Assembly (NCBI GenBank): GCA_964016885.1
Contig: CAXHJY010000105.1
Span: forward strand, 620,001-684,000
Origin: Eledone cirrhosa
Lineage: Eukaryota
Length of the DNA: 64,000 nt
Direction of reading: 5' to 3'
The translations under genes and the position numbers were made by a program. Of the stretch, positions 1-64,000 are shown in pieces. The notes under the pieces are model-generated. The model did no database searches and was not told where the DNA came from. It saw nothing but the letters and a program-made list of their open reading frames with translations. Position 1 is the stretch's first letter; each line of letters begins with the position of its first letter.

Positions 1-3000
1 ACTTGACCTTACATAAGGATACAGAACACTTGACCTAACATAAGGATACAGAACCCTTGACCTAACATAAGGATACAGAAGACTTGACCTAACATAAGGA
101 TACAGAACCCTTGACCTAACATAAGGATACAGAACACTTGACCTAACAAAGGATACAGAACCCTTGACCTAACATAAGGATACAGAACCCTTGACCTAAC
201 ATAAAGGATACAGAAGACTTGACCTAACATAAGCATACAGAACCCTTGACCTAACATAAGGATACAGAACACTTGACCTAACATAAGATACAGAACCCTT
301 GACCTAACATAAGGATACAGAACCCTTGACCTAACATAAAGGATACAGAACCCTTGACCTAACAAGGATACAGAAGACTTGACCTAACATAAGGATACAG
401 AACCCTTGACCTAACATAAGGATACAGAACCCTTGACCTAACATAAGGATACAGAACCCTTGATCTAACATAAGGATACAGAAGACTTGACCTAACATAA
501 CCATACAGAACACTTGACCTAACAAGGATACAGAACACCTGACCTAACATAAGGATACAGATCACCTGACCTAACAAGGATACAGAACACTTGACCTAAC
601 ATAGGGATACAGAACACTTGACCTAACATAAGGATACAGAACACTTGACCTAACATAAGGATACAGAACACTTGACCTAACATAAGGATACAGAAACTTG
701 ACCTAACATAAGGATACAGAACACTTGACCTAATATAAGGATACAGAACACTTGACCTAAATATAATGATACAGAACACTTGACCTGACATAAGGATACA
801 GAACCTTGACCTAACAAGGATACAGAACACTTGACCTAACATAAGGATACAGAACCCTTGACCTAAATATAAGGATACAGAACACTTGACCTGACATAAG
901 GATACAGAACAGTTGACCTAACATAAGGATGCAGAACACTTGACCTAACATAAGGATACAGAACACTTGACCTAAATATAAGGATACAGAACACTTGACC
1001 TAACATAAGGATACAGAACACTTGACCTAACATAAGGATACAGAACCCTTGACCTAACATAAGGATACAGAACCCTTGACCTAACATAAGGATAGAGAAC
1101 ACTTGACCTAACATAAGGATAGAGAACACTTGACCTAACATAAGGATACAGAACATTTGACCTAACATAAGGATACAGAACCCTTGACCTAATTAAGGAT
1201 ACAGAACCCTTGACCTAACATAAGGATACAGAACCCTTGATCTAACATAAGGATACAGAAGACTTGACCTAACATAACCATACAGAACACTTGACCTAAC
1301 ATAAGGATACAGAACACCTGACCTAACATAAGGATACAGATCACCGGACCTAACGAGCATACAGAACACCTGACCTAACATAAGGATACAGAACACCTGA
1401 CCTGACATAAGGATACAGAACACTTGACTTAACGTAAGGATACAGAACACTTGACCTAACGTAAGGATACAGAACACTTGACCTAACATAAGGATACAAA
1501 ACCCTTGACCTGATATAAGGATACAGAACACTTGACCTAACATAAGGATACAGAACACTTGACCTAACATAAGGATACAGAACACCTGACCTAACAAGGA
1601 TACAGAACACTTGACCTAACATAAGGATACAGAACACTTGACCTAACATAAGGATACAGAACACTTGACCTAACATAAGGATACAGAACCCTTGACCTAA
1701 CGTAAGGATACAGAACACTTGACCTAACATAAGGATACAAAACACTTGACCTAACATAGGGATACAGAACCCTTGACCTAACATAGGGATACAGAACACT
1801 TGACCTAACAAGGATACAGAACCCTTGACCTAACATAAGGATACAGAACCCTTGAGCTAACATAATGATACAGAACACTTGACCTAACATAAGGATACAG
1901 TACACTTGACCTAACGTAAGGATACAAAACACTTGACCTAACATAAGGATACAAAATACTTGACCTAACATAGGGATACAGAATCCTTGACCTAACATAG
2001 GGATACAGAACACTTGACCTAACATAAGGATACAGAACCCTTGACCTAACATAAGAATACAGAACCCTTGACCTAACATAAGGATACAGAAACTTGACCT
2101 AACATAAGGATACAGAACACTTGACCTAATATAAGGATACAGAACATTTGACCTAACATAAGGATACAGAACACGTGACCTAACAAAGATACAGAACACT
2201 TGACCTGACATAAGAGATACAGAACCCTTGACCTAACAAGGATACAGAACACTTGACCTAACATAAGGATACAGAACACTTGACCTAACATAAGGATACA
2301 GAACTCTTGACCTAACATAAGGATACAGAACACTTGACCTAACATAAGGATACAGAACACGTGACCTAACTTAAGGATACAGAACACTTGACCTAAATAT
2401 AAGGATACAGAACCCTTGACCTGACATAAGGATACAGAACCCTTGACCTAACAAGGATACAGAACACTTGAACTAACATAAGGATACAGAACCCTTGACC
2501 TAACATAAGGATACAGAACACTTAACCTAACATAAGGATACAGAACTCTTGACCTAACAGGGATACAGAACACTTGACCCAACATAAGGATACAGAACAC
2601 TTGACCTAACATAAGGATACAGAACAATTGACCTAAATATAAGGATACAGAACACTTGACCCAACATAAAGATACAGAACAGTTGACCTAACATAAGGAT
2701 GCAGAACACTTGACCTAACATAAGGATACAGAACACTTGACCTAACATAAGGATACAGAACACTTGACCTAACATAAGGATACAGAACACTTGACCTAAC
2801 ATAAGGATACAGAACACCTGACCTAACATAAGGATACAGAACACCTGACCTGACATAAGGATACAGAACACTTGATTTAACGTAAGGATACAGAACACTT
2901 GACCTAACGTAAGGATACAGAACACTTGACCTAACATAAGGATACAAAAGAATTGACCTAACATAAGGATACAGAACCCTTGACCTGACATAAGGATACA

Positions 3001-6000
3001 GAACACTTGACCTAACATAAGGATACAGAACACTTGACCTAACATAAGGATACATAACACCTGACCTAACAAGGATACAGAACACTTGACCTAACATAAG
3101 GATACAGAACCCATGACCTAACATAAGGATACAGAACACCTGACCTCACATTAGGATACAGAACACTTGACCTAAAATAAGGATACAGAACACCTGACCT
3201 AACAAGGATACAGAACACTTGACTTAACATAAGGATACAGAACACTTGACCTAACATAAGGATACAGAACACCTGACCTAACATAAGGATACAGAACACT
3301 TGACCTAACATAAGCATACAGAACCCTTGACCTATCATAAGGATATAGAACCCTTGACATAACATAAGGATACAGAACCCTTGACCTAACATAAGGATAG
3401 AGAACCCTTGACCTAACATAAGGATACAGAACACCTGACCTAACAAAGATATAGAACCCTTGACCTAACATAAGGATACAGAACACTTGACCTAATGTAA
3501 GGATACAGAACACCTGACCTAACATAAGGATACAGAACACTTGACCTAACATAAGCATACAGAACCCTTGACCTAACATAAGGATACAAAACACTTGACC
3601 TAACATAAGGATCAAGAACACATGACCTAACATAAGGATACAAAACACTTGACCTAACATAGGGATACAGAACCCTTGACCTAACATAGGGATACAGAAC
3701 ACTTAACCTAACATAAGGATACAGAACCCTTGACCTAACATAAGGATACAGAACCCTTGACCTAACATAATGATACAGAACACGTGACCTAACATAAGGA
3801 TACAGTACCCTTGACCTAACGTAAGGATACAAAACACTTGACCTAACATAAGGATACAAAATACTTGACCTAACATAGGGATACAGAATCCTTGACCTAA
3901 CATAGGGATACAGAACACTTGACATAACATAAAGGATACAGAACCCTTGACCTAACATAAAGGATACAGAACCCTTGACCTAACAAGGATACAGAAGACT
4001 TGACCTAACATAAGGATACAGAACCCTTGACCTAACATAAGGATACAGAACCCTTGACCTAACATAAGGATACAGAACCCTTGACCTAACATAAAGGATA
4101 CAGAACCCTTGACCTAACAAGGATACAGAAGACTTGATCTAACATAAGGATACAGAACCCTTGACCTAACATAAGGATACAGAACCCTTGACCTAACATA
4201 AGGATACAGAAACTTGACCTAATATAAGGATACAGAATACTTGACCTAATATAAGGATACAGAACACTTGACCTAACATAAGGATACAGAACACGTGACC
4301 TAACATAAAGATACAGAACACGTGACCTAACATAAGGATACAGAACACTTGACCTAAATATAAGGATACAGAACACTTGACCTGACATAAGGATACAGAA
4401 CCCTTGACCTAACAAGGATACAGAACACTTGACCTAACATAAGGATATAGAACACTTCACCTAACATAAGGATACAGAAGACTTGACCTAACATAAGGAT
4501 ACAGAACACTTGACCTAACATAAGGATACAGAACACTTGACCTAACATAAGGATACAGAACCCTTGACCTAACATAAGGATACAGAACACTTGACCTGAC
4601 ATAAGGATACAGAACACTTGACCTAACATAAGGATACAGAACACTTGACCTAACATAAGGATACAGAACACTTGACCTAACATAAGGATACAGAACACTT
4701 GACCTAACATAAGGATGCAGAACATTTGACCTAACATAAGGATACAGAATCCTTGACCTAACATAAGGATACAGAACCCTTGACCTAACATAAGGATACA
4801 GAACCCTTGATCTAACATAAGGATACAGAAGACTTGACCTAACATAACCATACAGAACACTTGACCTAACATAAGGATACAGAACACCTGACCTAACATA
4901 AGGATACAGATCACCGGACCTAACGAGGATACAGAACACCTGACCTAACATAAGGATACAGAACACCTGACCTGACATAAGGATACAGAACACTTGACTT
5001 AACGTAAGGATACAGAACACTTGACCTAACGTAAGGATACAGAACACTTGACCTAACGTAAGGATACAGAACACTTGACCTAACATAAGGATACAGAAGA
5101 ATTCACCTAACATAAGGATACAGAACCCTTGACCTGACATAAGGATACAGAACACTTGACCTAACATAAGGATACAGAACACTTGACCTAACATAAGGAT
5201 ACATAACACCTGACCTAACAAGGATACAGAACACTTGACCTAACATAAGGATACAGAACCCATGACCTAACATAAGGATACAGAACACCTGACCTCACAT
5301 TAGGATACAGAACACTTGACCTAACATAAGGATACAGAACACTTGACCTAACATAAGGATACAGAACCCTTGACCTAACGTAAGGATACAAAACACTTGA
5401 CCTAACATAAGGATACAGAACACTTGACCTAACATAAGGATACAGAACACTTGACCTAACATAAGGATACAGAACCCTTGACCTAACGTAAGGATACAAA
5501 ACACTTGACCTAACATAAGGATACAGAACACTTGACCTAACATAAGGATACAGAACCCTTGACCTAACATAAGGATACAGAACCCTTGACCTAACATAAG
5601 GATACAAAACACTTGACCTAACATAAGGATACAGAACACTTGACCTAACATAAGGATACAAAACACTTGACCTAACATAAGGATCAAGAACACATGACCT
5701 AACATAAGGATACAAAACACTTGACCTAACATAGGGATACAGAACCCTTGACCTAACATAGGGATACAGAACACTTAACCTAACATAAGGATACAGAACC
5801 CTTGACCTAACATAAGGATACAGAACCCTTGACCTAACATAATGATACAGAACACGTGACCTAACATAAGGATACAGTACCCTTGACCTAACGTAAGGAT
5901 ACAAAACACTTGACCTAACATAAGGATACAAAATACTTGACCTAACATAGGGATACAGAATCCTTGACCTAACATAGGGATACAGAACACTTGACATAAC

Positions 6001-9000
6001 ATAAGGATACAGAACCCTTGACCTAACATAAGGATACAGAACCCTTGACCTAACATAAGGATACAGAAACTTGACCTAATATAAGGATACAGAACACTTG
6101 ACCTAATATAAGGATACAGAACACTTGACCTAACATAAGGATACAGAACACGTGACCTAACATAAAGATACAGAACACGTGACCTAACATAAGGATACAG
6201 AACACTTGACCTAAATATAAGGATACAGAACACTTGACCTGACATAAGGATACAGAACCCTTGACCTAACAAGGATACAGAACACTTGACCTAACATAAG
6301 GATATAGAACACTTCACCTAACATAAGGATACAGAAGACTTGACCTAACATAAGGATACAGAACACTTGACCTAACATAAGGATACAGAACACTTGACCT
6401 AACATAAGGATACAGAACCCTTGACCTAACATAAGGATACAGAACACTTGACCTGACATAAGGATACAGAACACTTGACCTAACATAAGGATACAGAACA
6501 CTTGACCTAACATAAGGATACAGAACACTTGACCTAACATAAGGATACAGAACACTTGACCTAACATAAGGATGCAGAACATTTGACCTAACATAAGGAT
6601 ACAGAATCCTTGACCTAACATAAGGATACAGAACCCTTGACCTAACATAAGGATACAGAACCCTTGATCTAACATAAGGATACAGAAGACTTGACCTAAC
6701 ATAACCATACAGAACACTTGACCTAACATAAGGATACAGAACACCTGACCTAACATAAGGATACAGATCACCGGACCTAACGAGGATACAGAACACCTGA
6801 CCTAACATAAGGATACAGAACACCTGACCTGACATAAGGATACAGAACACTTGACTTAACGTAAGGATACAGAACACTTGACCTAACGTAAGGATACAGA
6901 ACACTTGACCTAACGTAAGGATACAGAACACTTGACCTAACATAAGGATACAGAAGAATTGACCTAACATAAGGATACAGAACCCTTGACCTGACATAAG
7001 GATACAGAACACTTGACCTAACATAAGGATACAGAACACTTGACCTAACATAAGGATACATAACACCTGACCTAACAAGGATACAGAACACTTGACCTAA
7101 CATAAGGATACAGAACCCATGACCTAACATAAGGATACAGAACACCTGACCTCACATTAGGATACAGAACACTTGACCTAACATAAGGATACAGAACACT
7201 TGACCTAACATAAGGATACAGAACACTTGACCTAACATAAGGATACAGAACCCTTGACCTAACGTAAGGATACAAAACACTTGACCTAACATAAGGATAC
7301 AAAACACTTGACCTAACATAGGGATACAGAACCCTTGACCTAACATAGGGATACAGAACACTTGACCTAACATAAGGATACAGAACCCTTGACCTAACAT
7401 AAGGATACAGAACCCTTGACCTAACAATGATACAGAACACTTGACCTAACATAAGGATACAGAACCCTTGACCTAACGTAAGGATACAAAACACTTGACC
7501 TAACATAAGGATACAAAACACTTGACCTAACATAGGGATACAGAACCCTTGACCTAACATAGGGATACAGAACACTTGACCTAACATAAGGATACAGAAC
7601 CCTTGACCTAACATAAGGATACAGAACACTTGACCTAACATAAAGGATACAGAACCCTTGACCTAACAAGGATACAGAACACTTGACCTAACATAAGGAT
7701 ACAGAACCCTTGACCTAACATAAGGATACAGAACACCTGACCTAACATAAGGATACAGAACACTTGACCTAACGTAAGGATACAGAACACCTGACCTAAC
7801 ATACGGATACAGAACACCTGACCTAACATAAGGATACAGAACACTTGACCTAACATAAGGATACAGAACACTTGACCTAACATAAGGATACAGAACACTT
7901 GACCTAACGTAAGGATACAGAACCCTTGACCTAACATAAAGATATAGAACACTTGACCTAACAAGGATACAGAACCCTTGACCTAACATAAGGATACAGC
8001 ACACCTGACCTAACATAAGGATACAGAACACTTGACCTAACAAGGATACAGAACACTTGACCTAACATAAGGATACAGAACACTTGACCTAACACAAGGA
8101 TACAGAACACTTGACCTAACCTAAGGATACATAACACTTGACCTAACATAAGGATACAAAACACTTGACCTAACATAGGGATACAGAACCCTTGACCTAA
8201 CATAGGGATACAGAACACTTGACCTAACATAAGGATACAGAACCCTTGACCTAACATAAGGATACAGAACACCTGACCTAACAAGAATACAGAACACTTG
8301 ACCTAACATAAGGATACAGAACACTTGACCTATCATAAGGATATAGAACCCTTGACCTAACATAAGGATACAGAACCCTTGACCTAACATAAGGATAGAG
8401 AACCCTTCACCTAACATAAGGATACAGAACACCTGACCTAACATAAAGATATAGAACCCTTGACCTAACATAAGGATACAGAACCCTTGACCTAACATAA
8501 GGATAGAGAACCCTTGACCTAACATAAGGATACAGAACACCTGACCTAACCAAGATATAGAACCCTTGAACTAACATAAGGATACAGAACACTTGACCTA
8601 ACGTAAGGATACAGAACACCTGACCTAACATAAGGTTACAGAACCCTTGACCTAACATAAGGATAGAGAACCCTTGACCTAACATAAGCATACAGAACCC
8701 TTGACCTAACATAAGGATACAGAACACTTGACCTAACATAAAGGATACAGAACCCTTGACCTAACAAGGATACAGAAGACTTGACCTAACATAAGCATAC
8801 AGAACCCTTGACCTAACATAAGGATACAGAACACCTGACCTAACATAAGGATACAGAACACTTGACCTAACGTATGGATACAGAACACCTGACCTAACAT
8901 ACGGATACAGAACACCTGACCTAACATAAGGATACAGAACACCTGACCTAACATAAGGATACAGAACACTTGACCTAACATAAGGATACAGAACACTTGA

Positions 9001-12000
9001 CCTAACATAAGGATACAGAACACTTGACCTAACGTAAGGATACAGAACCCTTGACCTAACATAAAGATATAGAACACTTGACCTAACAAGGATACAGAAC
9101 CCTTGACCTAACATAAGGATACAGCACACCTGACCTAACATAAGGATACAGAACACTTGACCTAACAAGGATACAGAACACTTGACCTAACATAAGGATA
9201 CAGAACACTTGACCTAACACAAGGATACAGAACACCTGACCTAACATAAGGATACAGATCACCTGACCTAACAAGAATACAGAACACCTGACCTAACATA
9301 AGGATACAGAACACCTGACCTAACATAAGGATACAGATCACCTGACCTAACAAGAATACAGAACACCTGACCTAACATAAGGATACAGAACACCTGACCT
9401 AACATAAGGATACAGATCACCTGACCTAACAAGAATACAGAACACTTGACCTAACATAAGGATACAGAACACTTGACCTAACAAAAGGATACAGAACACT
9501 TGACCTAACCTAAGGATACATAACACTTGACCTAACATAAGGATACAGAACACTTGACCTAATGTGAGGATACAGAACACCTGACCTAACATAAGGATAC
9601 AGAAAACCTGACCTAACATAAGCATACAGAACCCTTGACCTAACATAAGGATACAGAACAACTGACCTAACAAAGATACAGAACACCTGACCTAACATAA
9701 GGATACAGAAGACCTGACCTAACAGAAGGATACAGAAAACTTGACCTAACATAAGGATACAAAACCCTTGACCTAACATAAGGATACAGAACCCTTGACC
9801 TAACATAAGGATACAGAACCCTTCACCTAACATAAGGATACAGAACCGTTGACCTAACATAAGGATACAGAACCCTTGACTTAACATAAGGATACAGAAC
9901 ATTTGACCTAATATAAGGATACAGAACCCTTGACCTAACATAAGGATACAGAACACTTGACCTAACATAAGCGTACAGAACACTTGACCTAACATAAGGA
10001 TACAGAACACCTAAACTAACATAAGGATACAGAACACTTGACCTAACATAAGGATACAGAACACTTGACCTAACATAAGGATACAGAACACCTGACGTAA
10101 CATAAGGATACAGAAACCTTGACCTAACATAAGTATACAGAACCCTTGACCTAACATAAGGATACAGAACACTTGACCTAACATAAGGATACAGAACACT
10201 TGACCTAACATAAGGATACAGAACCCTTGACCTAACATAAGGATACAGAACCCTTGACCTAACATAAGGATACAGAACCCTTGATCTAACATAAGGATAC
10301 AGAAGACTTGACCTAACATAACCATACAGAACACTTGACCTAACATAAGGATACAGTACACCTGACTTAACATAAGGATACAGATCACCGGACCTAACGA
10401 GGATACAGAACACCTGACCTAACATAAGGATACAGAACACCTGACCTGACAAGGATACAGAACACTTGACCTAACATAGGGATACAGAAACCTTGACCTA
10501 ACATAAGGATACAGAACCCTTGACTTAACGTAAGGATACAGAACACTTGACCTAACATAAGGATACAGAACACCTGACCTAACATAAGGATACAGAACAC
10601 CTGACCTAACAAGGATACAGAACACTTGACCTAACATAGGGATACAGAAACCTTGACCTAACATAAGGATACAGAACACCTGACCTAACAAGGATACAGA
10701 ACACTTGACCTAACATAAGGACACAGATCACTTGACCTAACATAAGGATACAGAACACCTGACCTAACATAAGGATACAGAACACTTGACCTAACGTAAG
10801 GATACAGAACACTTGACCTAACGTAAGGATACAGAACACTTGACCTAACATAAGGACACAGATCACTTGACCTAACATAAGGATACAGAACCCTTGACCT
10901 AACATAAGGATACAGAACACCTGACCTAACAAGGATACAGAACACTTGACCTAACATAAGGATACAGAACACTTGACCTGACATAAGGATACAGAACCCT
11001 TGACCTAACAAGGATACAGAACACTTGACCTAACATAAGGATACAGAACACTTGACCTAACATAAGGATACAGAACCCTTGACCTAACATAAGGATACAG
11101 AACACCTGACCTAACAAGGATACAGAACACTTGACCTAACATAAGGATACAGAACACTTGACCTGACATAAGGATACAGAACCCTTGACCTAACAAGGAT
11201 ACAGAACACTTGACCTAACATAAGGATACAGAACACTTGACCTAACATAAGGATACAGAACCCTTGACCTAACATAAGGATACAGAACACCTGACCTAAC
11301 AAGGATACAGAACACGACCTAACATAAGGATACAGACCACTTGACCTGACATAAGGATACAGAACCCTTGACCTAACAAGGATACAGAACACTTGACCTA
11401 ACATAAGGATACAGAACACTTGACCTAACATAAGGATACAGAACACTTGACCTAACATAAGGATACAGAACACCTGACCTAACATAAGGATACAGAACAC
11501 TTGACCTAACATAAGGATACAGAACACTTGATCTAACATAAGGATACAGAACACTTGACTTAACATAAGGATACAGAACACTTGACCTAACATAAGGATA
11601 CAGTACCCTTGACCTAACATAAGGATACAGTACCCTTGACCTAACGTAAGGATACAAAACACTTGACCTAACATAAGGATACAAAATACTTGACCTAACA
11701 TAGGGATACAGAATCCTTGACCTAACATAGGGATACAGAACACTTGACCTAACATAAGGATACAGAACCCTTGACCTAACATAAGGATACAGAACACTTG
11801 ACCTAATATAAGGATACAGAACACCTGACCTAACATAAGCATACAGAACACGTGACCTAACATAAAGGATACAGAACACTTGACCTAAATATAAGGATAC
11901 AGAACACTTGACCTGACACAAGGATACAGAACCCTTGACCTAACAAGAATACAGAACACTTGACCTAACATAAGGATACAGAACCCTTGACCTAACATAA

Positions 12001-13124
12001 AGATACAGAACACTTGACCTAACATAAGGATACAGAACTCTTGACCTAACATAAGGATACAGAACTCTTGACCTAACATAGGGATACAGAACACTTGACC
12101 TAACATAAGGATACAGAACACTTGACCTAACATAAGGATACAGAACTCTTGACCTAACATAGGGATACAGAACACTTGACCTAACATAAAGATACAGAAC
12201 ACTTGACCTAACATAAGGATACAGAACTCTTGACCTAACATAGGGATACAGAACACTTGACCTAACATAAGGATACAGAACACTTCACCTAACATAAGGA
12301 TACAGAAGACATGACCTGACATAAGGATACAGAACACTTGACCTAACATAAGGATACAGAACACTTGACCTAACATAAGGATACAGAACATTTGACCTAA
12401 CATAAGGATACAGAACCCTTGACCTAACATAAGGATACAGAACCCTTGACCTAACATAAGGATACAGAACACTTGACCTAACATAAGGATACAGAACACC
12501 TGACCTCACATAAGGATACAGAACACTTGACCTAACATAAGGATACAGAACATTTGACCTAACATAAGGATACAGAACCCTTGACCTAACATAAGGATAC
12601 AGAACCCTTGACCTAACATAAGGATACAGAACACTTGACCTAACATAAGGATACAGAACACCTGACCTCACATAAGGATACAGAACACTTGACCTAACAT
12701 AAGCATACAGAACCCTTGACCTATCATAAGGATATAGAACCCTTGACCTAACATAAGGATACAGAAAACTTGACCTAACATAAGGATACAGAACACTTGA
12801 CTTAACATAAGGATACAGAACACTTGACCTAACATAAGGATACAGAACACTTGACCTAACATAAGGATACAGAACACTTGACCTAACATAAGGATACAGA
12901 ACACTTGACCTGACATAAGGATACAGAACCCTTGACCTAACAAGGATACAGAACACTTGACCTGACATAAGGATACAGAACCCTTGACCTAACATAAGGA
13001 TACAGAACACTTGACCTAACATAAGGATACAGAACCCTTGACCTAACATAAGGATACAGAAACCTTGACCTAACATAAGGATACAGAACACTTGACCTAA
13101 CATAAGGATACAGAACACTTGACC
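1..13124. repeat. Satellite 1: 27-bp tandem array (ACTTGACCTAACATAAGGATACAGAAC), >=485 copies, runs off the left edge; intronic to the minus-strand gene
   Basis: Clear 27-nt periodicity with 25/28-nt indel variants; array ends at ...GACCT|TCCAATG near 13124. Confidence 0.98.
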
Positions 13125-13184
13125 TTCCAATGTGTATAACATATGTAATAGCAGTGGGTGTGAGATGGGGGTGACTCTGGAGAA

Positions 13185-13415
13185 CTCTTCTTCTTCTCTC
13201 ATATTCCTGAGAGGGTCGTGGGGCCAGAGTCCTGAAACACTCCCTCCAGCAGGTCCTGTCAGAAGCAACCGTCTCCAACTGATCCAGCTGGATCCTCAAG
13301 CGATACCAGCCAAACTCATGGATGTTATCCAACTATCTTGCTCGGGGTCTACCCCTGGGTCTCCTGCCGGTTGGTTTTGCCCATAAAATCTGTGTAGTAA
13401 TTCTTTCCAGAGTAC
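13185..13415 (-). mobile_element. Degenerate RTE-clade LINE 3' fragment
   Basis: Minus strand reads TLERITTQILWAKPTGRRPRGRPRAR*LDNIHEFG...ASDRTCWR, the RTE C-terminal GRPR..W..D / DR..WR motif with W mutated to TAG, followed by a (GAA)n-like tail. Confidence 0.75.
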
Positions 13416-13681
13416 TACGATTAGAAAAATGGGGAGACAACTCTAGAGAAATATTAGGAAAAAAGGAGGGGGGAGGAGTACCGATTGTTGTGTTTAGCAA
13501 GTGTAGAAACATTGAGGCTGAGGGAGGGGCTTAACTCTGGAGAACTATGACTAAAAAAGGGGGCTACTGATTGCTGTGTTGGGTTTACGTACCAATGTGT
13601 TTAGTGTGTACAAACTGGGGGAGAACTATTAGAAAAGGAGAGGTTGTGGGGGAGAAACTACTGTATGTTAAGTCTACGTAC

Positions 13682-13812
13682 CAATGTTAGACTTTTCCGG
13701 CACAATAGGAATATCTGTCTGGACTGCAACTGTTTCAACTGATTTCCGTTCCTGACTGTACAACATCTGTTCTTGTTCAATAAGGATGGAGAATAACCTT
13801 GACCGGACAGCG
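13682..13812 (-). CDS. Host gene coding exon (131 nt): (F)AVRSRLFSILIEQEQMLYSQERKSVETVAVQTDIPIVPEKSNI
   Basis: Acceptor ttctattttctatgaaAG, donor G|GTACGT. Phase-2 start completes TT+C (Phe) from exon 15061-15233; no stops. Confidence 0.85.
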
Positions 13813-13882
13813 CTTTCATAGAAAATAGAAAGTTAAGATACACACTGACACAAATACATATATATACATACACATACACATT

Positions 13883-14032
13883 ATCATCATCATCATCATC
13901 ATTTTACGTCCGCTTTTCTCTGCTTGCACGGGTTGGACGTGTCCTATTCAGCACAGCATCTCTCCACCCGTCACGGTCCTTCGTCATCTCCCCCGTGAGT
14001 TTCAGCGATCTGAGGTCTGCTCTCACCACCTC
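13883..14032 (-). mobile_element. RTE LINE 3' end with (ATG)n tail
   Basis: Minus strand EVVRADLRSLKLTGEMTKDRDGWRDAVLNRTRPTRASREKRT* followed by AATGATGATGATG. Confidence 0.8.
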
Positions 14033-14309
14033 CATATATATATATTTAATTACATAATAAACAACACAATATAATTATTTTATTACCAAAGGTTTCAAGA
14101 AACTGATGGTTCTTGTAGAAACGTCCAGCCCGTTCATCAGATAAAATAATTATATATATATATATATATATATAACGGGTGAATTCCCAATGGGTATCGT
14201 GAGGTGACCACAGAAAAGGCACTCAATACATTAGTAGAGTATAGGCATCGTTATTTTATATAGAAATGACTTCTACAGAACTAAAACTGTTTCATTGACA
14301 TGAAATCAC

Positions 14310-14600
14310 TTTTCTTTTTATCAACCTCAGCAAGATGAAAGGCAAAGTTGACCGTGGTGGGACTTGAACTGAGAGAGAGCCAGAACAAACACCACAAGGT
14401 ATTTTATCCCACCTTCTAACAACTCTGTCAAGTCACCACCTACCTGAAAAATATAGTAGGAAAACTTGTTTTGTAAATAATAATAATGGTTTCTTCTTTA
14501 AGCACAAGGCCAGCAATTTTTGGGGGAGGGGGAAAGTCAATTAAATCGACCCCAGTGTATTACTGGTACTTTATTTTATCGACCCCATAAGACAAAGCCA
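14310..14600 (-). mobile_element. Two fragments of a tRNA-derived SINE (octopus-type)
   Basis: GATGAAAGGCAAAGTTGACC...CTTGAACT (reverse-complement B box) and ATCGACCCCAGT...CTGGTACTTTATTTTATCGACCCC; same motifs recur at 56690-56757. Family assignment is from memory. Confidence 0.7.
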
Positions 14601-14635
14601 ACCAGATAGATTTGAACTAAGACCATAAAGCCGCG

Positions 14636-15037
14636 CTACCACCACCACTACCATTACCACCACCATTACCATTACCACCATTACCACCACCACCACTACC
14701 ATTACCATTACCACCACCACCACCACCACCACCACCACCACCACTACCATTACCATTACCACCACCACCACCACCACCATTACCACCACCATTACCACCA
14801 CCACCACCACTACCACCACCACCACCACCATTACCACCACCACCACTACCACCACCATTACCACACCTACCACCACCATTACCATTACCACCATTACCAC
14901 CACCACCACCACCACCACCATTACCACCACCACCATTACCACCACCACCACCACTACCACCACCACCACCACCACCATTACCATTACCACCACCACCACC
15001 ACCATTACCACCACTACCACCACCATTACCACCACCC
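14636..15037. repeat. Compound (ACC/ATT/ACT)n microsatellite
   Basis: Trinucleotide array starting ~23 nt into the intron after the donor at 15060. Confidence 0.95.
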
Positions 15038-15060
15038 ACACTAATATCTCTTTTACTTAC

Positions 15061-15233
15061 AATTCCACACTGGTGCTAAGGATCATAGATTTCATCTCTC
15101 TCCTGAGGAAACCAGTAAATTCTGAAGACAGATTCTGTAAACAAGTGAGACCTGCTACCGTCCAGAAGTCAAGGAATGAATGTTGGTAGAGACTACACAG
15201 GTTAGTGTCAGTGTGGGGCGGGGAGTTGTTGGG
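15061..15233 (-). CDS. Host gene coding exon (173 nt): PNNSPPHTDTNLCSLYQHSFLDFWTVAGLTCLQNLSSEFTGFLRREMKSMILSTSVE(F)
   Basis: Acceptor cactaacctatgttatctctttatttcAG, donor TT|GTAAGT. Phase 0 in and phase 2 out match both neighbours. Confidence 0.88.
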
Positions 15234-18200
15234 CTGAAATAAAGAGATAACATAGGTTAGTGTGGGGCAGGGAGTTGTTGGGCTGAAATAAAGAGATAAC
15301 ATAGGTTAGTGTGGGGCGGGGAGTTGTTGGGGAGAGAGAGATGACATAGGTTAGTGTGGGGCGGGGAGTTGTTGGACTGAAATAAAGAGATAACATAGGT
15401 TAGGGTGGGAGGAGTTGTTGGGGAGAGAGATAACATAGGTTAGTGTGGGGGGAGTTGTTGGGGAGAGAGAGATTACATAGGTTAGTGTGGGGGGAGTTGT
15501 TGGGGAGAGAGAGATTACATAAGTTAGTGTGGGAGGAGTTGTTGGGGAGAGAGATGACATAGGTTAGTGTGGGGGGAGTTGTTGGGGAGAGAGAGATTAC
15601 ATAGGTTAGTGTGGGGGGAGTTGTTGGGGAGAGAGAGATTACATAAGTTAGTGTGGGAGGAGTTGTTGGGGAGAGAGAGATTACATAGGTTAGTGTGGGG
15701 GGAGTTGTTGGGGAGAGAGATAACATAGATTAGTGTGGGGGGAGTTGTTGGGGGGAGAGATAACATAGGTTAGTGTGGGGGGAGTTGTTGGGGAGAGAGA
15801 GATAACATAGGTTAGTGTAAGGGGAGTTGTGAAGAGAGAGATAACATAGGTCAGTGTGGGGGGAGTTGTTGGGGAGAGAGAGATAACATAGGTCAGTGTG
15901 GGAGGAGTTGTTGGGGGGAGAGAGATAACATAGGTTAGTGTGGGGGGAGTTGTTGGGGAGAGAGAGATAACATAGGTTAGTGTGGGGGGAGTTGTTGGGG
16001 AGAGATAACATAGGTTAGTGTGGGGGGAGTTGTTGGGAAGAGAGAGATGACATAGGTTAGTGTGGGGGGAGTTGTTGGGGAGAGAGAGATAACATAGGTT
16101 AGTGTGGGGGGAGTTGTTGGGGAGAGAGATAACATAGTTTAGTGTGGGGGGAGTTGTTGGGGAGAGAGAGATAACAGAGTTCAGTGTGGGGGGAGTTGTT
16201 GAGGAGAGAGAGATAACATAGGTTAGTGTGGGGGGAGAGAGAGATAACATAGTTTAGTGTGGGGGGAGTTGTTGGGGAGAGAGAGATAACAGAGGTCAGT
16301 GTGGGGGGAGTTGTTGGGGAGAGAGATAACATAGGTTAGTGTGGGGGGAGTTGTTGGGGAGAGAGAGATAACATAGCTTAGTGTGGGGGGAGTTGTTGGG
16401 GGAGAGAGAGATGACATAGGTTAGTGTGGGGGGAGTTGTTGGGGAGAGAGAGATGACATAGGTTAGTGTGGGGGGAGTGGTTGGGAGGAGAGAGATAACA
16501 TAGGTTAGTGTGAGGGGAGTTGTTGGGAAGAGAGAGATAACATAGGTTAGTGTAAGGAGAGTTGTTGGGGAGAGAGAGATAACATAGGTTAGTGTGGGGG
16601 GAGTTGTTGGGGAGAGAGAGATAACAGAGGTCAGTATGAGGGGAGTTGTTGGGGAGAGAGAGATAACATAGCTTAGTGTGGGGGGAGTTGTTAGGGAGAG
16701 AGAGATGACATAGGTTAGTGTGGGGGGAGTTGTTGGGGAGAGAGAGATAAAATAGTTTATTAGTGTGGGGGGAGTGAGATGACATAGGTTAGTGTTGGGG
16801 GAGTTGTTGGGGAGAGAGAGATAACATAGGTTAGTGTGGGGGGAGTTGTTGGGGAGAGAGAGATAACATAGGTTAGTGTGGGGGGACTTGTTGGGGAGAG
16901 AGAGATAACATAGGTTAGTGTGGGGGGAGTTGTTGGGGAGAGAGAGATAACATAGGTTAGTGTAGGGGTAGTTGTTGGGGAGTGAGAGATAACATAGGTT
17001 AGTGTGGGGGTAGTTGTTGGGGAGAGAGTAAACATAGGTCAGTGTGGGGGGAGTTGTTGGGGAGAGAGAGATAACATAGGTTAGTGTGGGGGGAGTTGGG
17101 AAGAGAGAGATAACATAGGTTAGTGTGGGGGGAGTTGTTGGGGAGAGAGAGATAACATAGGTCAGTGTGGGGGGAGTTGTTGGGGAGAGAGATAACATAG
17201 GTTAGTGTGGGGGGAGTTGTTGGGGAGAGAGAGATAACATAGGTTAGTGTGGGGGGAGTTGTTGGGGAGAGAGAGAACATAGGTCAGTGTAGGGGGAGTT
17301 GTTGGGGGGAGAGAGATAACATAGGTTAGTGTGGGGGGAGTTGTTGGGGAGATAGAGATAACATAGGTTAGTGTGGGGGGAGTTGTTGGGGAGAGAGAGA
17401 TAACATAGGTTAGTGTGGGGGGAGTTGTTGGGGAGAGAGAGATAACATAGGTTAGTGTGGGGGGAGTTGTTGGGGAGAGAGAGATAACATAGGTTAGTGT
17501 GGGGGGAGGTGGGAAGAGAGAGATAACATAGGTTAGTATGGGGGGAGTTGTTGGGGAGAGAGAGATAACATAGGTTAGTGTGGGGGGAGTTGTTGGGAAG
17601 AGAGAGATGACATAGGTTAGTGTGGGGGGAATTGTTGGGGAGAGAGAGATAACATAGGTTAGTGTGGGGGGAGTTTTTGGGGAGAGAGAGATAACATAGG
17701 TTAGTGTGGGGGGAGTTGTTGGGGAGAGAGAGATAACACAGGTTAGTGTTGGGGGAGTTGTTGGGGAGAGAGAGATAACATAGGTTAGTGTTGGGGGAGT
17801 TGTTGGGGAGAGAGAGATGATATAGGTTAGTGTGGGGGGAGTTGTTGGGGAGAGAGAGATAACATAGGTTAGTGTGGGGGGAGTTGTTGGGGTGGGAGAG
17901 ATAACATAGGTTAGTGTGGGGGGAGTTGTTGGGGAGAGAGAGATAACATAGGTTAGTGTGGGGGAGTTGTTGGGGAGAGAGAAATAACATAGGTTAGTGT
18001 GGGGGGAGTTGTTGGGGAGAGAGAGATAACATAGGTTAGTGTTGGGGGAGTTGTTGGGGAGAGAGAGATGATATAGGTTAGTGTGGGGGGAGTTGTTGGG
18101 GAGAGAGAGATAACATAGGTTAGTGTGGGGGGAGTTGTTGGGGTGGGAGAGATAACATAGGTTAGTGTGGGGGGAGTTGTTGGGGAGAGAGAGATAACAT

Positions 18201-21200
18201 AGGTTAGTGTGGGGGAGTTGTTGGGGAGAGAGAAATAACATAGGTTAGTGTGGGGGGAGTTGTTGGGGAGAGAGAGATAACATAGGTCAGTGCGGGGGGA
18301 GTTGTTGGGGAGAGAGAGATTACATAAGTTAGTGTGGGAGGAGTTGTTGGGGAGAGAGATGACATAGGTTAGTGTGGGGGGAGTTGTTGGGGAGAGAGAG
18401 ATTACATAAGTTAATGTGGGAGGAGTTGTTGGGGAGAGAGAGATTACATAGGTTAGTGTGGGGGGAGTTGTTGGGGAGAGAGATAACATAGGTTGGTGTG
18501 GGGGGAGTTGTTGGGGAGAGAGATAACATAGGTTAGTGTGGGGGGAGTTGTTGGGGAGAGAGAGAAAACATAGGTTAGTGTAAGGGGAATTGTGAAGAGA
18601 GAGATAACATAGGTCAGTGTGGGGGGAGTTGTTGGGGAGAGAGAGATAACATAGGTCAGTGTGGGAGGAGTTGTTGGGGGGAGAGAGATAACATAGGTTA
18701 GTGTGGGGGGAGTTGTTGGGGAGAGAGAGATAACATAGGTTAGTGTGGGGGGAGTTGTTGGGGAGAGATAACATAGGTTAGTGTGGGGGGAGTTGTTGGG
18801 AAGAGAGAGATGACATAGGTTAGTGTGGGGGGAGTTGTTGGGGCGAGAGAGATAACATAGGTTAGTGTGGGGGGAGTTGTTGGGAAGAGAGAGATAACAT
18901 AGTTTAGTGTGGGGGGAGTTGTTGGGGAGAGAGAGATAACAAAGTTCAGTGTAGGGGGAGTTGTTGAGAGAGAGATAACATAGGTTAGTGTGGGGGGAGT
19001 TGTTGGGGAGAGAGAGATAACATAGCTTAGTGTGGGGGGAGTTGTTGGGAAGAGAGAGATGAGATAGGTTAGTGTGGGGGGAGTTGTTGGGGAGAGAGAG
19101 ATAACATAGGTTAGTGTTGGGGGAGTTGTTGGGGAGAGAGAGATAACATAGGTTAGTGTGGTGGGAGTTGTTGGGGAGAGAGAGATAACATAGGTTAGTG
19201 TTGGGGGAGTTGTTGGGGAGAGAGAGATAACATAGGTTAGTGTGGGGAGAGTTGTTGTGAAGAGAGAGATAACATAGGTCAGTGTGGGGGAGTTGTTGGG
19301 GAGAGAGAGATAACATAGGTTAGTGTGGGGGGAGTTGTTGGGGAGAGAGAGATAACATAGTTTAGTGTGGGGGGAGTTGTTGGGGAGAGAGAGATAACAG
19401 ACGTCAGTGTGGGGGGAGTTGTTGGGGAGAGAGATAACATAGGTTAGTGTGGGGGGAGTTGTTGGGGAGAGAGAGATAACATAGGTTAGAGTGGGGGGAG
19501 TTGTTGGGGGAGAGAGAGATGACATAGGTTAGTGTGGGGGGAGTTGTTGGGAAGAGAGAGATGACATAGGTTAGTGTGGGGGGAGTTGTTGGGAGGAGAG
19601 AGATAACATAGGTTAGTGTGAGGGGAGTTGTTGGGAAGAGAGAGATAACATAGGTTAGTGTAAGGAGAGTTGTTGGGGAGAGAGAGATAACATAGGTTAG
19701 TGTGGGGGGAGTTGTTGGGGAGAGAGAGATAACATAGGTTAGTGTGGGGGGAGTTGTTGGGGAGAGAGAGATAACATAGGTTAGTGTAGGGGTAGTTGTT
19801 GGGAAGAGAGAGATAACATAGGTTAGTGTGGGGGTAGTTGTTGGGGAGAGAGATAACATAGGTCAGTGTCGGGGGAGTTGTTGGGGAGAGAGAGATAACA
19901 TAGGTTAGTGTGGGGGGAGTTGGGAAGAGAGAGATAACATAGGTTAGTGTGGGGAGAGTTGTTGGGGAGAGAGAGAACATAGGTCAGTGTAGGGGGAGTT
20001 GTTGGGGGGAGAGAGATAACATAGGTTAGTGTGGGGGGAGTTGTTGGGGAGATAGAGATAACATAGGTTAGTGTGGGGGGAGTTGTTGGGGAGAGAGAGA
20101 TAACATAGGTTAGTGTGGGGGGAGTTGTTGGGGAGAGAGAGATAACATAGGTTAGTGTGGGGGGAGTTGTTGGGGAGAGAGAGATGACATAGGTTAAAGT
20201 GGGGGGAGGTGGGAAGAGAGAGATAACATAGGTTAGTATGGGGGGAGTTGTTGGGGAGAGAGAGATAACATAGGTTAGTGTGGGGGGAGTTGTTGGGAAG
20301 AGAGAGATGACATAGGTTAGTGTGGGGGGAATTGTTGGGGAGAGAGAGATAACATAGGTTAGTGTGGGGGGAGTTTTGGGGGAGAGAGAGATAACATAGG
20401 TTAGTGTGGGGGGAGTTGTTGGGGAGAGAGAGATAACACAGGTTAGTGTTGGGGGAGTTGTTGGGGAGAGAGAGATAATATAGGTTAGTGTGGGGGGAGT
20501 TGTTGGGGAGAGAGAGATAACATAGGTTAGTGTTGGGGGAGTTGTTGGGGAGAGAGAGATGATATAGGTTAGTGTGGGGGGAGTTGTTGGGGAGAGAGAG
20601 ATAACATAGGTTAATGTGGGGGGAGTTGTTGGGGAGAGAGAGATAACATAGGTTAGTGTGGGGGGAGTTGTTGGGGAGAGAGAGATAACATAGGTTAGTG
20701 TGGGGGAGTTGTTGGGGAGAGAGAAATAACATAGGTTAGTGTGGGGGGAGTTGTTGGGGAGAGAGAGATAACATAGGTCAGTGTGGGGGGAGTTGTTGGG
20801 GAGAGAGAGATAACATAGGTCAGTGTGGGGGGAGTTGTTGGGGAGAGAGAGATAACATAGGTTAGTGTGGGGGGAGTTGTTGGGGAGAGAGAGATAACAT
20901 AGGTTAGTGTGAAGGGAGTTGTGGGGAAGAGAGATAACAAAGGTTAGTGTGGGGGGAGTTGGGAAGAGAGAGATAACATAGGTTAGTGTGGGGGGAATTG
21001 TTGGGGAGAGAGAGATAACATAGGTTAGTGTGGGGGGAGTTGTTGGGGAGAGAGAGATAACATAGGTTAGTGTGGAGGGAGTTGTTGGGAAGAGAGAGAT
21101 AACATAGATTAGTGTGGGGGGAGTTGTTGGGGAGAGAGAGATAACATAGGTTAGTGTGGGGGGAGTTGTTATGGAGAGAGATAACATAGGTTAGTGTGGG

Positions 21201-24200
21201 GGAAGTTGTTGGGGAGACAGATAACATAGGTTAGTGTGGGGGGAGTTGTTGGGGAGAGAGAGATAACATAGGTTAGTGTGGGGGTAGTTGTTGGGGAGAG
21301 AGATAACATAGGTCAGTGTGGGGGGAGTTGTTGGGGAGAGAGATTACGTAGGTTAGTGTGGGGGAGTTGTTGGGGAGAGAGGGATTACATAGGTTAGTGT
21401 GGGGGGAGTTGTTGGGGAGAGAGATAACATAGGTTAGCATGGGGGAGTTGTTGGGGAGAGAGAGATAACATAGGTTAGTGTGGGGGGAGTTGTTGTGAAG
21501 AGAGAGATAACATAGGTCAGTGTGGGGGGAGTTGTTGGGTAGAGAGAGATAACATAGGTTAGTGTGGGGGGAGTTGTTGGGGAGAGAGAGATAACACAGG
21601 TTAGTTTGGGGGAGTTGTTGGGGAGAGATAACATAGGTTAGTGTTGGGGGAGTTGTTGGGGAGAGAGAGATAACATAGGTCAGTGTGGGGGGAGTTGTTG
21701 GGGAGAGAGAGATAACATAGGTTCGTGTGGGGGGAGTTGTTGGAGAGAGAGAGATAACATAGGTTAGTGTGGGGAGAGTTGTTGGGGAGAGAGAGATAAC
21801 ATAGGTTAGTGTGGGGGGAAGTGGGAAGAGAGAGATAACATAGCTTAGTATGGGGGAGTTGTTGGGGAGAGAGAGATAACATAGGTTAGTGTGGGGGGAG
21901 TTGTTGGGAAGAGATAGATGACATAGGTTAGTGTGGGGGGAATTGTTGGGGAAAGAGAGATATCATAGGTTAGTGTGGGCGAAGTTGTTGGGGAGACAGA
22001 GATAACATAGTTTCGTATGGGGGGAGTTGTTGGGGAGAGAGAGATAACATAGGTTAGTGTGGGGAGAGTTGTTGAGAAGAGAGAGATAACATAGGTTAGT
22101 GTGGGGGGAGTTGTTGGGGAGAGAGAGATAACATAGGTTAGTGTGGGCGGAGTTGTTGGGGAGAGAGAGAACATAGGTCAGTGTAGGGGGAGTTGTTGGG
22201 GGGAGAGAGATAACATAGGTTAGTGTGGGGGGAGTTGTTGGGGAGATAGAGATAACATAGGTTAGTGTGGGGGGAGTTGTTGGGGAGAGAGAGATAACAT
22301 AGGTTAGTGTGGGGGGAGTTGTTGGGGAGAGAGAGATAACATAGGTTAGTGTGGGGGGAGTTGTTGGGGAGAGAGATAACATAGGTTAGTGTGGGGGGAG
22401 GTGGGAAGAGAGAGATAACATAGGTTAGTATGGGGGGAGTTGTTGGGGAGAGAGAGATAACATAGGTTAGTGTGGGGGGAGTTGTTGGGAAGAGAGAGAT
22501 GACATAGGTTAGTGTGGGGGGAATTGTTGGGGAGAGAGAGATAACATAGGTTAGTGTTGGGGGAGTTGTTGGGGAGAGAGAGATAATATAGGTTAGTGTG
22601 GGGGGTGTTGTTGGGGAGAGAGAGATAACATAGGTTAGTGTGGGGCAGGGAGTTGTTGGGCTGAAATAAAGAGATAACATAGGTTAGTGTGGGGCGGGGA
22701 GTTGTTGGGGAGAGAGATGACATAGGTTAGTGTGGGGCGGGGAGTTGTTGGACTGAAATAAAGAGATAACATAGGTTAGGGTGGGGGGAGTTGTTGGGGA
22801 GAGAGATAACATAGGTTAGTGTGGGGGGAGTTGTTGGGGAGAGAGAGATTACATAGGTTAGTGTGGGGGGAGTTGTTGGGGAGAGAGAGATTACATAAGT
22901 TAGTGTGGGAGGAGTTGTTGGGGAGAGAGATGACATAGGTTAGTGTGGGGGGAGTTGTTGGGGAGAGAGAGATTACATAGGTTAGTGTGGGGGGAGTTGT
23001 TGGGGAGAGAGATAACATAGATTAGTGTGGGGGGAGTTGTTGGGGAGAGAGATAACATAGGTTAGTGTGGGGGGAGTTGTTGGGTAGAGAGAGATAACAT
23101 AGGTTAGTGTAAGGGGAGTTGTGAAGAGAGAGATAACATAGGTCAGTGTGGGGGGAGTTGTTGGGGAGAGAGAGATAACATAGGTCAGTGTGGGAGGAGT
23201 TGTTGGGGGGAGAGAGATAACATAGGTTAGTGTGGGGGGAGTTGTTGGGGAGAGAGAGATAACATAGGTTAGTGTGGGGGGAGTTGTTGGGGAGAGATAA
23301 CATAGGTTAGTGTGGGGGGAGTTGTTGGGAAGAGAGAGATGACATAGGTTAGTGTGGGGGGAGTTGTTGGGGAGAGAGAGATAACATAGGTTAGTGTGGG
23401 GGGAGTTGTTGGGGAGAGAGAGATAACATAGTTTAGTGTGGGGGGAGTTGTTGGGGAGAGAGAGATAACAGAGTTCAGTGTGGGGGGAGTTGTTGAGGAG
23501 AGAGAGATAACATAGGTTAGTGTGGGGGGAGTTGTTGGGGAGAGAGAGATAACATAGGTTAGTGTGGGGGGAGTTGTTGGGAAGAGAGAGATGACATAGG
23601 TTAGTGTGGGGGGAGTTGTTGGGGAGAGAGAGATAACATAGGTTAGTGTTGGGGGAGAGAGAGATAACATAGGTTTGTGTGGGGGGAGTTGTTGGGGAGA
23701 GAGAGATAACATAGGTTAGTGTTGGGGGAGTTGTTGGGAAGAGAGAGATAACATAGGTTAGTGTGGGGAGAGTTGTTGTGAAGAGAGAGATAACATAGGT
23801 CAGTGTGGGGGAGTTGTTGGGGAGAGAGAGATAACATAGGTTAGTGTGGAGGGAGTTGTTGGGGAGAGAGAGATAACATAGTTTAGTGTGGGGGGAGTTG
23901 TTGGGGAGAGAGAGATAACAGAGGTCAGTGTGGGGGGAGTTGTTGGGGAGAGAGATAACATAGGTTAGTGTGGGGGGAGTTGTTGGGGAGAGAGAGATGA
24001 CATAGGTTAGTGTGGGGGGAGTTGTTGGGGAGAGAGAGATGACATAGGTTAGTGTGGGGGGAGTGGTTGGGAGGAGAGAGATAACATAGGTTAGTGTGAG
24101 GGGAGTTGTTGGGAAGAGAGAGATAACATAGGTTAGTGTAAGGAGAGTTGTTGGGGAGAGAGAGATAACATAGGTTAGTGTGGGGGGAGTTGTTGGGGAG

Positions 24201-27200
24201 AGAGAGATAACAGAGGTCAGTATGAGGGGAGTTGTTGGGGAGAGAGAGATAACATAGCTTAGTGTGGGGGGAGTTGTTAGGGAGAGAGAGATGACATAGG
24301 TTAGTGTGGGGGGAGTTGTTGGGGAGAGAGAGATAAAATAGTTTATTAGTGTGGGGGGAGTGAGATGACATAGGTTAGTGTTGGGGGAGTTGTTGGGGAG
24401 AGAGAGATAACATAGGTTAGTGTGGGGGGAGTTGTTGGGAAGAGAGAGATAACATAGGTTAGTGTGGGGGGACTTGTTGGGGAGAGAGAGATAACATAGG
24501 TTAGTGTGGGGGGAGTTGTTGGGGAGAGAGAGATAACATAGGTTAGTGTAGGGGTAGTTGTTGGGGAGTGAGAGATAACATAGGTTAGTGTGGGGGTAGT
24601 TGTTGGGGAGAGAGAGATAACATAGGTTATTGTGTGGGGAGTTGGGAAGAGAGTGATAACATAGGTTAGTGTGGGGGGAGTTGTTGGGGAGAGAGAGATA
24701 ACATAGGTCAGTGTGGGGGGAGTTGTTGGGGAGAGAGATAACATAGGTTAGTGTGGGGGGAGTTGTTGGGGAGAGAGAGATAACATAGGTTAGTGTGGGG
24801 GGAGTTGTTGGGGAGAGAGAGAACATAGGTCAGTGTAGGGGGAGTTGTTGGGGGGAGAGAGATAACATAGGTTAGTGTGGGGGGAGTTGTTAGGGAGATA
24901 GAGATAACATAGGTTAGTGTGGGGGGAGTTGTTGGGGAGAGAGAGATAACATAGGTTAGTGTGGGGGGAGTTGTTGGGGAGAGAGAGATGACATAGGTTA
25001 GTGTGGGGGGAGTTGTTGGGGAGAGAGAGATAACATAGGTTAGTGTGGGGGGAGGTGGGAAGAGAGAGATAACATAGGTTAGTATGGGGGGAGTTGTTGG
25101 GGAGAGAGAGATAACATAGGTTAGTGTGGGGGGAGTTGTTGGGAAGAGAGAGATGACATAGGTTAGTGTGGGGGGAATTGTTGGGGAGAGAGAGATAACA
25201 TAGGTTAGTGTGGGGGGAGTTTTTGGGGAGAGAGAGATAACATAGGTTAGTGTGGGGGGAGTTGTTGGGGAGAGAGAGATAACACAGGTTAGTGTTGGGG
25301 GAGTTGTTGGGGAGAGAGAGATAATATAGGTTAGTGTGGGGGGAGTTGTTGGGGAGAGAGAGATAACATAGGTTAGTGTTCGGGGAGTTGTTGGGGAGAG
25401 AGAGATGATATAGGTTAGTGTGGGGGGAGTTGTTGGGGAGAGAGAGATAACATAGGTTAGTGTGGGGGGAGTTGTTGGGGAGGGAGAGATAACATATGTT
25501 AGTGTGTGGGGAGTTGTTGGGGAGAGAGAGATAACATAGGTTAGTGTGGGGGAGTTGTTGGGGAGAGAGAAATAACATAGGTTAGTGTGGGGGGAGTTGT
25601 TGGGGAGAGAGAGATAACATAGGTTAGTGTGGGGGGAGTTGTTATGGAGAGAGATAACATAGGTTAGTGTGGGGGAAGTTGTTGGGGAGACAGATAACAT
25701 AGGTTAGTGTGGGGGGAGTTGTTGGGGAGAGAGAGATAACATAGGTTAGTCTGGGGGTAGTTGTTGGGGAGAGAGATAACATAGGTCAGTGTGGGGGGAG
25801 TTGTTGGGGAGAGAGAGATTACATAGGTTAGTGTGGGGGGAGTTGTTGGGGAGAGAGATAACATAGGTTAGCATGGGGGAGTTGTTGGGGAGAGAGAGAT
25901 AACATAGGTTAGTGTGGGGGGAGTTGTTGTGAAGAGAGAGATAACATAGGTCAGTGTGGGGGGAGTTGTTGGGTAGAGAGAGATAACATAGGTTAGTGTG
26001 GGGGGAGTTGTTGGGGAGAGAGAGATAACATAGGTTAGTGTGGGGGGAAGTGGGAAGAGAGAGATAACATAGCTTAGTATTGGGGGAGTTGTTGGGGAGA
26101 GAGAGATAACATAGGTTAGTGTGGGGGGAGTTGTTGGGAAGAGATAGATGACATAGGTTAGTGTGGGGGGAATTGTTGGGGAAAGAGAGATATCATAGGT
26201 TAGTGTGGGCGAAGTTGTTGGGGAGACAGAGATAACATAGTTTCGTATGGGGGGAGTTGTTGGGGAGAGAGAGATAACATAGGTTAGTGTGGGGAGAGTT
26301 GTTGAGAAGAGAGAGATAACATAGGTTAGTGTGGGGGGGAGTTGTTGGGGAGAGAGAGATAACATAGGTTAGTGTGGGCGGAGTTGTTGGGGAGAGAGAG
26401 AACATAGGTCAGTGTAGGGGGAGTTGTTGGGGGGAGAGAGATAACATAGGTTAGTGTGGGGGGAGTTGTTGGGGAGATAGAGATAACATAGGTTAGTGTG
26501 GGGGGAGTTGTTGGGGAGAGAGAGATAACGTAGGTTAGTGTGGGGGGAGTTGTTGGGGAGAGAGAGATAACATAGGTTAGTGTGGGGGGAGTTGTTGGGG
26601 AGAGAGAGATAACATAGGTTAGTGTGGGGGGAGTTGTTGGGGAGAGAGAGATAACATAGGTTAGTGTGGGGGGAGTTGTTGGGAAGAGAGAGATGACATA
26701 GGTTAGTGTGGGGGGAATTGTTGGGGAGAGAGAGATAACATAGGTTAGTGTTGGGGGAGTTGTTGGGGAGAGAGAGATAATATAGGTTAGTGTGGGGGGA
26801 GTTGTTGGGGAGAGAGATATAACATAGGTTAGTGTGGGGCAGGGAGTTGTTGGGCTGAAATAAAGAGATAACATAGGTTAGTGTGGGGCGGGGAGTTGTT
26901 GGGGAGAGAGAGATGACATAGGTTAGTGTGGGGCGGGGAGTTGTTGGACTGAAATAAAGAGATAACATAGGTTAGGGTGGGGGGAGTTGTTGGGGAGAGA
27001 GATAACATAGGTTAGTGTGGGGGGAGAGAGAGATTACATAGGTTAGTGTGGGGGGAGTTGTTGGGGAGAGAGAGATTACATAAGTTAGTGTGGGAGGAGT
27101 TGTTGGGGAGAGAGATGACATAGGTTAGTGTGGGGGGAGTTGTTGGGGAGAGAGAGATTACATAGGTTAGTGTGGGGGGAGTTGTTGGGGAGAGAGAGAT

Positions 27201-30200
27201 TACATAAGTTAGTGTGGGAGGAGTTGTTGGGGAGAGAGAGATTACATAGGTTAGTGTGGGGGGAGTTGTTGGGGAGAGAGATAACATAGGTTAGTGTGGG
27301 GGGAGTTGTTGGGGAGAGAGATAACATAGGTTAGTGTGGGGGGAGTTGTTGGGTAGAGAGAGATAACATAGGTTAGTGTAAGGGGAGTTGTGAAGAGAGA
27401 GATAACATAGGTCAGTCTGGGGGGAGTTGTTGGGGAGAGAGAGATAACATAGGTCAGTGTGGGAGGAGTTGTTGGGGGGAGAGAGATAACATAGGTTAGT
27501 GTGGGGGGAGTTGTTGGGGAGAGAGAGATAACATAGGTTAGTGTGGGGGGAGTTGTTGGGGAGAGATAACATAGGTTAGTGTGGGGGGAGTTGTTGGGAA
27601 GAGAGAGATGACATAGGTTAGTGTGGGGGGAGTTGTTGGGGAGAGAGAGATAACATAGGTTAGTGTGGGGGGAGTTGTTGGGGAGAGAGAGATAACATAG
27701 TTTAGTGTGGGGGGAGTTGTTGGGGAGAGAGAGATAACAGAGTTCAGTGTGGGGGGAGTTGTTGAGGAGAGAGAGATAACATAGGTTAGTGTGGGGGGAG
27801 TTGTTGGGGAGAGAGAGATAACATAGCTTAGTGTGGGGGGAGTTGTTGGGAAGAGAGAGATGACATAGGTTAGTGTGGGGGGAGTTGTTGGGGAGAGAGA
27901 GATAACATAGGTTAGTGTTGGGGGAGAGAGAGATAACATAGGTTTGTGTGGGGGGAGTTGTTGGGGAGAGAGAGATAACATAGGTTAGTGTTGGGGGAGT
28001 TGTTGGGGAGAGAGAGATAACATAGGTTAGTGTGGGGAGAGTTGTTGTGAAGAGAGAGATAACATAGGTCAGTGTGGGGGAGTTGTTGGGGAGAGAGAGA
28101 TAACATAGGTTAGTGTGGGGGGAGTTGTTGGGGAGAGAGAGATAACAGAGGTCAGTGTGGGGGGAGTTGTTGGGGAGAGAGATAACATAGGTTAGTGTGG
28201 GGGGAGTTGTTGGGGAGAGAGAGATAACATAGCTTAGTGTGGGGGGAGTTGTTGGGGGAGAGAGAGATGACATAGGTTAGTGTGGGGGGAGTTGTTGGGG
28301 AGAGAGAGATGACATAGGTTAGTGTGGGGGGAGTGGTTGGGAGGAGAGAGATAACATAGGTTAGTGTGAGGGGAGTTGTTGGGAAGAGAGAGATAACATA
28401 GGTTAGTGTAAGGAGAGTTGTTGGGGAGAGAGAGATAACATAGGTTAGTGTCGGGGGAGTTGTTGGGGAGAGAGAGATAACAGAGGTCAGTATGAGGGGA
28501 GTTGTTGGGGAGAGAGAGATAACATAGCTTAGTGTGGGGGGAGTTGTTAGGGAGAGAGAGATGACATAGGTTAGTGTGGGGGGAGTTGTTGGGGAGAGAG
28601 AGATAAAATAGTTTATTAGTGTGGGGGAGTGAGATGACATAGGTTAGTGTTGGGGGAGTTGTTGGGGAGAGAGAGATAACATAGGTTAGTGTGGGGGGAG
28701 TTGTTGGGGAGAGAGAGATAACATAGGTTAGTGTGGGGGGACTTGTTGGGGAGAGAGAGATAACATAGGTTAGTGTGGGGGGAGTTGTTGGGGAGAGAGA
28801 GATAACATAGGTTAGTGTAGGGGTAGTTGTTGGGGAGTGAGAGATAACATAGGTTAGTGTGGGGGTAGTTGTTGGGGAGAGAGAGATAACATAGGTTATT
28901 GTGTGGGGAGTTGGGAAGAGAGTGATAACATAGGTTAGTGTGGGGGGAGTTGTTGGGGAGAGAGAGATAACATAGGTCAGTGTGGGGGGAGTTGTTGGGG
29001 AGAGAGATAACATAGGTTAGTGTGGGGGGAGTTGTTGGGGAGAGAGAGATAACATAGGTTAGTGTGGGGGGAGTTGTTGGGGAGAGAGAGAACATAGGTC
29101 AGTGTAGGGGGAGTTGTTGGGGGGAGAGAGATAACATAGGTTAGTGTGGGGGGAGTTGTTGGGGAGATAGAGATAACATAGGTTAGTGTGGGGGGAGTTG
29201 TTGGGGAGAGAGAGATAACATAGGTTAGTGTGGGGGGAGTTGTTGGGGAGAGAGAGATAACATAGGTTAGTGTGGGGGGAGTTGTTGGGGAGAGAGAGAT
29301 AACATAGGTTAGTGTGGGGGGAGGTGGGAAGAGAGAGATAACATAGGTTAGTATGGGGGGAGTTGTTGGGGAGAGAGAGATAACATAGGTTAGTGTGGGG
29401 GGAGTTGTTGGGAAGAGAGAGATGACATAGGTTAGTGTGGGGGGAATTGTTGGGGAGAGAGAGATAACATAGGTTAGTGTGGGGGGAGTTTTTGGGGAGA
29501 GAGAGATAACATAGGTTAGTGTGGGGGGAGTTGTTGGGGAGAGAGAGATAACACAGGTTAGTGTTGGGGGAGTTGTTGGGGAGAGAGAGATAATATAGGT
29601 TAGTGTGGGGGGAGTTGTTGGGGAGAGAGAGATAACATAGGTTAGTGTTGGGGGAGTTGTTGGGGAGAGAGAGATGATATAGGTTAGTGTGGGGGGAGTT
29701 GTTGGGGAGAGAGAGATAACATAGGTTAGTGTGGGGGGAGTTGTTGGGGAGGGAGAGATAACATATGTTAGTGTGGGGGGAGTTGTTGGGGAGAGAGAGA
29801 TAACATAGGTTAGTGTGGCGGAGTTGTTGGGGAGAGAGAAATAACATAGGTTAGTGTGGGGGGAGTTGTTGGGGAGAGAGAGATAACATAGGTCAGTGTG
29901 GGGGGAGTTGTTGGGGAGAGAGAGATTACATAAGTTAGTGTGGGAGGAGTTGTTGGGGAGAGAGATGACATAGGTTAGTGTGGGGGGAGTTGTTGGGGAG
30001 AGAGAGAGATTACATAGGTTAGTGTGGGGGGAGTTGTTGGGGAGAGAGAGATTACATAAGTTAGTGTGGGAGGAGTTGTTGGGGAGAGAGAGATTACATA
30101 GGTTAGTGTGGGGGGAGTTGTTGGGGAGAGAGATAACATAGGTTAGTGTGGGGGGAGTTGTTGGGGAGAGAGATAACATAGATTAGTGTGGGGGGAGTTG

Positions 30201-33200
30201 TTGGGGAGAGAGAGATAACATAGGTTAGTGTAAGGGGAGTTGTGAAGAGAGAGATAACATAGGTCAGTGTGGGGGGAGTTGTTGGGGAGAGAGAGATAAC
30301 ATAGGTCAGTGTGGGAGGAGTTGTTGGGGGGAGAGAGATAACATAGGTTAGTGTGGGGGGAGTTGTTGGGGAGAGAGAGATAACATAGGTTAGTGTGGGG
30401 GGAGTTGTTGGGGAGAGATAACATAGGTTAGTGTGGGGGGAGTTGTTGGGAAGAGAGAGATGACATAGGTTAGTGTGGGGGGAGTTGTTGGGGCGAGAGA
30501 GATAACATAGGTTAGTGTGGGGGGAGTTGTTGGGGAGAGAGAGATAACATAGTTTAGTGTGGGGGGAGTTGTTGGGGAGAGAGAGATAACAAAGTTCAGT
30601 GTGGGGGGAGTTGTTGAGGAGAGAGAGATAACATAGGTTAGTGTGGGGGGAGTTGTTGGGGAGAGAGAGATAACATAGCTTAGTGTGGGGGGAGTTGTTG
30701 GGAAGAGAGAGATGACATAGGTTAGTGTGGGGGGAGTTGTTGGGGAGAGAGAGATAACATAGGTTAGTGTTGGGGGAGTTGTTGGGGAGAGAGAGATAAC
30801 ATAGGTTAGTGTGGGGGGGAGTTGTTGGGGAGAGAGAGATAACATAGGTTAGTGTGGGGGAGTTGTTGGGGAGAGAGAGATAACATAGGTTAGTGTGGGG
30901 GGAGTTGTTGGGGAGAGAGAGATAACATAGTTTAGTGTGGGGGGAGTTGTTGGGGAGAGAGAGATAACAGACGTCAGTGTGGGGGGAGTTGTTGGGGAGA
31001 GAGATAACATAGGTTAGTGTGGGGGGAGTTGTTGGGGAGAGAGAGATAACATAGCTTAGAGTGGGGGGAGTTGTTGGGGGAGAGAGAGATGACATAGGTT
31101 AGTGTGAAGGGAGTTGTTGGGAAGAGAGAGATGACATAGGTTAGTGTGGGGGGAGTTGTTGGGAGGAGAGAGATAACATAGGTTAGTGTGAGGGGAGTTG
31201 TTGGGAAGAGAGAGATAACATAGGTTAGTGTAAGGAGAGTTGTTGGGGAGAGAGAGATAACATAGGTTAGTGTGGGGGGAGTTGTTGGGGAGAGAGAGAT
31301 AACAGAGGTCAGTATGAGGGGAGTTGTTGGGGAGAGAGAGATAACATAGCTTAGTGTGGGGGGAGTTGTTAGGGAGAGAGAGATGTCATAGGTTAGTGTG
31401 GGGGGAGTTGTTGGGGAGAGAGAGATAAAATAGTTTATTAGTGTGGGGGGAGTGAGATGACATAGGTTAGTGTTGGGGGAGTTGTTGGGGAGAGAGAGAT
31501 AACATAGGTTAGTGTAGGGGGAGTTGTTGGGGAGAGAGAGATAACATAGGTTAGTGTGGGGGGAGTTGTTGGGGAGAGAGAGATAACATAGGTTAGTGTA
31601 GGGGTAGTTGTTGGGGAGAGAGAGATAACATAGGTTAGTGTGGGGGTAGTTGTTGGGGAGAGAGATAACATAGGTCAGTGTCGGGGGAGTTGTTGGGGAG
31701 AGAGAGATAACATAGGTTAGTGTGGGGGAGTTGGGAAGAGAGAGATAACATAGGTTAGTGTGGGGGGAGTTGTTGGGGAGAGAGAGAACATAGGTCAGTG
31801 TAGGGGGAGTTGTTGGGGGGAGAGAGATAACATAGGTTAGTGTGGGGGGAGTTGTTGGGGAGATAGAGATAACATAGGTTAGTGTGGGGGGAGTTGTTGG
31901 GGAGAGAGAGATAACATAGGTTAGTGTGGGGGGAGTTGTTGGGGAGAGAGAGATAACATAGGTTAGGGTGGGGGGAGGTGGGAAGAGAGAGATAACATAG
32001 GTTAGTATGGGGGGAGTTGTTGGGGAGAGAGAGATAACATAGGTTAGTGTGGGGGGAGTTGTTGAGGAGAGAGAGATAACATAGGTTAGTGTGGGGGGAG
32101 TTGTTGGGGAGAGAGAGATAACATAGGTTAGTGTGGGGGGAGTTGTTGGGGAGAGAGAGATAACATAGGTTAGGGTGGGGGGAGGTGGGAAGAGAGAGAT
32201 AACATAGGTTAGTATGGGGGGAGTTGTTGGGGAGAGAGAGATAACATAGGTTAGTGTGGGGGGAGTTGTTGGGGAGAGAGAGATAACATAGGTTAGGGTG
32301 GGGGGAGGTGGGAAGAGAGAGATAACATAGGTTAGTATGGGGGGAGTTGTTGGGAAGAGAGAGATGACATAGGTTAGTGTGGGGGGAATTGTTGGGGAGA
32401 GAGAGATAACATAGGTTAGTGTGGGGGGAGTTTTTGGGGAGAGAGAGATAACATAGGTTAGTGTGGGGGGAGTTGTTGGGGAGAGAGAGATAACACAGGT
32501 TAGTGTTGGGGGAGTTGTTGGGGAGAGAGAGATAATATAGGTTAGTGTGGGGGGAGTTGTTGGGGAGAGAGAGATAACATAGGTTAGTGTTGGGGGAGTT
32601 ATTGGGGAGAGAGAGATGATATAGGTTAGTGTGGGGGGAGTTGTTGGGGAGAGAGAGATAACATAGGTTAGTGTGGGGGGAGTTGTTGGGCAGAGAGAGA
32701 TAACATAGGTTAGTGTGGGGGGAGTTGTTGGGGAGAGAGAGATAACATAGGTTAGTGTGGGGGAGTTGTTGGGGAGAGAGAAATAACATAGGTTAGTGTG
32801 GGCGGAGTTGTTGGGGAGAGAGAGATAACATAGGTCAGTGTGGGGGGAGTTGTTGGGGAGAGAGAGATAACATAGGTCAGTGTGGGGGGAGTTGTTGGGG
32901 AGAGAGAGATAACATAGGTTAGTGTGGGGGGAGTTGTTGGGGAGAGAGAGATAACATAGGTTAGTGTGAAGGGAGTTGTGGGGAAGAGAGATAACAAAGG
33001 TTAGTGTGGGGGGAGTTGGGAAGAGAGAGATAACATAGGTTAGTGTGGGGGGAGTTGTTGGGGAGAGAGAGATAACATAGGTTAGTGTGGAGGGAGTTGT
33101 TGGGAAGAGAGAGATAACATAGATTAGTGTGGGGGGAGTTGTTGGGGAGAGAGAGATAACATAGGTTAGTGTGGGGGGAGTTGTTATGGAGAGAGATAAC

Positions 33201-36200
33201 ATAGGTTAGTGTGGGGGAAGTTGTTGGGGAGACAGATAACATAGGTTAGTGTGGGGGGAGTTGTTGGGGAGAGAGAGATAACATAGGTTAGTGTGGGGGT
33301 AGTTGTTGGGGAGAGAGATAACATAGGTCAGTGTGGGGGGAGTTGTTGGGGAGAGAGATTACGTAGGTTAGTGTGGGGGAGTTGTTGGGGAGAGAGGGAT
33401 TACATAGGTTAGTGTGGGGGGAGTTGTTGGGGAGAGAGATAACATAGGTTAGCATGGGGGAGTTGTTGGGGAGAGAGAGATAACACAGGTTAGTGTTGGG
33501 GGAGTTGTTGGGGAGAGAGAGATAATATAGGTTAGTGTGGGGGGAGTTGTTGGGGAGAGAGAGATAACATAGGTTAGTGTTGGGGGAGTTGTTGGGGAGA
33601 GAGAGATGATATAGGTTAGTGTGGGGGGAGTTGTTGGGGAGAGAGAGATAACATAGGTTAGTGTGGGGGGAGTTGTTGGGGAGAGAGAGATAACATAGGT
33701 TAGTGTGGGGGGAGTTGTTGGGGAGAGAGAGATAACATAGGTTAGTGTGGGGGAGTTGTTGGGGAGAGAGAAATAACATAGGTTAGTGTGGGGGGAGTTG
33801 TTGGGGAGAGAGAGATAACATAGGTCAGTGTGGGGGGAGTTGTTGAGGAGAGAGAGATAACATAGGTCAGTGTGGGGGGAGTTGTTGGGGAGAGAGAGAT
33901 AACATAGGTTAGTGTGGGGGGAGTTGTTGGGGAGAGAGAGATAACATAGGTTAGTGTGAAGGGAGTTGTGGGGAAGAGAGATAACAAAGGTTAGTGTGGG
34001 GGGAGTTAGGAAGAGAGAGATAAAATAGGTTAGTATGGGGGGAATTGTTGGGGAGAGAGAGATAACATAGGTTAGTGTGGGGGGAGTTGTTGGGGAGAGA
34101 GAGATAACATAGGTTAGTGTGGAGGGAGTTGTTGGGAAGAGAGAGATAACATAGATTAGTGTGGGGGGAGTTGTTGGGGAGAGAGAGATAACATAGGTTA
34201 GTGTGGGGGGAGTTGTTATGGAGAGAGATAACATAGGTTAGTGTGGGGGAAGTTGTTGGGGAGACAGATAACATAGGTTAGTGTGGGGGGAGTTGTTGGG
34301 GAGAGAGAGATAACATAGGTTAGTGTGGGGGTAGTTGTTGGGGAGAGAGATAACATAGGTCAGTGTGGGGGGAGTTGTTGGGGAGAGAGATTACGTAGGT
34401 TAGTGTGGGGGAGTTGTTGGGGAGAGAGAGATAACATAGGTTCGTGTGGGGGGAGTTGTTGGAGAGAGAGAGATAACATAGGTTAGTGTGGGGGGAGTTG
34501 TTGGGGAGAGAGAGATAACATAGGTTAGTGTGGGGGGAAGTGGGAAGAGAGAGATAACATAGCTTAGTATGGGGGGAGTTGTTGGGGAGAGAGAGATAAC
34601 ATAGGTTAGTGTGGGGGGAGTTGTTGGGAAGAGAGAGATGACATAGGTTAGTGTGGGGGGAATTGTTGGGGAGAGAGAGATATCATAGGTTAGTGTGGGG
34701 GAAGTTGTTGGGGAGACAGAGATAACATAGTTTCGTATGGGGGGAGTTGTTGGGGAGAGAGAGATAACATAGGTTAGTGTGGGGAGAGTTGTTGAGAAGA
34801 GAGAGATAACATAGGTTAGTGTGGGGGGAGTTGTTGGGGAGAGAGAGATAACATAGGTTAGTGTGGGGGGAATTGTTGGGGAGAGAGAGATATCATAGGT
34901 TAGTGTTGGGGGAGTTGTTGGGGAGAGAAAGTTAACATAGGTTAGTGTTGGGGGAGTTGTTGGGTAGAGAGAGATAACATAGGTTAGAGTGGGGGGAGTT
35001 GTTGGGAAGAGAGAGATGACATAGGTTAGTGTGGGGGGAATTGTTGGGGAGAGAGAGATATCATAGGTTAGTGTGGGGGGAGTTGTTGGGGAGACATAGA
35101 TAACATAGTTTCGTGTGGGGGGAGTTGTTGGGGAGAGAGAGATAACATAGGTTAGTGTTGGGGGAGTTGTTGGGTAGAGAGAGATAACATAGGTTAGTGT
35201 GGGGAGAGTTGTTGGGGAGAGGGAGATAACATAGGTTAGTGTGGGGGGAGTTGTTGGGGAGAGAGAGTAACAGAGGTCAGTGTGGTGGGAGTTGTTGGGG
35301 AGAGAGAGATAACATAGCTTAGTGTGGGGGGAGTTGTTGGGAAGACAGAGATGACATAGGTTAGTGTGGGGGGAGTTGTTGGGGAGAGAGAGATAACATA
35401 GGTTAGTGTGGGGGGAGTTGTTGGGGAGAGAGAGATAACATAGATTAGTGTGGGGAGAGTTGTTGTGAAGAGAGAGATAACATAGGTCAGTGTGGGGGAG
35501 TTGTTGGGGAGAGAGAGATAACATAGGTTAGTGTGGGGGGAGTTGTTGGGGAGAGGGAGATAACATAGGTTAGTGTAGGGGGGAGTTGTTGGGAAGAGAG
35601 AGATAACATAGTTTAGTGTGGGGGGAGTTGTTGGGGAGAGAGAGATAACAGAGGTCAGTGTGGGGGGAGTTGTTGGGGAGAGAGATAACATAGGTTAGTG
35701 TGGGGGGAGTTGTTGTGAAGAGAGAGATAACATAGCTTAGTGTGGGGGGAGTTGTTGGGGGAGAGAGAGATGACATAGGTTAGTGTGGGGGGAGTTGTTG
35801 GGAGGAGAGAGATAACATAGGTTAGTGTGAGGGGAGTTGTTGGGAAGAGAGAGATAACATAGGTTAGTGTAAGGAGAGTTATTGGGGAGAGAGAGATAAC
35901 ATAGGTTAGTGTGGGGGGAGTTGTTGGGGAGAGAGAGATAACAGAGGTCAGTATGAGGGGAGTTGTTGGGGAGAGAGAGATAACATAGGTTAGTGTGGGG
36001 GGAGTTGTTGGGGGGAGAGAGATAACATAGTTTACTGTGGGGGGAGTTGTTGGGGAGAGAGAGATAGCATAGGTTAGTGTGGGGGGAGTTGTTGGGGGGA
36101 GAGAGAGAGATAACATAGGTTAGTGTGAGGGGAGTTTTTGGGAAGAGAGATAACATAGGTTAGTGTGGGGGGAGTTGTTGGGGAGAGAGAGATAACATAG

Positions 36201-37676
36201 TTTAGTGTGGGGGGAGTTGTTGGGAAGAGAGATAACATAGGTTAGTGTGGGGGGAGTTGTTGGGGAGAGAGAGATAACATAGGTCAGTGTGGGGGAGTTG
36301 TTGGGGAGAGAAAGATAACATAGGTTAGTGTGGGGGGAGTTGTTGGGGAGAGAGAGATAACATAGGTTAGTGTGGGGGGAGTTGTTGGGGAGAGAGAGAT
36401 AACATAGGTTAGTGTGAGGGGAGTTGTTGGGAAGAGAGAGATAACATAGGTTAGTGTGGGGAGAGTTGTTGGGGAGAGAGAGATAACATAGGTTAGTGTG
36501 GGGGGAATTGTTGGGGAGAGAGAGATGACATAGGTTAGTGTGGGGGGAGTTGTTGGGGAGAGAGAGATAACATAGTTTAGTGTGAGAGGAGTTGTTGGGG
36601 AGAGAGAGATAACATAGGTTAGTGTTGGGGGAGTTGTTGGGGAGAGAGAGATAACATAGGTTAGTGTTGGGGGAGGTGTTGGGGAGAGAGAGATAACATA
36701 CGTTTGTGTGGGGGGAGTTGGTGGGGAGAGAGAGATAACATAGGTTAGTGTGGGGGGGGAGGAGAGAGAGATAACATAGGTTAGTGTGGGGCAGTTGTTG
36801 GGGAGAGAGAGAACATAGGTTAGTGTGGGGGGAGTTGTTGGGGAGAGAGAGATAACATAGGTTAGTGTGGGGGGAGTTGTTGGGGAGAGAGATAACATAC
36901 GTTAGTGTGGGGGGAGTTGTTGGGGAGAGAGAGATAACATAGGTCAGTGTGGGGGGAGTTGTTAGGGAGAGATAATATAGGTTAGTGTGGGGGGAGTTGG
37001 GAAGAGAGAGAGATAACATAGGTTAGTGTGGGGCGATTCGTTGGGGAGAGAGAGATAACATAGGTCAGTGTGGGGGGAGTTGTTGGGAAGAGAGAGATAA
37101 CATAGGTTAGTGTGGGAGGAGTTGTTGGGGAGAGAGAGATAACATAGGTTAGTGTGGGGGGAGTTGTTGGGGAGAGAGAGATAACATAGGTCAGTGTGGG
37201 GGGAGTTGTTAGGGAGAGATAACATAGGTTAGTGTGGGGGGAGTTGTTGGGGAGAGAGATAACATAGGGTAGTGTGCGGGGAGTTGTTGGGGAGAGAGAG
37301 ATAACATAGGTTAGTGTGGGGGGAGTTGTTGGGGAGAGAGAGATAACATAGGTTAGTGTGGGGGGAGTTGTTGGGGAGAGAGAGATAACATAGGTTAGTG
37401 TGGGGGGAGTTGTTGGGAAGAGAGAGATAACATAGGTTGGTGTGGGGGGAGTTGGGAAGAGAGAGATAACATAGGTTAGTGTGGGGCGATTCGTTGGGGA
37501 GAGAGAGATAACATAGGTCAGTGTGGGGGGAGTTGTTGGGAAGAGAGAGATAACATAGGTTAGTGTTGGGGGAGTTGTTGGGGAGAGAGAGATAACATAG
37601 GTTAGTGTGGGCGGAGTTGTTGGGGAGAGAGAGATAACATAGGTTAGTGTGGGGGGAGTTGTTGGGAAGAGAGAGT
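15197..37676. repeat. Satellite 2: ~42-bp G-rich array (GGGGAGAGAGAGATAACATAGGTTAGTGTGGGGGGAGTTGTT), ~530 copies, derived from the host 3' splice junction
   Basis: 38-44 nt periodicity from variable (GA)n; the unit aligns to the intron end plus the first ~24 nt of exon 15233. Confidence 0.98.
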
Positions 37677-37759
37677 ATTTAATACTTAAACAAGTCAAAT
37701 TTCAAAAAATACTAAAACTCAAGATCTCACTTTGATATGTGTGTTTTTCCTATGTGTAT

Positions 37760-37806
37760 ATCATCATCATCATCGTTTAACGTCTATCTTCCATTCTAGC
37801 ATGGGT

Positions 37807-37808
<2 letters not shown>
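37760..37808 (-). mobile_element. RTE-type SINE/LINE 3' tail remnant
   Basis: (CAT)n-CGTTTAACGTC...CATTCTAGCATGGGTT, same tail family as 13883 and 40170-40212. Confidence 0.6.
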
Positions 37809-37839
<31 letters not shown>

Positions 37840-37892
37840 AGATTCTAGTACTGATATTATTTAAGAATTTAGTACTGATATTATTTACGAAA

Positions 37893-38946
37893 CTTCGTAA
37901 ATAATATCAGTACTAGAATCTCTAACCTCTCCTCTAATAAAGCTATCTTTGACAGAGCGGCCCCCTACTATAACATAGCGTTAGCTAACAGCGGCTTCTC
38001 GCAATCAATTACTTACTCCCCACTAACAACAACAGCAATAAAAAAAGAAAGCGTAACAATAGACAAACTATCTGGTTCTCTCCTCCCTTCTCACTCAATG
38101 TTAAAACTAATGTAGGAAAAACATTTTTAGCCCTCTTAGATAGACACTTTCCCATAGGTCACAAATACTGCTCCATCTTTAACAGACAGAAAGTAAAAGT
38201 AGGGTACCCCTGCGCTAAAAATATGAAGGCCCACATCACCAACAGTCCTAAGAGCAGCACCCCACCAGGGTGCTCTTGCCGAAAGCCTGAAGCTTGTCCC
38301 CTTCAACAGCAATGCAACACACCCGCTGTAGTTTATGAAGCTGTGGTCACTTCCAACCAACCAAATCAACCACAGGAGGTCAAATCCTATGTGGGTATTA
38401 TGGTGGGCCGATTTAAGCAATGCTTCCTGAACCACCAGTCGACCTTTAGGTACCCGGACAAACGATCAGCCACGAAACACGCGAGCCACATATGGTCCCT
38501 CAAGGACTCAAGTATAGACTACGCCATTCAATGGAAAGCCATCACTAAGTCCAAGTTGCAAGGGGCAACCCGTCGTGTGGACTATGTATTGAAGAACGGA
38601 TAAATATTCTAAAGAGATTACGCAATAGTGATTACCTAAATTTCAAGAAATGAATTCTTCACACGTTGTCCACATGTCTGGAAACACTTCTTACATAACT
38701 ACAAAGCTCCGGATTGAACAACAACATCCTAATTTTCTTAATTAGAATCTTTAAGACTTTTGCAGTTATCTCCCTTACACCTCTCGCACGCAGTTTTGTC
38801 TTGCCTGGGTGAAGTGACTGTTCCTGCGCATGATGGTTCATACGGTTGTCCTTCCTGTTACGCATAACCATGTCCATTACGAGCTGAAGATCCACTAAGG
38901 TGAAACAATTGTTTTCGTTATGGTGAAATAACTGTTGTGTTACCAC

Positions 38947-38950
<4 letters not shown>
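37893..38950 (+). mobile_element. 5'-truncated, frameshifted Penelope-like retroelement (RT thumb/linker, GIY-YIG endonuclease, 3' pLTR region)
   Basis: Translates to RISNLSSNKAIFDRAAPYYNIALANSGF / IWFSPPFSLNVKTNVGKTFLALLDRHFP / CSCRKPEACPLQQQC..VVYEAVV / SYVGIMVGRFKQCFLNH..HIWSLK, typical PLE motifs. Confidence 0.88.
38874..38923 (+). ncRNA. Minimal type I hammerhead ribozyme at the PLE 3' end
   Basis: CCATTACGAG-CTGAAGA-TCCACTAAGGT-GAAAC-AATT-GTT-TTCGTTATGG: core CUGANGA and GAAA, stem I CCATTACGAG/TTCGTTATGG, palindromic stem III AACAATTGTT. Confidence 0.72.
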
Positions 38951-38985
<35 letters not shown>

Positions 38986-39429
38986 CATACATACAGATAC
39001 ATACTTCGTTTTTGAATTTGTTTTGCAAGATTTCTTATCTGAAAACCTGTGTTGAAACAGATATTGTTATACTTTGGGAGGGCCATGTTGGCAATATAAA
39101 CACATGTACCTGTTGGTTTTCACTTCAATTTATTACAAATTTCCAGTTGGTTGGTTCGATAACCAGATGGTTGGTTATATATTGTCAAAGCTCTTTCATC
39201 ACACATTCTGTGACCTCCTCAGTGACTAGGTTTTTATTTTATGTCTCTCCTTTGTTCTGTCCTACACCAATAGTCTAAATAGTCTAGGACATATAAGGAG
39301 GTTTCTATGTCCTACACTATTTTTCTGTAGTAAAATAATTCAATGAAGCATCTTTCTCATAAACACATACATACATACACACACACACATATACATACAT
39401 GCATTCACACATACATACATACATACACT

Positions 39430-39575
39430 GTGAAGGTGAATGGCTTAGTGGTTAAAACATTGGGCTTGCAATTGAAAGGTTGTGAGTTCAATTCTCGGTC
39501 CGGGTGATGTGTTGTTTCCTTGAGCAAGACACTTTATTTCACGTTGCTCCAGTTTACTCAGCTGTAGAAATGAGA
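39430..39575 (+). mobile_element. tRNA-derived SINE 5' part
   Basis: A box TGGCTTAGTGG, B box GAGTTCAATTC, body CTTGAGCAAGACACTTTATTTCACGTTGCTCCAG; closely related to 60818-61020. Confidence 0.8.
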
Positions 39576-39791
39576 TTATAGAACTGGGGTCCCTATCATT
39601 AAATTACCCAAGACACCTCCAACGAGATATACCTTGGAGGAAGCCAGCTAAACCTGCATAGGTGTGAGCTGTCACACACACATACATACACACATACATA
39701 CACATGCACACATTCGTATGTAATGATGACATTTATATAAGAAATATTATAGAAAGTATTGAATCAGTAAAGTAGAAATTATTCCACTTAC

Positions 39792-39849
39792 ATTCGAGAA
39801 GTTCAACCATTTGGTAAGGATTGTCCTAAATGCTGTGAAAGAACATCTT
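39792..39849 (-). CDS. Host gene coding exon (58 nt): (Q)RCSFTAFRTILTKWLNFSN
   Basis: Acceptor tatcttgtttttcAG, donor AAT|GTAAGT. Phase 2 in (CA+A = Gln), phase 0 out. Confidence 0.87.
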
Positions 39850-40074
39850 CTGAAAAACAAGATATTGGAATATTACAGAATATATCTTTGATAACACATT
39901 GCTTCATACACACAGTAGCAAATATTGATTTCATTAAGATATTATATACAGAATTTCATTAACAAAATATATACATATTGTTCATATAGAGTCGGACCAA
40001 CGGCTGACCTGTTGCTGTTACAACAGCAAGTTCCAGAAAGAAAGATATATATATCAGACTGATATATATATATT

Positions 40075-40212
40075 GTCATTAGGAAGGCCATCCAGCGATG
40101 GAAGCCTATCCAGAAACAGTCCGATATGAGTAAGACATGGTTACCTGACCCAACTTACCTCAAATGGGACGACTCATCTAACCCATGCTAGTGTGGAAAA
40201 TGGACACTAAAA
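40075..40212 (+). mobile_element. SINE remnant with RTE-like tail
   Basis: AGGAAGGCCATCCAGC...AACCCATGCTAGTGTGGAAAATGGAC, related to tails at 13883 and 37760. Confidence 0.55.
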
Positions 40213-40440
40213 AGTATGTAACAGCAGGCGGCATGCCGTTCTAAGCACTTAATGCTGTTACAAGATCCGTTTGGGTTGTATTCCAGTGCTACAGCTGTAG
40301 TGTACAGGGTGTAAATAGATTTAAAAGAGGTACAGTCAGTGTTGCAGTAAATGTAAAAACTTTATTGGTATATTACAATTGTTTTGATATTGATCATCTC
40401 AGGGTATAATCAAGGTGACGGGGCCCAACTCCTTTATGCA

Positions 40441-40671
<231 letters not shown>

Positions 40672-40820
40672 GTGAGGTTTTTTTTACAAAATGAAAAATA
40701 ACCGAGGTGTCCTATACGAGTGAAAGTATATATATATAAGGTAAACAGAAATTACAAAGCTAACAACGTAGTTAATTGAAAAAATATATTAGTTTAACAC
40801 TTGAAATAGCAGGAAGAGAG

Positions 40821-40857
40821 TCTTAACGTTTCGGACACTAGTCCTTCATTCAGAAGA
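40821..40857 (-). ncRNA. Minimal hammerhead-like motif with a 1-nt core insertion, intronic and sense to the host gene
   Basis: Minus strand TCTT-CTGAATGA-AGGAC-TAGT-GTCC-GAAAC-GTT-AAGA: stem I TCTT/AAGA, stem II GGAC/GTCC, palindromic AACGTT stem III. Confidence 0.6.
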
Positions 40858-40994
40858 TAGAGTTAGAAATAGAAGATAAATAGAAAGATAGAGAGTGAGT
40901 AGAGGAACAACACTGCCACCACCACCACCAGCAGGAGGAAGAGGAGATAGTGATAAAAGAAATGAAAATAATGAGAGAAATAAAAGCCCCTTAC

Positions 40995-41071
40995 TGTGTG
41001 TTGCGGGAACAGATTTCAACAAATATATGGCCCAGAAGATCAGCAAATGTTTCTGCAGTTGAACCTTCCAG
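40995..41071 (-). CDS. Host gene coding exon (77 nt): LEGSTAETFADLLGHIFVEICSRNT(Q)
   Basis: Acceptor ttgttgttattgttcgcAG, donor CA|GTAAGG. Phase 0 in, phase 2 out. Confidence 0.85.
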
Positions 41072-41169
41072 CTGCGAACAATAACAACAATGTAAATAAA
41101 TGGATAAGTAAAGTAGAAAATACAAGTAGGGAGTGGGGTTTACTCCAAACACTGAGAAGTAACCCCAAG

Positions 41170-44100
41170 AGGTGAGGGTGGCTGTTGGAGTGGGGTGTCA
41201 CTGGCTGTCTGAGGAAGGAGCCTGGTGAGGTGGGGTGGCTGTTGCAGTGGGGTGTCACTGGCTTTCTGAGGAAGGAGCTCCGTGTCGTGGGCTGGCTGTT
41301 GGAGTGGGATGTCACTGGCTGTCTGAGGAAGGAGCCCCGTGAGGTGGGGTGGCTGTTGGAGTGGGGTGTCACTGGCTGTCTGAGGAAGGAGCCTGGTGAG
41401 GTGGGGTGGCTGTTGCAGTGGGGTGTCACTGGCTTTCTGAGGAAGGAGCTCCGTGTCGTGGGCTGGCTGTTGGAGTGGGATGTCACTGGCTGTCTGAGGA
41501 AGGAGCCCCGTGAGGTGGGGTGGCTGTTGCAGTGGGGTGTCACTGGCTGTCTGAGGAAGGAGCCCCATGAGGTGGGGTGGCTATGGCCATGGGGTGTCAC
41601 TGGCTGTCTGAGGAAGGTGCTCCGTGAGGTGGGGTGGCTGTTTCAGTGGGTGTCACTGGCTGTCTGAGGAAGGAGCTCCGTGTCGTGGGCTGGCTGTTGG
41701 AGTGGGATGTCACTGGCTGTCTGAGGAAGGAGGCCCATGAGGTGGGGTGGCTGTTGCAGTGGGGTGTCACTGGCTGTCTGAGGAAGGAGCCCCGTGAGGT
41801 GGGGTGGCTGTTGCAGTGGGGTGTCACTGGCTGTCTGAGGAAGGAGCCCCGTGAGGTGGGGTGGCTGTGGCCATGGGGTGTCACTGGCTGTCTGAGGAAG
41901 GAGCCCCATGAGGTGGGGTGGCTATGGCCATGGGGTGTCACTGGCTGTCTGAGGAAGGTGCTCAGTGAGGTGGGGTGGCTGTTTCAGTGGGTGTCACTGG
42001 CTGTCTGAGGAAGGAGCCCCGTGGGGTGGGGTGGCTGTTGCAGTGGGTGTCACTGGCTGTCTGAGGAAGGTGCCCCGTGAGGTGGGGTGGCTGTTGCAGT
42101 GGGTGTCACTGGCTGTCTGAGGAAGGTGCCCCGTGGGGTGGGGTGGCTGTTGCAGTGGGTGTCACTGGCTGTCTGAGGAAGGTGCCCCGTGGGATGGGGT
42201 GGCTGTTGCAGTGGGGTGTCACTGGTCTGAGGAAGAAGCCCCACGAGGTGGGGTGGCTGTTGCAGTGGGGTGTCACTGGCTGTATGAGGAAGGAGCACCG
42301 TGGGGTGGGGTGGTTGTTGCAGTGGGGTGTCACTGGCTGTCTGAGGAAGGTGCCCCATGAGGTGGGGTGGCTGTTGCAGTGGGGTGTCACTGGCTGTATG
42401 AGGAAGGTTCCCCGTGAGGTGGGGTGGCTGTTGCAGTGGGGTGTCACTTGCTGTCTGAGGAAGGAGCCCCGTGAGGTGGGGTGGCTGTTGCAGTGGGTGT
42501 CACTGGCTGTCTGAGGAAGGAGCCCCATGAGGTGGGGGTGGGTGTTGCAGTGGGGTTTCTCTGGCTGTCGGAGGAAGGAGGCCCGTGAGGTGGGGTGTCA
42601 CTGGCTGTCTGAGGAAGGAGCCCCGTGAGGTGAGGGTGGCTGTTGCAGTGGGGTGTCACTGGCTGTCTGAGGAAGGAGCCCCGTGAGGTGGGGTGGCTGT
42701 TGCAGTGGGGTGTCACTGGCTGTATGAGGAAGGTTCCCCGTGAGGTGGGGTGGCTGTTGCAGTGGGGTGTCACTCGCTGTCTGAGGAAGGAGCCGTGAGG
42801 TGGGGTGGCTGTTGCAGTGGGGTGTCACTGGCTGTCTGAGGAAGGAGCCCCATGAGGTGGGGTGGCTGTTGCAGTGGGGTGTCACTGGCTGTCTGAGGAA
42901 GGTGCCCCGTGAGGTGGGGTGGGTGTTGCAGTGGGGTTTCTCTGGCTGTCTGAGGAAGGTGCCCCGTGAGATGGGGTGGCTGTTGCAGTGGGTGTCACTG
43001 GCTGTCTGAGGAAGGTGCCCCGTGAGGTGGGGTGGCTGTTGCATTGGGTGTCACTGGCTGTCTGAGGAAGGTGCCCCGTGAGGTGGGGTGGCTGTTGCAT
43101 TGGGTGTCACTGGCTGTCTGAGGAAGGAGCCCAGTGAGGTGGGGTGGCTGTTGCATTGGGTGTCACTGGCTGTCTGAGGAAGGAGCCCAGTGAGGTGGGG
43201 TGGCTGTTGCAGTGGGTGTCACTGGCTGTCTGAACAAGGTGCCCCGTGAGATGGGGTGGCTGTTGCAGTGGGTGTCACTGGCTGTCTGAGGAAGGTGCCC
43301 CGTGAGGTGGGGTGGCTGCTGCAGTGGGTGTCACTGGCTGTCTGAGGAAGGAGCCCCGTGAGGTGGGGTGGCTGTTGCAGTGGGGTGTCACTGGCTGTCT
43401 GAGCAAGGTGCCCCGTGAGGTGGGGTGGCTGTTGCAGTGGGTGTCACTGGCTGTCTGAGCAAGGTGCCCCGTGAGGTGGGGTGGCTGTTGCAGTGGGGTG
43501 TCACTGGCTGTCTGAGGAAGGAGCCCCGTGAGGTGGGGTGGCTGTTGCAGTGGGTGTCACTGGCTGTCTGAGCAAGGTGCCCCGTGAGGTGGGGTGGCTG
43601 TTGCAGTGGGTGTCACTGGCTGTCTGAGCAAGGTGCCCCGTGAGGTGGGGTGGCTGTTGCAGTGGGTGTCACTGGCTGTCTGAGCAAGGAGCCCAGTGAG
43701 GTGGGGTGGCTGTTGCAGTGGGTGTCACTGGCTGTATGAGGAAGGAGCCCCGTGAGGTGGGGTGGCTGTTGCAGTGGGTGTCACTGGCTGTATGAGGAAG
43801 GTGCCCCGTGAGGTGGGGTGTCACTGGCTGTCTGAGGAAGGAGCCCAGTGAGGTGGGGTGGCTGTTGCAGTGGGGTGTCACTGGCTGTCTGAGGAAGGTG
43901 CCCCGTGAGGTAGGGTGGCTGTTGCAGTGGGTGTCACTGGCTGTATGAGGAAGGTGCCCCGTGAGGTGGGGTGGCTGTTGCAGTGGGGTGTCACTGGCTG
44001 TCTGAGGAAGGAGCCCCTTGAGGTGGGGTGGCTGTTGCAGTGGGGTGTCACTGGCTGTCTGAGGAAGGAGCCCCGTGAGGTGGGGTGGCTGTTGCAGTGG

Positions 44101-47100
44101 GGTGTCACTGGCTGTCTGAGGAAGGTGCCCCGTGAGGTGGGGTGGCTGTTGCAGAGGGGTGTCACTGGCTGTATGAGGAAGGTGCCCCGTGAGGTGGGGT
44201 GGCTGTTGCAGTGGGGTGTCACTGGCTGTATGAGGAAGGTGCCCCGTGAGGTGGGGTGGCTGTTGCAGTGGGGTGTCACTGGCTGTCTGAGGAAGGAGCC
44301 CCGTGAGGTGGGGTGGCTGTTGCAGTGGGGTGTCACTGGCTGTATGAGGAAGGTGCCCCGTGAGGTGGGGTGGCTGTTGCAGTGGGGTGTCACTTGCTGT
44401 CTGAGGAAGGAGCCACATGAGGTGGGGAGGCTGCTGCAGTGGGGTGTCACTGGCTGTCTGAGGAAGGAGCCCAGTGAGGTGGGGTGGCTGTTGCAGTGGG
44501 GTGTCAATGGCTGTCTGAGGAAGGAGCCGTGAGGTGGGGTTGCTGTTGCAGTGGGGTGTCACTGGCTGTCTGAGGAAGGAGGCCAGTGAGGTGGGGTGTC
44601 ACTGGTCTGAGGAAGGAGCCCCATGAGGTGGGGTGGCTGTTGCAGTGGGGTGTCACTGGCTGAATGAGGAAGGAGCCGTGAGGTGGGGTGGCTGTTGCAG
44701 TGGGGTGTCACTGGCTGTCTGAGGAAGGCCCCTGTGAGGTGGGGTGTCACTGGCTGTCTGAGGAAGGAGCCCCATGAGGTGGGGTGGCTGTTGCAGTGGG
44801 GTGTCACTGGCTGTCTGAGGAAGGAGCCCCGTGAGGTGGGGTGGCTGTTGCAGTGGGGTGTCACTGGCTGTCTGAGGAAGGAGGCCCATGAGGTGGGGTG
44901 TCACTGGCTGTCTGAGGAAGGAGCCCCATGAGGTGGGGTGGCTGTTGCAGTGGGGTGTCACTGGCTGTCTGAGGAAGGAGCCCCGTGAGGTGGGGTGGCT
45001 GTTGCAGTGGGTGTCACTGGCTGTCTGAGGAAGGAGCCCCGTGAGGTGGGGTGTCACTGGCTGTCTGAGGAAGGAGCCCCGTGAGGTGGGGTGGCTGTTG
45101 CAGTGGGTGTCACTGGCTGTCTGAGGAAGGAGTCCCGTGAATGTGGGGTGGCTGTTGCAGTGGGGTGTCACTGGCTGTCTGAGGAAGGAGCCCCATGAGG
45201 TGGGGTGGCTGTTGCAGTGGGGTGTCACTGGCTGTCTGAGGAAGGAGTCCTGTGAGGTGGGGTGGCTGTTGCAGTGGGGTGTCACTGGCTGTCTGAGGAA
45301 GGAGCCCCGTGAGGTAGGGTGGCTGTTGCAGTGGGGTGTCACTGGCTGTCTGAGGAAGGAGCCCCGTGAGGTAGGGTGGCTGTTGCAGTGGGTATCACTG
45401 GCTGTCTGAGGAAGGAGTCCCGTGAGGTGGGGTGGCTGTTGCAGTGGGGTGTCACTGGCTGTCTGAGGAAGGAGCCCCGTGAGGTGGGGTGGCTGTTGCA
45501 GTGGGGTGTCACTGGCTGTCTGAGGAAGGAGCCCCGTGAGGTGGGGTGGCTGTTGCAGTGGGTGTCACTGGCTGTCTGAGGAAGGTGCCCCGTGAGGTGG
45601 GGTGGCTGTTGCAGTGGGGTGTCACTGGCTGTCTGAGGAAGGTGCCCCGTGAGGTGGGGTGGCTGTTGCAGTGGGGTGTCACTGGCTGTCTGAGGAAGGT
45701 GCCCCGTGAGGTAGGGTGGCTGTTGCAGTGGGGTGTCACTGGCTGTATGAGGAAGGTGCCCCGTGAGGTGGGGTGGCTGTTGCAGTGGGGTGTCACTCGC
45801 TGTCTGAGGAAGGAGGCCCATGAGGTGGGGTGGCTGTTGCAGTGGGTGTCACTGGCTGTCTGAGGAAGGAGCCCCGTGAGGTGGGGTGGCTGTTGCAGTG
45901 GGGTGTCACTGGCTGTATGAGGAAGGTGCCCCGTGAGGTGGGGTGGCTGTTGCAGTGGGGTGTCACTGGCTGTCTGAGGAAGGAGCCACATGAGGTGGGG
46001 AGGCTGCTGCAGCATGTGTCACTCGCTGTCTGAGGAAGGAGCCGTGAGGTGGGGTGGCTGTTGCAGTGGGGTGTCACTTGCTGTCTGAGGAAGGAGGCCC
46101 GTAAGTTGGGGTGTCACTGGTCTGAGGAAGGAGCCCCGTGAGGTGGGGTGGCTGTTGCAGTGGGTGTCACTGGCTGTCTGAGGAAGGCCCCTGTGAGGTG
46201 GGGTGGCTGTTGCAGTGGGGTGTCACTGGCTGTCTGAGGAAGGAGCCGTGAGGTGGGGTGGCTGTTGCAGTGGGTGTCACTGGCTGTCTGAGGAAGGTGC
46301 CCCGTGAGGTGGGGTGGCTGTTGCAGTGGGGTGTCACTGGCTGTCTGAGGAAAGAGCCCAGTGAGGTGGGGTGGCTGTTGCAGTGGGGTGTCACTGGCTG
46401 TCTGAGGAAGGAGCCCAGTGAGGTGGGGTGGCTGTTGCAGTGGGGTGTCACTGGCTGTCTGAGGAAGGAGGCCAGTGAGGTGGGGTGTCACTGGTCTGAG
46501 GAAGGAGCCCCATGAGGTGGGGTGGCTGTTGCAGTGGGGTGTCACTGGCTGTCTGAGGAAGGAGCCGTGAGGTGGGGTGGCTGTTGCAGTGGGGTGTCAC
46601 TGGCTGTCTGAGGAAGGAGGCCAGTGAGGTGGGGTGTCACTGGTCTGAGGAAGGAGCCCCATGAGGTGGGGTGGCTGTTGCAGTGGGGTGTCACTGGCTG
46701 AATGAGGAAGGAGCCGTGAGGTGGGGTGGCTGTTGCAGTGGGGTGTCACTGGCTGTCTGAGGAAGGAGGCCAGTGAGGTGGGGTGTCACTGGCTGTCTGA
46801 GGAAGGAACCCCATGAGGTGGGGTGGCTGTTGCAGTGGGGTGTCACTGGCTGAATGAGGAAGGAGCCCCGTGAGGTGGGGTGGCTGTTGCAGTGGGTGTC
46901 ACTGGCTGTCTGAGGAAGGAGGCCCGTGAGGTGGGGTGGCTGTTGCAGTGGGTGTCACTGGCTGTCTGAGGAAGGAGCCCCATGAGGCGGGGTGGCTGTT
47001 GCAGTGGGTGTCACTGGCTGTCTGAGGAAGGAGCCCCATGAGGCGGGGTGGCTGTTGCAGTGGGTGTCACTGGCTGTCTGAGGAAGGAGCCCCGTGAGGT

Positions 47101-50100
47101 GGGGTGGCTGTTGCAGTGGGGTGTCACTGGCTGTCTGAGGAAGGAGCCCCGTGAGGTGGGGTGGCTGTTGCAGTGGGTATCACTGGCTGTCTGAGGAAGG
47201 AGCCCCGTCAGGTGGGGTGGCTGTTGCAGTGGGGTGTCACTGGCTGTCTGAGGAAGGAGCCCCGTGAGGTGGGGTGGCTGTTGCAGTGGGTGTCACTGGC
47301 TGTCTGAGGAAGGTGCCCCGTCAGGTGGGGTGGCTGTTGCAGTGGGGTGTCACTGGCTGTCTGAGGAAGGAGCCCCATGAGGCGGGGTGGCTGTTGCAGT
47401 GGGGTGTCACTGGCTGTCTGAGGAAGGAGCCCCGTCAGGTGGGGTGGCTGTTGCAGTGGGGTGTCACTGGCTGTCTGAGGAAGGAGCCCCGTCAGGTGGG
47501 GTGGCTGTTGCATGGGGTGTCACTGGCTGTCTGAGGAAGGAGCCCCATGAGGCGGGGTGGCTGTTGCAGTGGGGTGTCACTGGCTGTCTGAGGAAGGAGG
47601 CCCATGAGGCGGGGTGGCTGTTGCAGTGGGGTGTCACTGGCTGTCTGAGGAAGGAGCCCCGTGAGGTGGGGTGGCTGTTGCAGTGGGGTGTCACTGGCTG
47701 TCTGAGGAAGGAGCCCCGTGAGGTGGGGTGGCTGTTGCAGTGGGGTGTCACTGGCTGTCTGAGGAAGGAGCCCCGTGAGGTGGGGTGGCTGTTGCAGTGG
47801 GGTGTCACTGGCTGTCTGAGGAAGGAGGCCCATGAGGAGGGGTGGCTGTTGCAGTGGGGTGTCACTGGCTGTCTGAGGAAGGAGCCCCGTGAGGTGGGGT
47901 GGCTGTTGCAGAGGGGTGTCACTGGCTGTCTGAGGAAGGAGGCCCATGAGGTGGGGTGTCACTGGCAGTCTGAGGAAGGAGCCCCGTGAGGTGGGGTGGC
48001 TGTTGCAGTGGGTGTCACTGGCTGTCTGAGGAAGGAGCCCCGTGAGGTGGGGTGTCACTGGCTGTCTGAGGAAGGAGCCCCGTGAGGTGGGGTGGCTGTT
48101 GCAGTGGGTGTCACTGGCTGTCTGAGGAAGGAGTCCCGTGAGGTGGGGTGGCTGTTGCAGTGGGGTGTCACTGGCTGTCTGAGGAAGGAGCCCCATGAGG
48201 TGGGGTGGCTGTTGCAGTGGGGTGTCACTGGCTGTCTGAGGAAGGAGTCCTGTGAGGTGGGGTGGCTGTTGCAGTGGGGTGTCACTGGCTGTCTGATGAA
48301 GGAGCCCCGTGAGGTGGGGTGGCTCTTGCAGTGGGGTGTCACTGGCTGTCTGAGGAAGGAGCCCCGTGAGGTGGGGTGGCTGTTGCAGTGGGGTGTCACT
48401 GGCTGTCTGAGGAAGGAGGCCCATGAGGTGGGGTGTCACTGGCAGTCTGAGGAAGGAGCCCCGTGAGGTGGGGTGGCTGTTGCAGTGGGTGTCACTGGCT
48501 GTCTGAGGAAGGTGCCCCGTGAGGTGGGGTGGCTGTTGCAGTGGGGTGTCACTGGCTGTCTGAGGAAGGTGCCCCGTGAGGTGGGGTGGCTGTTGCAGTG
48601 GGGTGTCACTGGCTGTCTGAGGAAGGTGCCCCGTGAGGTAGGGTGGCTGTTGCAGTGGGGTGTCACTGGCTGTATGAGGAAGGTGCCCCGTGAGGTGGGG
48701 TGGCTGTTGCAGTGGGGTGTCACTCGCTGTCTGAGGAAGGAGGCCCATGAGGTGGGGTGGCTGTTGCAGTGGGTGTCACTGGCTGTCTGAGGAAGGAGCC
48801 CCGTGAGGTGGGGTGGCTGTTGCAGTGGGGTGTCACTGGCTGTATGAGGAAGGTGCCCCGTGAGGTGGGGTGGCTGTTGAGGGTGGGGTGTCACTGGCTG
48901 TCTGAGGAAGGAGCCACATGAGGTGGGGTGGGTGTTGCAGTGGGGTGTCTCTGGCTGTCGGAGGAAGGAGGCCCGTGAGGTGGGGTGTCACTGGCTGTCT
49001 GAGGAAGGAGCCTCGTGAGGTGGGGTGGCTGTTGCAGTGGGTGTCACTGGCTGTCTGAGGAAGGCCCCTGTGAGGTGGGGTGGCTGTTGCAGTGGGGTGT
49101 CACTGGCTGTCTGAGGAAGGAGCCGTGAGGTGGGGTGGCTGTTGCAGTGGGTGTCACTGGCTGTCTGAGGAAGGTGCCCCGTGAGGTGGGGTGGCTGTTG
49201 CAGTGGGGTGTCACTGGCTGTCTGAGGAAGGAGCCCAGTGAGGTGGGGTGGCTGTTGCAGTGGGGTGTCACTGGCTGTCTGAGGAAGGAGGCCAGTGAGG
49301 TGGGGTGTCACTGGTCTGAGGAAGGAGCCCCATGAGGTGGGGTGGCTGTTGCAGTGGGGTGTCACTGGCTGTCTGAGGAAGGAGCCGTGAGGTGGGGTGG
49401 CTGTTGCAGTGGGGTGTCACTGGCTGTCTGAGGAAGGAGGCCAGTGAGGTGGGGTGTCACTGGTCTGAGGAAGGAGCCCCATGAGGTGGGGTGGCTGTTG
49501 CAGTGGGGTGTCACTGGCTGAATGAGGAAGGAGCCGTGAGGTGGGGTGGCTGTTGCAGTGGGGTGTCACTGGCTGTCTGAGGAAGGAGGCCAGTGAGGTG
49601 GGGTGTCACTGGCTGTCTGAGGAAGGAACCCCATGAGGTGGGGTGGCTGTTGCAGTGGGGTGTCACTGGCTGAATGAGGAAGGAGCCCCGTGAGGTGGGG
49701 TGGCTGTTGCAGTGGGTGTCACTGGCTGTCTGAGGAAGGAGGGCCGTGAGGTGGGGTGTCACTGGCTGTCTGAGGAAGGAGGCCCGTGAGGTGGGGTGGC
49801 TGTTGCAGTGGGTGTCACTGGCTGTCTGAGGAAGGAGCCCCATGAGGCGGGGTGGCTGTTGCAGTGGGTGTCACTGGCTGTCTGAGGAAGGAACCCCATG
49901 AGGCGGGGTGGCTGTTGCAGTGGGTGTCACTGGCTGTCTGAGGAAGGAGCCCCGTGAGGTGGGGTGGCTGTTGCAGTGGGGTGTCACTGGCTGTCTGAGG
50001 AAGGAGCCCCGTGAGGTGGGGTGGCTGTTGCAGTGGGTATCACTGGCTGTCTGAGGAAGGAGCCCCGTCAGGTGGGGTGGCTGTTGCAGTGGGGTGTCAC

Positions 50101-52988
50101 TGGCTGTCTGAGGAAGGAGCCCCGTCAGGTGGGGTGGCTGTTGCAGTGGGTGTCACTGGCTGTCTGAGGTAGGTGCCCCGTCAGGTGGGGTGGCTGTTGC
50201 AGTGGGGTGTCACTGGCTGTCTGAGGAAGGAGCCCCATGAGGCGGGGTGGCTGTTGCAGTGGGGTGTCACTGGCTGTCTGAGGAAGGAGCCCCGTCAGGT
50301 GGGGTGGCTGTTGCAGTGGGGTGTCACTGGCTGTCTGAGGAAGGAGCCCCGTCAGGTGGGGTGGCTGTTGCATGGGGTGTCACTGGCTGTCTGAGGAAGG
50401 AGCCCCATGAGGCGGGGTGGCTGTTGCAGTGGGGTGTCACTGGCTGTCTGAGGAAGGAGGCCCATGAGGCGGGGTGGCTGTTGCAGTGGGGTGTCACTGG
50501 CTGTCTGAGGAAGGAGCCCCGTGAGGTGGGGTGGCTGTTGCAGTGGGGTGTCACTGGCTGTCTGAGGAAGGAGCCCCGTGAGGTGGGGTGGCTGTTGCAG
50601 TGGGGTGTCACTGGCTGTCTGAGGAAGGAGCCCCGTGAGGTGGGGTGGCTGTTGCAGTGGGGTGTCACTGGCTGTCTGAGGAAGGAGGCCCATGAGGTGG
50701 GGTGGCTGTTGCAGTGGGGTGTCACTGGCTGTCTGAGGAAGGAGCCCCGTGAGGTGGGGTGGCTGTTGCAGTGGGGTGTCACTGGCTGTCTGAGGAAGGA
50801 GGCCCATGAGGTGGGGTGTCACTGGCAGTCTGAGGAAGGAGCCCCGTGAGGTGGGGTGGCTGTTGCAGTGGGTGTCACTGGCTGTCTGAGGAAGGAGCCC
50901 CGTGAGGTGGGGTGTCACTGGCTGTCTGAGGAAGGAGCCCCGTGAGGTGGGGTGGCTGTTGCAGTGGGTGTCACTGGCTGTCTGAGGAAGGAGTCCCGTG
51001 AGGTGGGGTGGCTGTTGCAGTGGGGTGTCACTGGCTGTCTGAGGAAGGAGCCCCATGAGGTGGGGTGGCTGTTGCAGTGGGGTGTCACTGGCTGTCTGAG
51101 GAAGGAGTCCTGTGAGGTGGGGTGGCTGTTGCAGTGGGGTGTCACTGGCTGTCTGAGGAAGGAGCCCCGTGAGGTGGGGTGGCTGTTGCAGTGGGGTGTC
51201 ACTGGCTGTCTGAGGAAGGAGCCCCGTGAGGTGGGATGGCTGTTGCAGTGGGGTGTCACTGGCTGTCTGAGGAAGGAGGCCCATGAGGTGGGGTGTCACT
51301 GGCAGTCTGAGGAAGGAGCCCCGTGAGGTGGGATGGCTGTTGCAGTGGGGTGTCACTGGCTGTCTGAGGAAGGAGGCCCATGAGGTGGGGTGTCACTGGC
51401 AGTCTGAGGAAGGAGCCCCGTGAGGTAGGGTGGCTGTTGCAGTGGGGTGTCACTGGCTGTCTGAGGAAGGAGTCCCGTGAGGTGGGGTGGCTGTTGCAGT
51501 GGGGTGTCACTGGCTGTCTGAGGAAGGAGGCCCATGAGGTGGGGTGTCACTGGCAGTCTGAGGAAGGAGCCCCGTGAGGTGGGATGGCTGTTGCAGTGGG
51601 GTGTCACTGGCTGTCTGAGGAAGGAGGCCCATGAGGTGGGGTGTCACTGGCAGTCTGAGGAAGGAGCCCCGTGAGGTGGGATGGCTGTTGCAGTGGGGTG
51701 TCACTGGCTGTCTGAGGAAGGAGGCCCATGAGGTGGGGTGTCACTGGCAGTCTGAGGAAGGAGCCCCGTGAGGTGGGATGGCTGTTGCAGTGGGGTGTCA
51801 CTGGCTGTCTGAGGAAGGAGGCCCATGAGGTGGGGTGTCACTGGCAGTCTGAGGAAGGAGCCCCGTGAGGTGGGATGGCTGTTGCAGTGGGGTGTCACTG
51901 GCTGTCTGAGGAAGGAGGCCCATGAGGTGGGGTGTCACTGGCAGTCTGAGGAAGGAGCCCCGTGAGGTGGGATGGCTGTTGCAGTGGGGTGTCACTGGCT
52001 GTCTGAGGAAGGAGGCCCATGAGGTGGGGTGTCACTGGCAGTCTGAGGAAGGAGCCCCGTGAGGTAGGGTGGCTGTTGCAGTGGGTGTCACTGGCTGTCT
52101 GAGGAAGGAGTCCCGTGAGGTGGGGTGGCTGTTGCAGTGGGGTGTCACTGGCTGTCTGAGGAAGGAGGCCCATGAGGTGGGGTGTCACTGGCAGTCTGAG
52201 GAAGGAGCCCCGTGAGGTGGGATGGCTGTTGCAGTGGGGTGTCACTGGCTGTCTGAGGAAGGAGGCCCATGAGGTGGGGTGTCACTGGCAGTCTGAGGAA
52301 GGAGCCCCGTGAGGTGGGATGGCTGTTGCAGTGGGGTGTCACTGGCTGTCTGAGGAAGGAGGCCCATGAGGTGGGGTGTCACTGGCAGTCTGAGGAAGGA
52401 GCCCCGTGAGGTGGGATGGCTGTTGCAGTGGGGTGTCACTGGCTGTCTGAGGAAGGAGGCCCATGAGGTGGGGTGTCACTGGCAGTCTGAGGAAGGAGTC
52501 CCGTGAGGTGGGGTGGCTGTTGCAGTGGGGTGTCACTGGCTGTCTGAGGAAGGAGCCCCGTGAGGTGGGGTGGCTGTTGCAGTGGGTGTCACTGGCTGTC
52601 TGAGGAAGGAGCCCCGTGAGGTAGGGTGGCTGTTGCAGTGGGTGTCACTGGCTGTCTGAGGAAGGAGTCCCGTGAGGTGGGGTGGCTGTTGCAGTGGGTG
52701 TCACTGGCTGTCTGAGGAAGGAGCCCCGTGAGGTAGGGTGGCTGTTGCAGTGGGTGTCACTGGCTGTCTGAGGAAGGAGCCCCGTGAGGTAGGGTGGCTG
52801 TTGCAGTGGGTGTCACTGGCTGTCTGAGGAAGGAGGCCCATGAGGTGGGGTGGCTGTTGCAGTGGGTGTCACTGGCTGTCTGAGGAAGGAGCCCCGTGAG
52901 GTAGGGTGGCTGTTGCAGTGGGTGTCACTGGCTGTCTGAGGAAGGAGGCCCATGAGGTGGGGTGGCTGTTGCAGTGGGTATCACTGGC
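41170..52988. repeat. Satellite 3: 56/57-bp G-rich array (TGGGGTGTCACTGGCTGTCTGAGGAAGGAGCCCCGTGAGGTGGGGTGGCTGTTGCAG) with 40-bp deletion variants, ~210 copies
   Basis: Direct periodicity; 97-bp (57+40) dimer run at ~51250-52530. Confidence 0.98.
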
Positions 52989-53874
52989 CATTATCCACAG
53001 CAATGCCTTTACCATTTTGTCTTCAGGGCACAGCTGAAACACTGCTCAGACTTTTGTGTAGAATCTGTCAAACTCTCCCCTTTCGTTGCTTAACAATCCT
53101 AACCCTTCCCCCTCCTCTTCCTCTCATCTATATATAAAAGAGAGATGTTTATTGGTTGCTTGAATCACAAAAACTACACACACCCATCTAAAGTGAGGGA
53201 GATAGGCCGTTATACAAAGAGAGATACAATTAAAGTGTTCAGAGAGAGTAATGTCCCCCTAAAGTCTAGAAACAGCTTAAACTAGAGATCCTTTGATCTA
53301 TAGGAAGGTTCAACAATATTGTGTTAGCTTTTATAAAATTGTTTTAATCTTTGATTTTACAGAAGAAAGAAAAATTGATGCTATTTTAAATTAATCTCCC
53401 CTCCAGCCTTTATACATATACTACTTGCAGACCGTACTAACGAAGCAACACTTCAAAAGCAATGTTATGTGGTATATTGCTGTGTTTCAGATGACGCCCT
53501 TTGGAGCTGAAAAAGATCACACTGACTGTGTTTACTTCCCATTTAAAATTCAAGGCCAATGCTTCGATTTAATCGGCAGTTTACTCCCCCAGCCTAATAA
53601 GGAAGTTTTATGATTGTTTTTTTTTGTCTCCCTCACACACACACACCCACATTATGGCCTCAACACATCCAATACAGTTGTTTTCTTTTTTATTCATCTT
53701 CTCTTAACAGTTCTCGTGGGAAAAGCCGAGTACCTAAGCTAGTTGTTTCAATAAATACTAAATACTTGTCTATAATAAACACAGTAGTAGGTACCAGTAA
53801 TCTAGTTTAAATAAATACAGCTTAAAAACATTACTTAGATTTTAAATATTTTAAAATCAAAACTAACAATGAAT

Positions 53875-55886
53875 GTTAGCAGCAGACATTCCATTTACAC
53901 CAAACATTTTATAGGTGTTAGTAGCAGACAATCTATCTAAACCAAACATTTTATAGATGTTAGTAGCAGACAATCTATCTAAACCAAACATTTTATAGAT
54001 GTTAGTAGCAGACAATCTATCTAAACCAAACATTTTATAGGTGTTAGTAGCAGACAATCTATCTAAACCAAACATTTTATAGGTGTTAGTAGCAGACAAT
54101 CTATCTAAACCAAACATTTTATAGATGTTAGTAGCAGACAATCTATCTAAACCAAACATTTTATAGGTGTTAGTAGCAGACAATCTATCTAAACCAAACA
54201 TTTTATAGATGTTAATAGCAGACAATCTATCTAAACCAAACATTTTATAGATGTTAGTAGCAGACAATCTATCTAAACCAAACATTTTATAGATGTTAGT
54301 AGCAGACAATCTATCTAAACCAAACATTTTATAGGTGTTAATAGCAGACAATCTATCTAAACCAAACATTTTATAGATGTTAGTAGCAGACAATCTATCT
54401 AAACCAAACATTTTATAGATGTTAATAGCAGACAATCTATCTAAACCAAACATTTTATAGGTGTTAGTAGCAGACAATCTATCTAAACCAAACATTTTAT
54501 AGATGTTAATAGCAGACAATCTATCTAAACCAAACATTTTATAGATGTTAGTAGCAGACAATCTATCTAAACCAAACATTTTATAGATGTTAGTAGCAGA
54601 CAATCTATCTAAACCAAACATTTTATAGATGTTAGTAGCAGACAATCTATCTAAACCAAACATTTTATAGATGTTAGTAGCAGACAATCTATCTAAACCA
54701 AACATTTTATAGATGTTAGTAGCAGACAATCTATCTAAACCAAACATTTTATAGATGTTAGTAGCAGACAATCTATCTAAACCAAACATTTTATAGATGT
54801 TAGTAGCAGACAATCTATCTAAACCAAACATTTTATAGATGTTAGTAGCAGACAATCTATCTAAACCAAACATTTTATAGATGTTAGTAGCAGACAATCT
54901 ATCTAAACCAAACATTTTATAGATGTTAGTAGCAGACAATCTATCTAAACCAAACATTTTATAGGTGTTAGTAGCAGACAATCTATCTAAACCAAACATT
55001 TTATAGATGTTAGTAGCAGACAATCTATCTAAACCAAACATTTTATAGATGTTAGTAGCAGACAATCTATCTAAACCAAACATTTTATAGATGTTAGTAG
55101 CAGACAATCTATCTAAACCAAACATTTTATAGATGTTAGTAGCAGACAATCTATATAAACCAAACATTTTATAGGTGTTAGTAGCAGACAATCTATCTAA
55201 ACCAAACATTTTATAGATGTTAGTAGCAGACAATCTATCTAAACCAAACATTTTATAGGTGTTAGTAGCAGACAATCTATCTAAACCAAACATTTTATAG
55301 ATGTTAGTAGCAGACAATCTATCTAAACCAAACATTTTATAGGTGTTAGTAGCAGACAATCTATCTAAACCAAACATTTTATAGATGTTAGTAGCAGACA
55401 ATCTATCTAAACCAAACATTTTATAGATGTTAGTAGCAGACAATCTATCTAAACCAAACATTTTATAGATGTTAATAGCAGACAATCTATCTAAACCAAA
55501 CATTTTATAGGTGTTAGTAGCAGACAATCTATCTAAACCAAACATTTTATAGATGTTAGTAGCAGACAATCTATCTAAACCAAACATTTTATAGGTGTTA
55601 GTAGCAGACAATCTATCTAAACCAAACATTTTATAGATGTTAGTAGCAGACAATCTATCTAAACCAAACATTTTATAGATGTTAGTAGCAGACAATCTAT
55701 CTAAACCAAACATTTTATAGATGTTAATAGCAGACAATCTATCTAAACCAAACATTTTATAGGTGTTAGTAGCAGACAATCTATCTAAACCAAACATTTT
55801 ATAGATGTTAGTAGCAGACAATCTATCTAAACCAAACATTTTATAGGTGTTAGTAGCAGACAATCTATCTACACGAAACATTTTAT
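53875..55886. repeat. Satellite 4: 42-bp AT-rich array (GTTAGTAGCAGACAATCTATCTAAACCAAACATTTTATAGAT), ~48 near-identical copies
   Basis: Exact 42-nt periodicity, essentially two polymorphic sites. Confidence 0.98.
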
Positions 55887-55904
55887 AAAAGCAGAATTAC
55901 CCAC

Positions 55905-55969
55905 CTTAATATGCTCTCCCTCTAAATCTGTAATTGTTGTGCGCAAACTACTCTCAAAATTATTGTAAT
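55905..55969 (-). CDS. Host gene coding exon (65 nt): (D)YNNFESSLRTTITDLEGEHIK
   Basis: Strong acceptor ttctcatccttttcctttccAG, donor AAG|GTGGGT. Phase 1 in, phase 0 out joins LEGSTAE. Confidence 0.8.
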
Positions 55970-56100
55970 CTGGAAAGGAAAAGGATGAGAATTAAAAACA
56001 TGTAAATATACCACCAGTATTGATTACATCCATACATCATGGGGGAGCTTCTACACGTCTGCTTGTCTTGCTAGAAACAACCAAATCACACCCCACTGTC

Positions 56101-56345
56101 ATATATATATATATACCAATTGATCAACAAGCTCCCAGACTTCATTCACTTACCAAGTAGGGTAGAACTTGTCAAATTGGAGCAAGGAAACAATGTTTTC
56201 ATTGTTGATACTATCGGCCTGTTGCAACTCCTGGCAGAAGGTGCAACATTAAATAAAGTGTCTTGCACATCACCTGGTCCAGGAATGAAACTCATAACCT
56301 CACGATTGTGAATCCAATTCCTAAACCAATCATCCACGTGCCCTC
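56101..56345 (-). mobile_element. tRNA-SINE insertion with (TA)n tail, apparently nested in another dispersed repeat
   Basis: Head GAGGGCACGTGG..TGGTTTAGG..GAGTTTCATTCC..GCAAGACACTTTATTT; flanked by an imperfect 7-bp duplication CACTGTC/CATTGTC. Confidence 0.6.
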
Positions 56346-56689
56346 ATTGTCTTAAAGAAGGACAAATTAGATAGAGTAGTCCTAGATTTACTGGAGAGTC
56401 ATGGTTGGAATGTCTTTGATTCCAGGTCTCTTCAATGAGGACTGACTTGGGAGTGAAACAACACACAATGAATAACAAGTTACTAAAACTAATTAACTTC
56501 AGCCCTTTTGATACCAGACTTGGAACTGCCCCTGGTTCTATGAGTTAATCCCCTAACCCCTGATAGAGTTGTAGGGGCACCATAGTGACATATGGCGTTT
56601 CTTGGACATTTTCAAACCTAGCATAAACCATCTCCTCTCCAGGTTTCTTCCAGAGAAGGAGAGAGAGTGAAAGAGATATAGAGGAAGAA

Positions 56690-56757
56690 TAGACCCCAGT
56701 AGTAGACTAGTACTTTATTTTATCAACCTCAAATGAATGAAAGGCAAGTTTAACCTC
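56690..56757 (-). mobile_element. SINE fragment, same family as 14310-14600
   Basis: GACCCCAGT...AGTACTTTATTTTATCAACC...ATGAAAGGCAAGTT. Confidence 0.6.
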
Positions 56758-56828
56758 TATGATACAAAACTATATTTTAAAGTGTTTATATTTATCTAAA
56801 TACTTTCCATCATAATTTTATGTAAGAA

Positions 56829-57054
56829 TGGCTGAGTATTCCACAGATGTCACATCAATGTAATTCTCTGCCAACACTAGCGTATGTGGCAAGGCTGGTA
56901 CGATCTAACAGGTGTCAATACACTATCCATCAATTATACTCAAGGCTTGGGAGTGACAAAATAACAGTGTAAAGGAATTGTGCCAGTGACCCAGAAGTTG
57001 AGGTGTATACCAAACACCAGCTTAAGTTAGTTATGTCTGTGGAATACTCAGCCA
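56829..57054. mobile_element. MITE-like element, 226 bp, with perfect 19-bp terminal inverted repeats
   Basis: TGGCTGAGTATTCCACAGA (56829-56847) and TCTGTGGAATACTCAGCCA (57036-57054). Confidence 0.65.
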
Positions 57055-57182
57055 GTTTAAGTTAGTTACTAAATATCACCAAATTTTGGATTTTCACAAT
57101 TATTTGAAAATCATCATAAGCACTGTCATTAGAAACGACACATTCTTTATTATTAGAAATTATCCAACTTGTTAATGAGATA

Positions 57183-60100
57183 ACTACCAGAGAAGTTCCT
57201 AGTAGATCTAATTAGGATGTGACAGCAGGAAGTATCACAGTTGACATCTTAAGACTACCAGAGAAGTTCCTAGTAGATCTAATTAGGATGTGACAGCAGG
57301 AAGTATCACAGTTGACATCTTAAGACTACCAGAGAAGTTCCTAGTAGATCTAATTAGGATGTGACAGCAGGAAGTATCACAGTTGACATCTTAAGACTAC
57401 CAGAGAAGTTCCTAGTAGATCTAATTAGGATGTGACAGCAGGAAGTATCACAGTTGACATCTTAAGACTACCAGAGAAGTTCCTAGTGCATCTAATTAGG
57501 ATGTGACAGCAGGAAGTATCACAGTTGACATCTTAAGACTACCAGAGAAGTTCCTAGTAGATCTAATTAGGATGTGACAGCAGGAAGTATCACAGTTGAC
57601 ATCTTAAGACTACCAGAGAAGTTCCTAGTAGATCTAATTAGGATGTGACAGCAGGAAGTATCACAGTTGACATCTTAAGACTACCAGAGAAGTTCCTAGT
57701 AGATATTATTAGGATGTGACAGCAGGAAGTATCACAGTTGACATCTTAAGACTACCAGAGAAGTTCCTAGTAGATCTAATTAGGATGTGACAGCAGGAAG
57801 TATCACAGTTGACATCTTAAGACTACCAGAGAAGTTCCTAGTGCATCTAATTAGGATGTGACAGCAGGAAGTATCACAGTTGACATCTTAAGACTACCAG
57901 AGAAGTTCCTAGTAGATCTAATTAGGATGTGACAGCAGGAAGTATCACAGTTGACATCTTAAGACTACCAGAGAAGTTCCTAGTGCATCTAATTAGGATG
58001 TGACAGCAGGAAGTATCACAGTTGACATCTTAAGACTACCAGAGAAGTTCCTAGTAGATCTAATTAGGATGTGACAGCAGGAAGTATCACAGTTGACATC
58101 TTAAGACTACCAGAGAAGTTCCTAGTAGATCTAATTAGGATGTGACAGCAGGAAGTATCACAGTTGACATCTTAAGACTACCAGAGAAGTTCCTAGTGCA
58201 TCTAATTAGGATGTGACAGCAGGAAGTATCACAGTTGACATTTTAAGACTACCAGAGAAGTTCCTAGTAGATCTAATTAGGATGTGACAGCAGGAAGTAT
58301 CACAGTTGACATCTTAAGACTACCAGAGAAGTTCCTAGTAGATCTAATTAGGATGTGACAGCAGGAAGTATCACAGTTGACATCTTAAGACTACCAGAGA
58401 AGTTCCTAGTGCATCTAATTAGGATGTGACAGCAGGAAGTATCACAGTTGACATCTTAAGACTACCAGAGAAGTTCCTAGTAGATCTAATTAGGATGTGA
58501 CAGCAGGAAGTATCACAGTTGACATCTTAAGACTACCAGAGAAGTTCCTAGTAGATCTAATTAGGATGTGACAGCAGGAAGTATCACAGTTGACATCTTA
58601 AGACTACCAGAGAAGTTCCTAGTAGATCTAATTAGGATGTGACAGCAGGAAGTATCACAGTTGACATCTTAAGACTACAAGAGAAGTTCCTAGTAGATCT
58701 AATTAGGATGTGACAGCAGGAAGTATCACAGTTGACATCTTAAGACTACCAGAGAAGTTCCTAGTAGATCTAATTAGGATGTGACAGCAGGAAGTATCAC
58801 AGTTGACATCTTAAGACTACCAGAGAAGTTCCTAGTAGATCTAATTAGGATGTGACAGCAGGAAGTATCACAGTTGACATCTTAAGACTACCAGAGAAGT
58901 TCCTAGTGCATCTAATTAGGATGTGACAGCAGGAAGTATCACAGTTGACATCTTAAGACTACCAGAGAAGTTCCTAGTAGATCTAATTAGGATGTGACAG
59001 CAGGAAGTATCACAGTTGACATCTTAAGACTACCAGAGAAGTTCCTAGTAGATCTAATTAGGATGTGACAGCAGGAAGTATCACAGTTGACATCTTAAGA
59101 CTACCAGAGAAGTTCCTAGTGCATCTAATTAGGATGTGACAGCAGGAAGTATCACAGTTGACATCTTAAGACTACCAGAGAAGTTCCTAGTAGATCTAAT
59201 TAGGATGTGACAGCAGGAAGTATCACAGTTGACATCTTAAGACTACCAGAGAAGTTCCTAGTGCATCTAATTAGGATGTGACAGCAGGAAGTATCACAGT
59301 TGACATCTTAAGACTACCAGAGAAGTTCCTAGTAGATCTAATTAGGATGTGACAGCAGGAAGTATCACAGTTGACATCTTAAGACTACCAGAGAAGTTCC
59401 TAGTAGATCTAATTAGGATGTGACAGCAGGAAGTATCACAGTTGACATCTTAAGACTACCAGAGAAGTTCCTAGTGCATCTAATTAGGATGTGACAGCAG
59501 GAAGTATCACAGTTGACATCTTAAGACTACCAGAGAAGTTCCTAGTAGATCTAATTAGGATGTGACAGCAGGAAGTATCACAGTTGACATCTTAAGACTA
59601 CCAGAGAAGTTCCTAGTAGATCTAATTAGGATGTGACAGCAGGAAGTATCACAGTTGACATCTTAAGACTACAAGAGAAGTTCCTAGTGCATCTAATTAG
59701 GATGTGACAGCAGGAAGTATCACAGTTGACATCTTAAGACTACAAGAGAAGTTCCTAGTAGATCTAATTAGGATGTGACAGCAGGAAGTATCACAGTTGA
59801 CATCTTAAGACTACAAGAGAAGTTCCTAGTGCATCTAATTAGGATGTGACAGCAGGAAGTATCACAGTTGACATCTTAAGACTACCAGAGAAGTTCCTAG
59901 TAGATCTAATTAGGATGTGACAGCAGGAAGTATCACAGTTGACATCTTAAGACTACCAGAGAAGTTCCTAGTAGATCTAATTAGGATGTGACAGCAGGAA
60001 GTATCACAGTTGACATCTTAAGACTACCAGAGAAGTTCCTAGTAGATCTAATTAGGATGTGACAGCAGGAAGTATCACAGTTGACATCTTAAGACTACCA

Positions 60101-60338
60101 GAGAAGTTCCTAGTGCATCTAATTAGGATGTGACAGCAGGAAGTATCACAGTTGACATCTTAAGACTACAAGAGAAGTTCCTAGTAGATCTAATTAGGAT
60201 GTGACAGCAGGAAGTATCACAGTTGACATCTTAAGACTACCAGAGAAGTTCCTAGTAGATCTAATTAGGATGTGACAGCAGGAAGTATCACAGTTGACAT
60301 CTTAAGACTACCAGAGAAGTTCCTAGTGCATCTAATTA
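57183..60338. repeat. Satellite 5: 71-bp array (ACTACCAGAGAAGTTCCTAGTAGATCTAATTAGGATGTGACAGCAGGAAGTATCACAGTTGACATCTTAAG), ~44 copies
   Basis: Exact 71-nt periodicity; AG/GC and C/A variants. Confidence 0.98.
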
Positions 60339-60383
60339 AGTAAAGAATTAATTCTCTTAAATAATTTAGCCAATAATTTACAC

Positions 60384-60432
60384 CTAATTTTCCATTTTCC
60401 AGCCATTTGTTTGCAGAAACATCTTTACTCAT
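60384..60432 (-). CDS. Probable first coding exon of the host gene: MSKDVSANKWLENGKL(D); exon 60459-60384 including 27 nt 5'UTR
   Basis: Branch-like gctaat plus tttttgtaaAG acceptor, in-frame upstream TAA, aaaactATG context. Phase-1 donor AG|GTGTAA is weak, but joining to exon 55969 creates an EF-loop-like NGKLDYNNF. Confidence 0.5.
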
Positions 60433-60817
60433 AGTTTTAATGGAGAATTAAATTGAAGACTTTACAAAAAGATTAGCATTGTTTTATGTTTTGATTACAT
60501 TTGAAATGTTGAAAACAAAACACAGAATCACTACAATATCATCATCATCATCATCATCATCATAGCATTAGAAAATCAGGTAAAATATATTTAGGGACAG
60601 AAAATAAATGACTAGTGAATCTGGGTCTCAATTTCAACATTTTTAGTTTGAAATCATCCAAAAGGCCTTAATAAATCATCAGATTTATTTATGTCAGCAA
60701 TTGAGGGGTAAAATAGAGTTCTGGGAAAGAGAGTCTGGGCAAGAGATTTAATGTCAGGTCTAAAGGAGAGACAGTGGGGGTTAGGTGGATAAGGTGAATG
60801 TGTTCAATTGGAAATAG

Positions 60818-61020
60818 TGAAGGTGCATGGCTTAGTGGTTAGAGTGTCAGGCTTGCAATTGGGAGGTTGTGAGTTTGATTCCCCGAGCAGGTTATGTGTT
60901 GTCTTGCAACAAGACACTATATTTCACGTTGCTCCAGTTTACTCAGCTGTATATATGAGTTGTGGTGTTACTGGTGCCAACCTGTATCGGCCATAGCCTT
61001 TCCATTGGACAACATCACAA
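60818..61020 (+). mobile_element. tRNA-derived SINE, truncated where the LINE 3' end begins
   Basis: A box TGGCTTAGTGG, B box GAGTTTGATTC, body CAAGACACTATATTTCACGTTGCTCCAGTTTACTCAGCTGT. Confidence 0.8.
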
Positions 61021-64000
61021 ATATAATAATAATGAAATTATTGTGTACAGTGCTCAGGTGCACTACAACTCGTCAAAGGTGTATATATAGTACACAGAAT
61101 AATACACAAATGTCAGGGAAGAGAATAGTGTATGAGTTATGATATACACGTGTGTATGTCTATGGAGGGGGAACATTAGGTGTAGTGTTGGCAGATCTCG
61201 GGAAGCATGGAGGCCTTAAAGGATGCAGTGTCTCGACAGCTAACAACTGATGAAGGTAGTTTGTTCCATGGAGGCCTTAAAGGATGCAGTGTCTCGACAG
61301 CTAACAACTGATGCAGGGAGTTTGTTCCATGGAGGTTTTAAAGGATGCAGTGTCTCGACAGCTAACAACTGATGCAGGGAGTTTGTTCCATGGAGGTTTT
61401 AAAGGATGCAGTCTCTGGACAGCTAACAACTGATGCAGGGAGTTTGTTCCTTGAAGGTTTTAAAGGATGCAGTGTCTCGACAGCTAACAACTGATGCAGG
61501 GAGTTTGTTCCATGGAGGTTTTAAAGGATGCAGTGTCTCGACAGCTAACAACTGATGCAGGGAGTTTGTTCCATGGAGGTTTTAAAGGATGCAGTGTCTC
61601 GACAGCTAACAACTGATGCAGGTAGTTTGTTCCATGGAGGTTTTAAAGGATGCAGTGTCTCGACAGCTAACAACTGATGCAGGGAGTTTGTTCCATGGAG
61701 GTTTTAAAGGATGCAATGTCTCGACAGCTAACAACTGATGCAGGTAGTTTGTTCCATGGAGGTTTTAAAGGATGCAGTGTCTCGACAGCTAACAACTGAT
61801 GCAGGGAGTTTGTTCCATGGAGGTTTTAAAGGATGCAGTCTCTGGACAGCTAACAACTGATGCAGGGAGTTTGTTCCTTGAAGGTTTTAAAGGATGCAGT
61901 GTCTCGACAGCTAACAACTGATGCAGGGAGTTTGTTCCATGGAGGTTTTAAAGGATGCAGTCTCTGGACAGCTAACAACTGATGCAGGGAGTTTGTTCCT
62001 TGAAGGTTTTAAAGGATGCAGTGTCTCGACAGCTAACAACTGATGCAGGGAGTTTGTTCCATGGAGGTTTTAAAGGATGCAGTGTCTCGACAGCTAACAA
62101 CTGATGCAGGGAGTTTGTTCCATGGAGGTTTTAAAGGATGCAGTGTCTCGACAGCTAACAACTGATGCAGGTAGTTTGTTCCATGGAGGTTTTAAAGGAT
62201 GCAGTGTCTCGACAGCTAACAACTGATGCAGGGAGTTTGTTCCATGGAGGTTTTAAAGGATGCAATGTCTCGACAGCTAACAACTGATGCAGGGAGTTTG
62301 TTCCATGGAGGTTTTAAAGGATGCAGTGTCTTGACAGCTAATAACTGATGTAGGGAGTTTGTTCCATGGAGGTTTTAAAGGATGCAGTCTCTGGACAGCT
62401 AACAACTGATGCAGGGAGTTTGTTCCATGAAGGTTTTAAAGGATGCAGTGTCTCGACAGCTAACAACTGATGCAGGTAGTTTGTTCCATGGAGGTTTTAA
62501 AGGATGCAGTGTCTCGACAGCTAACAACTGATGCAGGGAGTTTGTTCCATGGAGGTTTTAAAGGATGCAGTGTCTTGACAGCTAACAACTGATGCAGGGA
62601 GTTTGTTCCATGGAGGTTTTAAAGGATGCAATGTCTCGACAGCTAACAACTGATGCAGGTAGTTTGTTCCATGGAGGTTTTAAAGGATGCAGTGTTTTGA
62701 CAGCTAACAACTGATGCAGGTAGTTTGTTCCATGGAGGTTTTAAAGGATGCAGTGTCTCGACAGCTCACAACTGATGCAGGTAGTTTGTTCCATGAAGGT
62801 TTTAAAGGATGCAGTGTCTCGACAGCTAACAACTGATGCAGGTAGTTTGTTCCATGGAGGTTTTAAAGGGATGCAGTGTCTCGACAGCTAATAACTGATG
62901 CAGGTAGTTTGTTCCATGGAGGTTTTAAAGGATGCAGTGTCTCGACAGCTAATAACTGATGCAGGTAGTTTGTTCCATGGAGGTTTTAAAGGGATGCAGT
63001 GTCTCGACAGCTAATAACTGATGCAGGTAGTTTGTTCCATGGAGGTTTTAAAGGGATGCAGTGTCTCGACAGCTAATAACTGATGCAGGTAGTTTGTTCC
63101 ATGGAGGTTTTAAAGGATGCAGTGTCTCGACAGCTAACAACTGATGAAGGTAGTTTGTTCCATGGAGGTTTTAAAGGATGCAGTGTCTCGACAGCTAACA
63201 ACTGATGTAGGTAGTTTGTTCCATGGAGGTTTTAAAGGGTGCAGTGTCTTGGTAGCTAATAACTGATGCAGATAGTTTGTTCCATGGAGGTTTTAAAGGA
63301 TGCAGTGTCTCGACAGCTACCAACTGATGCAGGTAGTTTGTTCCATTGAGGTTTTAAAGGATGCAGTGTCTCGACAGCTAACAACTGATGCAGGTAGTCT
63401 GTTCCATACTTCAGCAACTCTGAGCGTGAAAAATTGTTTCCGAAAGTCATGGGAACTGTGCTGTTTTCAGACTTTGTGGGCATGCCCACATGTGTTAGAC
63501 ACATGGAAATCAAAAAGGTACTCAGGGTTGTTGTTGGCAAGATGGTAAATAATTTTGTGAGTGTTTACCAAGTCAGTTGCCAGACGTCGGAGCTTCAATG
63601 TATCCATGCCCAGGGAAGCAAGGCGTTCAGAGTATGGTAGATACCTGATGGAGGGTATTCACTTGGTTGCACGTCTCTGAACAGTTTCCAGGCGGTCAAT
63701 GTTCTGAACAAGATAGGGATTCCAGACTGGTGATGTAATTTCAAAGTGTGGACACACCATAGCTATGTACAGCTTTAAATAGATAGCTGGAGAGCGGCTG
63801 ACAAAGGTCTTGCTGAGTGATGCTAAGACACCCTAGGCCTTCTTGACAATTTTAGAGACGTGCTTCGTCCAACGCAAATCACTGCTGACCGTAAAGCCCA
63901 GGTCACGTTCACAAGAAGACTTCTTGATATTAGTGTTGTGGAGGGAGTATGTGGAAGCTGGGTTTTTACTCCCAAAATGCATGGTGGTGCTCTTGTCCAC
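61021..64000 (-). mobile_element. CR1-like LINE 3' portion (ORF2 RT C-terminus with stops, 3'UTR, (ATT)n tail), interrupted by an internal satellite
   Basis: Minus strand ..CERDLGFTVSSDLRWTKHV..LYIAMVCPHFEITSPVWNPY..LETVQRRATK..YSERLASLG..RKQFFTLRVAEVWNRLPASVV..FK; tail TTCATTATTATTAT near 61021. Confidence 0.88.
61206..63407. repeat. Satellite 6: 61-bp array, ~36 copies, amplified from LINE ORF2 (WNKLPASVVSCRDTASFKTS)
   Basis: Unit CATGGAGGTTTTAAAGGATGCAGTGTCTCGACAGCTAACAACTGATGCAGGGAGTTTGTTC is continuous with LINE sequence on both sides. Confidence 0.95.

Follow-up and report, generated by a model that had tools for sequence, protein, structure and literature searches.

A 22-kb intronic tandem array probably expanded from its host gene's own 3′ splice site in the octopod Eledone cirrhosa

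Minisatellites that span an exon-intron boundary of their host gene, so-called mirages, are described from amphioxus, where they occur in Adh3, in the globin genes BflGb6 and BflGb9, in troponin C and in PGBD5 (PMC3087553, PMC3902484). The array described here, located in a Tudor/CCHC gene of Eledone cirrhosa, is by its layout a mirage of this kind. Its repeats run head to tail with a unit that straddles one of the host gene's exon-intron boundaries, it is specific to one locus and derives from the gene rather than from a dispersed family (as judged from exact pattern matches and a conserved exon start), some copies (7 of 541) keep the splice signal, and a normal mRNA is represented by one contig joining 39792 to 15233. 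As at BflGb6, where the tandem copies span the 3′ end of an intron together with the exon's 5′ part (PMC3087553), and as in the amphioxus mirages in general, where splice signals are retained in many of the copies though not in every one, splicing is normal and edge copies escape homogenisation. The scale differs from that at BflGb6, with 541 copies over 22 kb compared to 3 and 6 there, as do the octopod host and the small share of units (7 of 541) that keep the acceptor. A branch motif of likely exon origin is a feature of the octopod array that the passages on mirages in PMC3087553 and PMC3902484 do not discuss. Mirage-like arrays of such scale were not found for octopods in the full text of open papers. 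We describe a very large and likely harmless example of a mirage, the new element being a branch point possibly recruited from exon codons.

Partial parallels exist outside amphioxus. In human CBS, the 844ins68 variant likewise duplicates an intron/exon junction, the downstream site being used and the upstream exon piece being removed with the intron, but it is a polymorphism consisting of one 68-bp extra copy and not an amplified satellite (PMC2630376). The Drosophila Y-linked genes kl-3 and kl-5 consist mostly of intronic satellite, as does the gene studied here, in which 3.4 kb of coding sequence extends over 477 kb; their scale is in the megabases, and no junction-derived unit is named for them in the opening of the abstract of PMC6508621. 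Chicken LL2R RNA is also a repeat RNA dense in splice-like signals, but it represents a separate, donor-rich non-coding unit with recruitment documented by imaging (bioRxiv 10.64898/2026.03.19.712899).

The window analysed comprises 64,000 nucleotides, and all features given below with window coordinates lie on its minus strand. TRF places a 42-bp tandem array of ~541 copies with 90 % matches at 15243–37675, inside intron 16 (39791–15234, 24,558 nt) of the 19-exon gene, in agreement with the original prediction of ~530 units at 15197–37676 in the gene's own intron. The commonest unit, present in 104 copies among 167 distinct unit types, is exactly the one quoted in that prediction, as is the junction. 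It holds 11 T and one G in its 42 nt and has a C-rich tract. The branch motif, which was said to be kept, is found as CTRAC in 480 of the 541 units; CACTGAC, which is how the motif reads in its other copy in the exon, is present in 53. A scan of the array for strong donors detected none (GTAAG and GTGAG absent, 26 weak GTAAT). The array is restricted to one locus in this 3.0-Gb genome: exact matches to a unit 20-mer (270/270) and to a gapped unit pattern (317/317), a measure that does not extend to diverged copies, all fall inside the window, so that the same satellite at many unrelated loci, the finding that would have spoken against an origin in the gene, is not what we observe. Single locus, conserved exon start (PNNSP) and spliced junction all bear out the derivation of the unit from the gene's own junction. 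The homology of the unit covers the last 9 nt of the acceptor and ~46 nt from the start of exon 17; intermediate units of 49 and 45 nt are located at the exon edge of the array, the 49-nt terminal unit being literally the intron end plus 20 exon bases. Higher-order block duplications with offsets of ~103, 183 and 285 units (~4.3, 7.6 and 11.8 kb) imply unequal exchange in the past. At the opposite, 5′ edge (37667–37720), unique T-rich intron sequence without AG and ending ...ATACTCTCTCTT precedes the first unit and would represent a remnant of the ancestral intron end.

The gene model contains 19 exons with GT-AG at every intron and encodes 1138 aa without internal stop, of which 960 residues are identical to O. 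sinensis; a wider protein search returned no homologues outside octopods, so the comparison is among octopods only. Exons 14 (55905–55969), 15 (40995–41071) and 16 (39792–39849, 58 nt) lie upstream of the array, and exon 17 (15061–15233, 173 nt, PNNSPPHTDTNLCSLYQHSF...), which shares 86 % identity with LOC106867702 of O. bimaculoides and whose start is conserved as PNNS(P/S) in three relatives, is followed by exon 18 (13682–13812) and the 277-kb last intron. The working 3′ splice site at 15234–15262 consists of CACTAAC, a pyrimidine tract and TTTCAG, with 15257 (position −24) as the branch A predicted from the motif. Its junction is taken from a contig of run X1 that contains exactly 15061–15233 followed by 30 letters identical to the exon end 39792–39821, meaning that the 15234 acceptor is used, as originally predicted for the 39792 to 15233 junction. 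Run X1, whose kind is not on record, is taken as spliced RNA on the strength of this junction, and the evidence is one contig with a depth of 7.8, data of a type in which rare or degraded decoy products are invisible. On this one contig, normal mRNA is still made despite the array. Contigs of X1 on 15235–15286 were not found, which is still compatible with rare decoy use, and a strict first look through the genome revealed no intronless gene copy. An acceptor at 15134 (in frame) or 15192 is ruled out by whole-exon conservation together with the contig. A second loose end at 15061, seen in two contigs with 0.53 agreement, could not be placed within 494 kb.

The branch-motif half of the unit matches an exon stretch (15188–15207) at 17 of 20 positions, with P ~7e-4 over all pairs tried; this stretch encodes T-N-L-C-S-L and has TCTCT at its end, where the duplicated piece has its 3′ edge. 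The best 20-mer match between intron end and exon amounts to 11–15 at 16 acceptors without duplication and to 18–19 at the two with one. While the similarity had been put forward as a microhomology that could account for the founding duplication, 17/20 over 20 nt is too long for one that arose by chance and is better read as a product of the duplication. The CACTAAC "branch point" is therefore likely exon-derived and not an old intron signal, a reading in line with the conservation of N-L-C-x-L in O. sinensis and with TCTCT at both array edges, as expected of a longer founder. The O. sinensis residue ahead of N-L-C is C and not T, so that one part of CACTAAC, the ACT, may have passed from the array into the exon instead of the other way round. 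Furthermore, the main unit has no counterpart of exon 17's extra proline codon and shows the relatives' spacing, which could indicate a more tangled history. The ancestral intron end is a reconstruction.

The very long AG-depleted zone originally predicted is not free of AG. The sense strand of the array contains 28 AGs, made up of the real acceptor, six decoys that are 28–29/29 identical to it and 21 point-mutation AGs, and only 49 nt before the real site are free of AG, the longest gap measuring 3,213 nt. TTTATTTCAG is held by 7 of 541 units, and the acceptor AG is missing from the remaining 534, the 5′-most included. Two decoys adjoin the real acceptor (15283–15405, AG at 15284 and 15378, 29/29 and 28/29 identical) and would, if used, add 49 or 143 nt and lead to early stops; internal copies of this terminal block at 22661–22781 (AG at 22662 and 22754) and 26855–26977 (AG at 26856 and 26950) carry two decoys each, and every decoy tested gives an early stop. 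The locus provides a clean natural test of 3′ splice-site choice, with seven near-identical acceptors, hundreds of branch motifs and one site used in the contig. Recursive splice sites are internal acceptors directly followed by GT, and none is present in the array, the decoys being followed by CCC or TCC. In acceptors with a distant branch point and a long AG exclusion zone, the AG that is used has a long tract without any AG immediately upstream; here the first two AGs upstream lie at distances of 49 and 143 nt. AG is indeed rare, at 1.2/kb in the array compared to 63.8/kb in the non-repeat part of intron 16, and rarer than in base shuffles (27 observed vs 163). Other dinucleotides are however also below their shuffles (CG 39 vs 308, GC 46 vs 308, GG 0 vs 20), and a shuffled unit is without AG in 76 % of cases because the unit holds one G; the scarcity of AG follows from this single G per unit.

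We consider it probable that the array arose at a single locus by tandem expansion of its host gene's acceptor and exon start, being skipped correctly in the one spliced contig found and likely tolerated as clutter, with a branch motif likely taken from codons. In such a history, a ~55-nt piece flanked by TCTCT (intron ...ATACTCTCT, exon ...GTAGTCTCT) would have been duplicated head to tail. The upstream copy would then have lost its AG, leaving the last copy as acceptor and the copied exon piece as intron, in which the GAC-ACT-AAC-CTG codons would have supplied CACTAAC 24 nt ahead of the AG, while a change of exon TGTAG to TGTTA would have removed the AG between branch motif and acceptor. Slippage may subsequently have cut the unit from 55 to 49, 45 and 42 nt, with CT repeats replacing TTATTTCAG, and the G-poor 42-mer may have spread by unequal exchange accompanied by 4–12-kb block duplications. 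The last AG would, under exon definition, beat the identical decoy 49 nt upstream probably because the 5′ splice site at 15061 is closest to it and the intact exon lies behind it, decoy use leading to early stops and likely nonsense-mediated decay. The locus also illustrates how an exon piece can be turned into intron and perhaps contribute a core splicing signal, which is a small advance along the duplication route by which new intron sequence arises. That a working branch point was taken from exon codons (D-T-N-L) by acceptor duplication twice in the host gene has, in our estimate, slightly better than even chances.

Among the alternatives, an unlikely one is the proposal that only AG-less units could expand, as many full acceptors would divert splicing. 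The 534 AG-less units, the early stops behind the decoys and the loss of both AGs of the reconstructed founder from the main unit fit this selection, as do the loss of AG from the first copy of a second duplication (at C132:694583) and A to G changes after A at 0/3 sites vs 4/7 elsewhere. Still, the array contains six decoys, of which two adjoin the real site and four are copies in the interior, most other arrays of the host gene have sense-strand AG, and 52 AG-bearing acceptor copies stand, by sequence, ahead of a Beclin-1 exon of this genome. Moreover, AG-making alleles are not depleted in the 389 of 541 units used (42 nt, up to 5 differences), at 4/10 compared to 13/31 other changes to G (p=1.0), these being counts of alleles and not of independent events. 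We rate it lower still that the branch motif was the intron's signal from the start, that gene conversion from the array overwrote exon codons 8–15 and that the unit is simply intron end plus 20 exon bases. The composition of the 49-nt terminal unit speaks for this conversion, together with an exon differing from O. sinensis in 5 of its first 15 codons and in only ~1 of the next 42, but Argonauta and Octopus also differ from each other in this loop, the shared N-L-C-x-L is not what an intron would encode by chance, and the TCTCT at both edges is predicted by the longer founder.

The nascent intron could also attract SF1/U2 and pyrimidine-tract binders locally, as a sink or scaffold, and so slow splicing or nucleate a condensate, which we regard as very doubtful. 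Its 480 CTRAC motifs with a CU tract behind each of them and an RNA predicted to be unstructured (−3.1 kcal/mol over 301 nt) would suit such a role, and chicken LL2R repeat transcripts set a precedent by recruiting splicing factors (bioRxiv 10.64898/2026.03.19.712899). Against it, the array is a single locus in a gene that has 277-kb and 105-kb introns with unrelated units, and motif sites are no more conserved than the rest, with 3, 3, 1, 0 and 3 distinct alleles compared to a mean of 1.8 in the 389 units; the predicted branch A shows no substitution there, and about a dozen other positions show 0–1. U2AF65 prefers a U-rich tract, unlike the C-rich one present here. The splicing-factor sponge or delay originally suggested thus finds no support, and the 277-kb intron would dwarf any timing effect. 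An extended version, with the branch point taken from exon codons twice and the unstructured 22-kb RNA with its 480 motifs loading SF1/U2 locally and gating splicing of the Tudor gene, is just as doubtful. Least credible is a length inflated by assembly error: long near-identical blocks are present and the DNA runs may derive from the assembly's own sample, but the 167 unit types and the mutual differences between block copies oppose it, as does the summed depth of X2 and X3 contigs, which is in the thousands for the main unit vs tens for the AG-bearing unit, values that do not represent copy number. Of the suggestion that only an AG-less variant was tolerated to amplify, the lack of the acceptor AG in 534 units and the absence of both founder AGs from the main unit stand as some support, whereas the interior AG copies, the allele counts and the Beclin-1 array do not agree with it as a rule.

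The host gene has its second duplication at acceptor C132:694583, with three copies in the same layout as the main array; its first copy carries AA in place of AG, and its CTAAC comes from conserved S-P-N-Y codons. Among 38 exon ends tested, only 2 show a junction duplication, and both of these are acceptors; a link between duplicated acceptors and exon-borne CTRAC (2/2 vs 3/16) is not significant (p=0.065). Of the 494 kb analysed in and around the gene, 436 kb consist of arrays, including AG-containing ones of 276.5 kb and 102.6 kb; the 277-kb intron lies two introns downstream of intron 16. An acceptor array in the fasciclin family was not found in 32 stretches around 11 family matches. The array ahead of the Beclin-1 exon has a 62-bp unit, which appears to be almost all intron sequence, with a CTAAC that does not seem to be exon-derived.

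Intron 16 of the Tudor/CCHC host gene, whose sense strand is the minus strand, measures 24,558 nt, and 22,433 nt of it are occupied by a tandem array (15243-37675) for which Tandem Repeats Finder reports a period of 42, 541 copies and 90 % matches. Splitting at CACTAAC likewise gave 541 units, of which 391 measure 42 nt; a stricter split yielded 167 distinct unit types, the commonest being the unit named in the original prediction, whose intronic satellite of ~530 units is thereby borne out. Since all exact matches to a 20-mer of the unit (270 of 270) and all matches to a gapped unit pattern (317 of 317) in the 3.0-Gb assembly fall inside the window, which spans 620001-684000 of contig C132, the satellite is confined to one locus as far as exact matches show. 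On the plus (template) strand, every unit carries a G6 and a G4 run, which might fold into quadruplexes; the GC skew is ~0.88.

The gene model, built using 430 kb of neighbouring DNA, runs on the minus strand from 832001 to 355261 in whole-contig coordinates (C132) and comprises 19 exons separated by introns that are all GT-AG. Its product of 1138 aa contains no internal stops and shares 960 identical residues with O. sinensis. The reading frame from 15233 matches Octopus bimaculoides LOC106867702 (86 %) and an Argonauta protein (72 %), both with a Tudor domain as well as a weak CCHC knuckle. A 1,353-nt contig from sequencing run X1 spans exactly exon 17 (15061-15233), followed by 30 letters identical to the exon 16 end at 39792, and a genome search found no intronless copy of the gene. 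The contig records a splicing event, and the predicted junction from 39792 to 15233 is real. Beyond 15061, X1 shows two different continuations (loose-end agreement 0.53), one partly fitting exon 18 (13682-13812) and the other without placement in the 494 kb examined. About 85 nt downstream of the exon 18 donor region, a short and degenerate copy of that region (13580-13690) was seen by eye, below the blastn threshold.

The derivation of the satellite from the gene's own junction is supported by its single locus and by a unit that reads as the start of exon 17: in the exon frame the consensus gives P-N-N-S-P-H-T-N-L-C-Y-L, the exon encodes P-N-N-S-P-P-H-T-D-T-N-L-C-S-L, and the corresponding residues are PNNSPQSDCNLCNLY in O. 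sinensis, PNNSPQSDCHLCNLY in O. bimaculoides and PNNSSQSDNLACKLY in Argonauta. The 'intron' half of the unit is identical to exon bases 15207-15188 at 17 of 20 positions, the best comparable match at 16 acceptors without duplication being 11-15. As the matched bases encode N-L-C-x-L, also found in O. sinensis, copying likely proceeded from exon to intron. In place of the proposed intron/exon microhomology, the TCTCT common to both array edges (5' flank ...ATACTCTCTCTT, exon ...GTAGTCTCTACC) is likely the genuine one; the 17/20 match is probably copied exon sequence. The founder of ~55 nt would have consisted of the last 9 intron bases and 46 exon bases; its upstream copy would have lost the AG, the exon-borne CACTAAC would have become the branch motif, 24 nt upstream of the AG that survived, and the unit would then have shortened via 49- and 45-nt forms, which are still present at the array edge. 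An exon origin of the branch motif is thus likely, with the ancestral intron end reconstructed and the branch point a predicted one; against it stand the C of O. sinensis at the position of the T codon in exon 17 and a main unit without the extra proline of this exon.

Another acceptor of the host gene carries a three-copy duplication of 56-57 nt (C132:694583-694720), in which the CTAAC comes from conserved S-P-N-Y exon codons. In the first copy, AA has replaced the terminal AG; the middle copy keeps its AG, and its use would add 19 in-frame residues. CTRAC, the branch-point-like motif, occurs within the first 46 nt of the exon at both duplicated acceptors and at 3 of 16 others (p=0.065), an association that is suggestive only.

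The units of the array had been described as lacking AG, with the idea that only an AG-less variant could amplify. The sense strand of the array in fact holds 28 AGs, namely the real acceptor at 15234, six decoys (array copies resembling this acceptor with AG kept) and 21 AGs arising by point mutation (18 AAG, 3 CAG). The 29 bases upstream of each decoy are identical to the real acceptor at 28-29 positions. Upstream of this acceptor, two decoys are 49 and 143 nt away and the other four are 7.4-11.7 kb inside the array, within copies of the terminal block from 4-12-kb duplications; use of any decoy would bring a premature stop 23-162 codons past the junction. The depletion itself holds, at 1.2 AG/kb against 63.8/kb in the remainder of the intron, but CG, GC and GG are depleted as much and 76 % of shuffled units lack AG. 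The unit holds one G, and 604 of the 671 Gs in the array are preceded by T; among the arrays of the 494 kb examined, AG is absent from the sense-strand consensus in only this and one 38-bp array, both G-poor. Across 389 units, AG-making changes to G occurred at 4 of 10 possible sites and other changes at 13 of 31 (p=1.0), and in this weak comparison of non-independent copies we find no ongoing selection against AG. The filter idea is left with little support, as a 62-bp acceptor array in Beclin-1 (contig C20:7227944-7231266), ending at the exon start VDWNEINAAWGQ, has ~52 AG-bearing copies with CTRAC in 46 of 51 units, so that full acceptors apparently can amplify in this genome.

Because the array RNA is predicted to be unstructured and contains 480 CTRAC motifs, and because the specificities of SF1, U2 and PTB-type proteins fit such motif- and pyrimidine-rich RNA, binding of these factors is plausible. 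Recruitment of splicing factors by repeat RNA has a reported precedent in LL2R repeats (bioRxiv 10.64898/2026.03.19.712899). The suggested role as a sponge is unsupported, the branch-motif positions being as variable across units as all others, and so is a splicing delay: the gene also has introns of 105 and 277 kb, against which any delay from 22 kb would be minor. Tolerated repeat turnover is the best reading, the last acceptor presumably being picked through exon definition.

The array is a real, correctly located, gene-derived satellite, and falls under the definition of neither a distant branch point nor a recursive splice site. All four testable features of mirages, which are exon-boundary minisatellites, were found in it, making it a very large satellite of this type. 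Mirages are described from amphioxus as tandem copies of intron end and exon start that leave splicing intact (PMC3087553; PMC3902484), and human CBS 844ins68 is a one-copy case of junction duplication (PMC2630376). From the published mirages this array differs by its much larger scale, by having lost nearly all AG and by a branch motif that is likely exon-derived, although the published supplements (globin alignments) may already show such motifs. Searches of the full text of open papers found no mirage-like case in octopods.

Arrays of at least 500 bp make up 436 of the 494 kb examined around the host gene. The last intron contains a 27-bp array of ~10,300 copies and 276.5 kb (C132:356635-633125, window 1-13125), AG-rich on the sense strand (71 AG/kb), which leaves ~650 unique bases in 277 kb; intron 9 contains a 102.6-kb array (C132:695013-797623) with a TRF period of 165 from 55-bp units. 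A GC-rich 57-bp array of ~200 copies (41169-52988) ends ~100 nt before exon 15 and repeats an acceptor-like pyrimidine run with terminal CAG on the sense strand. Another 42-bp array (53873-55887) starts 18 nt past the exon 14 donor, with CTAAC in most units and AGs present. Finally, a 61-bp array (61206-63407) runs on from the decayed 3' end of an element we take to be LINE-like, and units resembling its own also make up arrays elsewhere, on contig C20 (7219386-7220304 and 7247049-7247418), so this element seeds satellites repeatedly.
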